A DNA stretch of 64,000 nt from a virus. The position numbers and the translations under genes are program-made. The notes under the pieces are model-generated. The model had not been told where the DNA came from. It ran no database searches and saw only the letters and a program-made list of their open reading frames with translations. Of this stretch, positions 1-64,000 are shown in pieces. The stretch lies in the IMG/VR virus record IMGVR_UViG_3300021963_000030, one strand, 5' to 3'. Each line of letters opens with the position of its first letter. Position 1 is the stretch's first letter.

Positions 1-7
1 CCGACCA
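1..7 (+). tRNA. 3' end fragment of an upstream tRNA gene (window edge)
   Basis: CCG-A-CCA followed by an AT-rich spacer, the same pattern that ends every tRNA in the array. Confidence 0.5.
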
Positions 8-17
8 AATTTATAAT

Positions 18-95
18 GGCTACGTAGACCAATTGGGAGGAGTCGTCTATCTCAAAAATAGAATAGTGCTGGTTCGAATCCAGTCGTAGCTACCA
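18..95 (+). tRNA. tRNA-Leu(CAA), short variable loop
   Basis: Acceptor GGCTACG/CGTAGCT, anticodon arm TCTAT-CTCAAAA-ATAGA, T-loop TTCGAAT, A73, encoded CCA. Confidence 0.9.
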
Positions 96-103
96 ATTTT
101 AAC

Positions 104-188
104 GGGTGTGTGGATGAGGGAAACTGGAACAACCGCAATACTTAAAATATTGTATCCTCTGTAAGTTCGAATCTTACCACACCTACCA
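104..188 (+). tRNA. tRNA-Leu(TAA), long D-loop, no paired variable arm
   Basis: Acceptor GGGTGTG/CACACCT, anticodon arm CAATA-CTTAAAA-TATTG, T-arm GTAAG-TTCGAAT-CTTAC, CCA. Confidence 0.9.
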
Positions 189-194
189 ATTTAT

Positions 195-272
195 GGGCTG
201 GCATGTTCTAAGGCTAAGCGAGACTGATTTGCAATCAATCTGATGTGAGTTCGATTCTCACCTGGTCCACCA
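195..272 (+). tRNA. tRNA-Ala(TGC) copy 1
   Basis: Anticodon loop TT-TGC-AA, G3:U70 alanine identity pair in GGGCTGG/CTGGTCC, T-loop TTCGATT, A-CCA. Confidence 0.85.
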
Positions 273-281
273 ATTTCAAAA

Positions 282-346
282 GTGACTATAAAATCATATT
301 CGGTCGTATGATCATTGAGTGTAATTGACCTTTCGGGTGTAGTCAC
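282..346 (+). ncRNA. Candidate small cloverleaf-like structured RNA or tRNA remnant
   Basis: 9-bp closing stem GTGACTATA/TGTAGTCAC, inner hairpins ATCATA/TATGAT and ACC-TTTCG-GGT; no CCA and no clear anticodon loop. Confidence 0.4.
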
Positions 347-364
347 ACATACCCAGATTTTTAT

Positions 365-452
365 GGAAGTAGTCCGGTTGGTCGAGGAAAGCGTCTTGAA
401 AACGCCTGGGGCCTAAAAACCCTCGCAGGTTCGACTCCTGCTGCTTCCGCCA
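365..452 (+). tRNA. tRNA-Ser(TGA)
   Basis: Acceptor GGAAGTA/TGCTTCC, G73, loop CT-TGA-AA, long variable arm, T-loop TTCGACT, CCA. Confidence 0.95.
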
Positions 453-458
453 TTTTTT

Positions 459-551
459 GGAAGGTAGACGAATAGTTAGGTAGTCGTAGCAGTTTGCTAA
501 ACTGCCGGGGCCTAAAAACCCCTGAGGGGGCAGCACCCTCACCTTCCGCCA
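459..551 (+). tRNA. tRNA-Ser(GCT) with non-canonical T-loop GGCAGCA
   Basis: Anticodon arm GCAGT-TTGCTAA-ACTGC, long variable arm, T-stem GAGGG/CCCTC, G-CCA. Confidence 0.9.
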
Positions 552-557
552 CTTTAT

Positions 558-632
558 GGGCTCTTGGTGCTAGTGGTAACACGGCTGATTTGCATTCAGC
601 AGTCGCCAGTTCGACTCTGGCAGGGTCCACCA
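558..632 (+). tRNA. tRNA-Ala(TGC) copy 2
   Basis: Anticodon arm GCTGA-TTTGCAT-TCAGC, G3:U70, T-loop TTCGACT, A-CCA. Confidence 0.9.
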
Positions 633-642
633 ATTTAATGAC

Positions 643-716
643 GCGGGTGTGATGTAACGGTAGCCTACATCCTTGCCAAGGACGATGAGAGGGTTCGATT
701 CCCTCCACCCGCTCCA
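643..716 (+). tRNA. tRNA-Gly(GCC)
   Basis: Acceptor GCGGGTG/CACCCGC, U73, loop TT-GCC-AA, T-loop TTCGATT, CCA. Confidence 0.95.
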
Positions 717-731
717 ATTTAATAAAAATAT

Positions 732-854
732 ATGCCAAATAGAACATCGCATTATAGAAAGACGCATACTAGAAAAACAAAAAGTGGAAAAACCGTTAGG
801 GTTAATTCTACACAAGTAAAAGGTAGTTCAACAAAGCGTCGAAAGAAAAAGTAA
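732..854 (+). CDS. 40-aa highly basic peptide MPNRTSHYRKTHTRKTKSGKTVRVNSTQVKGSSTKRRKKK (not in the ORF track)
   Basis: ATG..TAA ORF that fills the spacer between tRNA-Gly and tRNA-Gln; similar to the peptide at 3769-3867. Confidence 0.7.
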   Translation: MPNRTSHYRKTHTRKTKSGKTVRVNSTQVKGSSTKRRKKK

Positions 855-863
855 GTTTTCAAC

Positions 864-937
864 TGGGGATTTGCATAATGGTAGTGCAGGAGACTTTGGA
901 TCTCTTAGTGAAGGTTCGATTCCTTCATCCCCTGCCA
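864..937 (+). tRNA. tRNA-Gln(TTG) copy 1, canonical elbow
   Basis: TGGGGAT/ATCCCCT, G73, loop CT-TTG-GA, D-loop AATGGTA, T-loop TTCGATT. Confidence 0.9.
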
Positions 938-944
938 ATTTTAT

Positions 945-1020
945 CGGGATGTAATGTCAAAAGTAGACGGCCTGTTTTGGAGACAGGAGGTTGAGATTGC
1001 AAAATTCTCCATCCCGACCA
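945..1020 (+). tRNA. tRNA-Pro(TGG) with A37 and non-canonical T-loop TGCAAAA
   Basis: Acceptor CGGGATG/CATCCCG, anticodon arm CCTGT-TTTGGAG-ACAGG, A-CCA. Confidence 0.9.
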
Positions 1021-1030
1021 TTTTATTAAC

Positions 1031-1105
1031 TGGGGATTGATTGTAATAGTAGCAAATCAGACTTTGAATCTGAGAGCATCGGAGCGTAACCGGTATCCCC
1101 TGCCA
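1031..1105 (+). tRNA. tRNA-Gln(TTG) copy 2 with non-canonical T-loop AGCGTAA
   Basis: TGGGGAT/ATCCCCT, anticodon arm TCAGA-CTTTGAA-TCTGA, T-stem ATCGG/CCGGT, G-CCA. Confidence 0.9.
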
Positions 1106-1108
1106 TTT

Positions 1109-1350
1109 TTTGACACAAGCGACTCTACGCTGGTGTAAATAACACTAGAGGAAGTTCGCTGCTGCACAGCAGATGATTGGGAGACTTAAACGTCGTTAAC
1201 ACCACAAATTAGCAGTAATCCTAAATAACCCGAGTGTAGTGCTGCACGTTGAAGGGTGAGGTTGGAGCAGTTGTTTTTAACGAACAACCAGTAGCAATAC
1301 TGAGAGAAATGTAGGGATAAAACAGAACAGCGGCTATGGCTGTGTCAAAA
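1109..1350 (+). ncRNA. rnpB: Compact RNase P RNA (phage-encoded)
   Basis: P1 TTTGACACA..TGTGTCAAA; P2 CTCTAC(1123-1128)/GTAGGG(1311-1316); P3 TGGTGT/ACACTA; CR-I GAGGAAGTTCGCTG pairs with CR-V ACAGAACAGCGGCT to form P4 with the bulged U; CR-IV-like AGAGAAAT; GCAA tetraloop hairpin. Confidence 0.85.
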
Positions 1351-1399
1351 CATCTTCTTAAAAAGAAAAATGTGACTACTTATTCTGTAGTAACATACT

Positions 1400-2116
1400 A
1401 TGAAATTAGCATATCAATACGACGAAGATTTCGTTCCGCTAAAAGATAACTTTTTAAAAAACATTCATGACGAATTTGAGTTTATAGAAAAAAAACTTGA
1501 AAAACCTAAATTTTCTCAGGGTGCTACACAATCAGACCAGTTTGGTGGTGGTATAGATTATTGGATTGGAAACACAAAATATCTATTGAACATAATAAAT
1601 TCATGTGAACCCAATGAATACTTTATGTTTTCCGACGTTGATATTGTATTTTTTAAACCAATATTGCCTACTATAAATAAACTAATTAGTGACAATAGTT
1701 ATGATGCTTTATTCTCCAGAGAGATTCCATATGGGGAAGTTCCATGGCAAGGTGGTGATGTTCCTGGAAATATCAACTTTGGTTTTTTTGTAATGAAGGC
1801 TTGTGATCGATCAAGAAGATTTTTGGAAGAGTTATTAATATCGATTGAAAAAAATAGAATACTAAATCAAGTTATAGTTAATAAGTTATTGTATGGTTCT
1901 CCTAAATATAATCTTAATTGGAATCTACTGCCGATAGAGTTTACCACTACAAATTTTTTTGGGCCCGTATTACCAACTGACTTTAATAAGGATCATGCTC
2001 TTGTTAATAAAAATTCTTTAACATTTCATGCAATCTATCCGATTGATCCGTATGAAAAAATGAAGTTATTGAAACTTGCAATTGATACTGTGAATAAAGA
2101 TGAAAATAGTAATTAA
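1400..2116 (+). CDS. Nucleotide-diphospho-sugar transferase (GT-A fold, GT77-like)
   Basis: FSDVDIVF DxD motif, INFGFFVMK strand and NQVIVN helix typical of this family. Confidence 0.7.
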   Translation: MKLAYQYDEDFVPLKDNFLKNIHDEFEFIEKKLEKPKFSQGATQSDQFGGGIDYWIGNTKYLLNIINSCEPNEYFMFSDVDIVFFKPILPTINKLISDNSYDALFSREIPYGEVPWQGGDVPGNINFGFFVMKACDRSRRFLEELLISIEKNRILNQVIVNKLLYGSPKYNLNWNLLPIEFTTTNFFGPVLPTDFNKDHALVNKNSLTFHAIYPIDPYEKMKLLKLAIDTVNKDENSN

Positions 2117-2807
2117 TTCAAATATAAGTTACAAATTACCATTAAAATTGCTTTTGGAGTCAATTTTAAAGTCTGATATTAAAAACATATCCGATGTTAT
2201 TGTAGTATTATCCGAGTCAGATCGAGAATCTACACCCGAATTAAAAGAAATAAATTCAATAACGGACATAGATTCATCAGAAAAAGTAGTAGTGATTGAG
2301 TCTGTCAGAAGAAATTATGATTATTGTGGGTTTGACGTATTATACAAATATTATGGTAATAAACTAATTGACTCAAATGAGTATTTGTATTTACACGATA
2401 CTTCCACGGTTGACTCTGATTTTTATAGTAAAATTACCAAGTTTGCAGACCTATCAGAAGATGTAATTATTTCGCCATTGAAGCAAAATTCAAATATTAT
2501 CATCTTTCAGAAGAACATCATCACAAAATACAAAGATAATTTTAGTGTTGATATGAACAAGTATCAAGCAACGTGGGCAGAAGTTTCCGATGGTGTTTTT
2601 GTAGATAATAAATGGGTGACAAATATTTTAAAATTCGGTGTTGTGAAATCTGTCGATGAACGTGTATTGACTGGAAATACGGATGTATACAATACGGGGT
2701 GTTATAGATCCATCTTATACTACAAAGATTTTGGTATAAGCAAGTATATATTCTGGAATAATGATGGTGATGTAAAAGGAAAATTAAGAGGGCCTACGTT
2801 ATCATAA
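2100..2807 (+). CDS. Glycosyltransferase-like protein
   Basis: GT-A-like N-terminus (KIVINSNISY), YLYLHDT motif; overlaps the upstream GT gene. Confidence 0.45.
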   Translation: MKIVINSNISYKLPLKLLLESILKSDIKNISDVIVVLSESDRESTPELKEINSITDIDSSEKVVVIESVRRNYDYCGFDVLYKYYGNKLIDSNEYLYLHDTSTVDSDFYSKITKFADLSEDVIISPLKQNSNIIIFQKNIITKYKDNFSVDMNKYQATWAEVSDGVFVDNKWVTNILKFGVVKSVDERVLTGNTDVYNTGCYRSILYYKDFGISKYIFWNNDGDVKGKLRGPTLS

Positions 2808-2810
2808 TCT

Positions 2811-2897
2811 TGTGGTGGTTTGGCCACAGCGTGAGGGACACGATACACCCCTGTATGTCTGACCCGGACGAATCTGATCCAGATAGGATAGGGTTGA
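2811..2897 (+). ncRNA. Candidate structured intergenic or leader RNA
   Basis: GC-richer than its flanks; hairpins TGTGGT/GCCACA, GGG/CCC, GTC/GAC and ATCTG/CAGAT. Confidence 0.3.
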
Positions 2898-2907
2898 ATT
2901 TAAAGTT

Positions 2908-3267
2908 ATGAATAATACAAATAGATTACATATTGTGCCCAAAGGATGGGGATTTGAAAAGTGGATTGTCAACAACGAAAAGTATTGCGGCAAGATTCTG
3001 TATCTTGTCAAAGACCGTAAGTGTAGTTGGCATTATCACAAGGTCAAAGATGAAACCTTTTATGTTCAAAGTGGTAAAATTGAATTACGTTATGGTAAAC
3101 ATGATGATATCAAAATGTCTACGTCTGTGATTTTAAACAAGGGTGACCATTTTCATATTCCAATTGGATTAAAGCATCAAATGTATGCTATTGAGGATAC
3201 TGAACTATTTGAGTTTAGCACCCAACATTTTGACGAAGATAGCATTCGTCTTGAAAAGGGAGATTAA
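2908..3267 (+). CDS. Cupin-fold sugar isomerase-like protein
   Basis: KGWGFEKWI..CSWHYHKVKDETFYV and HIPIGLKHQM cupin metal-binding motifs. Confidence 0.8.
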   Translation: MNNTNRLHIVPKGWGFEKWIVNNEKYCGKILYLVKDRKCSWHYHKVKDETFYVQSGKIELRYGKHDDIKMSTSVILNKGDHFHIPIGLKHQMYAIEDTELFEFSTQHFDEDSIRLEKGD

Positions 3268-3272
3268 AAATT

Positions 3273-3399
3273 TGATCATTGGTGTATAGAATTAACGCAC
3301 ACTACCTATTAGCTGGTAGAGGAGATGGAAGTTGACGGGTTAGACAGTAAGAGGAACGTTTCGTGAAATCCCCGTATATTCGCAAGTCATGGTCATCCA
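3273..3399 (+). ncRNA. 127-nt tRNA-like RNA with acceptor stem and CCA end but an expanded 3' half
   Basis: TGATCAT/ATGGTCA 7-bp stem followed by T-CCA, D-like arm GTGT/ACGC, CTACC/GGTAG arm, long insert closed by ACGGG/CCCGT. Confidence 0.55.
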
Positions 3400-3407
3400 A
3401 TTTGTAG

Positions 3408-3435
3408 TTGACAAAGTAAAAAAACGTGGTAAACT
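3408..3435 (+). promoter_or_regulatory. Sigma70-type promoter
   Basis: TTGACA-16 nt-TAAACT with TG upstream of the -10 box. Confidence 0.7.
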
Positions 3436-3441
3436 AGTGTT

Positions 3442-3669
3442 ATGAAAAAGATGATTGTGTCGTTGATTTTGATTGGCAACGTTCTAATTGCTAGTGAAGT
3501 TATCAAGGAAGTAAAGATCGAACCTATCACGGTTTACGTTGTCCGTAATGGTGATTCGGATCGATCAATTCATAAAGTTTTTTTGACAGAGAAGTCAGCT
3601 AAGAAGTATTGTGATACATACAAGGAAAGTCACAATTATGAATGTGAAGTTCTTGTGTTGACCGAATAA
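3442..3669 (+). CDS. Small protein with a signal-peptide-like N-terminus
   Basis: MKKMIVSLILIGNVLIA hydrophobic leader; directly downstream of a promoter. Confidence 0.7.
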   Translation: MKKMIVSLILIGNVLIASEVIKEVKIEPITVYVVRNGDSDRSIHKVFLTEKSAKKYCDTYKESHNYECEVLVLTE

Positions 3670-3682
3670 TACTTATTAGTGT

Positions 3683-3756
3683 GCGGGAGTGATGTAACGG
3701 TAGCCTGGGGCTCTTCCAAAGCCCACGAAAGGGTTCGATTCCCTTTTCCCGCTCCA
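3683..3756 (+). tRNA. tRNA-Gly(TCC)
   Basis: GCGGGAG/TTCCCGC, U73, anticodon arm GGGCT-CTTCCAA-AGCCC, T-loop TTCGATT, CCA. Confidence 0.95.
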
Positions 3757-3768
3757 CTTTTAAATATT

Positions 3769-3867
3769 ATGGCAACTAAAGGAATGAGACGACAACACTT
3801 ACGTAAAACCAAAAAAGGTTATTGCAATGTTAAAAGTTGTAGTGTAAAAAAGCGTAAGAAGAAGTAA
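3769..3867 (+). CDS. 32-aa highly basic peptide MATKGMRRQHLRKTKKGYCNVKSCSVKKRKKK
   Basis: ATG at 3769 after tRNA-Gly(TCC); the longer ORF-track call overlaps the tRNA; paralog of 732-854. Confidence 0.7.
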   Translation: MATKGMRRQHLRKTKKGYCNVKSCSVKKRKKK

Positions 3868-3873
3868 TTTAAT

Positions 3874-3945
3874 GGCTGGGGTTTCAGCAAACGACGAATC
3901 CTCATAAGGTTTGTTAAGTGGGGGCAGCACCCATACCAGCTACCA
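3874..3945 (+). tRNA. Atypical tRNA with CAT anticodon (Met or Ile2)
   Basis: Acceptor GGCTGG/CCAGCT, mini D-arm GTTT-CAGC-AAAC, 8-bp anticodon stem around CT-CAT-AA, T-loop GGCAGCA, A-CCA. Confidence 0.75.
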
Positions 3946-3968
3946 TTTTTTGTTCTTTAAAATTTAAT

Positions 3969-4353
3969 GGGCGTGTTCAGGTTTCGATTTAAGGATGCGT
4001 TCATGCTAGGCACGTAGAGGATGATAGTTGGCCTCTTTAAACGTCTATCAAAACATAACTGCTGAAGAAAACGTAGTTAGCTATGACTTCTCTTACGAGA
4101 ACACCGTAGCACTTGCAGCCTAATTAAAGGTCGCACATTTGATCAATGATTGTTCGATAGTTGATTGAATGTTATTATCGGACTATAATTGGAATGATTG
4201 ATTTGCTCATCCAATCTACCTACTTGTAAATCTTAAGAAACAAATTTTTGATGATTTAGATTTTGTTTCCTATCAAATACAAATCATACAAGCGTGTAGT
4301 CTGGTATGGATCACTTCTTAAAGACGCGAGTTCGATTCTCGCCACGTCCACCA
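3969..4353 (+). ncRNA. ssrA: tmRNA with tag peptide (A)AEENVVSYDFSYENTVALAA
   Basis: Acceptor GGGCGTG/CACGTCC with G3:U70, T-arm GCGAG-TTCGATT-CTCGC, ACCA end, resume context ATAACT-GCT at 4061, tag ORF ending ALAA-TAA at 4123. Confidence 0.95.
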
Positions 4354-4362
4354 TTTTTATTA

Positions 4363-4394
4363 AAAGACCCAAGCATAAACTTGGGTCTTTTTTT
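4363..4394. terminator. Intrinsic terminator after tmRNA, probably bidirectional
   Basis: AAGACCCAAG/CTTGGGTCTT hairpin with a T tract downstream and an A tract upstream. Confidence 0.85.
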
Positions 4395-4611
4395 ATGGTT
4401 CGAAGTCAATGTAGCTGTCAAACACAAGACAATGTTTGTTTGTAGGATCAATGTAACCTTCTTGTTCTAGGTATTTTATCATGTGTTCTCTACAATGATC
4501 GTCTTCATACAAATCACATTTTTCTGGGTGTCTTAAAACAACGAAGCGGTCATCCCATATGGTTATTTTGTGATTGTTGATTTCGATATCGTGAAAATTA
4601 ACCGTGTCCAT
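4393..4611 (-). CDS. Hypothetical protein, 72 aa
   Basis: ORF converging on the terminator; TACTTATA motif just upstream on the minus strand. Confidence 0.65.
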   Translation of the reverse strand: MDTVNFHDIEINNHKITIWDDRFVVLRHPEKCDLYEDDHCREHMIKYLEQEGYIDPTNKHCLVFDSYIDFEP

Positions 4612-4635
4612 ATCTATAAGTATATTTATAAACAG

Positions 4636-5049
4636 ATGAAATCCTACAGTTTGCTATACGAAGCTAGTATATATGATTATTTGGTTTGGGAGCCACAAGG
4701 CAAACTCAAACATATTGCCGATACACTTGATACCTATAATAGTTTTGGATCGGATGATTTGTTCAGAGGTATGTCCAAGAAGGAGTTGGATGTGTTACAA
4801 AAACACGGCAAAGTGACTTCCAAGGGTAAGGGTAACACACGTAACATCTACGGAAGTTATCTAGCGAGCGATTTTAAATTGAGTGCTAGATTTGCATTAG
4901 TAAACTATCGTGATAAAGGTGAGGGTGTAATAATTGTGGTAGATAAAAATAAGCTGCCAGACTTAAAAAGTGTTGATCCAGGCAATTTCGTTACTAGTTA
5001 TATACCGATAGAGGCAGTAAAACAAATTATAGATTTATCAAAGTTATGA
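4636..5049 (+). CDS. ADP-ribosyltransferase-fold protein, 137 aa (start revised to ATG 4636)
   Basis: LFRGMS..SYLASDFKLSARFA..GVIIVVD resembles the ART core strands; TATTTATA at 4623; N-terminus MKSYSLLYE. Confidence 0.5.
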   Translation: MKSYSLLYEASIYDYLVWEPQGKLKHIADTLDTYNSFGSDDLFRGMSKKELDVLQKHGKVTSKGKGNTRNIYGSYLASDFKLSARFALVNYRDKGEGVIIVVDKNKLPDLKSVDPGNFVTSYIPIEAVKQIIDLSKL

Positions 5050-5225
5050 GTCAAATTAAATTGAATAAAGCAGACGCACAAAAGAAAGTATATGAACTAA
5101 CCGAAAAGCTTCTTTATGTTAAGAAGGATTTTAAGGATGTAGCAGCCGGATATAAGGAAAAGATCAAAGAGATTGAGAACGAGATCAAGGCTGTTGTAGA
5201 AGAAGCTACTACCACAACGCCATAA
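5046..5225 (+). CDS. 59-aa coiled-coil hypothetical protein (not in the ORF track)
   Basis: ATGA overlap with the upstream stop; MSQIKLNKADAQKKVYELTEKLL...TTTTP. Confidence 0.7.
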   Translation: MSQIKLNKADAQKKVYELTEKLLYVKKDFKDVAAGYKEKIKEIENEIKAVVEEATTTTP

Positions 5226-5227
5226 CA

Positions 5228-5335
5228 TTACTTTTGTTTTTTACTTCGTTTCTTCTTGGGTTTATGATTCTTAGCAGGTGTCAAGCGGATGCTATTTATA
5301 AATTCTTCCGTCTTGACATTTAATTTTTTCTTCAT
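5228..5335 (-). CDS. Possible 35-aa basic peptide
   Basis: MKKKLNVKTEEFINSIRLTPAKNHKPKKKRSKKQK from ATG at 5335. Confidence 0.4.
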   Translation of the reverse strand: MKKKLNVKTEEFINSIRLTPAKNHKPKKKRSKKQK

Positions 5336-5340
5336 ATAAT
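5313..5340 (+). promoter_or_regulatory. Sigma70-type promoter
   Basis: TTGACA-16 nt-TATAAT. Confidence 0.8.
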
Positions 5341-5348
5341 TAAGTATT

Positions 5349-5741
5349 ATGGTAAAGACAAAAGAAAAAATCAAACGTAAGAAACGTATCAAAAAAGAAA
5401 TCGTTGTTGACCGTGAGATTTCCAAGCTAACAAAAGGTCTAGAAGTTATCAGTAGATCATACAGTCAAAACGGTAATCCATTTAAAATTTACAAAAACAT
5501 TCCAACCGAATTGACGGTGGATCATATGACTGAAAAGGGACGTAAAGTGTTGTCGTCTATATATCCAGACAGTCATGAAATTTATTTGGTCCAGTATTAT
5601 AGACCTGGTGAACCAACATATCCGCATGGCGGAGTAAAGATTTACAATAAAACCTTGGGTGAACAAAGGTGTGTTTATCCAGAAGCAGTAGTCAAACACA
5701 AAGACGTTGAGTATTATAACAAATCAATGGAAATAGATTGA
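5349..5741 (+). CDS. Hypothetical protein, 130 aa
   Basis: ORF directly downstream of a consensus promoter. Confidence 0.8.
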   Translation: MVKTKEKIKRKKRIKKEIVVDREISKLTKGLEVISRSYSQNGNPFKIYKNIPTELTVDHMTEKGRKVLSSIYPDSHEIYLVQYYRPGEPTYPHGGVKIYNKTLGEQRCVYPEAVVKHKDVEYYNKSMEID

Positions 5742-5766
5742 CATACAACTGTTTAGGTGATATTGT
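5738..5766 (+). promoter_or_regulatory. Sigma70-type promoter
   Basis: TTGACA-17 nt-TATTGT with TG extension. Confidence 0.65.
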
Positions 5767-5841
5767 AACGAGTCTGTAGGGACTGATAATCCATACAGTA
5801 AGTGATTATATCGATACCAAACATTAACATATAACATATAA

Positions 5842-6054
5842 ATGCAAACTAAGACTAAGAAGAACGAAAATACTACGAATACTGAGCCATCGCCTTGTTT
5901 TGTTGTATTGAGAAACGGTGCTCGTGTTTCAGATGAAGAATATACAAGCCGTGATGAAGCCAAGGCTGAATTCGATCACTGGAACAAGGTGATTACTCGC
6001 TGGCCTGATGGCAGTAAGTTAGAGATCGTTAACATTACAAAGAAAGGAAAGTAA
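5842..6054 (+). CDS. Hypothetical protein, 70 aa
   Basis: ORF with phage-like composition in a tightly packed operon. Confidence 0.75.
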   Translation: MQTKTKKNENTTNTEPSPCFVVLRNGARVSDEEYTSRDEAKAEFDHWNKVITRWPDGSKLEIVNITKKGK

Positions 6055-6057
6055 TAT

Positions 6058-6288
6058 ATGGGATTGCGTGAACAAATTAAGACTGCAAATTCTGAATCCG
6101 AAGTTTCTACTTTATTATCAAAGGGAAAGAGTTTTGAGTTTGCATCAGAACGAACCAAACAGTCTTGGAAGTCTACTGCAAGATTCAGACTTGCGCAATT
6201 GACTAACGGAGTTACAGCACAAACTCCAGAAAAGTCAGTTGAGTCCAAGAAGACCAAGAAGAAGTCTTCTAGTAAAAAGACGGATTAA
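6058..6288 (+). CDS. Hypothetical basic protein, 76 aa
   Basis: AAAGGAAA ribosome-binding site upstream; terminator downstream. Confidence 0.75.
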   Translation: MGLREQIKTANSESEVSTLLSKGKSFEFASERTKQSWKSTARFRLAQLTNGVTAQTPEKSVESKKTKKKSSSKKTD

Positions 6289-6318
6289 TAAATAGTAGTA
6301 ACAGTTAAGTTAAACGAC

Positions 6319-6353
6319 AAGGGCGCCAAAATAATGGCGCCCTTATTGTTTTT
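6319..6353 (+). terminator. Intrinsic terminator
   Basis: AAGGGCGCC/GGCGCCCTT hairpin with a T-rich tail. Confidence 0.8.
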
Positions 6354-6372
6354 GTAGCAGATATTTATTAAC

Positions 6373-6747
6373 ATGGCAAAGAGGTTTCAAACAAAAACGA
6401 TTCCATCGGAATTCAAAACGATGGATGAGTATGTTACAAAGCACAAATCGGAATTGACAGAACAAGTTATAACTGCAATAGAGTTTGCTTTAAAAAACAA
6501 TTTGACAAATGTTGAAGTGTTTGACTTCAGTGATACTGATTTTATAGTGGTTTTGAATACATCTACATTCAAAGAGAATTTGGAAAACATTTATGATTAC
6601 TATATCGACACAGAACAATATGAGTTCTGTGAGCGTGTTTTGAACTTAAAACAAATAATTAACCAAGAAAAACCTAATGAGCAAGAAAAAAGACACAAGT
6701 CCAAAAGTTCCACAAAATCCAAAAATAAGGGACTCAATCCAAATTAA
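6373..6747 (+). CDS. Hypothetical protein
   Basis: ORF preceded by TATTTATT; helical EQYEFCERV motif. Confidence 0.75.
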   Translation: MAKRFQTKTIPSEFKTMDEYVTKHKSELTEQVITAIEFALKNNLTNVEVFDFSDTDFIVVLNTSTFKENLENIYDYYIDTEQYEFCERVLNLKQIINQEKPNEQEKRHKSKSSTKSKNKGLNPN

Positions 6748-7387
6748 AAGTGTAGACTTAACTGAAAAACAAAAACAGCTCATAGAAATATTACGAGATA
6801 AAAACACAAAGTTAGTATTTGTTGCGGGACCAGCCGGAACCTCAAAAACATATACTGCTATTCTCGCAGGTTTACATTTGATTAATGATAAACGTGTTAG
6901 CGAGATGATTTATATCAGAACAGCTGTTGAAAGTAGTGATAGTAAACTTGGATTTTTGCCAGGTGAAATGGACGACAAAATGAGTCCATATATACAACCT
7001 TTGATTGATAAGTTAGAAGAGTTGTTACCAAAGTCTGATGTTGATAAATTAAAGAAGGAAGAACGTATTCATGGAGCACCAGTAAACTTTCTTCGTGGTT
7101 TGAATTGGAATGCTAAGTGTATTGTTGCAGACGAAGCACAAAATATGACCAAGAAAGAACTAACAACTCTTATTACGAGAGTTGGTGAGTTTAGTAAGTT
7201 GTATGTTTGTGGTGACCCAGACCAAAGTGATATCAATGGCAAAAGCGGTTTGACTGCAATAATGAATATATTTGACGATCAAGAAAGCCGTGACAACGGA
7301 ATTCATATATTTAAGTTTGACGAGGATGATGTGGTTAGAAGCGGGTTGGTCAAATTTATATTAAAAAAACTCAAAAAGTTTAATTGA
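6677..7387 (+). CDS. phoH: PhoH-like ATPase
   Basis: GPAGTSKT Walker A, LGFLPG, FLRGLNW, DEAQN and GDPDQSD motifs. Confidence 0.95.
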   Translation: MSKKKDTSPKVPQNPKIRDSIQIKSVDLTEKQKQLIEILRDKNTKLVFVAGPAGTSKTYTAILAGLHLINDKRVSEMIYIRTAVESSDSKLGFLPGEMDDKMSPYIQPLIDKLEELLPKSDVDKLKKEERIHGAPVNFLRGLNWNAKCIVADEAQNMTKKELTTLITRVGEFSKLYVCGDPDQSDINGKSGLTAIMNIFDDQESRDNGIHIFKFDEDDVVRSGLVKFILKKLKKFN

Positions 7388-7409
7388 TTGATAATTATAT
7401 TTATAACAT

Positions 7410-9995
7410 ATGGCAGTATTAACTAATAGAGGTAGACTTATTTCGTCATTGGCAGAATATGACATAAACACATATTCTCCCTCTGACTTACTCGTCATTC
7501 AAGACTTATCAGCAAACGTGACCGAAAAGATAACGGTAGCAAACCTATCTAATGTCCTTTTGCAAGCAGCTGTTAATACACAGCTCAATTTTGGTGACAT
7601 AGACAATAAGTTTACAGGCTCATTTTTTGTTCCCGAAGACAACAGCCTTGGCTTTCCAGGAACATTGACCGTATTAGGACGATCTAGGTTGGGTAAATAT
7701 AATTCAATAACACCCATAGTCGATATCAATAGTGATACTCAAGAGGTTGACATAACTTGTGCTAATTTTGTTTTATCGCAGGTGGGAGGCCCTGGCCAAG
7801 GTATAGTTTTAAACGGAAATACTAGCATTGCTGCTCAGTTAGAAGTAGATTCTGATATTCTTGTTGGCGGAAATATAGATGCATCTCTTGGATCTGTATT
7901 AGCTGCTGGATTTGTTGGAAAATTAACTGGACCTGTGACTGGTAGTATTCGTGGCGATGTATATTCTGATACCGGAGTTCAGGTTTTGGAAAATGGATCT
8001 GGTGGAGTCAATACAGCATTCTTTTATGGAACTGCTAGTCGTGCTGATTCAGTCAAAAGCGCATCACATGCTTTAGTTGCTGATACCACACTTACTTGTG
8101 TAAGTTCCGTCACCAGTGCTTCATATGCACTATCTTCATCATATACAGATATAGCTGAATTATCAAATACTTCAAGTTACTTAGACTATACGATTGGAGT
8201 AAATAATGGAACTGCATCTTATGCTGTAATTGCTGCAAGTGCTTTGACTTTAATCAACCCACCTACCAGCGCGGTCAGTTCAAGTTACTCAGTAAATTCT
8301 TCTACTACAGATGAAGTTGCTGGTGATGCAACCGGAACTGGTGTAGGAACATTTAATATTGCATTTTTCTCACAATCAAAAGTTGCTTCAAATAACGGAT
8401 TTTTTCGTATTACGAACGGTGCCGGATTGGGTAATTATCAACAAATTCGAATTTCTTCATCTAGATATAATAATGGTATTGTTATCGCATCTAGAGGATA
8501 TAGTAGTAATAATCAATCATATACAGCATACTACAATCTAAACAGTTCAAAAAATTTGGCAGACTATCCAAATGTTTCTGGATATACAGTTGGTTCATTC
8601 AATAGTGGTAGTTTAATTTTCGCAGCGCCACTTGGTAGTTTTGAATTTTCTTCATCAACAAGAGTTGCTGTAGGATCATCAACTGAAACATATGGTTTTG
8701 TAAGTAGAAGGTCAGGATATTATTTCTGGCCATATATGGGTTCCAATACTCCAAGTAGAGATGGTTCTATAGGTATAGGTGTTCAAGCCCCCAATTCCGC
8801 TGACACTACCTCTGCTTTGTTAGGTAAGTTCCACGTTAGATGCTTTAGTTCAAGTAAAGCACATGTTGGTAAAGTAACTGGTCAAGCTTTGACTGGCACT
8901 GTAAAGTTGCCTGAGTATGCTATTTATGTGGATTATGGCTCTAGCAGTTACAGTCCAATTTTTAGTGTAGGTGCGTCTGGTTCTAATGCTGGTGATGTTT
9001 ATGTTGGTGGCGATATGACTGTTGCTGGAACATTAAATGCAACGCTTGGTTATGGAACTCAAACTGCAAATGCTTTCGCAGTAAGATATCCACTAGGAGC
9101 AATAACTTACGGAGATTACATTTTCTATTGTCAGTCTAATTTTACAAACAGAGGATACTTGTTCAGATTAAACCAAGTCACAAATGAAGTAACTAAAATT
9201 TTTGACGGAAATAATACTTTTTCTCCAGCAAGACAATTTTATGCTGGTCACATGGCACTTCATAATTTTGACAATAATGGTGTCCCGGGAGATTATATAG
9301 TAGTCGCTGATAGTTCATACATATATGCAATCGGAGCTTTGACTTCTGGAGCGCCAACAATCACAGAATTTTACGCCGGTGGAGGTAATTTTTATCAATA
9401 TAAATGTGCATATGTAGATGCATCATCCGGTCTGCCTGGAACTGGGGCTGGAACACCAACACGACCTACTTTTTACTTATTACCTGATTCATATCAAGCT
9501 GGTGGAAATACTGCTAATGCACTAACAATGTATAAGGTTTATTGGAATGGATCTGCATATGCTTATGCTCCAGTAGGAACAGCATTGGATATATTGAATA
9601 ATTCTCTTATATTGGGTAACGCAAATTTGGTGAGTATAAATGGCACCGTTAACTACGCTACAATAACTAACATATATAATCCAGTTAAACGTAGATGGTA
9701 TTGTATTAATAACAACAGTGGTATGTGTGATATATTCAATATCAGTGCGTATAGTTCTAATGATATTGGAGCATGGTGGGCACAAGCAGCTGGAACTAGA
9801 GATCCACAGTTGCAATATGTAAAGACTATCGTTATTCCACAACAAGGTTCTAATTACTGGACAGATTCTAACTGGGAATCATATGGTTTGGAGTATGATA
9901 CAACCACGGGTCAAGAAAAGTTCTGGACATGGAATCGTGTCAACAATAGTTTATTGACTGGTATTGTTGGTAAATCTCCGTGGTATGGTAGTTAA
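7410..9995 (+). CDS. Tail fibre or virion appendage protein, 861 aa
   Basis: Ser/Gly/Thr-rich beta-type sequence with ASYA-type repeats; aromatic-rich C-terminal domain; late motif at 7398. Confidence 0.65.
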   Translation: MAVLTNRGRLISSLAEYDINTYSPSDLLVIQDLSANVTEKITVANLSNVLLQAAVNTQLNFGDIDNKFTGSFFVPEDNSLGFPGTLTVLGRSRLGKYNSITPIVDINSDTQEVDITCANFVLSQVGGPGQGIVLNGNTSIAAQLEVDSDILVGGNIDASLGSVLAAGFVGKLTGPVTGSIRGDVYSDTGVQVLENGSGGVNTAFFYGTASRADSVKSASHALVADTTLTCVSSVTSASYALSSSYTDIAELSNTSSYLDYTIGVNNGTASYAVIAASALTLINPPTSAVSSSYSVNSSTTDEVAGDATGTGVGTFNIAFFSQSKVASNNGFFRITNGAGLGNYQQIRISSSRYNNGIVIASRGYSSNNQSYTAYYNLNSSKNLADYPNVSGYTVGSFNSGSLIFAAPLGSFEFSSSTRVAVGSSTETYGFVSRRSGYYFWPYMGSNTPSRDGSIGIGVQAPNSADTTSALLGKFHVRCFSSSKAHVGKVTGQALTGTVKLPEYAIYVDYGSSSYSPIFSVGASGSNAGDVYVGGDMTVAGTLNATLGYGTQTANAFAVRYPLGAITYGDYIFYCQSNFTNRGYLFRLNQVTNEVTKIFDGNNTFSPARQFYAGHMALHNFDNNGVPGDYIVVADSSYIYAIGALTSGAPTITEFYAGGGNFYQYKCAYVDASSGLPGTGAGTPTRPTFYLLPDSYQAGGNTANALTMYKVYWNGSAYAYAPVGTALDILNNSLILGNANLVSINGTVNYATITNIYNPVKRRWYCINNNSGMCDIFNISAYSSNDIGAWWAQAAGTRDPQLQYVKTIVIPQQGSNYWTDSNWESYGLEYDTTTGQEKFWTWNRVNNSLLTGIVGKSPWYGS

Positions 9996-10023
9996 TTCTA
10001 AAAATTTCAATATTTATTAACAT

Positions 10024-11322
10024 ATGGCAAGTTCATGTAATAGTCTCAACGTTCAGACAATCAAAGTAAGTCAACTAGCTCCTCCTAGCCGAGACATCAT
10101 CAATAACGATTTCTTTTTGATGATCGAAAGCGGATCGTCTCTTTATTCTAGAAGAGCAACATTTGGAGATTTACTTACTTACATCAATACAGCTGACGGA
10201 AGTTACACAGGTAGTTTTACTGGTAGTTTTAAAGGAAACTTCACATCTGGAAAAGTTACTGGAAGTTTTCTTGGTAACCTCAAGGGTAATGTAACTGGAA
10301 CCGCAAGTTGGGCCAATAGTGCAAGTATTGCAAAAACTGCTTCATATGTTTCAGGTTATCCAAGTGGCGCTGGAACTACAGACTATACAACATATTGGGT
10401 TGACGGAGATACAGTTGGAGGTAACGACTATATACGTAGATCGTCTACAATGACATCTCTAGGCGGTTCATGGCCTGCTACAACGGGTAGAAGTATTTTG
10501 ATGAGACCACTATGTGTAGGAACGCAAGGTGCTCTTGGTAGTGGATTGATTGGTCAACACTTGATCCAATTTTCATCGTCTGCTACAGCTGGAGGATCAG
10601 TGTTTATGTATGACATGGGTCTACAAAACTCAAATAACTACATAAGAACAGGCGCAAACTTTGCAATTTTCTATTCGGGTTCGTTTGATGCTGGTGCTTA
10701 TTCTGGTGCTGGAATCGATGCAATTTGGAGACCAGATACTGCGACTAAGACTGGTAGATATGGATTTGTAAGTTTTGGTGTAAGACAACGTTTGGTTGGT
10801 GTAGGTCATTTCCCAGCATCGTCAGGTGTTAATGCACAGTTACACGTTCATTTAAGTGGATCGTATGGATGGCCAGCATTTTCATATTCGCCTGGGTATG
10901 CTACGTTTAATCCTAATGAAAATGTATTCTTGGTAACATCTGGCAGTTCTTATACCAAGTTGTTGAGAGTGAGTGGTAGTGGTCAGATGGATGTTCGTGG
11001 AGATATCGTTGCATATTCTACATTCGCAACATCAGATGCACGTCTTAAGGAGGACGTTGCTCCTATTGAAGATGCTTACACAAAACTATCATCATTGAAT
11101 CCAGTGTCATTCGTCTGGTCACATACTGATCAAGCTGATTTTGGTTTGATCGCTCAAGAAGTTGAAGAAATTTTCCCAGAGTTTGTCAAAGATAACATGG
11201 ATGGTTATAAGACCGTTAAATATACATCATTCATTCCTCTATTGATCAAGACAATTCAAGAACAACAACAACTTATTGAAAGTTTACAAGACAGAGTAGC
11301 TACATTAGAAGAGGATCGATAA
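10024..11322 (+). CDS. Tail fibre with C-terminal peptidase S74 intramolecular chaperone
   Basis: SDARLKEDVAPI..LNPVSFVW..GLIAQEVEEIFPEFV followed by a coiled coil. Confidence 0.9.
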   Translation: MASSCNSLNVQTIKVSQLAPPSRDIINNDFFLMIESGSSLYSRRATFGDLLTYINTADGSYTGSFTGSFKGNFTSGKVTGSFLGNLKGNVTGTASWANSASIAKTASYVSGYPSGAGTTDYTTYWVDGDTVGGNDYIRRSSTMTSLGGSWPATTGRSILMRPLCVGTQGALGSGLIGQHLIQFSSSATAGGSVFMYDMGLQNSNNYIRTGANFAIFYSGSFDAGAYSGAGIDAIWRPDTATKTGRYGFVSFGVRQRLVGVGHFPASSGVNAQLHVHLSGSYGWPAFSYSPGYATFNPNENVFLVTSGSSYTKLLRVSGSGQMDVRGDIVAYSTFATSDARLKEDVAPIEDAYTKLSSLNPVSFVWSHTDQADFGLIAQEVEEIFPEFVKDNMDGYKTVKYTSFIPLLIKTIQEQQQLIESLQDRVATLEEDR

Positions 11323-11325
11323 AAT

Positions 11326-13251
11326 ATGTCTGCGATAACTAGGTTGAACAGAACAGGCCCAATCGCATTCTCCCAAATGACAATTGGGACACCATATGGT
11401 GCGATCAATAATCTGATTGATAACGTTGTTGGCACACCAGCATCTCAAAATATTTCGTTATCTGCATCGTTGGGATTGTTGATCAAAAATACAGGAGATC
11501 CAACAACTGACACAAAAGATTCGTTGGGTCTTGGTATTGGATTGGTAACACTCAATCAGTCAGCCGATGCAAGAATGAGTGAGTTTTATGGTGGTAATTA
11601 TTTAAGTGCATCTATAACCAAGTCTGGTTCCGCAACGGGTGTATGGTTTACTGAGTTTTATCCAGATAGTGTAGTTCCAAATGCCAACTATTTGACAAGA
11701 GAAACTTCAAGTAGAGTTTATAGATACACGGTATATTCAAAGCCAAATCCTCCTGGTAGTTCAACATTTAGACTTCAATATTCATACATAAGACCAAACG
11801 ATTCGGACGAATATATTACTCAACTTACCGATAATAATATTTACAAAATTGTTTTGAAGGACACGGTGTCTAATGCGTTTACATCTAGTCTTTTTACTGG
11901 ATCGTGTGCTGCTGGGTCTACCACTAGTCAAACTACATTATTTGAATCTAATAATACTACAAATTTTCAAGCTACTGTAGATTCTACAAGATTTTTTATT
12001 AATGCAAGTAGCACAATAAGTTCTTTTCAACGAAGTGATTTGAATAGTATTTGTAGTTTTATAAATACACTGATCAATACACCAGAGACTTATGCTTTAA
12101 GCGGATACACAAGAACGATACCTGTCGTTGGTTCTTCAGGAACCAGAACATTTTCAGTGGAGGGATTCATAGCAAATGTTATAGGTGGTGGTCGATATTT
12201 TGCGGGATACATTTTAGCAACCGGTTGTCCAGGTTGGCCAAATCTATCATATGCAGTTTCAGATTCACGAACTACTGCTGGAAGTGCTATTTTTAACATT
12301 TCTACAATTTCCGATCCGACTGCTGCTGGTAGTTGCGGTTCTGCTCCTACACTTACTATATCAAACACAGCAGTAACTCAAAGATGTGGATTAACTGCTC
12401 AAGTCACTGCAACGCCAACTGGACCTACACAAGTAAGATTTAGTGGTAGTGCTATATTTACAAATCCAGTAACAAATGCGTATAATGCGTCATTTAATCT
12501 GAACGTTGCTGCTCCTCCATATACATCAGACTGGATCAACACAGCCAACGGTATGTCACTGTATGCTGCTCCTGGTGGTATCGCACAACTTTTACCAACC
12601 TTTAGTCCAACCACGTTTACATTAGCTCCAGGTGCGACACAAGTTGTTAACTATGGATTTGGATTGGCATTTTATAATCAATCATATCAAAGTTCAAGCT
12701 TCTCAGGCAAAGCTACCTTCACAGTGTCTTTCCCAACTGCTCCAGGCGCACCATCTTATACTGGCACTGTAACTGCTACCATGGATAAATCAGTATGTTA
12801 TGTCGCAGCACCTCCTCCAGCCGGTGGTGGTGGTGGATGTCCAGCAGCTTGGCAATTGATGGAAACTTTGGAGTGTGGATTTATACCAGCTAGAGAAATC
12901 GAAGTTGGTATGCACTTACGTGACTCTGAATCTGATAAGTGGAACAAGGTAACTGTAGCTCATATTGACAGAGCACCAATTTATAGAACTACTATTAATG
13001 GTAATGATTTTGATGTTGATGACAGTCATAAATGGTATGCTGGTAATGGAGTATGGAAGGTGGTTACAGATGTTAAAAAGGGAGATAAACTTGAAGGTAT
13101 TGGTGGCATGGAGTTACATGTAGATGATAACATCTTGTTGTTTGAAGAAGAAGATTTTATGCATTTAAATTGTGAAAATAGTAGATTTGTCATGGGAACA
13201 TACGTAATTGGTCATAACTTCCCAGTCAAAAATGCAATCATAAAGAACTAA
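11326..13251 (+). CDS. Virion protein with C-terminal Hint (intein-like autoprocessing) domain
   Basis: GGGGG-C505-PAAWQ start, SHKWY block-B-like motif, terminal GHN631 followed by Phe. Confidence 0.75.
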   Translation: MSAITRLNRTGPIAFSQMTIGTPYGAINNLIDNVVGTPASQNISLSASLGLLIKNTGDPTTDTKDSLGLGIGLVTLNQSADARMSEFYGGNYLSASITKSGSATGVWFTEFYPDSVVPNANYLTRETSSRVYRYTVYSKPNPPGSSTFRLQYSYIRPNDSDEYITQLTDNNIYKIVLKDTVSNAFTSSLFTGSCAAGSTTSQTTLFESNNTTNFQATVDSTRFFINASSTISSFQRSDLNSICSFINTLINTPETYALSGYTRTIPVVGSSGTRTFSVEGFIANVIGGGRYFAGYILATGCPGWPNLSYAVSDSRTTAGSAIFNISTISDPTAAGSCGSAPTLTISNTAVTQRCGLTAQVTATPTGPTQVRFSGSAIFTNPVTNAYNASFNLNVAAPPYTSDWINTANGMSLYAAPGGIAQLLPTFSPTTFTLAPGATQVVNYGFGLAFYNQSYQSSSFSGKATFTVSFPTAPGAPSYTGTVTATMDKSVCYVAAPPPAGGGGGCPAAWQLMETLECGFIPAREIEVGMHLRDSESDKWNKVTVAHIDRAPIYRTTINGNDFDVDDSHKWYAGNGVWKVVTDVKKGDKLEGIGGMELHVDDNILLFEEEDFMHLNCENSRFVMGTYVIGHNFPVKNAIIKN

Positions 13252-13262
13252 TTTTTGGTTTC

Positions 13263-13292
13263 TTGACACATATATATTCTTGATGGTATATT
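13263..13292 (+). promoter_or_regulatory. Sigma70-type promoter for hsp20
   Basis: TTGACA-18 nt-TATATT with TG extension. Confidence 0.6.
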
Positions 13293-13369
13293 ACCGTCAC
13301 GACAACGCTCGAGTGAGGTTGTTAAGATAATAAGTTCAAACGAATTATTATAAAAAAGAAAGGAAATAT

Positions 13370-13849
13370 ATGAGTATTGTTAGATATAAAGTGCCTGCAT
13401 TGCGTCCTACTGTTAAGGACGATTTCGTAACCCCATTCGATAAGTTATTCGATGAGGTTTTCACAAATACCTTCCCAGAACTTACTAAGGATTTTGGAGT
13501 TGGGTTTTTCGAAAAACAAAGTTATCCCCGTGTAGATGTAATTGATTATTCTGATCGGGTTGAAATTGTTGCGGAAATTCCAGGCCTTGAAAAGGAGGAA
13601 GTTTCTGTTGATGTTGAGGAGAATTTACTGATTATCAGTGGACAAAAGTCCAAGACAATTAGTGAGGACGACAAGAAGACTTACATTCGTAAAGAATTGA
13701 AACACAGTAGCTTTAAACGTGCTTTTGTGTTGAGTGACCTATTTGATAAGGACAATCCGTCTGCTAAGTTTGAAAATGGACTTTTGACGGTCACTGTTAA
13801 GAAGGTTAAACCTACTCCACCAACAAGTAAGCGAGTAAAAATTGTGTAA
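13370..13849 (+). CDS. Small heat-shock protein (Hsp20/alpha-crystallin family)
   Basis: YPRVDV..AEIPGL..FKRAF..AKFENGLLTV alpha-crystallin motifs; AAGGAA RBS. Confidence 0.95.
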   Translation: MSIVRYKVPALRPTVKDDFVTPFDKLFDEVFTNTFPELTKDFGVGFFEKQSYPRVDVIDYSDRVEIVAEIPGLEKEEVSVDVEENLLIISGQKSKTISEDDKKTYIRKELKHSSFKRAFVLSDLFDKDNPSAKFENGLLTVTVKKVKPTPPTSKRVKIV

Positions 13850-13873
13850 TCTTTAAATAAATTGGTTATGTTG

Positions 13874-13899
13874 CCCGCCATTTTATATGGCGGGTTTTT
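13874..13899 (+). terminator. Intrinsic terminator
   Basis: CCCGCCA/TGGCGGG hairpin followed by TTTTT. Confidence 0.85.
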
Positions 13900-13922
13900 C
13901 GTTTACATTGATATTTATATTT

Positions 13923-15053
13923 ATGATAAAATTCAAACATCTAGTAATGTTTACTTCCATGTTGATTGCAGGATGTGCTGCATTCTTCAGTGTGTATGGT
14001 ATCGGACTACTATTTTCTGGCGCGGTCGTTGCCGCTGCAATTATGGCTAGTTCTTTAGAGTTGGGCAAGTTGGTAACTACATCATGGCTATTTAGATATT
14101 GGAATATTGCCAACAAATTGATGAAAACATATATGGTGACAGCTGTCATTGTGTTGATGTGTATTACTTCGTTGGGTATTTTTGGTTATCTTACAGCTGC
14201 ATACCAAAAGAGTTCGTTGGAGACAGAGTTGGCAAACACTAAGATTGCAACTCTTGAAACTCAAAAGAAAGAAGAACTCAAGAAAATTGAAACGGTCAGA
14301 ACTACCATTGATAAGTTATTGGCGTTGAGAAGTAGTCAAGAAGGTAGATTGAGTGAAAGTATGACAAATGCTTTAATTGCAAGAAATCCTATTGCAATGC
14401 AAAATCTTCAAAATCAAATCAATGAACAAATTGACGGATTGAACAAACAAGTAGAAACTGAAAATTCAAAGTTGAAGGATGCTTCTGATAAGTCTTCCAA
14501 GATTGACGATGAAATTTTTAAGTTGAAGATCGACAACAGTCAAAAGAAAGATATTACAACATTTAAGTTTGTGGCACAAGAGTTTAACTCAGACATCAAT
14601 ACTGTGGTCAAGTGGTTTATTATAGTATTGATCACCGTATTTGATCCATTGGCGGTTGTATTGTTGTTAGCTTATAATATGTCTTCAAACTATCGTGAAA
14701 TTACAGATGATAGAGAGTATGAACTTTACAAAAAGAAAGATAAGGATGCCAAGAAACAATCTGTGTATCCAGACTCTACTGTAGAATCGTCTGAGCCACC
14801 CGTTAAGGAACCTTCAAATGTAATTGAAAAGATTGTAGAGGTTGAGAAGCCTGTCGAAAAAATTATTGAAAAGATTGTGGAAGTTGAAAAGCCTGTAGAG
14901 GTAATTAAGGAAGTTGAAAAACCCGTTGAAGTCATAAGAGAAGTAGAAAAACCAGTGGAAATTATAAAGGAAGTTGAAAAGCCTGTTGAAAAAATTGTAG
15001 AAAAGGTTAAGAGAGTAAACACCCACGGTATTAGAAGATTGTTCAGCTTCTAA
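13923..15053 (+). CDS. Multi-pass membrane protein with coiled coil and C-terminal VEKP repeats (start revised to ATG 13923)
   Basis: N-terminal hydrophobic helices, central coiled coil, a further TM segment (WFIIVLITVFDPLAVVLLLA); TATTTATA at 13912. Confidence 0.85.
   Translation: MIKFKHLVMFTSMLIAGCAAFFSVYGIGLLFSGAVVAAAIMASSLELGKLVTTSWLFRYWNIANKLMKTYMVTAVIVLMCITSLGIFGYLTAAYQKSSLETELANTKIATLETQKKEELKKIETVRTTIDKLLALRSSQEGRLSESMTNALIARNPIAMQNLQNQINEQIDGLNKQVETENSKLKDASDKSSKIDDEIFKLKIDNSQKKDITTFKFVAQEFNSDINTVVKWFIIVLITVFDPLAVVLLLAYNMSSNYREITDDREYELYKKKDKDAKKQSVYPDSTVESSEPPVKEPSNVIEKIVEVEKPVEKIIEKIVEVEKPVEVIKEVEKPVEVIREVEKPVEIIKEVEKPVEKIVEKVKRVNTHGIRRLFSF
14823..15008 (+). repeat. Coding tandem repeat IEKIVEVEKPV / VEVIKEVEKP
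   Basis: Repeated EKP units with synonymous codon variation. Confidence 0.9.
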
Positions 15054-15100
15054 AATAAAAATCCGTTTTTCATAACTGTAACTATATATTACTGTTAACT

Positions 15101-15238
15101 ATGAATAACGAAGAGCTTTTAGAACTGCGTCGAATTCTTCTTGATGCTAACGAAAATAACGATTGGTCTACTGTAGAAGAGGCCATTGACTTTATTAATG
15201 AGTTTGTAGATATAGAAGACGACCCAGATGAAATATGA
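15101..15238 (+). CDS. 45-aa acidic hypothetical protein (not in the ORF track)
   Basis: MNNEELLELRRILLDAN...DDPDEI; ATGA overlap with the next gene. Confidence 0.7.
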   Translation: MNNEELLELRRILLDANENNDWSTVEEAIDFINEFVDIEDDPDEI

Positions 15239-15579
15239 TTACAACTATATTAGTTATACTCCTTTTACTATCGGTTGGAGCTTCTATCTTTTTTTACATT
15301 AGTCTTAAAAAGGCTTTAGAACGTATAGATTTGTTAGAGTCTGAACTGGATACTGTCGAAAAATTGAATAATGATCTTGGTAAATGGGTCATTGATTTCA
15401 GAAAACTTGTATCTAATGTATACAAAAAGTTGAAAAGTGTTGACGAACGTGGTATATTTGAAAAAGATGATGACGTTGGCTTTCTTTTTCAAGAGATGTT
15501 AAGCATCATCGATGAATGCAACAAAAGGATAACAGATAATGACGACTATTTCAGTGATGAAGAACAAAACAAAAAGTAA
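15235..15579 (+). CDS. Membrane-anchored coiled-coil protein
   Basis: N-terminal hydrophobic helix followed by a coiled coil. Confidence 0.8.
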   Translation: MITTILVILLLLSVGASIFFYISLKKALERIDLLESELDTVEKLNNDLGKWVIDFRKLVSNVYKKLKSVDERGIFEKDDDVGFLFQEMLSIIDECNKRITDNDDYFSDEEQNKK

Positions 15580-16537
15580 AACTTTACCTTCCAAAAAGAA
15601 GAGTGATTCTGTTCTTTCTAAAAAAACAAAGAAACAGAAGCTTAAGGTTGTGTATGATGTAAAGATCAAAAAGCCAAAGTCTGTTACTAAACAAAAAAAG
15701 AACACATCGGGTCAAACAGATTTAAGTTCCCGTATCACTATTGAAGTGAAACGAGACTCAGATGTTGATATCATACCCAAATCAACTAATATAGACAACG
15801 TTGATGATGAAACCGTTACACTTGACGATGAACCAAAGAAGGTTCGTCGTCGTGGTAGAAACAAGAAGGAAAAGATATACTTCAGCAAAGCTACTGAAGA
15901 AGCCATTATCGAATACAACGAAGAAACAGACTTTGACATAAGAAATACTATCTACAACGAACGTATCAAGTTTAGCTTTGAAAAGTTGGTAGAAAACATC
16001 TACAATACGTTCAAGTTCACGTATTTTGACAATGGTCCACTTGAAGTTCAAAAAGAAACTGTGGCTCATCTTGTTGCCAACATACATAAGTTTCAAGCTG
16101 GTAAAGGTAAAGCATTTAGTTATTTCAGTATTGTTGCCAAGAACTATTTGATTTTCCACAATAATAACAACTATAAACGTTTTAACCAACACGTTGATAT
16201 TAGTGAAACTCCATCAGAAGATACCGTGTGTTTACAAACCGAAGATGCACACCACAAGGATGTTCAAACACAAGAGATGATGAAGTTGTTGATTGATTAT
16301 TGGGAAAAGAATATCACCAAGATCTTCAGCAAAGCCAAGGATCTAAACATAGCATATGCTGTGATTGAATTGTTCCGTAATTGTGATAGAATCGAAAGCT
16401 TCAATAAGAAAACTCTTTATTTGTATATTCGTGAAATAAGCAATTGTAAAACTCAACAGATTACCAAGGTATTGAATAAGATGAAGAGTTATCAAGTTGC
16501 AGTTATGAAAAATTACATGAACCGTGGAACGGTGTGA
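15557..16537 (+). CDS. Probable late-transcription sigma factor (gp55-like) with a basic N-terminal extension
   Basis: YFSKATEEAIIEYN..FEKLVENI..KAFSYFSIVAKNYLI resembles sigma region 2 of T4-like late sigma factors. Confidence 0.6.
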   Translation: MKNKTKSKTLPSKKKSDSVLSKKTKKQKLKVVYDVKIKKPKSVTKQKKNTSGQTDLSSRITIEVKRDSDVDIIPKSTNIDNVDDETVTLDDEPKKVRRRGRNKKEKIYFSKATEEAIIEYNEETDFDIRNTIYNERIKFSFEKLVENIYNTFKFTYFDNGPLEVQKETVAHLVANIHKFQAGKGKAFSYFSIVAKNYLIFHNNNNYKRFNQHVDISETPSEDTVCLQTEDAHHKDVQTQEMMKLLIDYWEKNITKIFSKAKDLNIAYAVIELFRNCDRIESFNKKTLYLYIREISNCKTQQITKVLNKMKSYQVAVMKNYMNRGTV

Positions 16538-16565
16538 TGTGACAGAATAAATAGTATAAAAACAA

Positions 16566-16593
16566 AACCAATCGACAAAACGGTTGGTTTTTT
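16566..16593 (+). terminator. Intrinsic terminator
   Basis: AACCAATCG/CGGTTGGTT hairpin with a T tract. Confidence 0.75.
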
Positions 16594-16606
16594 CTATTTA
16601 TTGAGT

Positions 16607-16951
16607 ATGGATACTAACTTTGAAATATACAAGGGAAAGAACTTTTCTAGTCTTTGTAAGGACATAGTAAAAAACTCAGAAAGTAAGAAGGATCAGATTG
16701 ATATTCTTATATCTGAACTACGTTCTTTGATCAAGACTGTGAATGACGCTGTTATAATTGTTCCGCTTATTAAGGATTATTATGATGTTGGTGTCAAGAA
16801 TGATGAACAACTTGTGAAATTAGCTTCGATCATTCAAAAGCTTGTGGCAAGAGGTGAAGCTAGTGGTGATGGTAATGCGATGATATTGACTGACGAAGAT
16901 AGAAAACAATTGATGGATGAAGTTGTATCTATTGCCAAAGTGTCTAAATAA
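16607..16951 (+). CDS. Conserved-looking hypothetical helical protein
   Basis: ORF after TATTTATT at 16595; ATG at 16607. Confidence 0.8.
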   Translation: MDTNFEIYKGKNFSSLCKDIVKNSESKKDQIDILISELRSLIKTVNDAVIIVPLIKDYYDVGVKNDEQLVKLASIIQKLVARGEASGDGNAMILTDEDRKQLMDEVVSIAKVSK

Positions 16952-16959
16952 AAATAATT

Positions 16960-18675
16960 ATGGCTGATTCATCAACAGACGTTTCAAGATATCTGGTAAA
17001 CAAAAATCCAGCTGGGCGAAATACAGATCCATCAAACCGAGTTGGAGACAATCCAAATTTTCAACTTGCTGTAGTGGTCGATGTTATTTTGAACGATCAA
17101 CATCCGTTCTTCAGCAAAAGTCCCGACGATCCAAGTTCTAGACCTGCGATTAATATCAATCCACAACAAATACCGGTAAACTATAAGAACGATGTTCCAA
17201 ATAGTAGAGATGTTGATTATAGTTTTATTGGTCGTGCTAAAGTTAGAATACTTGAGTTAGAGAAAAAGACTCCTTTGGAAAAGTTACCATGGGCAATACC
17301 GTTGGATAATACTATAACTCAATTCCCACTCTTGAATGAACAAGTTATGGTGATCAAGGTTGGTGGTAATTTTTATTATACAAAACCTTTCAATCGATTT
17401 AACTTTGTTGGAACCAATGTAGACTTTGTTACAGAACAAGGACTCAGTAATGACAACACTAGTGCTACTCCAGCAAATGCTGATCCATTAAGAAAAACCT
17501 ACATATCACATCCGTTTTTTAAAGCAATTACCAAGGTGGGATATTTGGGTGATTATTTTATATTGAATCCATTTGTTCGTAGTGTTAGAAAGTTTGAAGG
17601 CGACACCATTATCGAAAGTCGATTTGGACAATCAATCAGATTTACAGCTTATGACGACGTTAGAACACATGATAAGTCAATATATCCATCATACGCGATT
17701 AATTCTAACCTGTTTAGAGAATCTACTGCCGGTGGTTACGGTAATCCTCGCATAATTCTCAGAAACAGACAACGAAATATCGCTTTGGATAAACCACAAC
17801 AATTACATCCAAAGTTACCACCGATTCCCGTCATCACAGAACGTGAGAAAAATTATGGCGGTCAGATCGAAGAAGATATTAACAACGATGGAACCACGAT
17901 TGAAATAAACAGCGGAGTGCCAATAAGTAATTGGAAGACCACTGTTTATAAAAGCATGTTTGGTGTTACTAGAAATGATAGAAATCCAACTGAAGAACAA
18001 AAAAAGTTCAATCCGCCTGGATCTACCAATTTTGAGTTTCCAACATTAAATGGCGATCAACTAATATTGAACACTGATAGAATTGTTCTTAGTAGTCGAT
18101 TTGCCGAAACACTACATTTTAGTAAAAAGCGTTATGGCATTGCTACAGATGCGGAATATACCGTAGATGCAAATGATCAAATTGTTTTGACCACAAACAG
18201 AGTAGCTTGTGTAAACGCTCCACAGATATTTTTAGGACAATATGGAGAAACAAACGAACCCGCATTACTTGGACAAACTACTGTTGATTGGCTTTATGAT
18301 CTTTGCAATTGGCTTCTTGACCACGTTCATTGGTATCATCACGTTCATCCTCACCCTCACGGTCACGATGACGCTGGTCAAATCAGTCAAGAAAATACCA
18401 ACGATGCTGTTCCAGACCAAACACAGATCCCCGTTCAGCAAATAAAGTTGAGATTGTTACGTGACAATCTACACAAAGCTTTAAGTCGAAGGGTATATTT
18501 GACCGGTGGTGGATATGCGCCTGGATCAAATGGCGTTAAACCAACCAACAGTGGGGCAGAATGTGCTCCTCCTGTGATTATTAACACGGTGACGGGTGAA
18601 GGTGCTGTTGGCGACTTTAAGGGTAGAAACAGAAGAGAAGGACCAGTTCAAATTGAGTTTGAATTTACAAATTAA
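16960..18675 (+). CDS. Baseplate central spike or hub (gp5-like) with a His-rich tip motif
   Basis: N-terminal OB-like region, GDTIIESRFGQSIRF beta-repeat start, EPALLGQ and HVHWYHHVHPHPHGH; located next to gp25/gp6-like genes. Confidence 0.7.
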   Translation: MADSSTDVSRYLVNKNPAGRNTDPSNRVGDNPNFQLAVVVDVILNDQHPFFSKSPDDPSSRPAININPQQIPVNYKNDVPNSRDVDYSFIGRAKVRILELEKKTPLEKLPWAIPLDNTITQFPLLNEQVMVIKVGGNFYYTKPFNRFNFVGTNVDFVTEQGLSNDNTSATPANADPLRKTYISHPFFKAITKVGYLGDYFILNPFVRSVRKFEGDTIIESRFGQSIRFTAYDDVRTHDKSIYPSYAINSNLFRESTAGGYGNPRIILRNRQRNIALDKPQQLHPKLPPIPVITEREKNYGGQIEEDINNDGTTIEINSGVPISNWKTTVYKSMFGVTRNDRNPTEEQKKFNPPGSTNFEFPTLNGDQLILNTDRIVLSSRFAETLHFSKKRYGIATDAEYTVDANDQIVLTTNRVACVNAPQIFLGQYGETNEPALLGQTTVDWLYDLCNWLLDHVHWYHHVHPHPHGHDDAGQISQENTNDAVPDQTQIPVQQIKLRLLRDNLHKALSRRVYLTGGGYAPGSNGVKPTNSGAECAPPVIINTVTGEGAVGDFKGRNRREGPVQIEFEFTN

Positions 18676-18680
18676 ATACT

Positions 18681-20702
18681 ATGGCTGACAAACTTGTAGA
18701 TATTCTTGGATTTTTACAACCCGACTCTGGTAATAACTGGAGTGAAGGATTGTATTTGGACGGCAATGCTAAGATCATATTCGCATTTGAAGATGCGGTC
18801 CCATATGTAGGATCTGGGTTTGGATATTATTCTGCCGGTGAATCTTTGTATAGTGACAAATCATATACATACTCTCAATTATATGCATTTCTCAACGATA
18901 GAAAATTATTGCCTGACGTTCCAGACAAAACCAATCTACCTCCAGTTATAGTAGGATATTCTGGACCTAACACAAATAAACAGAATATCATCGTCAACAT
19001 GAACCAAAGACCTATTTTTAGAAAGGTCTATTATTCTAAATGGCCATGTTTGAAGGAACTGGAAAAGTCTGGATTACAAAGATACTTGCTTACAGTCCAA
19101 GATCACGTTGAGAGTTATGAAAGATTTCTTCTTCGTGGTAATGTTACAGAGGCTAATAAAAGAGAAGCTTCATACATTAGAGACATGAATCTGTTGGTGG
19201 AAAACATCAAGGAAGAAGTAGATGCTGGTAGTTGGGATAAAAAGAAAATACCGGCATGTTTTCTTCCAGATCCAGATCCAGCATTGGCTGGGCCACCATC
19301 ACAAACAATTTATGGAACATTAAACAAACCACCTTCGGTTGATGATCCAAATATAAAACTTCCATCTCAGACACCAAAACAATTAGATCCAAATAAGGCT
19401 CTCACCGAGATAAATAATAAAGAAGATGATTTGGATAAAATGATGGATAAAAGCAGTGCTGATCTTGACAAACAAATGGCAAAAAGCAGTGCTGATTTAG
19501 ACAAACAGATGTCTAGTTCTGGCGATCCTTTTGCCGGAACTTCATCCGATCCATTTGAATCCACAACAACATCTACAGACCCAAATGCTACATCTACTAG
19601 CACAGTTACATCGACGGTCAAAAGCACTACAACAGAAAAGGTTACTGGAGGTGGAGCTACTATAAGAAAAAGCTTTTCTTCGGATGATCCTAGATCGAGG
19701 ATGACACAAGCAGAATTGGATGCTTTACCAAATAATGCTGGTCAGACTGAATTTAAGATTCCAGGTAAAGATTCCGTAACTACGACTACTGATTCCCTAT
19801 CTTCGACTGTAAATCAAGTTAAAACTCCTAGTGGTTCTGAGGTTGTATCTAAACTAGAAACCGAGTCAAAGATAAAAGTTGAAACACCAAAACTACCAAA
19901 AGTAGAACAACCAAAATTTGTTAAAGATGGTCTTGGAGATAATTGGAGTCCAGACAAATACAAACCAGAAACAATTGCTGGCAATACTAAGTTTGTCGAT
20001 CCAGCAACGGGAGGAATTGGTTCTACGGAAAAAATAGCAGCCGTAGACAAGTTGAAAAGTTCAATTCCAGATGTTCCAAAGCCGAACCTACCATCTTTAC
20101 CAGCAAATCCAGTTCCCGAAACTGTGTCCAATGCTGATGCTGCTTTGTCTAAGTTGTCAAATACTGGTGTGGGATCGTTAAATGCAAATAATGCAATAAC
20201 TCCGCCAAACACATTGGTTCAAGCCGCAACTGGTGGATTAGTAGGAGGTGGGCTTGGTGCAGGAGTAGGTGCTTTAGCAGGTGGAGGACAAGGTGCATTA
20301 ATAGGAGGATTATCTGGTGCTGCTTTGGGTGGTGGTTTAGCCCTCGGCGGTATTGGTGGAGGTGCCTTAGCCGGCGCGGGATTAGGTGGTGGCATTGGTG
20401 CGTTAGCCGGAGGTGGTCGAGGTGCGTTGATTGGAGCAGCTGCTGGTGGGACATTAGGAGCAGCAGCGGCTAAACTTGCGTTGGTGAAGAAAGGTATGCC
20501 TAAACCAAAAATACCAAAACCACCAAGCGCACCCCGTTTAAAGAAGGTCAAGGTTAAAGCGCCTTCTAATACAAAGGGTGCTGAAGATCTATTAAATCTA
20601 CAAAAATCAAAACTAGCAGCTTCAAAAGCACAAGTTGATTCTCAAATAACTTCGAATATTAATACAAATCAATTAAATTCATCATTTGGAGGACTAGCAT
20701 AG
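18681..20702 (+). CDS. Baseplate-region protein with glycine-zipper repeats
   Basis: About 80-aa GxxxG/AxxxG segment near the C-terminus; KSSADLDKQM duplication. Confidence 0.75.
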   Translation: MADKLVDILGFLQPDSGNNWSEGLYLDGNAKIIFAFEDAVPYVGSGFGYYSAGESLYSDKSYTYSQLYAFLNDRKLLPDVPDKTNLPPVIVGYSGPNTNKQNIIVNMNQRPIFRKVYYSKWPCLKELEKSGLQRYLLTVQDHVESYERFLLRGNVTEANKREASYIRDMNLLVENIKEEVDAGSWDKKKIPACFLPDPDPALAGPPSQTIYGTLNKPPSVDDPNIKLPSQTPKQLDPNKALTEINNKEDDLDKMMDKSSADLDKQMAKSSADLDKQMSSSGDPFAGTSSDPFESTTTSTDPNATSTSTVTSTVKSTTTEKVTGGGATIRKSFSSDDPRSRMTQAELDALPNNAGQTEFKIPGKDSVTTTTDSLSSTVNQVKTPSGSEVVSKLETESKIKVETPKLPKVEQPKFVKDGLGDNWSPDKYKPETIAGNTKFVDPATGGIGSTEKIAAVDKLKSSIPDVPKPNLPSLPANPVPETVSNADAALSKLSNTGVGSLNANNAITPPNTLVQAATGGLVGGGLGAGVGALAGGGQGALIGGLSGAALGGGLALGGIGGGALAGAGLGGGIGALAGGGRGALIGAAAGGTLGAAAAKLALVKKGMPKPKIPKPPSAPRLKKVKVKAPSNTKGAEDLLNLQKSKLAASKAQVDSQITSNINTNQLNSSFGGLA

Positions 20703-20759
20703 TGATTGATACAAGATAAATTTTGTGAAATACCAAACAACCTAATAATTATATATAAT

Positions 20760-21212
20760 ATGAAACTAGATGCTCTAAAAGAATACATTAGACAAGAAGT
20801 AAGAAATGCGGTCAGAGAAGAAGTTAAAAACTGTTTATTTGAAGCATTTTCCAAAGAATCATCTTCAAAACTTGACCAACGTGTGTCTGCGTCTGAACCA
20901 ACTTCGTTTACATCATTGGTGGAAGAGGTAACAGAACAACCATCGGAACAACATCAGTCAAAGAAGAAATTTGTCAAATATACCAACAATCCAGTATTGA
21001 ATCAAATTTTGAATGAGACTACGGGTGGAGTTCCTCAAGAAGGTGGATTGGCTGGTATCATGGGTAGTGGAGAACCAAGTGTGGTTGACAAATTGAACGA
21101 ATCTGTTATTGAAAAAGCTCCAGAACCAGTAAAGGCTGTAGCACAGGCAGTCACCAGAGATTATAGAGCTTTATTGAAGGCTGTTGATAAGAAACGTGGT
21201 GAGAAAAAGTAA
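20760..21212 (+). CDS. Hypothetical virion protein (start revised to ATG 20760)
   Basis: MKLDALKEYIRQEVRNAVREEV N-terminus; LNQILNET motif. Confidence 0.75.
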   Translation: MKLDALKEYIRQEVRNAVREEVKNCLFEAFSKESSSKLDQRVSASEPTSFTSLVEEVTEQPSEQHQSKKKFVKYTNNPVLNQILNETTGGVPQEGGLAGIMGSGEPSVVDKLNESVIEKAPEPVKAVAQAVTRDYRALLKAVDKKRGEKK

Positions 21213-21218
21213 TAACAT

Positions 21219-21620
21219 ATGGCTAAACAAATACTTGGATTAAAGTTACCTATACGATTGGGTCAAGATGGATATTTTGAGACCAATACTGCTACTATTG
21301 ACCAAGTATCTTCCAACATAAAGAACTTGTTGTTGACCAAACCAGGCGAACGTAGGTTCAATAACGAGTTTGGGTCTGGTTTATATGAATTACTTTTTCA
21401 ACAAAATGAAGTTGAGGTAAATCCAAGTATCATCGTTGATGTAGTTCAACGTGATATTACAAAGTTTTTGAATGGTGTTATCGTGAATGATGTAAAGGTT
21501 CAAATAGCATCCACTCAAAACGAAAATACTGATGCAAATACAATATTTATAAGTGTGGTGTTCACTTATAACAAGATTACCTCTACTACTGAGGTGGAAC
21601 TTACTAATAACAGAATCTAA
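21219..21620 (+). CDS. Baseplate wedge subunit, gp25-like
   Basis: QVSSNIKNLLLTKPGERRFNNEFGSGLYELLF gp25/GPW signature. Confidence 0.9.
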   Translation: MAKQILGLKLPIRLGQDGYFETNTATIDQVSSNIKNLLLTKPGERRFNNEFGSGLYELLFQQNEVEVNPSIIVDVVQRDITKFLNGVIVNDVKVQIASTQNENTDANTIFISVVFTYNKITSTTEVELTNNRI

Positions 21621-23617
21621 TGGCACAAATAATTAACAAGACTTTTAGAGCAAATACTAAAGACGTAAATTACGTTAATAGAGATTTTGCATCTTTGAAG
21701 CAACAACTCATTGACTTTACTAAGCAATACTACCCACAAAGTTATAGAGATTTTAGTGAAAGTTCTCCAGGCCAAATTTTTATCGAACAAGCTGCTTATG
21801 TAGGTGACATATTGTCATACTACACTGATCAACAGTTCAAAGAAAGTTTTGTTCAATTTGCTACAGACAGAAGAAATTTGATCAACCAAGCTAGATACTT
21901 GGGATACAAACCAAAGGTTACATCGGCAGCAGCAACCGACCTGGAACTGTTTCAGTTGGTTCCAGCAAAAAGAATTGGTGAGGTAGATGCAGAATATGTC
22001 CCAGACGACACTTATTGTTTGATATTGAAACCATATACACAATTGTCAAGTGTGTCTGGCGTGCCATTTTTGATTGAAGAGAGTGTAGATTTTAGTCAAG
22101 ATACGGTATTCTCTCCAAGAGAAGTTTCTGTTTATAACCGTGATGAAACTGGAGCACCACTATTTTATTTGATTAAAAAGACAGCTAAATCATATGCTGG
22201 TAAGTTAGTTGTAAAACAAGTTAGTGTTGGAACTGCAACTCCATTCTTACAAATCAAATTGGATGCTACAGATGTATTAAAAGTAACAAGTGTAATTGAT
22301 AGTAATAATAACAACTATTACGAAGTTCAATATCTAGCACAAGAAACCATTCCTATCTCGGTTGATAATGTTCCTCTTACAAACCAAACATTGTCTAAAT
22401 ACAGAGGTGAAACACCAAAGTTGTTGAAGTATCTAAGAACCGAAAATCGTTTTATTACAACAATCGATGAAGATAACTTTACTTATATTCAATTTGGTGC
22501 TAACACGGAAAACTTTGATAATACAGTAATTATACCAAATCCGTCTAACGTAGGTGTATCTGTATCAAATCTAGGTAATCTTGATATAAGTTTGGATGGA
22601 ACCAATGTATTAAAGAGTAATTCATATGGTGTTTCTCCATCAAACACAACGTTGACAATTACTTACATTGTTGGTGGTGGTGTAAACTCAAACGTCAACT
22701 CTGGAGAAATCAATACGATTAGTGGAGTTAGTTTGATGAACGATATTACTGGACTAACTGACAGTCAAGTAACATTGTTCAATAATATTAGAAATTCTTT
22801 GAGGGTAAACAATCCACTATCAGCAACCGGTGGTGATGGTCCAGAGACCGATGAACAAATCAGACAAAATGCTATAGCAAACTTTTCGTCTCAAAACAGA
22901 ATTGTGACCGAAGAAGATATACTACTTCGTGTTTATTCGATGAGTCCACAATTTGGTAGTATAGCTAAAGCATATGTTCAGTCAAATGCTACGAGACAAA
23001 TAGCTTACACAGGTTTGATTAGTGGTGTGATAACTGGATCGTCAGCTCAAAATGAACTATTGAACTTGAATCCATTGAACCCACTTGATCGTAGAAAGTT
23101 CTTGGAATCAAACAATCCATTTACAAACAATTTGTATATTCTAGGATACAATATTGATAAAAAACTCACACCATGTAATGAAGCTACTTTGTTGAACTTG
23201 AAGAATTATTTGAGTCAATACAAGATTCTTACTGACCGTTTCAACGTGATTGACGGTTATGTAATCAACATTGGAGTTGAATTTAAAATTACAGTCTTTG
23301 CTGGATTCAATAAACGTGATGTGTTGAATGAATGTATTGCTTCAGTTCAAGCATTTTTTAATATCGATAACTGGGGATTCAATCAACCAATCAATTTGAG
23401 TCAATTAACATTCGAAATAATGAAGAACGAGGGAGTTCAATCTGTTACGGATGTCAGCATTAAGAATTTGACTTATGATATTGATGGATCTCAATATTCA
23501 CCTATAGCATATGATATTCAGATTGCTACACAAAACAACATCGTGTATCCTTCAAAAGATCCATCGATTTTTGAGGTTAAGTTTCCAGATACCGACATTA
23601 AAGGATTAGTAGTATAA
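21620..23617 (+). CDS. Baseplate wedge subunit, gp6-like
   Basis: YVNRDFASLKQQLIDF..YVGDILSYY; GGDGPETDEQIRQNA..QNRIVT BaseplateJ/gp6 motifs. Confidence 0.9.
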   Translation: MAQIINKTFRANTKDVNYVNRDFASLKQQLIDFTKQYYPQSYRDFSESSPGQIFIEQAAYVGDILSYYTDQQFKESFVQFATDRRNLINQARYLGYKPKVTSAAATDLELFQLVPAKRIGEVDAEYVPDDTYCLILKPYTQLSSVSGVPFLIEESVDFSQDTVFSPREVSVYNRDETGAPLFYLIKKTAKSYAGKLVVKQVSVGTATPFLQIKLDATDVLKVTSVIDSNNNNYYEVQYLAQETIPISVDNVPLTNQTLSKYRGETPKLLKYLRTENRFITTIDEDNFTYIQFGANTENFDNTVIIPNPSNVGVSVSNLGNLDISLDGTNVLKSNSYGVSPSNTTLTITYIVGGGVNSNVNSGEINTISGVSLMNDITGLTDSQVTLFNNIRNSLRVNNPLSATGGDGPETDEQIRQNAIANFSSQNRIVTEEDILLRVYSMSPQFGSIAKAYVQSNATRQIAYTGLISGVITGSSAQNELLNLNPLNPLDRRKFLESNNPFTNNLYILGYNIDKKLTPCNEATLLNLKNYLSQYKILTDRFNVIDGYVINIGVEFKITVFAGFNKRDVLNECIASVQAFFNIDNWGFNQPINLSQLTFEIMKNEGVQSVTDVSIKNLTYDIDGSQYSPIAYDIQIATQNNIVYPSKDPSIFEVKFPDTDIKGLVV

Positions 23618-23618
23618 T

Positions 23619-25484
23619 ATGCACACATTTATTTATCCATCACAAGATACCTACATCAATAACTCAAAGGTTTATAAAAACAGAAACTTTGGTATTGATG
23701 AAATATTGGAGGTGTATGCTAGTAACGATGGTAACAAGTTGGTATACACCGATCCAATTTGGAGAACACCTCCTCAAAACAGTTCGTCATATGGTAATGA
23801 AGGTTGGTTAGCTTATACAACTGCAAGTTTTTACGTGTATTCAGGTAGCCTTTGGAGAGAATTTCCTTTAGCCACATCTGTTGCTGAAACTGCTATCGCA
23901 ATTGCATCTTTCACAGGTAGATTTTCAAATGTAACTACAGCACCAAGAGTTGCACTATATGTTTCTGGTTCGTCTGATTACGCATCTGGATCATTTAGTG
24001 GAAGTTATTATTTTGTAAGCAACTTGACTATAAACGGTCAATTATCGACGGGTAGTTTTACAGGTGTTATTTATAGTGGTTCAACATTTGCAAACCTAGA
24101 TGTTAATGGTGTAAACTATACATCATCTCCATTGACACAATCTTTAACTGGCAGTGGTAGTGTTGGAGGATTTGATGGTAAGTTGTTTGGAACGTCTTGC
24201 ACTGGTTATGGTCCACTTTGTATGTTGGATGGAACATTTAGTGGAAGTGTAACTGGTTCAAACTTTGCGGGTGTGGTATCAACGATCACATCAAGCAACA
24301 GTTATTACTTGGATGTTGCTAATTTTGAGGGATATTTCAAGGGTGAATATAGTGGTTCTATAACACCACCAACTTATCTATATTATCTATTGAGACCAGA
24401 GTTTTCAAGAACTGTGGTTCAATTTGATATAACAAATATTAGTGCTTCGATTGCAAAGAATGAATTGTCAAGTTCAAATATCAGATTCACATTGAACTTA
24501 ACAGCATGTGGTCAAAGAAACTTGCCTTTAAATTATACGATTTATGCTTATCCAGTTAGTCAAAGTTGGGATAACGGAAATGGTCGTTGGGCTGATGGTG
24601 GGACAACGATGGGTGCAAGTTGGAATTTTAGAGACTATTCTGGTAGTAATGCGTGGTATGTTCCATTCACTGGTTCTTACCAACAAATTGATTATCTACT
24701 CACATCATCATATCAAACCGCAAGTTTTCAAAATGGTGGAGGAACTTGGTATTACGACGTTCCATCAACATATTCTGATGTAAATTTCTGGTTTTGTTCT
24801 TCATCAGCATTTCCACCATTGAGCGGATCTGGGTTGATTTGTAGTCAATCATATACTTTGGGTCAACAAGGTGATATTACAATGGATGTAACCCAAATCG
24901 TTCGTTCTTGGATATGTGGTTGTATTCCAAATAACGGAATTATACTTTTATCTTCGTTGGAGTTGACTGTGCCTCCGGTTGGTAAAACAAACGGATTACT
25001 ACAATTCTTCAGTAAAGAAACCAACACAATCTATAGTCCATATATTGATGTTGCGTGGGATGATACAAATTTCAACACGGGTAGTTTGGCACCTGTTACT
25101 GGTTCTATCCAGAACTTGATCACTCTACAACAGTTGAAAGATACATACAAAGCGGGTAGTTTGCCAAAAGTATTTGTGTTTGCAAGAGATCAATATCCCC
25201 TCAAGAACTTCCAAAAGGCATATCAACAACCTGTAATGATAACACCTAAGTATCTACCTACTTCATCGTATTATCAGATAACAGATGCTGAATCTGGTCA
25301 GGTTTTTATAGATTTCGATCAATATTCCAAACTCAGCTGTGATCCTAACCAAGGAAATTATTTTAAGTTTGATACCACTGGATTGCCACAAGAACGATAT
25401 TTCAAGATATTTATAAAGGCGGAGTATCCAGATGGAACGGTGGACATTGTGGACACCGAGAAGGTATTCCAAATTGTAAGATAA
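23619..25484 (+). CDS. Baseplate or tail-associated structural protein
   Basis: Location; SRTVVQFD..SQSWDNG..NNGIIL..FFSKETNTIYSPYI resembling carbohydrate-binding or DNRLRE-like domains. Confidence 0.6.
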   Translation: MHTFIYPSQDTYINNSKVYKNRNFGIDEILEVYASNDGNKLVYTDPIWRTPPQNSSSYGNEGWLAYTTASFYVYSGSLWREFPLATSVAETAIAIASFTGRFSNVTTAPRVALYVSGSSDYASGSFSGSYYFVSNLTINGQLSTGSFTGVIYSGSTFANLDVNGVNYTSSPLTQSLTGSGSVGGFDGKLFGTSCTGYGPLCMLDGTFSGSVTGSNFAGVVSTITSSNSYYLDVANFEGYFKGEYSGSITPPTYLYYLLRPEFSRTVVQFDITNISASIAKNELSSSNIRFTLNLTACGQRNLPLNYTIYAYPVSQSWDNGNGRWADGGTTMGASWNFRDYSGSNAWYVPFTGSYQQIDYLLTSSYQTASFQNGGGTWYYDVPSTYSDVNFWFCSSSAFPPLSGSGLICSQSYTLGQQGDITMDVTQIVRSWICGCIPNNGIILLSSLELTVPPVGKTNGLLQFFSKETNTIYSPYIDVAWDDTNFNTGSLAPVTGSIQNLITLQQLKDTYKAGSLPKVFVFARDQYPLKNFQKAYQQPVMITPKYLPTSSYYQITDAESGQVFIDFDQYSKLSCDPNQGNYFKFDTTGLPQERYFKIFIKAEYPDGTVDIVDTEKVFQIVR

Positions 25485-25485
25485 T

Positions 25486-25962
25486 ATGGCTGACATAGTA
25501 GTCGAATATACAGTAGGTCTTAAACAGTTACAGACTTTTAAGGATCTAGGTCAGTTTCCGAATAACATAGATTCATTCGGAAACTTTCAACTCATTTTTA
25601 ATGATAATAAGACTGACGATGGTAAGTTTTACTATACAGATATTTCGTTAAAAACCCTAGAATACAATTCTGATAAGATCTTGGATACCAATCCTACTGG
25701 ATTTAGCGAACTACAAAGCACTCAACAAGAAGAAGCACAAGATATCACTACTATTTTACAACAATATAATGAATCTATTGCTGAAAATAGAATCTTGAAT
25801 GAAACGGTCAACTCGTTGGTTGAGAAGTATGAAAACAACGATGACAAACAAGTTATTTCAGCTATGAAATCTGAAATTATTGACCTGAGAATCAAACTTG
25901 GTCAAGGAAATGTCCCGTCTGATTTCAGTGATGATTTTCCATTTTTACCATTAACATCATAA
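25486..25962 (+). CDS. Hypothetical structural-module protein with coiled coil
   Basis: ORF packed within the baseplate operon. Confidence 0.75.
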   Translation: MADIVVEYTVGLKQLQTFKDLGQFPNNIDSFGNFQLIFNDNKTDDGKFYYTDISLKTLEYNSDKILDTNPTGFSELQSTQQEEAQDITTILQQYNESIAENRILNETVNSLVEKYENNDDKQVISAMKSEIIDLRIKLGQGNVPSDFSDDFPFLPLTS

Positions 25963-25963
25963 T

Positions 25964-28900
25964 ATGCCATATAGTTATCTAAATTTTGATGAGACGACAC
26001 TAAACACTGGAATAGCTAGTGGTTCATATTTTGCTCCAAATTTGCAAGAGTTGTATGAACAACAGTATCTAAACCGTGAACGTTTTTTTGGAACTTCCGA
26101 TAGTGATATTATTGAATATAGTCTATACAATAGTTCACAAGAGAGTATTGCGTTCAATAGAGTTGTTCCTACAGTTTCGTTTTCGATTGTTCAAGGTTCA
26201 TATTATGATATCAACAATCGATTGACATTCTATAACTTCGCAAAACCATTTACAAACTATGCGAAGTTTAACAATAACATTTTGATTGATACCCAAGATG
26301 TTCTTAAAAAGACACAAATTGCGCCTGGTTTATATTACGTTTTATACAATTTTATTCGTAACGTAGCTGGTAATAATCAAAATAGACTAGTCATTAAAGA
26401 GATATCTCCAAGCAGAACAGAATTACGTTTATCGTTTGCATTTAATACAACTTTGACTCCACAAAATGCTTTGGATGCCACGAAGGTATCAGCATTTGCC
26501 GACAAGAAGTATTTGTTTCTACAAATTTCTACGTTCATAAATCAGATCATTGATAACAACCCAATATCTGAAACCTTTGTTCGTAATTCAGTAAACTATA
26601 ATTACAACGCAATTGCGCAAAGTCTTGGTCTTCAAAATGCGGCTGAGTTGCAAGAGTTTATTATTCAGACATATGTGGGGTTTGATAAGATCATTACATT
26701 GTCAAATGATGCTGATCAATCGATTCAACAAGCGTCAAAGTTTATTGGAATTGATGATCAAATCAAGAATTTTACATACACATACAATTCTACAGAGTTT
26801 AGTGCAGATGAAATTTTGTTGGCGTTCAAAACCATCGTTACCAAAGTATCTCAAGATAGAATTCTTCAAAAGACTTCGATCAACCAAATACAACTTCAAA
26901 GTATTTTGGACTTGTTCGTCAAGATTATTTATACCGATTGGTTGGAGCCACAAACAACATTGCTTTTGACCGAATATGCTAACAAATATTTTGGTTTGTT
27001 CAAGAACGCATTGAACTTTGACAATGGTAATTTGGTCAAGATTCTCAATCATACAAACTACTTCAATCCAATTGATGGTAGAGTAAACGTTCAAGTTAAA
27101 TTAGAAGATCCACTTCCACTAGAGTATGATATTAGAACCACATGTTGGATTTCTAACATCTCTATTGCTCCAATCTACTTCAAAGTTAATTTGTTTGCGG
27201 AGGCTATAAAACGAAACGTTTCTTTGAATGGAGTCAATTTTACAGTCAATGTAGATTCGGCAGATGCTACCAATCAAAAGTTTTCAGAACACGATGTCAA
27301 TACGTTGTTTTCTGCCAAGTCTAGGTTGAAACAAAGAATCAATGATCTTTTGATCGACTATGATAATTTTTATAACTTCATAGTATATTCTTCAGCTGAA
27401 CTTAGGACTAAAATTGCGAAGAACAAGATCTCTGACTACAATAAACTTGAGACTCAAAAGGGATTGGTTCAAACTGCAGCAAGTTCTTCGAATCAAACTA
27501 TACGTGCAACTTACACAACTGAAATTGATCGAATTGTTCAATCTCAAATTGACATATTGAATTCTCTTGATGACTATGAATCATATTTGTTTTTCAATAC
27601 ATCAAGCATCGATGATAAAATTGAAGACGGTATCGACTATGATCAAAACAACGTTGATAGTTTGATCAATCAGTTACCTGAATATCTTCGTGATGACAGT
27701 CAATCAGCGGATTACTTGAAATTCACTTCGATGGTTGGTCATTTCTTTGATAATATTTTGGTATACATCAAGAAGTTTCCAAAGACATATCCATTGGGAG
27801 TATCGGAGTTAAGTGACTATCCAAAGAATTTTCTCGATGAATTGTTGAATTCGTTTAGTTGGAATACCAACAACTTTAAATTCCAAAACAGCAACATTTC
27901 TCAATATTTGTTTAATAATAGTGAAATTTCTAGTTCACTATCAAGCTCTTATTTTGATTACGGTAAGAAAATCTTGAATCGATTTGCAAACAACTTACCT
28001 TATATCTACAAAACCAAGGGAACTGCAACATCATTAGATTTGATCAGATCTTTGTTTGGTATACCATCTGAATTGATTCAACTTCGTGAATATGGAAGCA
28101 CTGATGTAAATGTCAATCGTCAAAATTATTATGACTTTGAAGACATCATTTATTTAACAAGAATCAAAGATGATCGTTACATAAAGTTTGATTATGTCCA
28201 CGATGATTATACTTTCATAACTGGATCAACACTTGATTATAGTGGATCATCCGCTGGTATATTCACTTCGTCTAGAGAGCAAACTGAGATATTTACTGGA
28301 TACGATACTTTCGAAGCTTCGTTTAGATTTAAATCGACTAACTATAAATTCAACGACAAAATTCCAATCGTTAAAAAGATTAGAAATAACAAAATTGACT
28401 GGCAAGTATACATCAAAAAAACTCAACAAACTGAGTCTGGTATTTTGATATTCGATTTACATCCTCCAGAAAGTAGTTTTACATCAAGTATAGTCTTGGA
28501 TGAATTACCATATTTGAATGGTAATGTCTTTACATTCATGATTTCCCGTGATATCAAAGAAGGGTATCAATATGATAGTATAACACCAGAATTCAGTAGT
28601 AGTATTAGTAGTAGTGGACCAAACACTTGGTCTCTACAATTTACAACTTCATCTGCTGCCGAAAAATATGTTCCCAACACATATACATTTGTGGTGAATC
28701 AGTATGACGGATCGTTGAGAAATTTTCGTAGTATAAGAACCAAGCTTATTAAGTATTCTCAAAATAGATATTTTCCAAGTGGCAGTTACTACATTGGTAA
28801 TTATTATACGTCGTATGTTCCTCCAGTAAAGTTTGATGGAAACATTGATAAGATCAAAGTATTTCGTGATCCATTGAGTTTGGAAGATTTTGATGAACAT

Positions 28901-30469
28901 AGCTATAATATTGATTCTATTTCAATACCAGAAAAATCGGAGGTATATGAAAACTTGTTGTATTTGTGGAGCTTTGATACTCCATATGAATTGTGGCCAG
29001 CAAGTGCAAGTTTGAACACTCCATTTTCGTCATCTGTGAGTGGATCAATTGTGATATCATCAACACAATTGGGTATACCAAACCAAAACGTTTATTATTC
29101 ATCATATTTTACCGCATCTAACTTTGGTGGGGAGTCTGTAGTTCAACCATATCCATCATGTGCTCCCGCATTGGTATCTACGTTCCCATATCAATTTGAT
29201 AAAGTTGTGTTGAATCAAGCAATCAACTCAAATCGATTTGGTCCAAATTATAAGAACAATGTAAAGATCAATAAGATAGATGAATTCGCAACTTCAAACT
29301 TGGTTCCATACGACTATTCTACCAAAACAAATGATATAGTTGGTAGTGATAGTAACGTTGTAGGATTTTATATCAGTCCATACACATACTTGGAAAACAA
29401 GATAGAAAACTTTTTGGGTAAGGAAGGTATTACTGATGTAATTGGTGATCCTAGATACTTGACCAGTCAAAATTATCCAGAGTTAGACATCAGACTGAGA
29501 GAGTTTGCGTCTACTGGTAAAAAATATATCTACCCACAAGAGTTTTATACAACTTACAAACTTTACATAGACTTCTCAATATTCGATTACATCAAAAATG
29601 TAGTTCCAAATCGTGCGTCTATCAAACGTGGTTTGTTAATTGAGCCATCGATATTGGAGAGAAAGAAGTTTAACTATAAAGACATCACTTATAATGTAAG
29701 TGGGTTGTATACGTCAAGCATTTATTTTGATAATGCGGCTCATCTATCGCCAACGTTTACCACTGGTAGTCCGATGAACATTCGTGTTGAGTCATTGAAC
29801 ACGTATGATACTGATCGAAATCAGTATAATTATGAACGCTTTGAAATACCACCTTCAATCGACGATAGAGACTTTATTTACTCAAAGTATGGAAAGTATG
29901 TTAATGTTGATTCAAACGGTTATCATATAAGAAACACATACACTGTGTCTGACAACGAATATTATCAAATGTTGAATGATAATGGTGAGGTAGTCACCTT
30001 TACATCTAGTTTCAAACAAGTTCAGATAATTGGATCTGGATCTGTAACAGGGTCTACTGCGTTTACTGAAATATATCGTGGTGAAGGAAATACTGGTTAT
30101 TCTCCAAGACACTTGAGCAAAATAATGATGGCTGGATCTAGACAGACATATACAGCTGTTAGTGCTTCTCATTTTGTTATTAATAATGGTGTGAAAGTAT
30201 TTGCTCCCGCCCAAGTTACCTATTACACATACATTAAGGGTAAGAATGATTCAACCACAACGGTAAATCGTAAGGGTTTGCCAAATGGTTCTAGTCCAGT
30301 CACTACAATACCAGGCTATTTGAGTTTGGATATTAGTAGTAGTAATTTCCCAGTGTATGGAACCACAACCGGTTCTGCTGGTGATCCAAATGGTCTATTT
30401 GTTCAGTTACCATTGACTGCTTCTATGGAAACTAGCGCAAGTCTAGACAAATACATCATGAATTTATAA
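25964..30469 (+). CDS. Large baseplate wedge protein, 1501 aa
   Basis: LPEYL..MVGHFFDNI and YIYKTKGTATSL..LFGIP wedge (gp7-like) motifs. Confidence 0.65.
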   Translation: MPYSYLNFDETTLNTGIASGSYFAPNLQELYEQQYLNRERFFGTSDSDIIEYSLYNSSQESIAFNRVVPTVSFSIVQGSYYDINNRLTFYNFAKPFTNYAKFNNNILIDTQDVLKKTQIAPGLYYVLYNFIRNVAGNNQNRLVIKEISPSRTELRLSFAFNTTLTPQNALDATKVSAFADKKYLFLQISTFINQIIDNNPISETFVRNSVNYNYNAIAQSLGLQNAAELQEFIIQTYVGFDKIITLSNDADQSIQQASKFIGIDDQIKNFTYTYNSTEFSADEILLAFKTIVTKVSQDRILQKTSINQIQLQSILDLFVKIIYTDWLEPQTTLLLTEYANKYFGLFKNALNFDNGNLVKILNHTNYFNPIDGRVNVQVKLEDPLPLEYDIRTTCWISNISIAPIYFKVNLFAEAIKRNVSLNGVNFTVNVDSADATNQKFSEHDVNTLFSAKSRLKQRINDLLIDYDNFYNFIVYSSAELRTKIAKNKISDYNKLETQKGLVQTAASSSNQTIRATYTTEIDRIVQSQIDILNSLDDYESYLFFNTSSIDDKIEDGIDYDQNNVDSLINQLPEYLRDDSQSADYLKFTSMVGHFFDNILVYIKKFPKTYPLGVSELSDYPKNFLDELLNSFSWNTNNFKFQNSNISQYLFNNSEISSSLSSSYFDYGKKILNRFANNLPYIYKTKGTATSLDLIRSLFGIPSELIQLREYGSTDVNVNRQNYYDFEDIIYLTRIKDDRYIKFDYVHDDYTFITGSTLDYSGSSAGIFTSSREQTEIFTGYDTFEASFRFKSTNYKFNDKIPIVKKIRNNKIDWQVYIKKTQQTESGILIFDLHPPESSFTSSIVLDELPYLNGNVFTFMISRDIKEGYQYDSITPEFSSSISSSGPNTWSLQFTTSSAAEKYVPNTYTFVVNQYDGSLRNFRSIRTKLIKYSQNRYFPSGSYYIGNYYTSYVPPVKFDGNIDKIKVFRDPLSLEDFDEHSYNIDSISIPEKSEVYENLLYLWSFDTPYELWPASASLNTPFSSSVSGSIVISSTQLGIPNQNVYYSSYFTASNFGGESVVQPYPSCAPALVSTFPYQFDKVVLNQAINSNRFGPNYKNNVKINKIDEFATSNLVPYDYSTKTNDIVGSDSNVVGFYISPYTYLENKIENFLGKEGITDVIGDPRYLTSQNYPELDIRLREFASTGKKYIYPQEFYTTYKLYIDFSIFDYIKNVVPNRASIKRGLLIEPSILERKKFNYKDITYNVSGLYTSSIYFDNAAHLSPTFTTGSPMNIRVESLNTYDTDRNQYNYERFEIPPSIDDRDFIYSKYGKYVNVDSNGYHIRNTYTVSDNEYYQMLNDNGEVVTFTSSFKQVQIIGSGSVTGSTAFTEIYRGEGNTGYSPRHLSKIMMAGSRQTYTAVSASHFVINNGVKVFAPAQVTYYTYIKGKNDSTTTVNRKGLPNGSSPVTTIPGYLSLDISSSNFPVYGTTTGSAGDPNGLFVQLPLTASMETSASLDKYIMNL

Positions 30470-30515
30470 TATCAATTTTGATGTAAAACATAAAATCTCT
30501 GATAATTATTTATAT

Positions 30516-31157
30516 ATGGCATACTTAGACAACAATGTGATCACGATCAACGCGGTCTTGACCAAGAAGGGTCGTGAAATCCTAGCAAAAACAGGTGGAT
30601 TAAACATTACAGCATTTGCTTTGGCAGATGATGAGATTGACTATACACAGTTCAATCCAGACCATCCGATGGGAAGTGCTTATTACGATATTGCGATTCG
30701 TAATACACCAGTTATGGAACCTATCACTGATGAATCACAGTTGATGAAGTATAAGTTGGTTACACTTAATCAAGGTGTTACTGCGGTTCCTACAATCAGC
30801 GTAGCACAATCTGTTATTACGGTTGATAGAGATTATACAGGCGATATTAGTATTAGTCCAAGCACCAATCCAACTTACAACGTAACTTTGGGCTATACTG
30901 CAATTTTGGCAAACAAGAATGTAGGAACGTTAATTGTAACAGAAACCAACAGTTTGAACTCTACCACAGCAACCGTTCCATCGTTCTCTGGCGATTTAGC
31001 ATCTCAAACTTCTCAAGTTGTGGTAGGTAACAAGTTTAGATTCGTTCCAAATGCGTCTTTGGCAAAAACCACCACCACAAATATTACTATCATAGGTAAC
31101 GAAAGTGGTGGAAATACGTCAATTACGGTTACTGTAAGAGTCCCAACAACAACTTAA
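30516..31157 (+). CDS. Baseplate or tail structural protein
   Basis: AVLTKKGREILA..ITAFALADDEIDY, resembling tail-collar fibre N-terminal domains; late motif at 30507. Confidence 0.65.
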   Translation: MAYLDNNVITINAVLTKKGREILAKTGGLNITAFALADDEIDYTQFNPDHPMGSAYYDIAIRNTPVMEPITDESQLMKYKLVTLNQGVTAVPTISVAQSVITVDRDYTGDISISPSTNPTYNVTLGYTAILANKNVGTLIVTETNSLNSTTATVPSFSGDLASQTSQVVVGNKFRFVPNASLAKTTTTNITIIGNESGGNTSITVTVRVPTTT

Positions 31158-31165
31158 ACTGAATT

Positions 31166-32278
31166 ATGATATTTAGTCAATTTACAAGTGATGACATTGT
31201 AGTAGGTAGAATAAACCAAGTATCTTCTGGATTATTCGGAACTGGTAGTTTGTATGTAACTCAATCTAGATTTACTACATCTTCCGCACAAGCAAATAAT
31301 CTTACAGGATCTTCTCCATTCGATGTCAAAAATGGACAGTATTACTTGAACGTTTTATTGGACGGCGAAACATATTTTGCTATTGCTTACGGTGACTACG
31401 AAAATAGCGGTAGTTCTAAGTATGATAACGCATCGTTGTCAAATCCGCCAGTATTGACCAACGAATCCAAGGTAATTTATTCTCAATACAAAAACACATT
31501 GTTGCAACCAGGCGATCAATTGTTCTCGTTTGCTTCAGGCAGTATTACAACTCCAGTTGATAGTGAGAACATATTTGTAATGAATTATTCGTCTGATAAG
31601 ATCAAAGATCAATTGGACCCAGGTCAAATTCAAATCAATTTGTCTGGATCTAGCGGATCATATTCTTACATCGATGATTCGCAAGTAATCAATAAACAAC
31701 AAAACGTATATAATTTGATTTCTGGATCAGTTATCGCGGGTGTTGCTACTCCATATCTTGTGAATGGAAGTCCAGTATATGCTGGTATCGGATTGTTCTA
31801 TCCATCAAATGGTGTGGTTATTTTTAATGCTGAAAAGGTTGATAAACAAGTTGGTCTTACAAGAGGCAATGATATTTTGACTAGACTTGCAAATACTCCA
31901 TCAAATTATAATGGATTAAACTCTTATCAAAATGCGTATCGTTTGTGGCAAAGGTCATTCTTTAATGCTGTAAAGCTCAGTCGAAAGACAATGGCAGCCC
32001 GTAAGAGTGAGTTTGTTCCATCTACAAACTACTTCGTTCGTGTGAAGAACAAGGAGTTTAATTATAGTAACAATCCTACATTTGTATCTGATGGAACTGA
32101 TGGACTTACCAAGGGAACAATCATCTATCAAGATTTGATCAACAATCCAAGAACTTATATTACCAGTGTTGGTTTGTATAACTCTAACAATGAACTACTT
32201 GCTATCGGTAAGATCAGTAGACCAGTTCAAAAGAGTTTTGATAGTGAACTGTTGATAAAAGTCCGTATCGATTTCTAA
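31166..32278 (+). CDS. Baseplate or tail structural protein
   Basis: C-terminal YITSVGLYNSNNELLAIGKISRPVQK collar-type motif. Confidence 0.65.
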   Translation: MIFSQFTSDDIVVGRINQVSSGLFGTGSLYVTQSRFTTSSAQANNLTGSSPFDVKNGQYYLNVLLDGETYFAIAYGDYENSGSSKYDNASLSNPPVLTNESKVIYSQYKNTLLQPGDQLFSFASGSITTPVDSENIFVMNYSSDKIKDQLDPGQIQINLSGSSGSYSYIDDSQVINKQQNVYNLISGSVIAGVATPYLVNGSPVYAGIGLFYPSNGVVIFNAEKVDKQVGLTRGNDILTRLANTPSNYNGLNSYQNAYRLWQRSFFNAVKLSRKTMAARKSEFVPSTNYFVRVKNKEFNYSNNPTFVSDGTDGLTKGTIIYQDLINNPRTYITSVGLYNSNNELLAIGKISRPVQKSFDSELLIKVRIDF

Positions 32279-32299
32279 TACAATCCTATTTATATTAGG

Positions 32300-33943
32300 A
32301 TGATCAAGTTTTTTAGAAATCAAGATATTATTTTGACTCCATTCACTCTTGCGAAACCGCAGGAGATGAATAGTATTTTCAATGATCTAATTGCGGTGAA
32401 TGATGGAGACGAAGTTTATGCACTATCGACTCCAACTTTGGCATGTGATGATACGACTTCTGGTAGTTGTTATGAAACTACAGTTGAAGGATTTTTAGGA
32501 GTAAGTCAGTTTGATGATGGAATAGCTCTCCAGATAGGTATTTACGTTCCATCAAGTTCTGTATTTTACCCAAGTGGAAGTCCAGATTATAATGCTTCGA
32601 CAAATCCTCAAAATTTGGACGGAACTTATCAACGTCAAGTTTATAATACAGTCAAAAAGATGTATTATAACAACTACAATAACGCATACAACATGTTTGG
32701 TATTGATGGGTATGACAACTCGTTGATGACAAGCAGTCTTACAAACGATATATCTGTTTTTAGTTTGACCATCAGTCAAGCAGGCGACAAAATCAGACCA
32801 AATACGGTTGTAATAAGTAATCAAAGTGGTGACATCGTAGCAGACATAATTGATGATGGAAATTACAACTTGATACTTTCTGGAACTTACTTTATAAACA
32901 AATATCCATTAAGTTCCGATTCAAGAGATTTGACTACTCCTTTGAATATTTGTGGTTTGGGTGCATATTTGTCAGATCCATATAATATTGAACCATGTTG
33001 TAATATAACTCCAACTCCCACACCTACTCCAGCTCCCACATCAACGCCAACTCCTACGCCAACACCTACTGCTACAAGCACACCAACTCCTACTGCTACT
33101 GCAACTCCTACGCCTACTGGCGCGCCAACAAATACGCCTACACCAACTCCGACCAATACGCCTACGCCAACACCTACAAATACCCCTACAAACACTCCAA
33201 CGGCTACTCCAACTCCAACCCCTGAACCTCCGACTGCTACGCCAACACCTACCCCAACTGCTACACCAACACCAACACCTGGTGGACCAACTGCAACTCC
33301 AACTCCTACACCAACTCCCACACCTACAAACACTCCAACGCCTACACCAGAACCGCCTACACCTACTCCGGTTCCTACAAATACACCTACCCCAACTGTC
33401 ACACCTACTCCGACGCCTACGCCTACACCGGAACCACCAACTCCGACGCCTACTCCTACTCCAGCGCCTGGTGACTTTTTTTACGTTGAAGCACGTATCT
33501 TTGGATCTTGTTCATCTGAACCCAATTGTATTGAATATCCTTCGTGCGTCCCATGTTGGGATGGAACGGGTGTTCAAGATTTGTGTCCTCCAGGAAATAT
33601 TGCGGTGAGTGTTACTGTTACTACTTATAACCAAGGTGGCGCCATAATGGAAAGCGTAGGCGACGAACAATCAACAATTTCATGTGGTGTAGTCCCATCA
33701 CAAAAAGTTGTGACTATACGATATAATTCGGCATTCCTAGGAGTAACAAGTTCTAATACAGCAATACAAGTTGTAAAGACAGAACCAAGGCTCGATAATA
33801 TAACAGGTTGTTGCACAACAATAACATCTCCAGGCACACCTAATACAGTTGATGATATTATTGCAAAAATAAATTATGCTATAAATAATAGCCTTGGATC
33901 TGGAACAGTTGGCGATCCATATCGCATGGATGTTTTCACCTAA
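32300..33943 (+). CDS. Virion protein with a mucin-like Pro/Thr repeat and Cys-rich flanks
   Basis: About 150-aa (PT)n tract; late motif at 32287; last gene of the structural run before the GT cluster. Confidence 0.85.
33008..33469 (+). repeat. Coding low-complexity Pro-Thr repeat
   Basis: TPTPTP.. encoded with mixed ACN/CCN codons. Confidence 0.95.
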
Positions 33944-33988
33944 TTATATCTAATTTCAAGATTGATGTAAGTCTATGTATAATGAGTT

Positions 33989-35236
33989 ATGTCTAAAATA
34001 TTTGTTCAAATTGCCAGTTATAGAGATCCTGAGTTAGTTCCTACAATTAGAGATTTAATTGCTAAAGCCAAATATCCAGAAAATTTGACATTTGGTATAT
34101 GTTGGCAACGTGATGATACCGAGTCACTAGAAGAGTTTACTAATGACCCACGGTTCAGAGTGATGGATGTTCAGTATCAAAAAAGTGAGGGTTTGGGTTG
34201 GGCTAGAAATATAACACAAAAGCTTTGGAAAGACGAAGAATTTACATTACAAATTGATTCACATCATCGATTTGTTCAAGATTGGGATGCGATGTGTATT
34301 GAAGATTATAATCAAGCGTTAGAACTTAGTAAGAAACCAATCATTACAACATACTGCACCCCATTTAATCCAAAAGATGATCCGTCTACTTGGAATCCAG
34401 TTCCTTGTTTGATGAGTCAGTATGAGTTTTCATATGATAAATTGTTGATGAGTATGCCTTGGTTTATTCAAGACTATAAATCAAGAACTAAGGTAATTCG
34501 TGCCAGAACATTATCTGGACATTTTATTTTTACACAAGGAAAGTTCTGTGAGGAGGTTCAGTATGACCCAAGAGTATACTTTGGTGGATACACAGAAGAA
34601 ACGTCTATGAGTTTGAGAGCATACAGCCACGGGTATGATTTCTTCTCACCATACAGAATGATTATGTGGCATGAGTATACCAGAAACTATCGTGTCAAAC
34701 ATTGGGATGATCATGGTCATAAGACAGAACAAATTAAAGTCACCAGCGGAGAACGTGATGTTTTATCTCGTAACCTAGTCAGACAGTTGTTTGGTCAAGA
34801 AAATCATAATATACCATTTGGAGTTTATGGTTTAGGAACTGAACGGACTTTGCGTGACTATGAAGTTGCGTTTGGATTTGATTTTAAGAAGTGTAGAATT
34901 CAAGGTTATACCCTTAAGGTTAATGAACCACCTAATCCAGGCGTGTGGGAAGAAGAGTTTAAACTTGAAAACTACAATATGGTCGTAAATTGGGATGTTG
35001 AGTTTTTCAAAAACAATCAGTTGGATGGATATGAGTTCATAACATTTGGAATATTGGATAAGTTCAGTAATAACTTATATCGTCAAGATTTCAACCCGAA
35101 AGAACATCCCAATATTTTCAATTATACACAAAATACTCACACTGCGAAGTTTGCTAGTGAGAACAAACCGGATAAACTGGTTATGTATGGTCATACAAAA
35201 GCTGGATGGTCTCCTCGATATGAAAAGAGTATATGA
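33989..35236 (+). CDS. GT60-like polypeptide GlcNAc-transferase (Pfam GlcNAc-type)
   Basis: IFVQIASYRDPELVPTIRDL, GLGWARN, LQIDSHHRFVQDWD and EETSMSLRAYSHGYD motifs. Confidence 0.85.
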   Translation: MSKIFVQIASYRDPELVPTIRDLIAKAKYPENLTFGICWQRDDTESLEEFTNDPRFRVMDVQYQKSEGLGWARNITQKLWKDEEFTLQIDSHHRFVQDWDAMCIEDYNQALELSKKPIITTYCTPFNPKDDPSTWNPVPCLMSQYEFSYDKLLMSMPWFIQDYKSRTKVIRARTLSGHFIFTQGKFCEEVQYDPRVYFGGYTEETSMSLRAYSHGYDFFSPYRMIMWHEYTRNYRVKHWDDHGHKTEQIKVTSGERDVLSRNLVRQLFGQENHNIPFGVYGLGTERTLRDYEVAFGFDFKKCRIQGYTLKVNEPPNPGVWEEEFKLENYNMVVNWDVEFFKNNQLDGYEFITFGILDKFSNNLYRQDFNPKEHPNIFNYTQNTHTAKFASENKPDKLVMYGHTKAGWSPRYEKSI

Positions 35237-36327
35237 GAATCGCATTTCTCGTCATAGGAAACACAAGTAGGAGTGGTGTTATCACCGGTAAAAATATAAG
35301 ATACGGCGGATCTAGTTGCTCTGGAACCGAGAGTAGTGTAATTTATGTTGCGGAGTATCTAAAAAAGATTGGACATGACGTAACTATAGCACTTGAGGTT
35401 TGCGATAAAGCTGAAGTCTGTGGTGGCGTCTTATACACAGATTTTTCTTTTAAAGGTGATGATACAAAAGAATATGATGTGTTGGTATCATGTTTGTGGT
35501 TTAATAAATATGATGAATTACCGATCAAAGTAACCAAGGCGGTTGTATATTGGTATCACTTGGCATGGGGATATGCTATGAACGATATGGTTAAGTTTGC
35601 CAAAGATAATAACTTAATCATCGGCACTATATCCGTATCGAATTGGGCAAAAAAAGAAAACGAATCATACAATGTTCCATTTAAGAATTACTCGGATAGA
35701 TATATTGAAGAGGTAATTCCAAATTCGTTAGATGTCCATCTGATCAATTCAGTTTGGAACAAAAAAATTCAAAGAAAAAAACATAAAATCATTCATTTTG
35801 GTCAATGGTCCAGAGGTGGAGACATCGCAAAAAATACCGCATATGAATTAGGGTGGGATGATTTGGTATTTGAGAGTTTTGATTATTTGGATTCGGAACG
35901 GGGGCTTGATAAGACTACACTATATACAAAACTCGCCGAGAGTGATTACTATATATTTCCACTTTTGACTCATGGAAAACTTGTTTATCAAGATACATTT
36001 TCTGTGTCAGTCGCTGAAGCATTAGCTATGGGTGTGACCGTAGTAACATATCCGTTGGGAGCAATACCAGAATATTTTGGTGACTATTGTAAATTTATTG
36101 ACTTTCCAAATGGCGTAAATATGGATGTGTTGTCTAAACTGCGTGTATTTGAAGAACCTAGATTTTCAGACACAACTAACATAATTAAACTGATTAATAC
36201 GATTGAACAAAGTGATGTCAGTGAGTATGACAGAATTTCACAACGTGAGTATATCTGTAATTCATTCAACGTTGAATTTGTAGGTAGTAAATGGAACAAT
36301 TTTCTGAACAACTTATGTATGATTTGA
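35233..36327 (+). CDS. GT-B fold glycosyltransferase (GT4-like)
   Basis: SGTESS..GHDVT; DTFSVSVAEALAMGVTVV donor-binding motif. Confidence 0.85.
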   Translation: MRIAFLVIGNTSRSGVITGKNIRYGGSSCSGTESSVIYVAEYLKKIGHDVTIALEVCDKAEVCGGVLYTDFSFKGDDTKEYDVLVSCLWFNKYDELPIKVTKAVVYWYHLAWGYAMNDMVKFAKDNNLIIGTISVSNWAKKENESYNVPFKNYSDRYIEEVIPNSLDVHLINSVWNKKIQRKKHKIIHFGQWSRGGDIAKNTAYELGWDDLVFESFDYLDSERGLDKTTLYTKLAESDYYIFPLLTHGKLVYQDTFSVSVAEALAMGVTVVTYPLGAIPEYFGDYCKFIDFPNGVNMDVLSKLRVFEEPRFSDTTNIIKLINTIEQSDVSEYDRISQREYICNSFNVEFVGSKWNNFLNNLCMI

Positions 36328-36421
36328 TAGCATTAAAAGATCGTATTTACACAACAATCATAGACCATGAAGATGTTTTTTGTGTGAGTAATGAATACTT
36401 AAAACAACTGGGTAATAATTT

Positions 36422-37081
36422 ATGAATAAAATCGGAGTAGATGTGTATGAAAATTTCAGCCCCATGTATCCATTAGATATGCATGGGTGGATGGCAAATT
36501 CTGAGATATTTGAAAAGTTAATAACAAAATGTAGACCAGATACCATCATAGAAGTTGGAACTTGGAAAGGTAGATCTGCAATAACAATGTCAGAGATTGT
36601 AAAAAAACTAGGACTGGATTGTAAAATATATTGTATAGATACTTGGCTTGGCGCTTTAGAATTTTGGGGCAACGATATTCCTGTAGAAAAGAATTTGTTT
36701 TTGAAGAATGGATATCCACAGATATATTATCAATTTTTGTCCAACGTTGTTCATACAAACAATCAAGATATTATTACACCCGTGCCTCTTCCATCAAATT
36801 TAGCGGCTAAATTGTTGAAAAATAATCAAATAAAATCTCAACTTATTTATATAGATGGTTCACATGAAACCGATGATGTATATGCGGACATGACTAACTA
36901 CAGTAAATTATTAACCCCAGGCGGAATAATGTTTGGTGATGATTATACTTGGTATACCGTAAAAGACGGAGTTCGTAAATTTGTTGATGAAAATAAATGT
37001 GGACAAAATATGACTTATGAGTTTGATCCAAATCCAGAAGCAGGTCCTATAAATTGGATATATGAAAAACCCAAATTATGA
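36422..37081 (+). CDS. Class I SAM-dependent methyltransferase (Methyltransf_24-like)
   Basis: IEVGTWKGRS, LIYIDGSH and GGIMFGDDY motifs. Confidence 0.9.
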   Translation: MNKIGVDVYENFSPMYPLDMHGWMANSEIFEKLITKCRPDTIIEVGTWKGRSAITMSEIVKKLGLDCKIYCIDTWLGALEFWGNDIPVEKNLFLKNGYPQIYYQFLSNVVHTNNQDIITPVPLPSNLAAKLLKNNQIKSQLIYIDGSHETDDVYADMTNYSKLLTPGGIMFGDDYTWYTVKDGVRKFVDENKCGQNMTYEFDPNPEAGPINWIYEKPKL

Positions 37082-37851
37082 AATTAGGATTATTTTACCA
37101 ATCGGGACATAAAATCGAAGCGTGTTATTTTGCGCTAGAACAGTTTAGAAAATTTTATCCATCTGAACCTATAGCTCTGTGGGAAGATAATACTAATATA
37201 TTGGTTCCTGTTTCTAGGAAATTTAACTGTGATTATAAAAAAACAACTATTCCAGGATTAAACACGACGACTTTGGGAAGGCCTGTATATAATTTAGAAA
37301 CATTGTTGTCTTGGTATGATAGAGTTTATGAATCATGTTTGACGACATTGAGTTCCGCAGATTGGGTTATGAATTTTGAAGACGATGTTTGGTTTAAAAA
37401 AAGAATTGAAGGAGAACCACCTTTTGATTTATCTGGAATTCTTGGCAGAGGTTGGCATGACGATTTGTATAATCACCTACAAACGTCTGTTAAAGGGTGT
37501 TTTGGATGTGGCGGGTCTATATTTAACCGATTGAAGTTTATAGAAGCATATAATAAACTAAAAAATGTAGATTGGCAATTGATAGATAATTTAGCTAAAG
37601 ATCCAAAACCGACCGAGTGGACTGATTCTGGTTTAACATTTCTATTTTATTATTCTAAGTTTAGTGTTGGTGGTTGGGTGGAGTTATCGCAATATAGATC
37701 TCAAAAAATACATGCTTTACATGATCTCGACTGTTGGTGGGAATCTATTAATAATAACAATGGATCTGTCATTCATGGGTTCAAACCATACTATTTTCCC
37801 ACTTTAGATCAAACAGATTACGTAAAAACTAATTTACTTCAATATTTATAG
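37078..37851 (+). CDS. Glycosyltransferase-like protein (GT-A)
   Basis: WVMNFEDDVW acidic motif, GCGGSIFN; overlaps the methyltransferase stop. Confidence 0.55.
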   Translation: MKLGLFYQSGHKIEACYFALEQFRKFYPSEPIALWEDNTNILVPVSRKFNCDYKKTTIPGLNTTTLGRPVYNLETLLSWYDRVYESCLTTLSSADWVMNFEDDVWFKKRIEGEPPFDLSGILGRGWHDDLYNHLQTSVKGCFGCGGSIFNRLKFIEAYNKLKNVDWQLIDNLAKDPKPTEWTDSGLTFLFYYSKFSVGGWVELSQYRSQKIHALHDLDCWWESINNNNGSVIHGFKPYYFPTLDQTDYVKTNLLQYL

Positions 37852-37854
37852 TAA

Positions 37855-40440
37855 ATGTCGAATCTGTTAAACATCTATAACGAGAACTTTGGACAACATG
37901 TAGTCACGAATGGTGCTTACATAGCTGTGTCAAACACCAACTCAAAGCCATACTCTTGTGAGGAGGGATTTGCTAGAATTGGCGAAGTGGTAATTTATCA
38001 AAAAAATAGATTTTCTACGAACTATTCTTTTGCAAAGACGTATAGAAACGAAGTCGAGAGTCGAGGCGACATTTTGTCATACTACACAGAACAAAGTGCG
38101 AGTGTCGATTTTACGGCTTCTTTGAGATACGAAAGTGGATCTTACACTGACAACTCATTAGCATGTGACTTTTTGGTATTGGAAGATGGAACGGTAATTT
38201 CTAAACAAACTTCGTTTGGATCTGCATTAGCTATGTGTGATCGATTCTTAGCAATATCAGATATTGCATTTAGTCAAAGCATAGCAAATATTGATCAAAA
38301 TTATGCATCCGTGTATATCTACAAGTTCTTTGACGAAAATATTACGGGATCATGTTCTGTAGAAAATAATGATTTGTTTACTTTGCCAGATCTTCCAATT
38401 TGTGGAATAACAGGTTCAGCCGCTGAAGGATTTGGTAGATCAGTAGCAATTTCTGACAACTTCTTAGCAATAGGATCACCATTCAAAAATTCAAACAGTG
38501 GGTCAGTTGACATTTATTTGTATACTGGATCTGGTTGTGGATATTATTTGTATTATCAAACTATAACTTCTTCAAATAACGCTGATGCGTATTTTGGAAC
38601 ATCTTTGTATATCGATAAATTTGATGAAAACAAATTGGTAATATCATCTGGACCACAAACAGATAGTAAAGTATTTGTTTACTTCAGAGAAGGAGATATA
38701 AAAACTGGAACGTGGGAATTGACTCAAACAATTTCTCAAGATACTTCATCAAAGTGGTTAAGAATAGAAGGAGATCAAGATCTTGAGTGGTTTCCCATCA
38801 GTCAAACGAATACTAGGTATGGTTATTCAGTAGCAGTTGCTAAAAATAATTTGATCGTAGGTGCTCCTAACGATCTTATTTACTACGAGTATAGTAGTTC
38901 ATTGGCACTTACTGGGTCACAACCTTTAAGACAAAGAGGCGCTATTTACTATTACAGTTTGCCTGTGACCGGATCAAAAGAATTTGCACTAGTAGAGAAA
39001 ATCTACGGTGATACAAATACATTCAAAGACAACATGTTTGGATATAGTGTTGATATAAACAACCAATATGTTCTTGCTGGATCTCCAAAACGATATTTTC
39101 CATTTTCTAGTTTGTATTTGTCCGCATCTGTTGATAGATACAATACAAATTTTGAGGTAAATGATTTTGGTGCTAGCACATTTAACGGACAAGCCATGTT
39201 GTATAAGATATCGACTGACGTTTGTCCAGATCAATTGACTTTGAAGATGGCAACAACCACACCTATAGGATACAGAAAGAAGGTGGGTGAGTCTTTCACA
39301 GCGTTTGGTGCATCTGTTGCATTGTCCGAACAAAACTTGGTTATAGGTTCACCAGCACCATTGAATAATGACATGTATTTGGCGGAACCATATGCGGTAG
39401 AACAAAGTGGTAGTGGTGAGTTTAATTGTAATGGTGATGACCCAACTGATGTAGTTTATCTTAGAATGGAAGATGAGATTTGTGATTGTAGTGGATATGA
39501 TTTGAATTCTGCTCAAAGTGGTTCGATTGTGTTTATTGAAGAGACAGATGCAAATGTTGTTGCAAGTTTATATGGTAGAGCTTTTATCTATGATTTTAGT
39601 GATCTACAAACCAATCCAAACGTAGGTAACATATTCTATAGTTACAATAAGTTTGTGGTAAACAACACAGGCAGTATATTTGCGGATATTTTAAAGAACC
39701 CACTACAACCTCTTGATGATTACATTTATGGTGAATATCAAAGTCAAATAACCCTCCATGAAAAACAATATATCTGCACTGTAGAACCAGGCGAGTTCAA
39801 CATCTCTACCAATCCTACAGCTGTTACTTCTTCGTTGGTAGGACCATACTGTGTTATCAACAAAGATACATTTGACTTTAGTAACTTGGATATCATATTG
39901 AGGTATATCAACTATAAATTGACTTCTACACACGTTGAATCTTGGTGGGATGTGTTGGTATCTGGCGATGTTCAAGAAAGTATATTTGGATTCTTCACAT
40001 CATCCGTAGTTGATTACACAGACAATCGATTGACACCAGAGTTGTTATGTGAATTAGGAACCAAAAATTTTGACGTAAATAAAGATGGTATGATCAATTA
40101 TGCAGATGCGTATATGATCTGGAACTACTTTATACAAAATTTGACAATTGAAAATTATCAACAGTATGTTGGTCCTACTTCAAAGAGAAAGAACTATGAC
40201 GATATTATTGCGTTTCTGGATGAACAAACTGGCAAAGGTAATCAGAATACAGTAAAAGCTGAGTTCTTTGATTATAACTTCAGTTCGTCTGTGGACCCAA
40301 CCGGTTCTTATTTGGCACCGTATATTACTGAGGTTGGTTTGTATGCTGGTGCAGATCTTGTAGCGGTTGCTAAGTTAGCAAGTCCTATCAAAAACAACGG
40401 TCAAATTCCAATAAATATTGTTGTTAAATGGGACACATAA
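37855..40440 (+). CDS. Virion protein with FG-GAP-like propeller repeats, a dockerin/EF-hand-like loop and a collar-type C-terminus
   Basis: FGRSVAISDNFLAIGSP, YGYSVAV..LIVGAP, FGYSVDI, FGASVAL; FDVNKDGMINYADA; PYITEVGLY..VAKLASPIK. Confidence 0.75.
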   Translation: MSNLLNIYNENFGQHVVTNGAYIAVSNTNSKPYSCEEGFARIGEVVIYQKNRFSTNYSFAKTYRNEVESRGDILSYYTEQSASVDFTASLRYESGSYTDNSLACDFLVLEDGTVISKQTSFGSALAMCDRFLAISDIAFSQSIANIDQNYASVYIYKFFDENITGSCSVENNDLFTLPDLPICGITGSAAEGFGRSVAISDNFLAIGSPFKNSNSGSVDIYLYTGSGCGYYLYYQTITSSNNADAYFGTSLYIDKFDENKLVISSGPQTDSKVFVYFREGDIKTGTWELTQTISQDTSSKWLRIEGDQDLEWFPISQTNTRYGYSVAVAKNNLIVGAPNDLIYYEYSSSLALTGSQPLRQRGAIYYYSLPVTGSKEFALVEKIYGDTNTFKDNMFGYSVDINNQYVLAGSPKRYFPFSSLYLSASVDRYNTNFEVNDFGASTFNGQAMLYKISTDVCPDQLTLKMATTTPIGYRKKVGESFTAFGASVALSEQNLVIGSPAPLNNDMYLAEPYAVEQSGSGEFNCNGDDPTDVVYLRMEDEICDCSGYDLNSAQSGSIVFIEETDANVVASLYGRAFIYDFSDLQTNPNVGNIFYSYNKFVVNNTGSIFADILKNPLQPLDDYIYGEYQSQITLHEKQYICTVEPGEFNISTNPTAVTSSLVGPYCVINKDTFDFSNLDIILRYINYKLTSTHVESWWDVLVSGDVQESIFGFFTSSVVDYTDNRLTPELLCELGTKNFDVNKDGMINYADAYMIWNYFIQNLTIENYQQYVGPTSKRKNYDDIIAFLDEQTGKGNQNTVKAEFFDYNFSSSVDPTGSYLAPYITEVGLYAGADLVAVAKLASPIKNNGQIPINIVVKWDT

Positions 40441-40469
40441 CCATATTTATTATAAAGCGATAAAAACAT

Positions 40470-40958
40470 ATGGCTACTCTATCAGACAGCAAAATAATTG
40501 ACCGTGAATCATCAAACAAGAGTTTGGCAGACAGATATTTGTCTGGTCAAGCCGCTGGTGGTGCTTATCAACCAGTTCAAAAGAATGTCAAGACACAAGG
40601 TTCAAATGAGTTGTCACTTGGTGGAAGCACAGCTGATAGAGACTGGACTGTTTCCAAGGGGTTCTTGACAAAGGTCACTACTGGAACTGAGAATTTTAAT
40701 AAAAGCGCACTCAATTATAGTGATAATACCAGAAACGGTCCAGTTATTACCACGGGTATAAACAAAATTGCTACTAACTGGAATGGAGGATCTTCAATCA
40801 AAGATACTTTGTATACCGTTGATCCAGGCTTTAGAACTAATACTCCTACTGGTGCTACACAATTCAAGGATGCTATAGGAAATCAATCCAAGCAACTTTC
40901 TATATACTTAAAGGGTTTCAATTCAAACAAATATATTAATGGCGGGTTTACTCGTTAA
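40470..40958 (+). CDS. Hypothetical protein, probably virion-associated
   Basis: Late motif at 40444; weak internal duplication (GFLTKVTTGTENF / GFRTNTPTGATQF). Confidence 0.7.
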   Translation: MATLSDSKIIDRESSNKSLADRYLSGQAAGGAYQPVQKNVKTQGSNELSLGGSTADRDWTVSKGFLTKVTTGTENFNKSALNYSDNTRNGPVITTGINKIATNWNGGSSIKDTLYTVDPGFRTNTPTGATQFKDAIGNQSKQLSIYLKGFNSNKYINGGFTR

Positions 40959-40972
40959 TATATCTATTTGTA

Positions 40973-41485
40973 ATGGTTATATTAGGTTTAGATTCATCAA
41001 CATCGGTTACTGGATGGGCATTTAACGTCGATGGTAAAATCGAACAAGCGGGTTTTATTGACACCAAAAAGTTCGAAACGACTAAAGAAAAAACGTTTCA
41101 TGTAATCTCAGAATTGGAAAAGATTCCACTCATTAAAAAAGTGGACCATATAAATCTTGAAGCAGCCCTCAGTGGTTTTGCTGGCGGATTTACATCACAA
41201 CAAGTTATTATAACTTTGGCACGACACAATGCTGTATTTGCTTATATCATTGAAGAACACTTCAAATGTAAAGTAAATCTTCTATCGGTTACTACAATGC
41301 GTAAACATCTTTTTGGAAAATGTCGTGTCAAGGGTATCAAACCAAAAGAGTTTGTGAAAGAAGAGTTGGAAAAAATGATGCCCACTGTTACTAAGTTTAC
41401 CGTTAAGAATAAAAAAGGAAATTGGGACGAGCGAAATAGCGACATGTATGACGGAATTGTATGCGCCATGTATGTCGAAAAATAA
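40973..41485 (+). CDS. RuvC-like Holliday junction resolvase
   Basis: ILGLDSSTSVTGWA, INLEAA and DMYDGI catalytic acidic residues. Confidence 0.85.
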   Translation: MVILGLDSSTSVTGWAFNVDGKIEQAGFIDTKKFETTKEKTFHVISELEKIPLIKKVDHINLEAALSGFAGGFTSQQVIITLARHNAVFAYIIEEHFKCKVNLLSVTTMRKHLFGKCRVKGIKPKEFVKEELEKMMPTVTKFTVKNKKGNWDERNSDMYDGIVCAMYVEK

Positions 41486-41489
41486 AAAG

Positions 41490-41517
41490 TTGATTCTGCT
41501 AATTCGTCGTGTAGAAT
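41490..41517 (+). promoter_or_regulatory. Sigma70-type promoter for the primase operon
   Basis: TTGATT-16 nt-TAGAAT. Confidence 0.55.
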
Positions 41518-41528
41518 GAGAATGACGT

Positions 41529-42440
41529 ATGGTAGAAACTTCGGTTATAGATACACTTACAAGACTTTTTAAACACAAACCGTCTGTCCAAAAGGGCGGA
41601 ACGGAGTTGATGTTTTTTTGTCCCAATTGTAATCACTATAAAAGGAAGTTGAACGTAAACACAACTACAGGTTATTATCACTGTTGGGTTTGTAATTTTA
41701 GTGGAAAAGGATTCAAGAGTCTTCTTAACAAAATCAAAGCTCCCGCAGAGTATTATGAATCTTTGTGCAAGATCAAGGCTCCTAGATCAATTAAGAGTGA
41801 TGTAAAGAAACTACATCTACCGTGGGAATTCAAACCGTTGTATCTTCACGATCATGATGTGATGTATAAACACGCTTTGAACTATTGTTTGAAACGTGGA
41901 TTGAGTGTGTATGACATAGTTCGTTACAACATAGGTTACTGTCCTTGTGGTCAGTTTAAGAACCGTGTTGTAGTTCCTTCATATTCTGCAACGGGTGAAC
42001 TAAACTTTTTTTGTGGTAGAGATATCTATGAAAGTAAGATGAAATATAGATTGTGTGAATCTACCAAAGATGTAATTGGATTTGAAATGTTCACAGACTT
42101 TAGTAAGCCTGTGACCCTAGTTGAAGGTGTATTTGACGCATTTTCTGTAAAATACAACGTGGTTCCGTTGTTTGGAAAAACCATGTCCAATAAACTCAAG
42201 GCTAAGATGACTACACAAAGGCCTCCTAGAGTAAATGTATTGTTGGACAACGATGCAATCAAGAGTAGTTTGGACATATGTCAATTTTTGGTATACAACG
42301 GCATCGATACACATCTTGTATTATTGGATGGTAAAGATCCAAATGAACTTGGACATAAAAATACTTGGAAAGCCATAGATGCCAGTGTTAAGATCTCCGA
42401 AAGCGATTTATTCAAATTGAAAATTAAACACAAGTTATGA
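41529..42440 (+). CDS. DNA primase
   Basis: CPNC..HCWVC zinc finger; RVVVPSY, LVEGVFDA and LLDND TOPRIM motifs. Confidence 0.9.
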   Translation: MVETSVIDTLTRLFKHKPSVQKGGTELMFFCPNCNHYKRKLNVNTTTGYYHCWVCNFSGKGFKSLLNKIKAPAEYYESLCKIKAPRSIKSDVKKLHLPWEFKPLYLHDHDVMYKHALNYCLKRGLSVYDIVRYNIGYCPCGQFKNRVVVPSYSATGELNFFCGRDIYESKMKYRLCESTKDVIGFEMFTDFSKPVTLVEGVFDAFSVKYNVVPLFGKTMSNKLKAKMTTQRPPRVNVLLDNDAIKSSLDICQFLVYNGIDTHLVLLDGKDPNELGHKNTWKAIDASVKISESDLFKLKIKHKL

Positions 42441-45400
42441 TAGTATTAAAAAACACAGATAGTAAGATCGACAATGTGATTCAGGTGTCTGATATTCATA
42501 TTCGTCTGACAAAGCGCCATGAAGAATATACTTCTGTATTCGAACGTTTTTATACTGTCTTGGACAAAATCAAGAAGAATACAAACTTGGTGTGCGTTAT
42601 CACGGGTGACGTATTTCACAACAAGAGTGATCTAAGTCCCGAGTGTGTCAAAATTGGTAGTGACTTTTTGAAGAACTGTGCGGATCGTGTTCCTACCATC
42701 TTGATTGCTGGTAACCACGATGCTACACTAGCTAATAAAAGCAGACTCGATTGTTTGACTCCGATTGTTGATGCTCTTCAACACCCCAACCTTTATTATC
42801 TCAAGCAAAGCGAAGTGTTTCGTTACGAAAACATTTTGTTCAATCACTTTAGTGTGTTTGATGAATGTGATAAGTATATCAAGTATGATTCTATCCCAGA
42901 TAAGCACAAACTATCAACGGATCATCACGTTGCGTTGTTTCACGGGCCAGTAAATGATGCGGTTACAGATGTTGGTTATACTGTGAGTAACAGAACCATC
43001 GTGAACGATCTGTTTGATGGTCATCATATTGCGATGTTAGGTGATATTCATAAACATCAGATTCTTCAAGAGTATAATGAAGATGAAAACAAGCCTGTGA
43101 TTGTTTATGCTGGATCGATGATTCAACAGAACCATGGTGAGGAACTCAAGGGTCATGGATTCTTGTTGTGGGATCTAAAGCGTAAGTTGTTTAAACACTA
43201 TGAACTTCCCAATGATTATGGTTTCTATACCATTGAAATCAACAAGGGTAAGTTGATCACCGATATTGCGGATATTCCCAAGAAGGCTCGTATCAGAACC
43301 AAGTGTTTTGAATCGATTCCATCACAAGTAAAAGAAGTGATTAATGAGATCAAGGACAAGTGTGAAATTCTTGAGTCAACATTTATTCGTATTGATGAAT
43401 TTGACAATAATACAACTAAGATCAATCAGGTTCTTGATATCCATAACATCTTTAATGTTGATTATCAAAACAAATTGATTGAAGATACGTTGGTGTCTAA
43501 GAAGACCAACAAGACTTTGATTGATAAAGTAAAGGAACTAAACAAGAATATTAATCTTCAAATTCCTAAAGATAAAACTCCAAAGAACATTCGATGGAAG
43601 CCTAAGACTTTTGAGTTTGACAATATGTTCAGTTATGGTGAAAGTAACTACATTGACTTTACCAAACTAAAGGGAACCATTGGTTTGTTTGCTCCTAATG
43701 CTAGTGGTAAATCTAGCATCATGGACGCACTTGCATTTTGTGTATTCGACAAGTTCAGTAAGGGATATAAAGCGGTTCATGTTCTCAACACACAAAAGAT
43801 GAGCTTCAAGTGTAAGTTCAATTTTGAAGTCAGTGGTGTTGATTACTTCATTGAACGTGAAGGTAAAGCCGATAAGAAGGGTGCAGTCAAGGTTGATGTC
43901 AAGTTCTATAAGATCGACAAGGATGGTCAAGAGGTGCCTTTGAATGGTGAAGCACGTAGATCAACCAACGATATTATTAGAGACTATGTTGGAACCTATG
44001 ATGACTTTATCTTGACGGTGTTGAGTATTCAGAACAGTAAGGCTGGGTCATTTATTGATCTTGGTCAGACTGAACGTAAGGATTTGTTGTGTCAATTTAT
44101 GGGTCTTAATATCTTTGATCAACTCTATAATATTGCGAATGAAAACTTCAAAGAGACCAATACATTGTTGAAGAATATCAGTAAAGACCAACTTGAATCG
44201 GATCTTACTAATATCTCTGGTAGTATTGATATTAATTTGACAAACATTGCCACATTCAATTCCGAGTTAAAGACACTAGAGTCCCAGAAAGAAGAACATA
44301 ACAATCACTTACTTCAACTCAGCAAGAATATTGTTAAGTTGGATTCTATTAAGTCTGTCGATATTACCGATCTGGAAAAAGATAAGATTGAACATGGAAA
44401 AAACATTGGTAAGTTCGAATCTTCAATTGCGGATAATAAGACCAAGTTAGAAGAAGTTGAATCTCAAATCACTTCATTGAGTTCGTCATTGAAGTTGTGT
44501 GAGAACATTGAGACTACTTATCAAGAATATAAGACTGTGAAGAAAGAACAAGAAACAAAACAGTCTCAGATTGATCAATTGAAGTTTGTCATAAAGACCA
44601 AGGTTGATAAACTCAAGAAACTTGAAGAACATAAGTATGATCCTAATTGTGAATACTGTGTTAATAACGTATTCGTGAAGGATGCTATTGCAACAAAACA
44701 AGACCTTGAAAATGAAAAGATCAATGCTTCTAACATCATTGCTGAGTTTAACAAAATAAAAGCAAAGGTAGAAGAATTTGGTGATATTGAGACAAGGTAT
44801 CAAAATTGTCAAAGCACCAATAACGATAGAATCAAATTGGAAAAACGTCGTGAAATATTGACCACATCAATTCTGCGTGATGAAAATTATTTGATTACGT
44901 TGAAAAACAAATTAAAGGAGACTATTGATAGTATTGATGCGTTCTATAAGAACAAAGATACTATTGAAAATAATCAGAAATTGTTGAATGAGATTGAAGA
45001 ACACAAGGGTCTGATCAAAGATATTGAATTGGAAATTAAGTCTGTAAATTCCAAGTTGTTTAACATTTCTACTGAGAAAGGTAGATTGGAGTTGCAGTAT
45101 AAGAATACTACTGATCAGTTGAATAAAGTAAAGGAGTTGGAAGATTCCTACGAAGCATACAAACTGTATACGTCAATTATAAGCCGTGACGGTATTCCAT
45201 ATGATGTTATTACCAAGACTTTGCCTGAGATCGAAAAGGAAGTTAACAATATTCTTCATCAAATTGTGGAGTTTAGTGTAACTCTTCAGACTGACGGTAA
45301 GAACATTATGACCAACATTGTTTATGATGACAAACGTTGGCCGCTTGAAATGGCTAGTGGTATGGAGAAGTTCATTAGTGGACTAGCTATCAGAGTCGCT

Positions 45401-45628
45401 TTGATTAATATTAGCAATTTGCCGAGACCCAATATTATATGTATTGATGAAGGTTTTGGTTGTGCTGATAGTGATCACTTGGGTCAAATGGGATCGTTAT
45501 TTACATATTTAAAACACCAATTTGAATTTATCTGGGTTATTAGCCATCTTGATCAAATGAGAGACATGGTTGATCAACAGTTGGAGATAAAGAAAGAAAA
45601 TGGGTATAGCAAGATCGATTTTCGGTGA
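42437..45628 (+). CDS. Fused SbcD/Mre11 nuclease and SbcC/Rad50 ATPase (gp47-gp46-like)
   Basis: SDIH, TGDVFH, AGNHD and GDIH phosphoesterase motifs; NASGKSS Walker A; CEYC zinc hook; ASGME signature; IDEGFG Walker B. Confidence 0.95.
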   Translation: MIVLKNTDSKIDNVIQVSDIHIRLTKRHEEYTSVFERFYTVLDKIKKNTNLVCVITGDVFHNKSDLSPECVKIGSDFLKNCADRVPTILIAGNHDATLANKSRLDCLTPIVDALQHPNLYYLKQSEVFRYENILFNHFSVFDECDKYIKYDSIPDKHKLSTDHHVALFHGPVNDAVTDVGYTVSNRTIVNDLFDGHHIAMLGDIHKHQILQEYNEDENKPVIVYAGSMIQQNHGEELKGHGFLLWDLKRKLFKHYELPNDYGFYTIEINKGKLITDIADIPKKARIRTKCFESIPSQVKEVINEIKDKCEILESTFIRIDEFDNNTTKINQVLDIHNIFNVDYQNKLIEDTLVSKKTNKTLIDKVKELNKNINLQIPKDKTPKNIRWKPKTFEFDNMFSYGESNYIDFTKLKGTIGLFAPNASGKSSIMDALAFCVFDKFSKGYKAVHVLNTQKMSFKCKFNFEVSGVDYFIEREGKADKKGAVKVDVKFYKIDKDGQEVPLNGEARRSTNDIIRDYVGTYDDFILTVLSIQNSKAGSFIDLGQTERKDLLCQFMGLNIFDQLYNIANENFKETNTLLKNISKDQLESDLTNISGSIDINLTNIATFNSELKTLESQKEEHNNHLLQLSKNIVKLDSIKSVDITDLEKDKIEHGKNIGKFESSIADNKTKLEEVESQITSLSSSLKLCENIETTYQEYKTVKKEQETKQSQIDQLKFVIKTKVDKLKKLEEHKYDPNCEYCVNNVFVKDAIATKQDLENEKINASNIIAEFNKIKAKVEEFGDIETRYQNCQSTNNDRIKLEKRREILTTSILRDENYLITLKNKLKETIDSIDAFYKNKDTIENNQKLLNEIEEHKGLIKDIELEIKSVNSKLFNISTEKGRLELQYKNTTDQLNKVKELEDSYEAYKLYTSIISRDGIPYDVITKTLPEIEKEVNNILHQIVEFSVTLQTDGKNIMTNIVYDDKRWPLEMASGMEKFISGLAIRVALINISNLPRPNIICIDEGFGCADSDHLGQMGSLFTYLKHQFEFIWVISHLDQMRDMVDQQLEIKKENGYSKIDFR

Positions 45629-45739
45629 AAAAAGTTAAAAGTGTATATAAATAGTTAGGTGTTCCACTTTTTTGGCAATATTTATAAAGTAAACATAACT
45701 TTTTGTAAAGTTAAGTTGACCCTGAAAGGAATATAAATT

Positions 45740-48700
45740 ATGCCAATTCAAGAAGGTGGACGATGGAGTCCAACACAAAATATAGTAAGTCCTGGTGTTT
45801 TCACCAGAGAAAATGACTTATCGGGGCTAGCCCAAGGCGTAGCCAACATAGGTGGTGCAATCGTGGCTCCGTTCGCCGACGGACCTGCGTTTTTCCCAAG
45901 CGTGATCACAGACGTAGCAACACTAGAACAAAGATTCGGTATTGCTGACGGTGTATACTACGGTCCCTACACTGCAAAAGAATACCTCTTACAACAAGGT
46001 ATCGTAACCATAGTTCGTGTCGGCGGATTGACTGGTTACTGGCAAAAGAACCCATTGGTGGTTTATGCTGAACCAGGTCAATGGCTTAGAACTTGGGATA
46101 TTGGTGCTTTGACTACCGCTTCGTTTATGTATTTGAATAGTGGTGACTACACTGCTAATCTTCAATACGTTCACAGTGCTTCATCATGGGAAATCGAACC
46201 AAGTGCTTTAGTAAGAACCAATCCGCTTGCAGGTATCTGGATCACTGGTTCTAATACAACAAACCAACAAATTGCTGATTTCGTTGGTGCAAATTCAAGT
46301 TTGGAATACATCAATGATTTGTCTGCTTCTCTCGTAGCATTGAAAGATGCTGGTAAGTTGGTAAGTTTGACTACTTACAATGCTTATTCAGCATTTAGTG
46401 CCTCGGTTGTCGCAGCTGGACTTAAAGTCACCCCATCAGGTGGTGGTTCAGATCACGCTTTGGCATGGTTTGACGTAACTCAATGGGCACCATATGGTTA
46501 TGTTTACAAGTCTGGTTCTGGTGCATGGAGCACATTCCAAATTGATGATAACATTACTGGCAACATAGTCAACGGATTCCCAACTAACTCTGGATCTTAT
46601 TTGACTGCTTCTATCATCAAGGTTAACAATCAACAAGTTACCTTCCCATTCGTAGCATTGTCAACAAGTGTAGGTTCGAACGCTACAGTTTGTTCTCACA
46701 AAGAAACTGGTGCTAATACTACTTCTTCTCCATATTTCTATCCAACCTTTGATTGTTCTTACTTGACAATCAGTGGTAGCATTAATGCAAGATTTGGTAG
46801 TGCTGCTTTGACCAGTGGATTCCCATCCAACTACAATGGAACTGGTAATTTGAGTGGTAGTAAGTTGTATGCTGGTAAGCAAGTAAGTCTTGGAACTGTC
46901 GAGACTGCTCAGCTCAGCAGACGTTTCTACGGTGCTACTCACTTGGCTCCGTCTGGATCTGCTGGATTGTATTTCTACTTGAGTTCTAGTGCTCAAGGAA
47001 GTAGCACCGCTACAACAGAGACTCAAATTGCTACAGCAATTGCAGAAAGCACCGAAGTATCATTCTTGTTGACTTCAAGTTTGTTGAACCTTGGTTCTAC
47101 AACTTCTAACATCGCATTGGAATATGACCAAGATACGTTTGATGCTACAAGCGACTTGTATATTAAGAGTGGTAGCTTTGCTACTGTTCGTAGTGCCGCA
47201 ACTTGCGGTGCCGCATTGAGATTCTTGGGTCTTGTAAGTGGTTCTTACGGAGCATTTACAGGCAACTTCGAAGCTGATGGTTCGGGTGGTTCAGATCCAT
47301 GTAATCCATCTACAACAGGTCGTCAACCAGTTGTGCTCGCAGTATTGGCTAACACCCAAAATGCTTCGACACAATTCAGTAGCGATTATGAAGTATACGG
47401 ATTTGACACTTCTACTGTAAGTCAATTGACCAGTTCAGTATATCCATATCAAGGTATTGTCAATCCAAACGACAACGTTTATCAACTTATCTTGAGATAC
47501 AACTGGACTGATACAAACGGTGTGGTTTCTGACGGAACCTACGGTTATTATGACTTCAGCTTGAATGAAGATGACAACAACTATATCAAGGACGTATTCG
47601 GAATTGATCCAACTGTTGGTAATCCATCTAAGCAAATTGCTGGTCAAAAGGTAGAGGCTGCATATAACTACATCCTCTTCGAAGACACCATCAAGAAGTT
47701 TATTGCTGAAAAGACTCGTCCAAATGCTGAGGGTGGTGGTTGGAGATTGTTGGTAGCAACTGCTCCATCTGCTTCGTTTAGTGTTGGTGAGTCTATGAAG
47801 TTCTTGGATCAATACTCACTAGATCCTAACAGTGGTGATTCACAATTTGCTATCACAAATGCGAAGACCCCATGGTTCTATAGTCAACAAATTGCTCCAT
47901 TCAAGGGAAGTGCTGATGAAGCAGCTGTTCCTACCAAGTTCAAGTTGTTCAAGGTTCACACTCTCAGTGACGGTAGCTTGAGTAACAAGAAGTATAAGAT
48001 CGAAATTAGCAACGTTAAGTTGGCTGGAACTGTTCCAGGCAGCAATTGGGGTTCATTCACTCTTGCTGTTCGTGCTTACAGTGATACCGACAAACGTCCT
48101 AAGTATCTTGAAATCTTCCAAAACTTGAACCTCGACCCAGACAGTGCAAACTTCATTGCACGTCGTATTGGTGATCGTTACGCATACATTACCTTCGCTG
48201 GTAAGATTGTAGAATACGGAACTTACGTTAACTTGAGTCAGTTTATCAGAATCGAAATGACCGACATTGCTTATCCAGAAGTAGTCGTTCCTTACGGTTT
48301 CGAATCATACTCTGCTCCAGTAAACGGAACTCTAAGCAACATGTTGCCAGCAGTTCGTTACAGTAAGGCAAGTATCTATGGTCTCGCACCTGGTAAGTAT
48401 CCATCTGGAACTGTGTTTGGTGATGTTCCAGAAAGTGGTGCTCAAATCGCTGCTTTGTATCCTACCGCTTCGTTTGGAGTAGGTGTCGCAAATGATACAA
48501 AACAATACTTCAAGCCTCTTCCATCCTACGGTGGTTCAGATCAAAACGGTGAAAACATCGACTTTGATTTGGAAGCAAAGGTATGGGGAACAGCAGACTG
48601 TTCTTACTATGCTCAAGGCGTATCGGCAAGCACCGGTTCGTTACTTGCTCCAAGTTTGAGTGGTAGTATTCCATCGGTATACGATCCAGTCAATGAATCT

Positions 48701-49711
48701 ACTTACGTAAGACTTCGTAAGTTTATCGTAGGTTTCCAAGGTGGATTTGAAGGTCAATGGCCAGCAATTCCAATCAACGTTGGATCTGATATTACTGCTG
48801 GTAATACTCAAGGTTTGGATTGCACAAACATTACAAGCCCAGGTAGTATCGCATACAAACAATGTATCGCTGCTCTCGGTAATGCCGATGAGTTTGATAT
48901 CAACTTGATCGTGTTGCCAGGTATCTTCCGTGAACAACACAGCTATGTCACCGAGATCACCATTGATATGTGTGAAGCTCGTGGAGATTGTTTCTACATC
49001 ATGGATAACGTGGTCTTCCCAGCAAGTAACCAAAGCGTAGGTTTGATCAATGCCGCAATCAACACGGTTGCTACAATTGATAGTAACTACGTCGCAACTT
49101 ACTATCCATGGGTCAAGATCCTCGACACAAACTTGAACAAGATCATCAGTGTTCCACCTTCGGTAGTGTTGCCAGCAGTTTACGCTGCTAACGACAATGC
49201 AGCTGCCGAATGGTATGCTCCAGCCGGTTTGAACCGTGGTGGAATCCCACAAGCAGTTCAAGTTCTTGACAGATTGACTCACGCAGAACGTGATCAACTC
49301 TATGAGAATCGTGTGAACCCAATCGCAGCATTCCCAGGCCAAGGTATCGTAGTGTGGGGTCAAAAGACTCTTCAAATTCAACCAAGTGCTTTGGATCGTG
49401 TGAACGTCCGTCGCTTGTTGATCAACTTGAAGAAGTTTATTGCAAGTTCAAGCAACTACTTGGTCTTCGAACAAAACGTTGCTGCAACTCGTAACCGCTT
49501 CTTGAGTATCGTAAATCCATACTTGGAGAGTGTCCAACAACGTAACGGTATCTATGCTTACCAAGTTAAGATGGATGCTGAGAACAATACTCCAGACTTG
49601 ATCGATAGAAACATCCTCTACGGTCAAATCTATATCCAACCAACCAGAACTGCTGAATTCATCTTGCTTGATTTCAACATTCTGCCAACTGGTGCTTCTT
49701 TCGGTGAATAA
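45740..49711 (+). CDS. Contractile tail sheath protein (gp18-like), 1323 aa
   Basis: SPGVFTRENDLS; YYPWVKI..VPPS; WYAPAGLNRG; ALDRVNVRRLLI; IQPTRTAEFILLDF. Confidence 0.95.
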   Translation: MPIQEGGRWSPTQNIVSPGVFTRENDLSGLAQGVANIGGAIVAPFADGPAFFPSVITDVATLEQRFGIADGVYYGPYTAKEYLLQQGIVTIVRVGGLTGYWQKNPLVVYAEPGQWLRTWDIGALTTASFMYLNSGDYTANLQYVHSASSWEIEPSALVRTNPLAGIWITGSNTTNQQIADFVGANSSLEYINDLSASLVALKDAGKLVSLTTYNAYSAFSASVVAAGLKVTPSGGGSDHALAWFDVTQWAPYGYVYKSGSGAWSTFQIDDNITGNIVNGFPTNSGSYLTASIIKVNNQQVTFPFVALSTSVGSNATVCSHKETGANTTSSPYFYPTFDCSYLTISGSINARFGSAALTSGFPSNYNGTGNLSGSKLYAGKQVSLGTVETAQLSRRFYGATHLAPSGSAGLYFYLSSSAQGSSTATTETQIATAIAESTEVSFLLTSSLLNLGSTTSNIALEYDQDTFDATSDLYIKSGSFATVRSAATCGAALRFLGLVSGSYGAFTGNFEADGSGGSDPCNPSTTGRQPVVLAVLANTQNASTQFSSDYEVYGFDTSTVSQLTSSVYPYQGIVNPNDNVYQLILRYNWTDTNGVVSDGTYGYYDFSLNEDDNNYIKDVFGIDPTVGNPSKQIAGQKVEAAYNYILFEDTIKKFIAEKTRPNAEGGGWRLLVATAPSASFSVGESMKFLDQYSLDPNSGDSQFAITNAKTPWFYSQQIAPFKGSADEAAVPTKFKLFKVHTLSDGSLSNKKYKIEISNVKLAGTVPGSNWGSFTLAVRAYSDTDKRPKYLEIFQNLNLDPDSANFIARRIGDRYAYITFAGKIVEYGTYVNLSQFIRIEMTDIAYPEVVVPYGFESYSAPVNGTLSNMLPAVRYSKASIYGLAPGKYPSGTVFGDVPESGAQIAALYPTASFGVGVANDTKQYFKPLPSYGGSDQNGENIDFDLEAKVWGTADCSYYAQGVSASTGSLLAPSLSGSIPSVYDPVNESTYVRLRKFIVGFQGGFEGQWPAIPINVGSDITAGNTQGLDCTNITSPGSIAYKQCIAALGNADEFDINLIVLPGIFREQHSYVTEITIDMCEARGDCFYIMDNVVFPASNQSVGLINAAINTVATIDSNYVATYYPWVKILDTNLNKIISVPPSVVLPAVYAANDNAAAEWYAPAGLNRGGIPQAVQVLDRLTHAERDQLYENRVNPIAAFPGQGIVVWGQKTLQIQPSALDRVNVRRLLINLKKFIASSSNYLVFEQNVAATRNRFLSIVNPYLESVQQRNGIYAYQVKMDAENNTPDLIDRNILYGQIYIQPTRTAEFILLDFNILPTGASFGE

Positions 49712-49731
49712 CCCAAAGTAACCTAAACAAG

Positions 49732-49760
49732 ACCCCGGCCCTAAAAAGCCGGGGTTTTTT
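49732..49760 (+). terminator. Intrinsic terminator after the sheath gene
   Basis: ACCCCGGC/GCCGGGGT hairpin with a T tract. Confidence 0.9.
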
Positions 49761-49798
49761 GTTTTGTATTTTTACTATAATCTGTATATTTATATGAG

Positions 49799-50581
49799 AT
49801 GATTAGTCTATCAGACCTTTTACTAGAAGCTAAGTTACCTATTAGCGAACAAGATATGGACTTGTATGCAAAAAAATACAAGAAGACCATTGATTATTTG
49901 CGTAACAAAAACAAAGTTTTATTATTGACAACCAGTAATAGATGGGTCAAACACAAAGAAGATGTTCCAAAAAGCAGTCAATTAGCTATCAAAATTCAAG
50001 ACTTGTTGGGAAAAGAAAAGGTAACATTGATCGACACAACAAAATTGAATATAGTTCCATGTGAAGGTAACGTGAGTAGTAACAAAGAGTTTGGCGGTAA
50101 TCATTGTGGAACTGCTGGCGCTTTATTAAAGAACAAAGATCAAAATCCAAGTGGATATCATCGTTGTTGGGCAAGTGTGAATGAAAAGGGAGACGAACTT
50201 TGGAAGATAAGCAAAGAATTGTTTGAAAGCGACTGTGTATTATTTTTTGCAAGCATTCGTTGGGGCCAAACAAATAGTTACTATCAAAAATTGATTGAAC
50301 GTCTAACTTGGATTGAAAACAGACACAGCACTTTGGGTGAGTCTAACATTGTTAAAGATATTGATGCTGGATTTATTGCTGTCGGTCAAAATTGGAATGG
50401 TAAACATGTAGTTGATACTCAAAAGAGCGTTCTTGAGTTTTATGGATTCAAGACACCAGATCCTTTGTTTTGGAATTGGCAATTTACAGATGATTCACTT
50501 GATGAGACTAAACGTTCATATTTAAAGGGCGTAACTACATTCGAAAATACTTTTATTAAACCATATGATAAAGCTAAGTAA
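49799..50581 (+). CDS. Flavodoxin-fold NAD(P)H:FMN reductase or iron-sulfur-flavoprotein-like protein
   Basis: VLLLTTSNR, IVPCEG..HC..HRCW, ESDCVLFFASIRWGQTNSYYQKLIERL. Confidence 0.75.
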   Translation: MISLSDLLLEAKLPISEQDMDLYAKKYKKTIDYLRNKNKVLLLTTSNRWVKHKEDVPKSSQLAIKIQDLLGKEKVTLIDTTKLNIVPCEGNVSSNKEFGGNHCGTAGALLKNKDQNPSGYHRCWASVNEKGDELWKISKELFESDCVLFFASIRWGQTNSYYQKLIERLTWIENRHSTLGESNIVKDIDAGFIAVGQNWNGKHVVDTQKSVLEFYGFKTPDPLFWNWQFTDDSLDETKRSYLKGVTTFENTFIKPYDKAK

Positions 50582-51617
50582 TATTTTGTCGGAAGTTCTT
50601 AAAGAAGGTGGAGCCGGTGGCCACATGGAACATCCATTTGACTTTACCTCGAGCGGAAAACAACTCGTAGATGTATTTCAAAAAGCAATCAATTCACTAG
50701 AAAAAGGAACTGGTAGTGTAAAGATTGACGGTGTAAACGCAAGTATCCGTTTGGTCAATGGTGAATTCGTAATGGATCGTGGTAGTGCAAAACCATTAGA
50801 CATCAAGGGAATGCGCCCTCAAGACTTGTCTGCTAGATTTTTGCCAGATCCACAATCTGGTGCCGAACATGGATTTATCAAGATTGGTTCCAAGGTAATT
50901 CAGATATTTGATGAAGCTATACCATCTACCCGACAAGAATTAAAGACGTTGGGCTTATTAAACAATCCAAATATTTTGTTAAACGTTGAATACGTCGAAG
51001 GTCAAACAAACGTTCTTGGATACGAAAACATTGGTAACTTTCTAGCAATCCACGGTCTAAAAGAAATCAAGCCAAAGACATTTGGTAAAGATGGTAGTGT
51101 CAAGTCAAGAGTAGCTACTGAGATTCCTTATGATAAGACTGCAATGCAATCTTATATCAATAAGTTGAATATGGTTGCTAAGAAACATGGATTCAAGGTG
51201 TTAGGAAGCGTGGATACCAAGTTCAAGTCTAGACCAAACCTTTCAAAACCTTTGAGTGAGAAAGTCACTTTATATCCTCAAGGTAATCCAGTGACCAAGA
51301 GTTTAAGAGATTGGTTGAAGGATGTTACTATTCAAACTCCTTTAATCACCCGTGAACAATTCCAAAAGGCATCTGCAAGTAAAAATATTGCGATGGACTT
51401 TGAAGGACAAGATATTGATAAGATTGTCAACGATTGTATTGTGTATATTGCTACAATCAAGTTGGGTGACGAAATATTAAAGAATGCTACTAGTGAAATT
51501 GGTGACCTTGAAAAACATGAAGGAATTGTTGTTAGAGATCCAAGTATACACAGTAATCCATTTAAAATAACTGGTAGTTTCATTATTAAGGGACTACAAA
51601 GTGGTTTTGGTAAATAA
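50565..51617 (+). CDS. Ligase-fold nucleotidyltransferase-like protein
   Basis: VKIDG (motif I), NVEYV (III), HEGIVVR (IV) and FKITG (V); GGAGGHMEH N-terminus. Confidence 0.55.
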   Translation: MIKLSNILSEVLKEGGAGGHMEHPFDFTSSGKQLVDVFQKAINSLEKGTGSVKIDGVNASIRLVNGEFVMDRGSAKPLDIKGMRPQDLSARFLPDPQSGAEHGFIKIGSKVIQIFDEAIPSTRQELKTLGLLNNPNILLNVEYVEGQTNVLGYENIGNFLAIHGLKEIKPKTFGKDGSVKSRVATEIPYDKTAMQSYINKLNMVAKKHGFKVLGSVDTKFKSRPNLSKPLSEKVTLYPQGNPVTKSLRDWLKDVTIQTPLITREQFQKASASKNIAMDFEGQDIDKIVNDCIVYIATIKLGDEILKNATSEIGDLEKHEGIVVRDPSIHSNPFKITGSFIIKGLQSGFGK

Positions 51618-51635
51618 AAAAAATAAGTATTGGTT

Positions 51636-52283
51636 ATGAAAAGAGCACAAGGTAAAAGCAATCTAGAGATTGTTCAAGATTATCTGGATGGTAATAGACC
51701 ATTTATTCAAGTTGGTTATACCGACGATATTAATAACGCCACTCGTAAAGAAGGTGAAGAGTGGGAGGATAGTCAAGGACGTAAATGGATTTGGAAGAAT
51801 GGCAGCAAACGTCGTGTTCCAAAAAAGGTTATTATTGACAACAAGTGTATCTGTAAACATTGTAATGCAGATATTCGTTGGGGTAATTACCTAGACAACC
51901 AAGTTTGGCCAAAGACACATTTGTGTTATGACTGTTTTACCAAGAATGAAACACAAATGAAGTTGGAAGGAACTTGGGAGTTTTATGATCAGATCCGTGA
52001 ACTCAAGAATGAACGATCTGTTTTGACCGATTACAAAACCAAGTTTGATGAAACATTAAAGTGGTGTATAGAGAAGGAGAACAAACCACTAGAGTTTATT
52101 AATGAAGATGGTTCTATCGAAAAGTGGGAAGGTGAGAATGGTATTGAAAAAATTAAACAAGACGTTGAAAAGGATCTTGAGTTTATAAATGCTAGGTTAT
52201 TGGAAATCGACAAGTCCATTAGTAATCTAGAAAAAGACTATGAGTCAGCAAAATCTAAGAGAAATAATAAAACAAGAGTATAA
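51636..52283 (+). CDS. Hypothetical protein with CxxC..CxxC, upstream of terminase
   Basis: CKHC..CYDC; C-terminal coiled coil. Confidence 0.75.
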   Translation: MKRAQGKSNLEIVQDYLDGNRPFIQVGYTDDINNATRKEGEEWEDSQGRKWIWKNGSKRRVPKKVIIDNKCICKHCNADIRWGNYLDNQVWPKTHLCYDCFTKNETQMKLEGTWEFYDQIRELKNERSVLTDYKTKFDETLKWCIEKENKPLEFINEDGSIEKWEGENGIEKIKQDVEKDLEFINARLLEIDKSISNLEKDYESAKSKRNNKTRV

Positions 52284-53853
52284 GAAGTGTCTTGAAAATC
52301 CTATATACTTCATGAAGAAGTATGTGAAGATTCAACACCCAGTTCGTGGAACAGTAAACTTTGATTTGTTTGAGTTCCAAGAACACGCTTTGGAAGATAT
52401 GGTTGAGCACAAACTCAATATTATCTTAAAGAGTCGTCAAATGGGTATTTCTACTCTAACATCCGCATATAGTCTGTGGTTGATGACTTTTCACAGTGAT
52501 AAGAACATCTTGATCATCAGTATCACTCAAGAGACTGCAAAAGAAATTGTCACCAAAGTTAGATTTGCTAATGATAGTCTTCCAGCATGGTTAAAAGTTC
52601 CATGTGTAGAAGACAATCGTCTATCACTACGTCTTAAGAATGGATCTCAAATTAAGGCTGTATCTAGTGCTGGAACCGCAGGTCGTTCGGCAGCTTTGTC
52701 ACTTCTAATCATTGACGAAGCAGCATTCATCGATGGTATTGAAGAAATTTGGTTGTCTGCTCAATATACGTTGTCAACCGGTGGTCGAGCCATATTATTG
52801 TCTACTCCAAACGGTGTTGGTAACTTCTTTCACAAGACATGGGTTGCTGCGGAGGCTGGTGAAAATGGTTTCAATACAATCAGATTGCCATGGCATTTAC
52901 ATCCAGAACGTGATCAAGCATGGAGAGATAAACAAACAGAATTGTCTGGTGTCAAAGGTGCTGCACAAGAATGTGATTGTGACTTTTCTACATCGGGTAA
53001 TCAAGTTGTGTCTGTTGAGACCATTGAGTTTTATAAACAAACACATATCAAAGATCCAGTAGAAAAACGAGGTGCTCAACAAGATCTTTGGATATGGGAC
53101 AGACCAGATTATAGTAAGAACTACATTGTATCAGCTGACTGTGCTCGTGGTGACGGCGCCGATTATAGTGCGTTTCATATATTTGACGTTGATACACTTA
53201 CACAAGTTGCTGAATATAAGGGTCAGTTGACTACAAAAGATTACGGTAATTTGTTGGTAGCTATTGCAACAGAATACAATAATGCGATGCTTGTGGTAGA
53301 AAACAACAACATAGGTTGGGGAACTCTACAACAGATTATTGATAGAGATTACCAAAATACTTTCTACAGCACTCCAGACTTGAATGTAGTTGATGTGGAA
53401 CACAATTACACTAACAAACTAAATGCGCAAGATAGAAAGTTAGTGCCTGGATTTACAACTACAAACAAGAACAGACCTTTGATGGTATCCAATATGGAAT
53501 CATGCTTCAGGGATAAATCGGTCACTATAAGGTCTATAAGACTGTATGAGGAGTTGAACGTGTTTATTTGGAATGGACCTAAGGCTGAGGCAATGAGAGG
53601 ATACAACGACGATTTGGTGATGGCATTGAGTATTGGTTTATGGGTTCGTGGAACAGCATTGAAGTTAAGAACAGAACAAATGGCTTATACCCGAACCATG
53701 TTGGGTGGTATTACAAAAATAACAAACACAACGCCTGGTCCGTCATCACAATATAAAATCATACAATCTCCTCAAGAAACGTGGAAATTCGATACAGGAG
53801 CTAATGGTGCTCCAGGCTCAGGTAAAAAAGAATCACTAACTTGGTTGTTGTAA
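52240..53853 (+). CDS. Terminase large subunit (gp17-like)
   Basis: LKSRQMGIST, IIDEAAF, STPNG, DCARGDGADYS and NDDLVMAL motifs. Confidence 0.97.
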   Translation: MSQQNLREIIKQEYKKCLENPIYFMKKYVKIQHPVRGTVNFDLFEFQEHALEDMVEHKLNIILKSRQMGISTLTSAYSLWLMTFHSDKNILIISITQETAKEIVTKVRFANDSLPAWLKVPCVEDNRLSLRLKNGSQIKAVSSAGTAGRSAALSLLIIDEAAFIDGIEEIWLSAQYTLSTGGRAILLSTPNGVGNFFHKTWVAAEAGENGFNTIRLPWHLHPERDQAWRDKQTELSGVKGAAQECDCDFSTSGNQVVSVETIEFYKQTHIKDPVEKRGAQQDLWIWDRPDYSKNYIVSADCARGDGADYSAFHIFDVDTLTQVAEYKGQLTTKDYGNLLVAIATEYNNAMLVVENNNIGWGTLQQIIDRDYQNTFYSTPDLNVVDVEHNYTNKLNAQDRKLVPGFTTTNKNRPLMVSNMESCFRDKSVTIRSIRLYEELNVFIWNGPKAEAMRGYNDDLVMALSIGLWVRGTALKLRTEQMAYTRTMLGGITKITNTTPGPSSQYKIIQSPQETWKFDTGANGAPGSGKKESLTWLL

Positions 53854-53877
53854 TACTTATATATAAGATAGCATTTT

Positions 53878-55854
53878 ATGGATGACAAATCATTTCAAGA
53901 GTTAAAAAATAGGTCACTTTACGCTAGGCTGAAGAGGCTTTTTAGCAACGACGTAATCGTTCGTAACGTGGGTGGCAAAAAGCTCAAGGTCATCGATACA
54001 GATGAAATTCAGTATGCTACAGACCGTAACAGTCTAAGAGATCGTTTCAATCGTCTTAGAACTACTGCTTACAATTCGTATACCCGTGACTTTAATTTAT
54101 CATATCAAAGCAGCCGTGTAGAATTGTTTCGTGATTATGATACAATGGACATGGACCCAATTCTTGCATCAGCATTGGACATCTATGCGGATGAATGCAC
54201 AACCCGAAATGAATTGGGAGACATTATTACTGTCCGAAGCACCAACGATGACATCAAGAGTATATTAAACAATTTGTTCTATGACATCTTGAACATCGAA
54301 TTCAATCTTTGGTCTTGGACTCGTAGCATGGTCAAGTATGGCGATTTTTATTTAAGACTGCACATCAGTCCAGAATATGGTGTATACATGGTTGAGCCAC
54401 TTAGTTCATATTATGTTACCCGTGTAGAAAACGCACATTTACAAAATAAGAGCTTTGTAAAGTTCCAAGTTAATCTTCCATATGGTAATAAGATTGAAGA
54501 TCTTGAGAACTATCAAATGGCACATTTTCGTTTGTTGAGTGATAGTAACTTCTTGCCATATGGTAAGAGTATGTTGGAGGGTGCTCGTCGTGTTTGGAAG
54601 CAATTGAGTTTGATGGAAGACGCAATGTTGATTCACCGTATCATGCGTGCTCCAGAAAAACGTATTTTCAAAATTGATATTGGTAACATTCCTCCAAACG
54701 AAGTTGATAACCATATGGAGAGAATTATTCAACAGATGAAGAAGACTCCATATTTGGACCAAGCTACTGGTGATTACAATCTTCGTTTCAATCTACAAAA
54801 CATGGTTGAAGACTTTTTCTTGCCAGTTCGTGGTGGTGATAGTGGAACTGCTATTGACAATTTGCCTGGGCTTGAGTGGACTGGAACCGATGATATCGAA
54901 TATCTTCGTAACAAAATGATGGCAGCACTTAAGATTCCTAAGGCATTCTTGGGTTATGATGAATCATTGTCTGGTAAGGCTACATTAGCTGCCGAAGACA
55001 TTCGTTTTGCTAGAACAATTCAACGTATTCAACGTATTATTGTCAGTGAATTGAACAAGATTGCTGTTGTTCATTTGTATAGTCAAGGATACAGAGATGA
55101 ATCATTGGTTGATTTTAGTCTTGAACTCACCAATCCATCTACAATTTTTGAGAAAGAAAAGATTGATGTTTGGAAGAGCAAGGTTGAAGTCAGCAAAGAC
55201 ATGCAAGAACAAAAGTTGTTTAGCAAAAAGTGGATTTATGAAAAAGTGTTTGGTATGAGCGACCAAGACATGATCATGTTGCAAAAACAACTTATTGATG
55301 ATGCTAAGGGCATGTATAGATTTAAGCAGATCGAAGAAGAAGGTAACGATCCTGCATTGAACTTCCTAAAGACCAAAGGCTCAGAGGGAGGAGAAGGCGG
55401 CGGAGAAGGTGGAGCCGGCGGTGCGGAAGGGGGTAGCGCTGGTGGAGGCGAAGTAGGTGGAGGAGAAACAGGAGGTGCTGAAGCCAGCGCTACTGCTCCC
55501 GCAACTGGTGGTGCCGAAGCGGGTGGAGAAGCTCCAAAATTGACCGAAAAAGTTAAATTGTCTGCGCATGAACGAGAAGAAGCTGCTCGTAAAAAAGAAG
55601 AAGAACGTGATAGAGATCAGACTGGTAGAAAAGATGCTAGAAAATATCCATTTGGTGAAGATCCACTTGGAACACAAGAAAACAATAGAGACAGTGATTT
55701 GTCACCATCTCATAAGTATAAAAAGCGTTCGCCACTGTCTTTGGAATCAATGGAGTCGTTGTCAACAATTTTACAAGGATTAGATAAGTCCAAAGAAATT
55801 TTAAGAGAGGGAGTTTCTGGGTCTTATATGGATGAAACAAACATCAAAGAATGA
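53878..55854 (+). CDS. Portal protein (gp20-like) with a Gly/Glu-rich C-terminal extension
   Basis: LMEDAMLIHRIMRAPEKRIFKIDIGN; EDFFLPVRG; DIEYLRNK..ALKIPKAFL. Confidence 0.97.
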   Translation: MDDKSFQELKNRSLYARLKRLFSNDVIVRNVGGKKLKVIDTDEIQYATDRNSLRDRFNRLRTTAYNSYTRDFNLSYQSSRVELFRDYDTMDMDPILASALDIYADECTTRNELGDIITVRSTNDDIKSILNNLFYDILNIEFNLWSWTRSMVKYGDFYLRLHISPEYGVYMVEPLSSYYVTRVENAHLQNKSFVKFQVNLPYGNKIEDLENYQMAHFRLLSDSNFLPYGKSMLEGARRVWKQLSLMEDAMLIHRIMRAPEKRIFKIDIGNIPPNEVDNHMERIIQQMKKTPYLDQATGDYNLRFNLQNMVEDFFLPVRGGDSGTAIDNLPGLEWTGTDDIEYLRNKMMAALKIPKAFLGYDESLSGKATLAAEDIRFARTIQRIQRIIVSELNKIAVVHLYSQGYRDESLVDFSLELTNPSTIFEKEKIDVWKSKVEVSKDMQEQKLFSKKWIYEKVFGMSDQDMIMLQKQLIDDAKGMYRFKQIEEEGNDPALNFLKTKGSEGGEGGGEGGAGGAEGGSAGGGEVGGGETGGAEASATAPATGGAEAGGEAPKLTEKVKLSAHEREEAARKKEEERDRDQTGRKDARKYPFGEDPLGTQENNRDSDLSPSHKYKKRSPLSLESMESLSTILQGLDKSKEILREGVSGSYMDETNIKE

Positions 55855-55909
55855 TATAAATCCGATGATTTTCCAAATTTCAATATATTTATAATTATTA
55901 GAGAACTAT

Positions 55910-56782
55910 ATGCGCAAAAAAGCTAAACATTCTAAGTTTAAGAATAGCGGAGTATTGTTTGAGTTGCTCACGCGACAGATTACCGCAGATATATTGGCAG
56001 GTCGTGACGAATCATTCACCAAGAACTTGATGTTCAAATATTTTAACGAAAGCACTGCGCTCGGAAAAGAATTTCAATTGTATAACTTCATCGTAAGTCA
56101 ATCTTCTAAGAATTCCGAGTCTGCTGATCGTATTTTGAATGTAGTATTGCAAACACGTTCAAAGTTAAATGAACGTGAATTAACTTCGCAAAAGTATAAT
56201 CTCGTTAAGGAGATCAAAGAGAAGTTTAACATCGACGAATTTCTAAAGAACAAGATTCCAAACTATAAACTTTACGCATCGATATATAAGTTGTTTGAAA
56301 ATCAAGGTGGTGATGAAGTTAAGTTTGATGTAGAAGAGATTTTGGAAGCCAGAGAGTTTGTAACAGAAAATTTGACAAAGGAAAGAAAGAACGAAGAACA
56401 AGCTTTGGATGTATATAGTTCTCAACCAGCCGAAGTGAAGTTACTCGCATATAAGTTCTTGATCGAAAACTTCAACAAAAAGTATTCGTCTTTGTTGCCT
56501 TCTCAAAAGGCTTTGTTAAAAGAATATATTACAAACGTTTCCAACACCAACAAGTTCACTGAATTTGTCAACAAGGAATATAAGAAGGTGTCTGATCTTC
56601 TTAAGGAAAGATCTATTTTGGTTAAGCATGATGTTATCAAGATCAAACTTAACGAAACGATTGCTCAGCTTTCAAACAAAACTCTCACAGGTATTGTGAA
56701 AGAGAATCAATTGACTGCTCTTTTGAGTGCGTATGAATTGATCGAAGAATTAAATAAACTTGCTGATGAAAAAGCTTCTTAA
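55910..56782 (+). CDS. Head-module hypothetical protein
   Basis: KHSKFKNSGVLFELL N-terminus; late motif at 55886; located between portal and protease. Confidence 0.8.
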   Translation: MRKKAKHSKFKNSGVLFELLTRQITADILAGRDESFTKNLMFKYFNESTALGKEFQLYNFIVSQSSKNSESADRILNVVLQTRSKLNERELTSQKYNLVKEIKEKFNIDEFLKNKIPNYKLYASIYKLFENQGGDEVKFDVEEILEAREFVTENLTKERKNEEQALDVYSSQPAEVKLLAYKFLIENFNKKYSSLLPSQKALLKEYITNVSNTNKFTEFVNKEYKKVSDLLKERSILVKHDVIKIKLNETIAQLSNKTLTGIVKENQLTALLSAYELIEELNKLADEKAS

Positions 56783-57878
56783 AGAATCAGGCGATCCGTT
56801 TAGAGATATTGTTAAAAAATATGCTCAATTGTATCGTGATAGTGAATTAGCCCGCATTGATAAATCTCAATACAATGCATGGTTGCAAGCTCATGCTGGC
56901 AAGATCTCGCCATCTGTAAAAGCAGACATCGAAAAAAAAGTAAATGCCAAGTTGAAAAAGAAAGATGAAGCATCAACCAGTAGTGCTGCTGGTGCTTACA
57001 TGACTCCATTTGCTTTTTCTCGTAGAGGACCAGGCAATGTTAGAGCAGCTACTCAACTTGGATTTAAGTTAGCAAAACCCGTAAAAAAGAGTCCAGGCTA
57101 TGCTTTGGAAAACCAAATGTATAGTGAACCAGCTTATGTAACTCCAGCACAAAACATCGAACCAGTATCAACTTACACAGATCAATTTGGATTGGTTCAA
57201 CACGGTGATCCAGAGTTGGACCCAGGCCTTGCTGGTAAGACACAAACAACTCTTCCTACTACAGAACAACGTAAATCTGTCAAAAAAATCATCGAAGGAT
57301 ATCGTGCCAACAGATTTTTGACAAAGGAAGCAGACGGCGGTCAACAACCAGCACCGGCACAACCTCAACAAGCACCACAGGCAGATCCAACTGTAAATGT
57401 TCAATCATATGACATTCAACCAGACTTTACTGCTTTTGATACCAAGTTAAAGGATGCTACTGAACAGACCAAATTAGAACTTCAAAAGAAGATTCAAGAT
57501 CAAATTTTAAACAAAAAGATCGTTGTTCGTGCTAGTAAAGGATATAAGCAACCAGAAACAGATTATACAATCAACGTGACTGGTGTTCAAATTGATTACT
57601 ATTATGATCGATATGTTATCATCATAATTGGTCGTGAAGAAAGTAAACAAAAAGCAGCCAAGTTCTTTGTAAAACCTGGTTTCAAGATCAAGATTTTGGG
57701 TCCAGCCGATGTTAAACAAAGAGACAAGTATCAAATTGCCAAATCAAAAGCATTGGTTGATCCATCACAACAAACTTCAGCTGGAGCTTCAAATGTTGTA
57801 ACTTCAAAACAACAACCAGCACCAGCTAAACCAGAGGAAACACCAGAAGCTCCAGCAGCACAACCACCACCAGCTTAA
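56766..57878 (+). CDS. Probable prohead core or internal protein
   Basis: MKKLLKES N-terminus, EASTSSAAGAYMTPFAF, Pro/Gln linkers. Confidence 0.7.
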   Translation: MKKLLKESGDPFRDIVKKYAQLYRDSELARIDKSQYNAWLQAHAGKISPSVKADIEKKVNAKLKKKDEASTSSAAGAYMTPFAFSRRGPGNVRAATQLGFKLAKPVKKSPGYALENQMYSEPAYVTPAQNIEPVSTYTDQFGLVQHGDPELDPGLAGKTQTTLPTTEQRKSVKKIIEGYRANRFLTKEADGGQQPAPAQPQQAPQADPTVNVQSYDIQPDFTAFDTKLKDATEQTKLELQKKIQDQILNKKIVVRASKGYKQPETDYTINVTGVQIDYYYDRYVIIIIGREESKQKAAKFFVKPGFKIKILGPADVKQRDKYQIAKSKALVDPSQQTSAGASNVVTSKQQPAPAKPEETPEAPAAQPPPA

Positions 57879-57879
57879 T

Positions 57880-58488
57880 ATGAAAACAGTATTAATTGAC
57901 GTATTACCATTTGAGTTCAAGAAGACCGCACTTAACGAATCGTTGAGTGATGGTAAACTTCTTGTAACTGGCACACTACAACGTGCTGAAGCTAAGAATC
58001 AAAATGGTAGAATCTATCCAAAGGAAATTCTTCAACGTGAAGCCACAAAATACATGGATAATTTTGTTAAACAACGTCGTGCTATGGGTGAATTGGATCA
58101 TCCAGAATCGTCTGTTGTTAACTTAAAAAATGTTAGTCACAACATCGTAGACATGGGTTGGGATGGTGATGATTTGGTTGGAACTGTAGAAATTTTACCA
58201 ACACCAAGTGGTAACATTTTGAAAGATCTTCTCAAGGCTGGTATTCTTTTGGGTATCAGTAGTCGTGGTTTGGGTAGTGTAAAGAAGGATATGAGAGAAG
58301 GTGCTGATGTGGTTCAAGATGATTTTGACTTGATCGCATTTGACTTTGTAAGCAATCCTTCAACACAAGGTGCGTTCATGTATCCTCAAGGAAAGATCAC
58401 CGAAAGTGTCAATCCTAATGGCAACAGAATCATCAATCCTTACTCAAATATTGAAAAAATTATTCATGATATTATATCAGAATTATAA
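57880..58488 (+). CDS. Prohead protease (gp21-like)
   Basis: NQNGRIYP, GELDHP, GISSRGLGS and DFVSNPS motifs. Confidence 0.97.
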   Translation: MKTVLIDVLPFEFKKTALNESLSDGKLLVTGTLQRAEAKNQNGRIYPKEILQREATKYMDNFVKQRRAMGELDHPESSVVNLKNVSHNIVDMGWDGDDLVGTVEILPTPSGNILKDLLKAGILLGISSRGLGSVKKDMREGADVVQDDFDLIAFDFVSNPSTQGAFMYPQGKITESVNPNGNRIINPYSNIEKIIHDIISEL

Positions 58489-58509
58489 TTTGAACCCTAT
58501 TTATAGCAT

Positions 58510-59025
58510 ATGATTAAGCTAAGACATTTAGTAGAAAATTCCACAGAAACCTCTTACGTTCCTCTTACCAAAGAAGAGAAAGTCAAGTTACGTGAGACAG
58601 TAAAGGCTTATAACGAATATCGTAAGAGTCTTAAAGCTGAAAGTGTTTATTCTACTGCTTCAAAAATTATGGAGGCAGTTAACTTGGCAGAACGTTATGC
58701 TATCAAGGAATGTGGTGAGTGGATGGAAGCAAAGATGGTTGAGCGTGACATGAAAGAAGTTAAGAAACTCGCTCACAAGTTGTATGAAGAAGCAAATAAG
58801 ATCAAGGGTGTAGAACACACACTTGAGATGATTTATGAAGAAATTGGTTTGAAGTTGGAACGTTATTTTGAGATTGCTGATCCAATTACTGAGACCCCAC
58901 AAGCATATCAAGTTCAAGGTCGTCCTGATTCAGTGAGTATCAACGCATTGGAAAACTCTGAACTTCCAGGTGCTCAACCAGTTACTCAACCTCATCAACA
59001 ACCACCTTACCAATCACAAAAGTAA
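58510..59025 (+). CDS. Probable internal head protein
   Basis: MIKLRHLVEN N-terminus; late motif at 58498. Confidence 0.75.
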   Translation: MIKLRHLVENSTETSYVPLTKEEKVKLRETVKAYNEYRKSLKAESVYSTASKIMEAVNLAERYAIKECGEWMEAKMVERDMKEVKKLAHKLYEEANKIKGVEHTLEMIYEEIGLKLERYFEIADPITETPQAYQVQGRPDSVSINALENSELPGAQPVTQPHQQPPYQSQK

Positions 59026-59027
59026 GG

Positions 59028-59387
59028 TTACTTGTTCTTAAATTTAGGGTCTGATGGGATTGAATCAATAAACTCAATCATCTTACTAAAAGATTCAAAC
59101 ACATAACGACGGGATGTTTCAAGAACATACCCGTCTTCGTTTTTATATACACGAACTGGCACCTTTTCGTCCATCATTTCTAGTGTAGGCACTTCAATTT
59201 CGCACACCATATCGGAGTCATTGTCGATTTTGAAGCCCATATCACCGAGTGTGTCAATTTCATTGAAGTTCCAACCATTTGGGTGGTCGATATCAATCAA
59301 CTTGAATTTTGGAGAATCGGTATCTTCTCCGCCTTTGTTTAGAAAGTTGCCCAATTTTACTTGAGCGTATAGATTCTTATAGTCCAT
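59028..59387 (-). CDS. Hypothetical acidic protein (start revised to MDYKNLY)
   Basis: Overlaps the stop of the upstream minus-strand gene. Confidence 0.7.
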   Translation of the reverse strand: MDYKNLYAQVKLGNFLNKGGEDTDSPKFKLIDIDHPNGWNFNEIDTLGDMGFKIDNDSDMVCEIEVPTLEMMDEKVPVRVYKNEDGYVLETSRRYVFESFSKMIEFIDSIPSDPKFKNK

Positions 59388-59961
59388 ATGAGTTAATTCT
59401 ATCAATGAAATCTGCTAAAACTTTGGTTTTTTCTTCACCGTCGTTATCAAAAATGCTACTCAAAACATACACAACCTTTTCTTTGTTTTCTTCTGGATCT
59501 TCACTTTGTTTAGCAGGTGATATTCCAATGAAACAAGCGTAGTTGTATAAGCCTGGGTTTTGGTTATTTACCAACTTTTTGAAAACATAGTTCTTATTTG
59601 ACTCGTTACTGGTAATGTTTGCTGAAATTTCGTTGGTGCTCTTTTTGTGAACGAAGTTTGCTTTGCCAAATCCGCCAAATCCGTTTTGTTTGTTTTGAAA
59701 TGTAAGAAGTTCTTTTTTGTCAAACTTTACACCAGAGTTTTCTCTCAACACATCATCGAGAGTTTTATCTGGAACCTCTTGCATTTTAGCAGAACTGAAC
59801 TCTGCTTCTGTCAATTCGTCCTTACGTTTGTCAACAATTGCTAATGCTGCATAATACTTTTTGAGACTTTCTTTGTCTCCTTTTGTGCAGCCAACTTTCT
59901 TGTTGTTCGACTTTTTAAACACACAATATTTGTCGTTTACTTTTTTATGATAATATGGCAT
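59377..59961 (-). CDS. Hypothetical protein (start revised to MPYYHKK at 59961)
   Basis: TATTTATA on the minus strand (plus-strand 59967-59974) 5 nt upstream of the ATG. Confidence 0.75.
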   Translation of the reverse strand: MPYYHKKVNDKYCVFKKSNNKKVGCTKGDKESLKKYYAALAIVDKRKDELTEAEFSSAKMQEVPDKTLDDVLRENSGVKFDKKELLTFQNKQNGFGGFGKANFVHKKSTNEISANITSNESNKNYVFKKLVNNQNPGLYNYACFIGISPAKQSEDPEENKEKVVYVLSSIFDNDGEEKTKVLADFIDRINSYGL

Positions 59962-60110
59962 ACAACTATAAATATCAAAAAAATTGTGATTTTCCAATTT
60001 TATATCATATTTATTATCAAATGCGTCAACGTCTTTGATGCCACTATAATTCAATCTTCTTTGGAGTTCTCCAATAACTTCACAACAACAATAGGAAAGG
60101 TAAAATTAAT

Positions 60111-61202
60111 ATGAGCGATCTATTAAAGGAAAGCATCGCAGACGCAAAGGCAGTTCGTGAAACTGCAATTGCTAATGCAAAAACCTTTCTTGAGGAAAAC
60201 TTCGCAAAGAGCATGAAAGAAATGTTCGCAGAGAAGCTCAAGGAAGAGTCAGAAGAAGCAGGTGAGGAAAAGAAGGAAGAAGGAAAGATCGAAGAGAAGC
60301 TTTCTTCTTCAGGCATTGGTAAGGACGATGGTAACTTCGTATCAGACCAAAAGCCAGTCCAACCTTCTACATCTGCCAAGAAGAACACAACTCCAGCCGG
60401 TAAGCAAGAGTTCGACGCAACTCTTGAAGAAGGCGAAGAAATCACCAGCGAAGAGTTGGATGAGATTCTTGCTGAGTTGGAACAAGAAGGTAAGAAGGAA
60501 GACGGTGAAAAGGAAGAAAAGCACGAAGTAGTTGCTGAAGAGGAAGAGGCTTCTGAAGAAGAAGTTGTTGATCTTGATGAACTACTCGCTGAGTTGGAAG
60601 TTGACGAACAAGCTCCAGCTGCTCCAGTTGCTCCAGCACCAGCTGCTGTTGACCCAACCATGGCAGCCGCAGCACCAGCTGTTCCAGCCGCACCAGTTGC
60701 TCCAGCACCTGGACAAGTTCCTTCCCCAATGGAAGAAGACACCTACGAAGAAGAAGTGACTGCTGAAGAAATGGCAGAGGCACTCGTTGCTATTAATGAA
60801 GAAAACGAAGCATTGAAGAATTCTTTGAAGGAACACCAAGATACTGTTAAGTATTTGAAGGGTGTTCTTGAAGAAACCAATCTCTTGAATGCTAAGTTGC
60901 TCTATACCAACAAGATCTTCAAGGGTAAGAATTTGACCGAAGACCAAAAGTTGAAGGTCATCAACACATTTGATCTCACCAAGACATTGCGTGAAATCAA
61001 GTTGGCATATACAGTTTTGGCCGAATCATTTAATGCCGGTGGATCAGTCGCCAAGAAAAAGACAAATGCGACTGTCTCAACTATCACCGAAGGTTTGGCA
61101 AGCAAACCAGTATCCAGCACAAAGCCTGACTCTACGATTGTAGAACCTCAAGCTGATGTAATGGCTTCAAGATTCCAAAAGCTCGCAGGAATCAAGAAGT
61201 AA
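60111..61202 (+). CDS. Prohead scaffolding protein (gp22-like)
   Basis: Very acidic coiled coil, MSDLLKES start, LNAKLLYTNK, C-terminal RFQKLAGI; directly before the MCP; AGGAAAGG RBS. Confidence 0.85.
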   Translation: MSDLLKESIADAKAVRETAIANAKTFLEENFAKSMKEMFAEKLKEESEEAGEEKKEEGKIEEKLSSSGIGKDDGNFVSDQKPVQPSTSAKKNTTPAGKQEFDATLEEGEEITSEELDEILAELEQEGKKEDGEKEEKHEVVAEEEEASEEEVVDLDELLAELEVDEQAPAAPVAPAPAAVDPTMAAAAPAVPAAPVAPAPGQVPSPMEEDTYEEEVTAEEMAEALVAINEENEALKNSLKEHQDTVKYLKGVLEETNLLNAKLLYTNKIFKGKNLTEDQKLKVINTFDLTKTLREIKLAYTVLAESFNAGGSVAKKKTNATVSTITEGLASKPVSSTKPDSTIVEPQADVMASRFQKLAGIKK

Positions 61203-61245
61203 TTAGTTTGCGAGTAATTAACAAACCAAAAGATAGGAAAATATT

Positions 61246-62976
61246 ATGGACGTAAAGAGTCTACTAACAAATAATATGAATCCACAGGCAAAGCTTATGG
61301 CTGAAACCCGTGGTCTTCAAAGCAAGTGGGAAAAGACGGGTCTTCTAGAAAACACCACAGGTGTTGAGAAGGCACACATGTCAATCCTCTTGGAAAACCA
61401 AGCAAAGCAATTGTTGGACGAAGCTTCAACAACCGGCACAAGCGCAAACAGTGAACAATGGGCAGGCGTTGCTCTTCCATTGGTCCGTCGTGTATTTGCT
61501 GAGATCGCTGCTAAGGAATTCGTATCGGTTCAACCAATGAATCTCCCAAGCGGTCTTATCTTCTACTTAGACTTCAAGTATGGTTCCGGCACTCAATTGG
61601 GTCACACTGCAGGCGAAAGCTTGTTCGGTGGTAACCAAAAGAAGCTCGGTTCGACTGATGCTCCTGTGAACGGTCTCTATGGCCAAGGACGTTACGCTTA
61701 TTCTGAGCGCACCGTTTCTAGCTCAAACGCAACTGTTCTCGTAGCTACTGCAAGCTGGAACGATCTCCAATTCGATTCTGCTTTCAGTGCTTCCGTAAAC
61801 GGTTCTGGTAACGTTCCAGGTATCTACAAGATCACCTTTAACCTCGACGACAACACTGAAGCAAAGCCAGGTTCCGGTAACCTCTGGAACGTTGACTTGA
61901 ATGCAGTTCGTTCGTTCGGTGTTCAAAGTTCCGCAGGTGTAGCTCGCACTGTATTGAACACTTACGCAACCGCAGTTAACACTGGTAGCTTGGCAAACCC
62001 ATACTATCAAATTAACTTGTTCGTAAGTCAATCTGCTGGTGCTGCTGCTCCAACTACTACCCAACGTTTGAACTACACTGTTCAACCTTCGGACAACCTC
62101 CGTGGTGACTTCGAAGATGGTAAGACCGCTGGTGAAGGTTCTGGTGTTGCTAACAACGTCTATACCCAATCTATCGGAACTGACATCAAGATCCCAGAAG
62201 TCAACCTTGAGTTGAAGAGCGAACCAATCGTTGCTAAGACTCGTAAGTTGAAGGCAGTCTGGACCCCAGAACTCGCTCAAGACTTGAACGCATACCACTC
62301 TATTGATGCAGAAGCAGAACTTACTGCTCTCTTGAGTGAATATGTTTCGATGGAAATCGACCTCGAAATCCTCGACATGTTGAACGAGTCTGTAACTGGT
62401 CAAACCACTGAAGCTTGGTCCGCCCAAATCGGAACTGAATTCAGCAAGACCATCAATAACACTACCGATGTGGCTTCGTTCACACGTAATGTTAATGCTT
62501 CACCAAACAGAACCGCTTACGTAAAGAGCACTTGGTTCCAAACTCTTGGTAACAAGATCCAAAAGGTCTCTAACAAGATTCACCAATTGACTCTCCGTGG
62601 TGGTGCTAACTTCTTGGTCTGCTCCCCAGACGTTGCAACAATCTTGGAGTCTATCCCAGGTTACGTTGTAAACACTGATGGTGACCAAGCTAAGTTCGCA
62701 ATGGGTGTAAGCCGTGTTGGTAGCTTCGCAAGTCGCTTCCAAGTGTATAAGAACCCATACATGACCGATAACGCTATCCTCGTTGGTTTCCGTGGTAGCA
62801 ACTTCTTGGAGACTGGTGCTGTGTATGCCCCATACATCCCACTCATCCAAACTCCATTGGTCTATGATCCAACCAACTTCACTCCACGTAGAGGTGTAAT
62901 GACCCGCTACGCTAAGAAGGTTGTTCGTCCTGAGTTCTACGGTAAGGTCTTGATCGCTGATCTCGACACCGTATAA
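61246..62976 (+). CDS. Major capsid protein (gp23-like)
   Basis: LPLVRR..VSVQPMNLPSGLIFYLDFKY; AKTRKLKAVWTPELAQDLNAYH; YAPYIPL; GVMTRYA. Confidence 0.98.
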   Translation: MDVKSLLTNNMNPQAKLMAETRGLQSKWEKTGLLENTTGVEKAHMSILLENQAKQLLDEASTTGTSANSEQWAGVALPLVRRVFAEIAAKEFVSVQPMNLPSGLIFYLDFKYGSGTQLGHTAGESLFGGNQKKLGSTDAPVNGLYGQGRYAYSERTVSSSNATVLVATASWNDLQFDSAFSASVNGSGNVPGIYKITFNLDDNTEAKPGSGNLWNVDLNAVRSFGVQSSAGVARTVLNTYATAVNTGSLANPYYQINLFVSQSAGAAAPTTTQRLNYTVQPSDNLRGDFEDGKTAGEGSGVANNVYTQSIGTDIKIPEVNLELKSEPIVAKTRKLKAVWTPELAQDLNAYHSIDAEAELTALLSEYVSMEIDLEILDMLNESVTGQTTEAWSAQIGTEFSKTINNTTDVASFTRNVNASPNRTAYVKSTWFQTLGNKIQKVSNKIHQLTLRGGANFLVCSPDVATILESIPGYVVNTDGDQAKFAMGVSRVGSFASRFQVYKNPYMTDNAILVGFRGSNFLETGAVYAPYIPLIQTPLVYDPTNFTPRRGVMTRYAKKVVRPEFYGKVLIADLDTV

Positions 62977-63005
62977 TTTGGATCGGGTCTAAATTATTAA
63001 CAACG

Positions 63006-63037
63006 AACCCATCAGTCGAAAGGCTGGTGGGTTTTTT
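63006..63037 (+). terminator. Intrinsic terminator after the MCP gene
   Basis: AACCCATCAGTC/GGCTGGTGGGTT hairpin with a T tract. Confidence 0.9.
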
Positions 63038-63054
63038 CTTTGATATGTATAGTT

Positions 63055-63819
63055 ATGAATTTTGTTACATACATAAACTATACTGATGTTTACGACGATT
63101 CAGATTATTTGTCTTATTGTATAAGAACTAGTAAAGTATTGGTTATTAAGAATCATAGATCTATTACATCAGTAATAGATGATACTACCAGATCTGTGTC
63201 TAAATTTGGTCGTATGGTAAACATAGACGAAGATTTGAAGTCTGGTAAAACAACAGACCAATTATTTATGGAGATTAGTTTTGACCCAGAACAACAGTTT
63301 CAATATCGAACTGCTAAATCCCATCAACCGTTACATACAGACTTTAGTTATTTGCCTGTGAACAATACAATTCAATTTTTAATGTGTATGAAACAGGCTC
63401 CGATTGGTGGCGCAACTACATTTATAGACACACGTAGATTGGTAGAATTAATGAATATGGACGGTGAAACTAAAATGTATGAAGATTTGTTGACTATACC
63501 AGTTTCACATTCAAAAGGCGATTTAATCAAGACACAGCCTATATTGGAAGTAATTGAAGATGATTATAAAATAAATTGGAATTATCAACCCGCAATACGT
63601 GCTAAAAATACCGATCAGGCAAAAACATTAATTCAGTATTTCAAAGATTGGTTGGATAATCGTATTGAAAAATCTGGATTATTGACACCAGTATTGTTAG
63701 AAACAAACGATACTGTGTTTTTTCACGACTACCGTGTGTTGCATGGTAGAAATAGTTATTTTGCTAATGTCAAAGGAGATAGACGTTTGGTTAAAGGAAC
63801 GCTAGTATTTAATCAGTAA
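63055..63819 (+). CDS. TauD/clavaminate-synthase-like Fe(II)/2-oxoglutarate dioxygenase
   Basis: LHTD facial-triad motif, GGATTFID, FFHDYRVLHGR. Confidence 0.85.
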   Translation: MNFVTYINYTDVYDDSDYLSYCIRTSKVLVIKNHRSITSVIDDTTRSVSKFGRMVNIDEDLKSGKTTDQLFMEISFDPEQQFQYRTAKSHQPLHTDFSYLPVNNTIQFLMCMKQAPIGGATTFIDTRRLVELMNMDGETKMYEDLLTIPVSHSKGDLIKTQPILEVIEDDYKINWNYQPAIRAKNTDQAKTLIQYFKDWLDNRIEKSGLLTPVLLETNDTVFFHDYRVLHGRNSYFANVKGDRRLVKGTLVFNQ

Positions 63820-64000
63820 AAAATTCGTTACTATTATCGACAATAACTTCTTGTATTTGTTCTTTGAACGACGTTGTTTTTGGATAAGGTAATAGTTTGT
63901 GTATGAGAGATTTGGTCAACTTCTTATTCTCAATCTTATTACTAATGAACTTGATGTAACGGTGTTTGCCACTCTCACGTTTGCGCCAGAACGTCTTTCC
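63809..64000 (-). CDS. C-terminal fragment (partial) of a Mom-like DNA-modification protein
   Basis: KHRYIKFI..KLTKSL..LLPYPK resembles Mom-family C-termini; open to the window edge; ends in TAA. Confidence 0.45.
   Translation of the reverse strand, partial: GKTFWRKRESGKHRYIKFISNKIENKKLTKSLIHKLLPYPKTTSFKEQIQEVIVDNSNEFFTD

Follow-up and report, generated by a model that had tools for sequence, protein, structure and literature searches.

The protist polypeptide alpha-GlcNAc-transferases make up glycosyltransferase family GT60 (Pfam PF11397). In Dictyostelium, Gnt1 acts on the hydroxyproline of Skp1, while the mucin-type GT60 enzymes of Dictyostelium and Trypanosoma cruzi act on Thr/Ser. To our knowledge, the enzymes of this family have so far been characterised only in protists. 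Stepwise glycosylation of a repeat protein is also known from bacteria. The serine-rich repeat adhesins of streptococci and staphylococci (GspB, Fap1) are modified by GtfA/GtfB and further transferases encoded at the same locus, which add GlcNAc and then further sugars one after the other in the cytoplasm without a lipid carrier, and the resulting stalk presents a binding domain. Among the giant viruses, chloroviruses and mimivirus use their own glycosyltransferases to decorate particle proteins independently of the host, often with methylated sugars; we know of no pairing of a GT60 enzyme with a Pro/Thr (PT) tract in these viruses. The published precedent is the virion glycosylation of mycobacteriophages. 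As far as the accounts in PMC11256854 and PMC12619734 go, glycosyltransferases of Che8, Rita and other mycobacteriophages modify the phages' own particle proteins in the host cytoplasm and produce a glycan coat. The acceptors are the C-termini of the major capsid and tail-tube subunits, for which the modification was shown experimentally (Freeman 2023, as cited in PMC12619734). A phage system that combines a PT tract with GT60 was not found described in the literature.

Here we analysed a viral stretch of 64,000 nt (the whole of it is called the window) from an uncultured, aquatic phage of the T4-like lytic type. Five + strand ORFs (32300-37851) were found, a gene for a protein with a PT tract and four enzyme genes. 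We propose, with a probability of about 0.65, that the four enzymes form a soluble, phage-encoded O-glycosylation cassette for a mucin-like Pro/Thr stalk on a baseplate/fibre protein.

Comparison with described systems

The protein encoded at 33989 resembles the protist GT60 enzymes as a clear member of the Pfam family with the D-x-H metal motif kept. Like Gnt1 it is predicted to be soluble, having no hydrophobic segment, and like the mucin-type enzymes it has a presumed acceptor rich in Thr/Pro. GT25, GT11 and UDP-galactopyranose mutase (Glf), which occur in related phages, recall the Gal/Fuc extension of the Skp1 glycan and the Galf on trypanosome mucins. In contrast to the protist enzymes, the protein is encoded by a bacteriophage and would act in the bacterial cytoplasm, and the extenders in the window are a GT-B enzyme, an unnamed GT-A enzyme and a methyltransferase. 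The pathway of prolyl 4-hydroxylase and Gnt1 on Skp1 also differs, since no prolyl 4-hydroxylase (PF13640) partner was matched in the records of five relatives (fragments of 66-304 kb). Because of this, Thr/Ser is a likelier acceptor than hydroxyproline.

With the mycobacteriophages the locus shares phage-encoded glycosyltransferases whose presumed target is a particle protein of the phage itself. However, the tract presumed to accept the sugars here is long, mucin-like and internal to a baseplate-region protein of a T4-like aquatic phage, and not a C-terminus of capsid or tail-tube subunits as in the Che8 type, and the initiator is of the GT60 type. The serine-rich repeat system likewise combines in one locus a Ser/Thr-rich repeat protein with several soluble transferases. 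Its initiator is the GT-B pair GtfA/GtfB, whereas that of the phage is a GT60-type GT-A enzyme; its substrate is a bacterial adhesin and not a phage protein, and its product is exported by the accessory Sec system (SecA2/SecY2), which has no counterpart here. None of the cassette proteins matched GtfA/GtfB or accessory Sec families in Pfam or PHROG. The phage cassette would work similarly to serine-rich repeat glycosylation but is not a member of it. As in the giant viruses, a set of glycosyltransferases is encoded by the virus and a particle protein is the presumed target, but those viruses infect eukaryotes and the chlorovirus linkages are atypical N-links.

Tract protein and neighbouring genes

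The tract protein (547 aa) is encoded at 32300-33943 on the + strand. Its N-terminal domain (32300..32983, +; about 228 aa) is a conserved core. In related loci that lack a tract, the homologue is a bare stand-alone protein of 206-376 aa (206-248 aa in most), and 17 columns of the N-domain alignment are invariant. No match to a Pfam or PHROG family or to the PDB was found for this domain, and its fold model was of low confidence (pLDDT 45). A conserved Cys-Cys pair precedes the Pro/Thr tract (32984..33487, +; residues 229-396), which is a candidate O-glycan acceptor stalk. The initial annotation had described a tract of ~150 aa; it is present and spans 168 residues, with 37% P, 40% T and 1% S. 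Because the tract DNA is only an imperfect repeat (73-82% matches), the tract seems to be kept as a composition and not to stem from fresh slippage. Homologous tracts in relatives range from PT to S/V/P/T to poly-T; the composition is PT in the window, S27/V17/P22/T16 in locus L060 and T37/S11/P6 in locus L125. The feature common to all tracts is Ser/Thr, the O-glycan acceptor, and not Pro. At the end of the stalk stands a Cys-rich C-terminal domain (33488..33943, +; 151 aa, 8 Cys), 34-52% identical to the C domains of relatives where one could be matched. The relatives' domains contain 4-13 Cys, and structure comparison of the C domain gave only weak beta-sandwich resemblances (TM below 0.5).

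Upstream lies the backbone gene 30516..31157 (+; 213 aa), our anchor for the comparison of related loci. Its product is 68-99% identical across the 80 viral loci kept; Flavobacterium phage immuto encodes, within its baseplate/tail-fibre block, a hypothetical protein with 43% identity to it. The next backbone gene (31166..32278, +; 370 aa), directly 5′ of the tract gene, keeps this position in almost every anchored locus, and its product has no Pfam or PHROG family. The cassette is followed by the gene of an FG-GAP-repeat protein (37855..40440, +; 861 aa; FG-GAP_2, E 4.6e-18). The tract gene has the octamer TATTTATA (32287..32294, +) 5 nt ahead of its ATG. Together with its complement the octamer occurs 21 times, compared to 5.7 expected. 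Seven + strand genes in the structural part of the window, among them 30516, 32300 and 37855, have it 1-19 nt (in most cases 1-5) ahead of their ATG; it is absent before all four enzyme genes. The tract gene comes after a gp6-like baseplate wedge gene, and its surroundings are syntenic with the baseplate/tail-fibre block of immuto. This synteny, and the octamer common to six other structural-part genes, suggest that the tract protein is a late structural or virion protein of the baseplate region. From the tract gene to the FG-GAP gene, consecutive genes are separated by 45 nt, a 4-nt overlap, 94 nt, a 4-nt overlap and 3 nt. The spacing from the tract gene through the cassette is operon-like, and no terminator-like site was found between the tract gene and the GT60 gene.

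A TauD-family dioxygenase gene is also present in the window, at 63040-63819. It was not found in the records of ten relatives and thus cannot be tied to the cassette.

Enzymes of the cassette

The first enzyme gene (33989..35236, +) encodes the GT60-type glycosyltransferase, which is the proposed initiator. Its earlier assignment to GT60 holds firmly: the protein matched PF11397 ('GlcNAc') at E 7.9e-57 with 193.7 bits (cut-off 21), the best stretch covering profile positions 97-351 of 352, and PHROG 24687 at E 1.7e-93. Metagenome proteins include 4854 relatives of it. Across 20 diverse homologues, down to 37% identity, D90-S91-H92-H93 and H228 do not vary; we take D-S-H-H to be the catalytic motif, as in GT27/GT60 enzymes. 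The protein thus retains a metal-binding D-x-H motif of the GT-A type. The start of the second gene (35233..36327, +) overlaps the GT60 stop. Its product, the proposed extender, is a probable GT-B (GT4-like) glycosyltransferase that matched PHROG 2170 'glycosyltransferase' at E 9e-8 and Glyco_trans_1_4 at E 4e-5 (24.3 bits, below the cut-off of 27). Weak sub-threshold matches recur within its family, to Glyco_trans_1_4 in 11/14 members and to Glycos_transf_1 in 10/14, and a profile search of PDB sequences gave only weak matches (E 0.38-0.55). No solved structure was matched by sequence for either the GT60 or the GT-B protein. In all loci extending past GT60 (21/21), the GT-B gene adjoins GT60 or is one gene apart. 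For the annotation as a GT-B enzyme of GT4, the Pfam matches are below threshold; a GT-B enzyme is probable.

The third gene (36422..37081, +) codes for a class I SAM methyltransferase of the Methyltransf_24 / CmcI-RMNT-like type. Methyltransf_24 was matched at E 3e-16 (60.6 bits versus a cut-off of 26.3), RMNT_CmcI (CmcI/rhamnosyl-O-methyltransferase) with 33.5 versus 23.2 bits, and CmcI in the PDB at E 2.5e-4; the product may be a sugar O-methyltransferase. In the nearest relatives' cassettes the methyltransferase was not found and GT25 or GT11 genes are present instead, which marks it as a variable accessory. The gene itself is confirmed, but the methyl-capping of glycans that had been ascribed to it was a guess.

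For the product of the fourth gene (37078..37851, +; 257 aa) no Pfam family and none linked to CAZy was found. Its AlphaFold model (pLDDT 93.6) had GT-A transferases as top Foldseek matches (E about 1e-6, TM about 0.5) and 326 PDB matches at E 0.001 or better, nearly all of them GT-A among the matches listed; its structural neighbours in the Atlas are GT8. E101-D102-D103 is invariant in 39 homologues. The model and this motif bear out the GT-A-like protein that had been annotated, and point to a glycosyltransferase with the GT-A fold and an acidic DXD-type motif, from a viral family that has no name. A hydrophobic segment was not seen in any cassette protein, and no flippase, polymerase, lipid-carrier or priming phosphotransferase family was matched among the cassette ORFs scanned, which fits direct transfer in the cytoplasm.

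Co-occurrence of tract and cassette

We compared 80 related phage loci anchored on gene 30516. Every tract-bearing locus with downstream sequence, the window included, contains an inserted glycosyltransferase cassette. The cassette is absent from all tract-less loci, which were counted only when at least 3 kb of downstream DNA was available (n=58); there the next backbone gene, that of the FG-GAP protein, directly follows the bare N-domain homologue and starts 3-70 nt after this short gene. The inserted cassettes combine GT60 and GT-B (window, L056, L058), a tandem GT60 of about 870 aa (L060, L062, L065, L106), a GT32 (L083) or two GT2 with an FkbM methyltransferase (L125), and relatives' cassettes also hold GT25, GT11 and Glf. 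Between 4 changes of the tract state, when only well-supported branches are used, and 6 changes were counted on the tree of the N domains. In an independent-pairs test the cassette changed in the same way as the tract in 4/4 pairs (p = 0.125). The PT-coding pattern had 0 matches in 791 kb from five cassette-less relatives; in four cassette-bearing relatives the PT-coding clusters were narrow among the matches listed, consistent with tract genes. Synteny of tract and glycosyltransferase genes, which the initial annotation had suggested as a check, is thus seen in the window's clade, where both were gained and lost together (10/10 versus 0/58; at least 4 changes). Among GT60 loci from other phages, 15/21 have a tract ORF directly 5′ of GT60 on the same strand; one such ORF sits between a collagen-like tail fibre gene and GT60. 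Since tract and enzymes are present or absent together in relatives, it is probable that the phage puts a sugar coat on an appendage of its own.

Because tract and cassette are direct neighbours, recombination could move them as a single block even if neither acts on the other. The glycan would then be built elsewhere, for example on LPS, on a polysaccharide of the host envelope or on a small molecule, and the tract would be a flexible linker; both would belong to a hypervariable fibre locus exchanged in one piece. Linkage alone could keep both together, but a tract accompanies each of four cassette types, which differ in their enzyme families, and tract-less loci have no cassette. GT25, GT11 and UDP-galactopyranose mutase are best known from LPS/polysaccharide synthesis; however, neither a membrane segment nor a flippase, polymerase or priming transferase turned up among the cassette ORFs scanned. 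Furthermore, this is a T4-like lytic phage with the genes inside a structural block, unlike the serotype-converting genes of temperate phages, and the tracts vary in proline but all retain Ser/Thr. GT60 genes in other genomes speak for such an acceptor. A tract ORF within 3 kb is absent for 65 of the 80 bacterial GT60 homologues. No tract gene lies within 10 kb in one phage GT60 clade (L011-L014, L022), where tracts are found about 60 kb away in one record. In the cultured relative Xanthomonas phage XacN1, the GT60 homologue (36% identical) neighbours a carbamoyltransferase gene close to replication genes and has no tract gene in its vicinity. In favour of glycosylation of the phage's own proteins, however, two or more glycoproteins are reported from the XacN1 virion (PMC5852040). 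Independence of the glycosyltransferase cluster from PT genes, which had been named as evidence against a link, was therefore found for this clade, XacN1 and most bacterial homologues, but not in the window's clade. Taken together, an acceptor of this kind is unlikely.

The cassette might also glycosylate particle proteins, with the FG-GAP protein, the capsid or the tail tube as the main acceptor instead of the tract. The tract-less GT60 clade must have another acceptor, and the phage virion glycosylation described in PMC12619734 hits C-termini of capsid and tail-tube subunits, as far as that account goes. The cassette lies directly before the FG-GAP gene as well, but among relatives this gene is present with and without the cassette, while the tract occurs only with it. 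On other backbones, too, the gene directly 5′ of GT60 is a tract ORF, and these ORFs carry unrelated globular parts. We consider this explanation quite improbable. Sugar hypermodification of phage DNA is very improbable. DNA glucosylation is best known from T4-like phages, with their glucosyltransferases, and from related multi-enzyme systems. Virus glycosyltransferases that build diverse DNA glycans are described (Pyle 2024, as cited in PMC12619734), and the cassette is soluble. However, PF11397 is known for protein acceptors, the cassette sits in the structural block, and a thymidylate-synthase-family (hydroxymethylase) gene is missing from a GT60-bearing relative whose record is 78% complete; the link with the tracts would also be left unexplained.

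Proposed model for glycosylation of the stalk

For O-glycosylation of the tract by the cassette, we infer the acceptor, the sugar, the order of steps, the location in the virion and the benefit to the phage as follows. The tract protein would be made late in infection in the host cytoplasm, where the GT60-type enzyme would use a nucleotide sugar to start a glycan on the hydroxyl groups of Thr (or Ser) in the tract. If it works like the GT60 enzymes characterised so far, the first sugar would be GlcNAc and the donor UDP-GlcNAc. The GT-B and GT-A enzymes would then extend the glycan one sugar at a time, and the methyltransferase may methylate a sugar. The product would be a stiff, bottle-brush-like stalk of roughly 40-50 nm (about 0.25-0.3 nm per residue), which would hold the Cys-rich C domain away from the conserved N domain docked in the baseplate/fibre region. 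That the glycan coat acts as a protease shield or an adhesion aid is speculation.

More tentatively, and with some doubt, large aquatic phages in general may carry a modular 'tag and coat' system, in which particle proteins with Ser/Thr/Pro tracts are the substrates of a soluble GT60-led cassette. If so, true mucin-type glycoprotein stalks would be made in the bacterial cytoplasm, and cassettes would be swapped between strains to vary the coat. The PF11397 genes of phages and bacteria, which run into the thousands, would in that case form a pool of the family in prokaryotes and viruses.

The tract gene and the enzyme genes behind it

The five ORFs on which the initial annotation was built were all present as described. 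The first (32300-33943, 547 aa) encodes an N domain of about 228 aa, a P/T/S-rich stretch at residues 229-396 with the claimed Pro/Thr character (37% Pro and 40% Thr), and a C-terminal domain of 151 aa with eight Cys (33488-33943). In the DNA, the tract repeats imperfectly (73-82% matches). Sequence searches with the N domain gave nothing in PDB, PHROGs, Pfam or cultured phages, and a fold model from a 25-sequence alignment was unusable (pLDDT 45). For the C-terminal domain, a structure atlas search returned weak beta-sandwich resemblances at most (TM <0.5). A Cys-Cys pair (32975-32990) lies directly 5' of the tract, as it does in the relatives at loci L056, L058, L060, L063 and L065. Across the window and these loci the post-tract domain contains 4-13 Cys, an uncommon feature in a protein synthesised in the reducing cytoplasm.

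Four enzyme genes follow before the FG-GAP gene (37855-40440). The proposed initiating enzyme (33989-35236), described as GT60-like, is a true member of Pfam PF11397 by sequence (E 7.9e-57; 193.7 bits against a cut-off of 21) with putative transfer activity. Its residues D90-S91-H92-H93 and H228 are invariant in 20 homologs, down to 37% identity, and 4854 relatives were counted among metagenome proteins. The GT-B assignment of the second gene (35233-36327) had to be softened: the GT-B matches were all sub-threshold, the same match was obtained for 11 of the 14 family members, and we call the product a probable GT-B enzyme. Neither this protein nor the GT60-type protein had a usable match among PDB sequences in single-sequence or profile searches. 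The third product (36422-37081) is a Methyltransf_24/CmcI-like class I methyltransferase, in agreement with the SAM methyltransferase claimed. The fourth (37078-37851) belongs to no Pfam family and has an invariant E101-D102-D103; its model, built from 39 homologs (pLDDT 93.6), matched GT-A glycosyltransferases throughout the Foldseek list, which bears out the label 'GT-A-like'. A hydrophobic segment was found in none of the four enzymes of the window. The tract gene and the cassette show operon-like packing, and no terminator-like site was seen between the tract gene and the GT60-type gene.

Tract and cassette occur together in the window's clade

We compared 80 viral loci anchored on the conserved backbone gene 30516-31157 and, in each, looked for the N-domain homolog and any P/T/S tract and measured how far away the FG-GAP gene lay. 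In the majority layout, the anchor is followed by a 370-aa gene (31166-32278 in the window), a stand-alone N-domain protein of 206-248 aa and, after 3-70 nt, the FG-GAP gene, with neither tract nor transferase. Three tract-less loci with a larger gap had a split or divergent FG-GAP gene and no insert. A cassette preceded the FG-GAP gene in all tract-bearing loci with downstream DNA (10/10, the window counted), compared to none of the 58 tract-less loci with at least 3 kb of downstream DNA, so that the proposed synteny of PT tract and GT genes holds in the window's clade. The tract-bearing N-domain proteins at these loci also carry the Cys-rich C domain.

The cassettes are not copies of a single block. 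The window and its nearest relatives have GT60-type and GT-B genes, four loci have a tandem protein of the GT60 type (about 870 aa), L083 has a GT32-type enzyme, and L125 combines two enzymes of the GT2 family with an FkbM methyltransferase. The cassettes of close relatives are without the window's methyltransferase and have GT25, GT11 or other genes instead. This variety of enzyme families weakens the main rival explanation, that tract and cassette travel together without a functional connection; it is weakened as well by the finding that no cassette in the window's clade occurs without a tract, and we consider it unlikely. In a tree of the N domain only, the tract state changes four times (well-supported branches only) to six times. 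The cassette changed the same way as the tract in 4 of 4 independent pairs (p = 0.125; significance is unreachable with four). A PT-coding pattern had 0 matches in 791 kb of five cassette-less relatives, whereas the matches listed for relatives with a cassette lay in narrow clusters consistent with tract genes, these genome-wide statements resting on fragments of the relatives' genomes. The comparison between loci gives good support to a functional coupling of the stalk with the enzymes, and this part of the initial annotation's reading stands; the chemistry, the location on the particle and the benefit to the phage we infer.

The GT60-type proteins of about 870-900 aa (L060:13601-16300, L062:13460-16072, L065:14502-17117 and L106:13581-16184) look like tandem or fused double transferases; the one scanned, from L106, has PF11397 in four stretches and a weak GT2 match in its second half. 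Genes for GT11 (alpha-1,2-fucosyltransferase family), GT25 and UDP-galactopyranose mutase are found in cassettes of relatives (L001:13798-14646, L009:14950-15774, L009:15776-16885 and L016:10349-11428); the glycan is probably not the same from strain to strain, with fucose and galactofuranose as possible components. Close relatives also encode, between the tract gene and the GT60 gene, a second tract protein of 574-602 aa, of which 139-163 are PT residues (L003:8182-9942, L001:8218-9942, L005:8135-9943). It is missing from the window and is unrelated to, and not a paralog of, the first tract protein.

GT60 loci beyond the clade

We compared a further 21 viral GT60 loci for which upstream DNA was available: 15 had a tract ORF immediately before the GT60 gene on the same strand, and one had flanking tract ORFs on the other strand. 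The remaining five, which form one clade, had no tract ORF within 10 kb; in one record of this clade, tract ORFs lay about 60 kb away. Transferases without PT genes, named beforehand as evidence against the proposal, were thus encountered in this clade and not in the 15 loci. Here another particle protein must serve as acceptor; as an account of the window's cassette, such an acceptor seems decidedly improbable. GT60-type and GT-B genes were adjacent or one gene apart in 21 of 21 loci that extended far enough. In a different backbone, at locus L016, the order was collagen-like tail fibre, tract ORF, GT60-type gene, GT-B gene and UDP-galactopyranose mutase, with terminase and portal later. The globular parts of the tract proteins are unrelated to one another, and the tract therefore behaves as a portable module.

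Bacterial GT60 homologs (35-45% identical) were found in Acidobacteriota, Verrucomicrobiota and Alphaproteobacteria, and of 80 loci 15 have a tract ORF no more than 3 kb away, a minority for which there is no proper background rate. Some genome bins from bacteria (Vicinamibacterales, Opitutaceae) have a GT60-type gene immediately preceded, on the same strand, by one to three ORFs with P/T/S tracts (L173:5229-9995, L199:8460-10001, L174:8601-9953), which raises the possibility that the pairing extends to bacteria or to prophages of theirs.

Proposed mechanism and acceptor residue

In the mechanism we propose, the tract would be sugar-coated stepwise in the cytoplasm. The GT60-type enzyme would begin the chain and the GT-B and GT-A enzymes would extend it, the methyltransferase possibly methylating a sugar, and the product would be a stiff stalk bearing the Cys-rich domain. 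No flippase, polymerase or priming-transferase family was found among the cassette ORFs scanned; together with the soluble nature of the proteins and the position of the genes inside the structural operon, this fits transfer without a lipid carrier. Glycosylation of DNA by these enzymes is very improbable, as it is at odds with the enzyme family, the gene location and the tract link, and a hydroxymethylase-type gene is missing from the most complete GT60-bearing relative, which is weak evidence against it.

The tracts differ in composition (P37/T40 in the window, S27/V17/P22/T16 in L060, T37/S11/P6 in L125), and the element common to them is hydroxy amino acids, not proline. In addition, no prolyl 4-hydroxylase-type gene was found in the records of five relatives. 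Both points favour Thr/Ser as the predicted acceptor over hydroxyproline, the route known from Dictyostelium Skp1, which we set aside. A TauD/TfdA-family 2-oxoglutarate dioxygenase gene (63040-63819, E 7.7e-18) immediately follows the gene for the major head protein. It was present in 0 of 10 relatives' records (fragments), with or without a cassette, so a link to the cassette has no support.

To our knowledge, mycobacteriophages are so far the only phages shown to glycosylate their particles with enzymes of their own, and in them the modification shields the particles from antibodies. The acceptors there are the C-termini of capsid and tail-tube proteins (PMC12619734; PMC11256854). This system is closest in biology to that of the window. 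Nearest in mode of action is the glycosylation of serine-rich-repeat adhesins in Gram-positive cocci, in which substrate and soluble transferases share one locus and act stepwise in the cytoplasm, although it has no enzyme in common with the cassette. Xanthomonas phage XacN1 carries a GT60 homolog, and at least two virion glycoproteins have been reported for it (PMC5852040). Full-text literature searches found no paper that ties GT60-type enzymes to Pro/Thr proteins in phages.

Mucin-like glycoprotein stalks are a hallmark of eukaryotic surfaces, and we know the soluble enzyme family of the GT60 type only from protists. If our reading is right, abundant lake and sea phages use this family to build such stalks inside bacteria, and the stalks would be hypervariable appendages of a new class, serving in host recognition or protection. 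The thousands of PF11397 genes in environmental viromes would then be accounted for, and compact enzymes would become available for putting defined O-glycans on Thr/Pro peptides in bacterial cells.

A start-codon motif and the phage backbone

The octamer TATTTATA was found before the ATG of seven plus-strand genes, all in the structural part of the window (7398-7405, 30507-30514, 32287-32294, 37843-37850, 49787-49794, 55886-55893 and 58498-58505), at a distance of 1-19 nt (mostly 1-5). Counted with its complement, it occurs 21 times versus 5.7 expected. It precedes the tract gene as well as six other structural-part genes and is missing before the enzyme genes, which may be expressed by read-through from the tract gene or be under separate control. 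Its position so near the start codon suggests a late promoter whose mRNAs have no leader or almost none, or else a signal for translation in a host that does without Shine-Dalgarno sequences.

The window has a G+C content of about 36%, and its long ORFs are nearly all on the plus strand. PHROG matches identified a gp6-like baseplate wedge subunit (21620-23617), a RuvC-like resolvase, a primase and an SbcCD-like nuclease (40973-45628), a tail sheath (45740-49711), the large terminase (52240-53853), the portal (53878-55854) and a T4-type major head protein (61246-62976), which indicates that the window is part of a T4-like myovirus. No near-identical DNA was found in cultured phages. The nearest cultured relative of the anchor gene is from Flavobacterium phage immuto (43% identity), where it has baseplate wedge genes on one side and, on the other, genes annotated as tail fibre and tail spike.

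The tail sheath protein is 1323 aa long, and sheath families match residues 1024-1321 only, leaving an unexplained N-terminal extension of about 1000 residues. The single 1063-aa ORF 42437-45628 looks like a fused nuclease, SbcD-like at residues 9-339 and SbcC-like at 288-1061. A further glycosyltransferase-like gene (1400-2116; Pfam Nucleotid_trans PF03407, E 1.2e-7) adjoins a tRNA island, 30 kb from the cassette.
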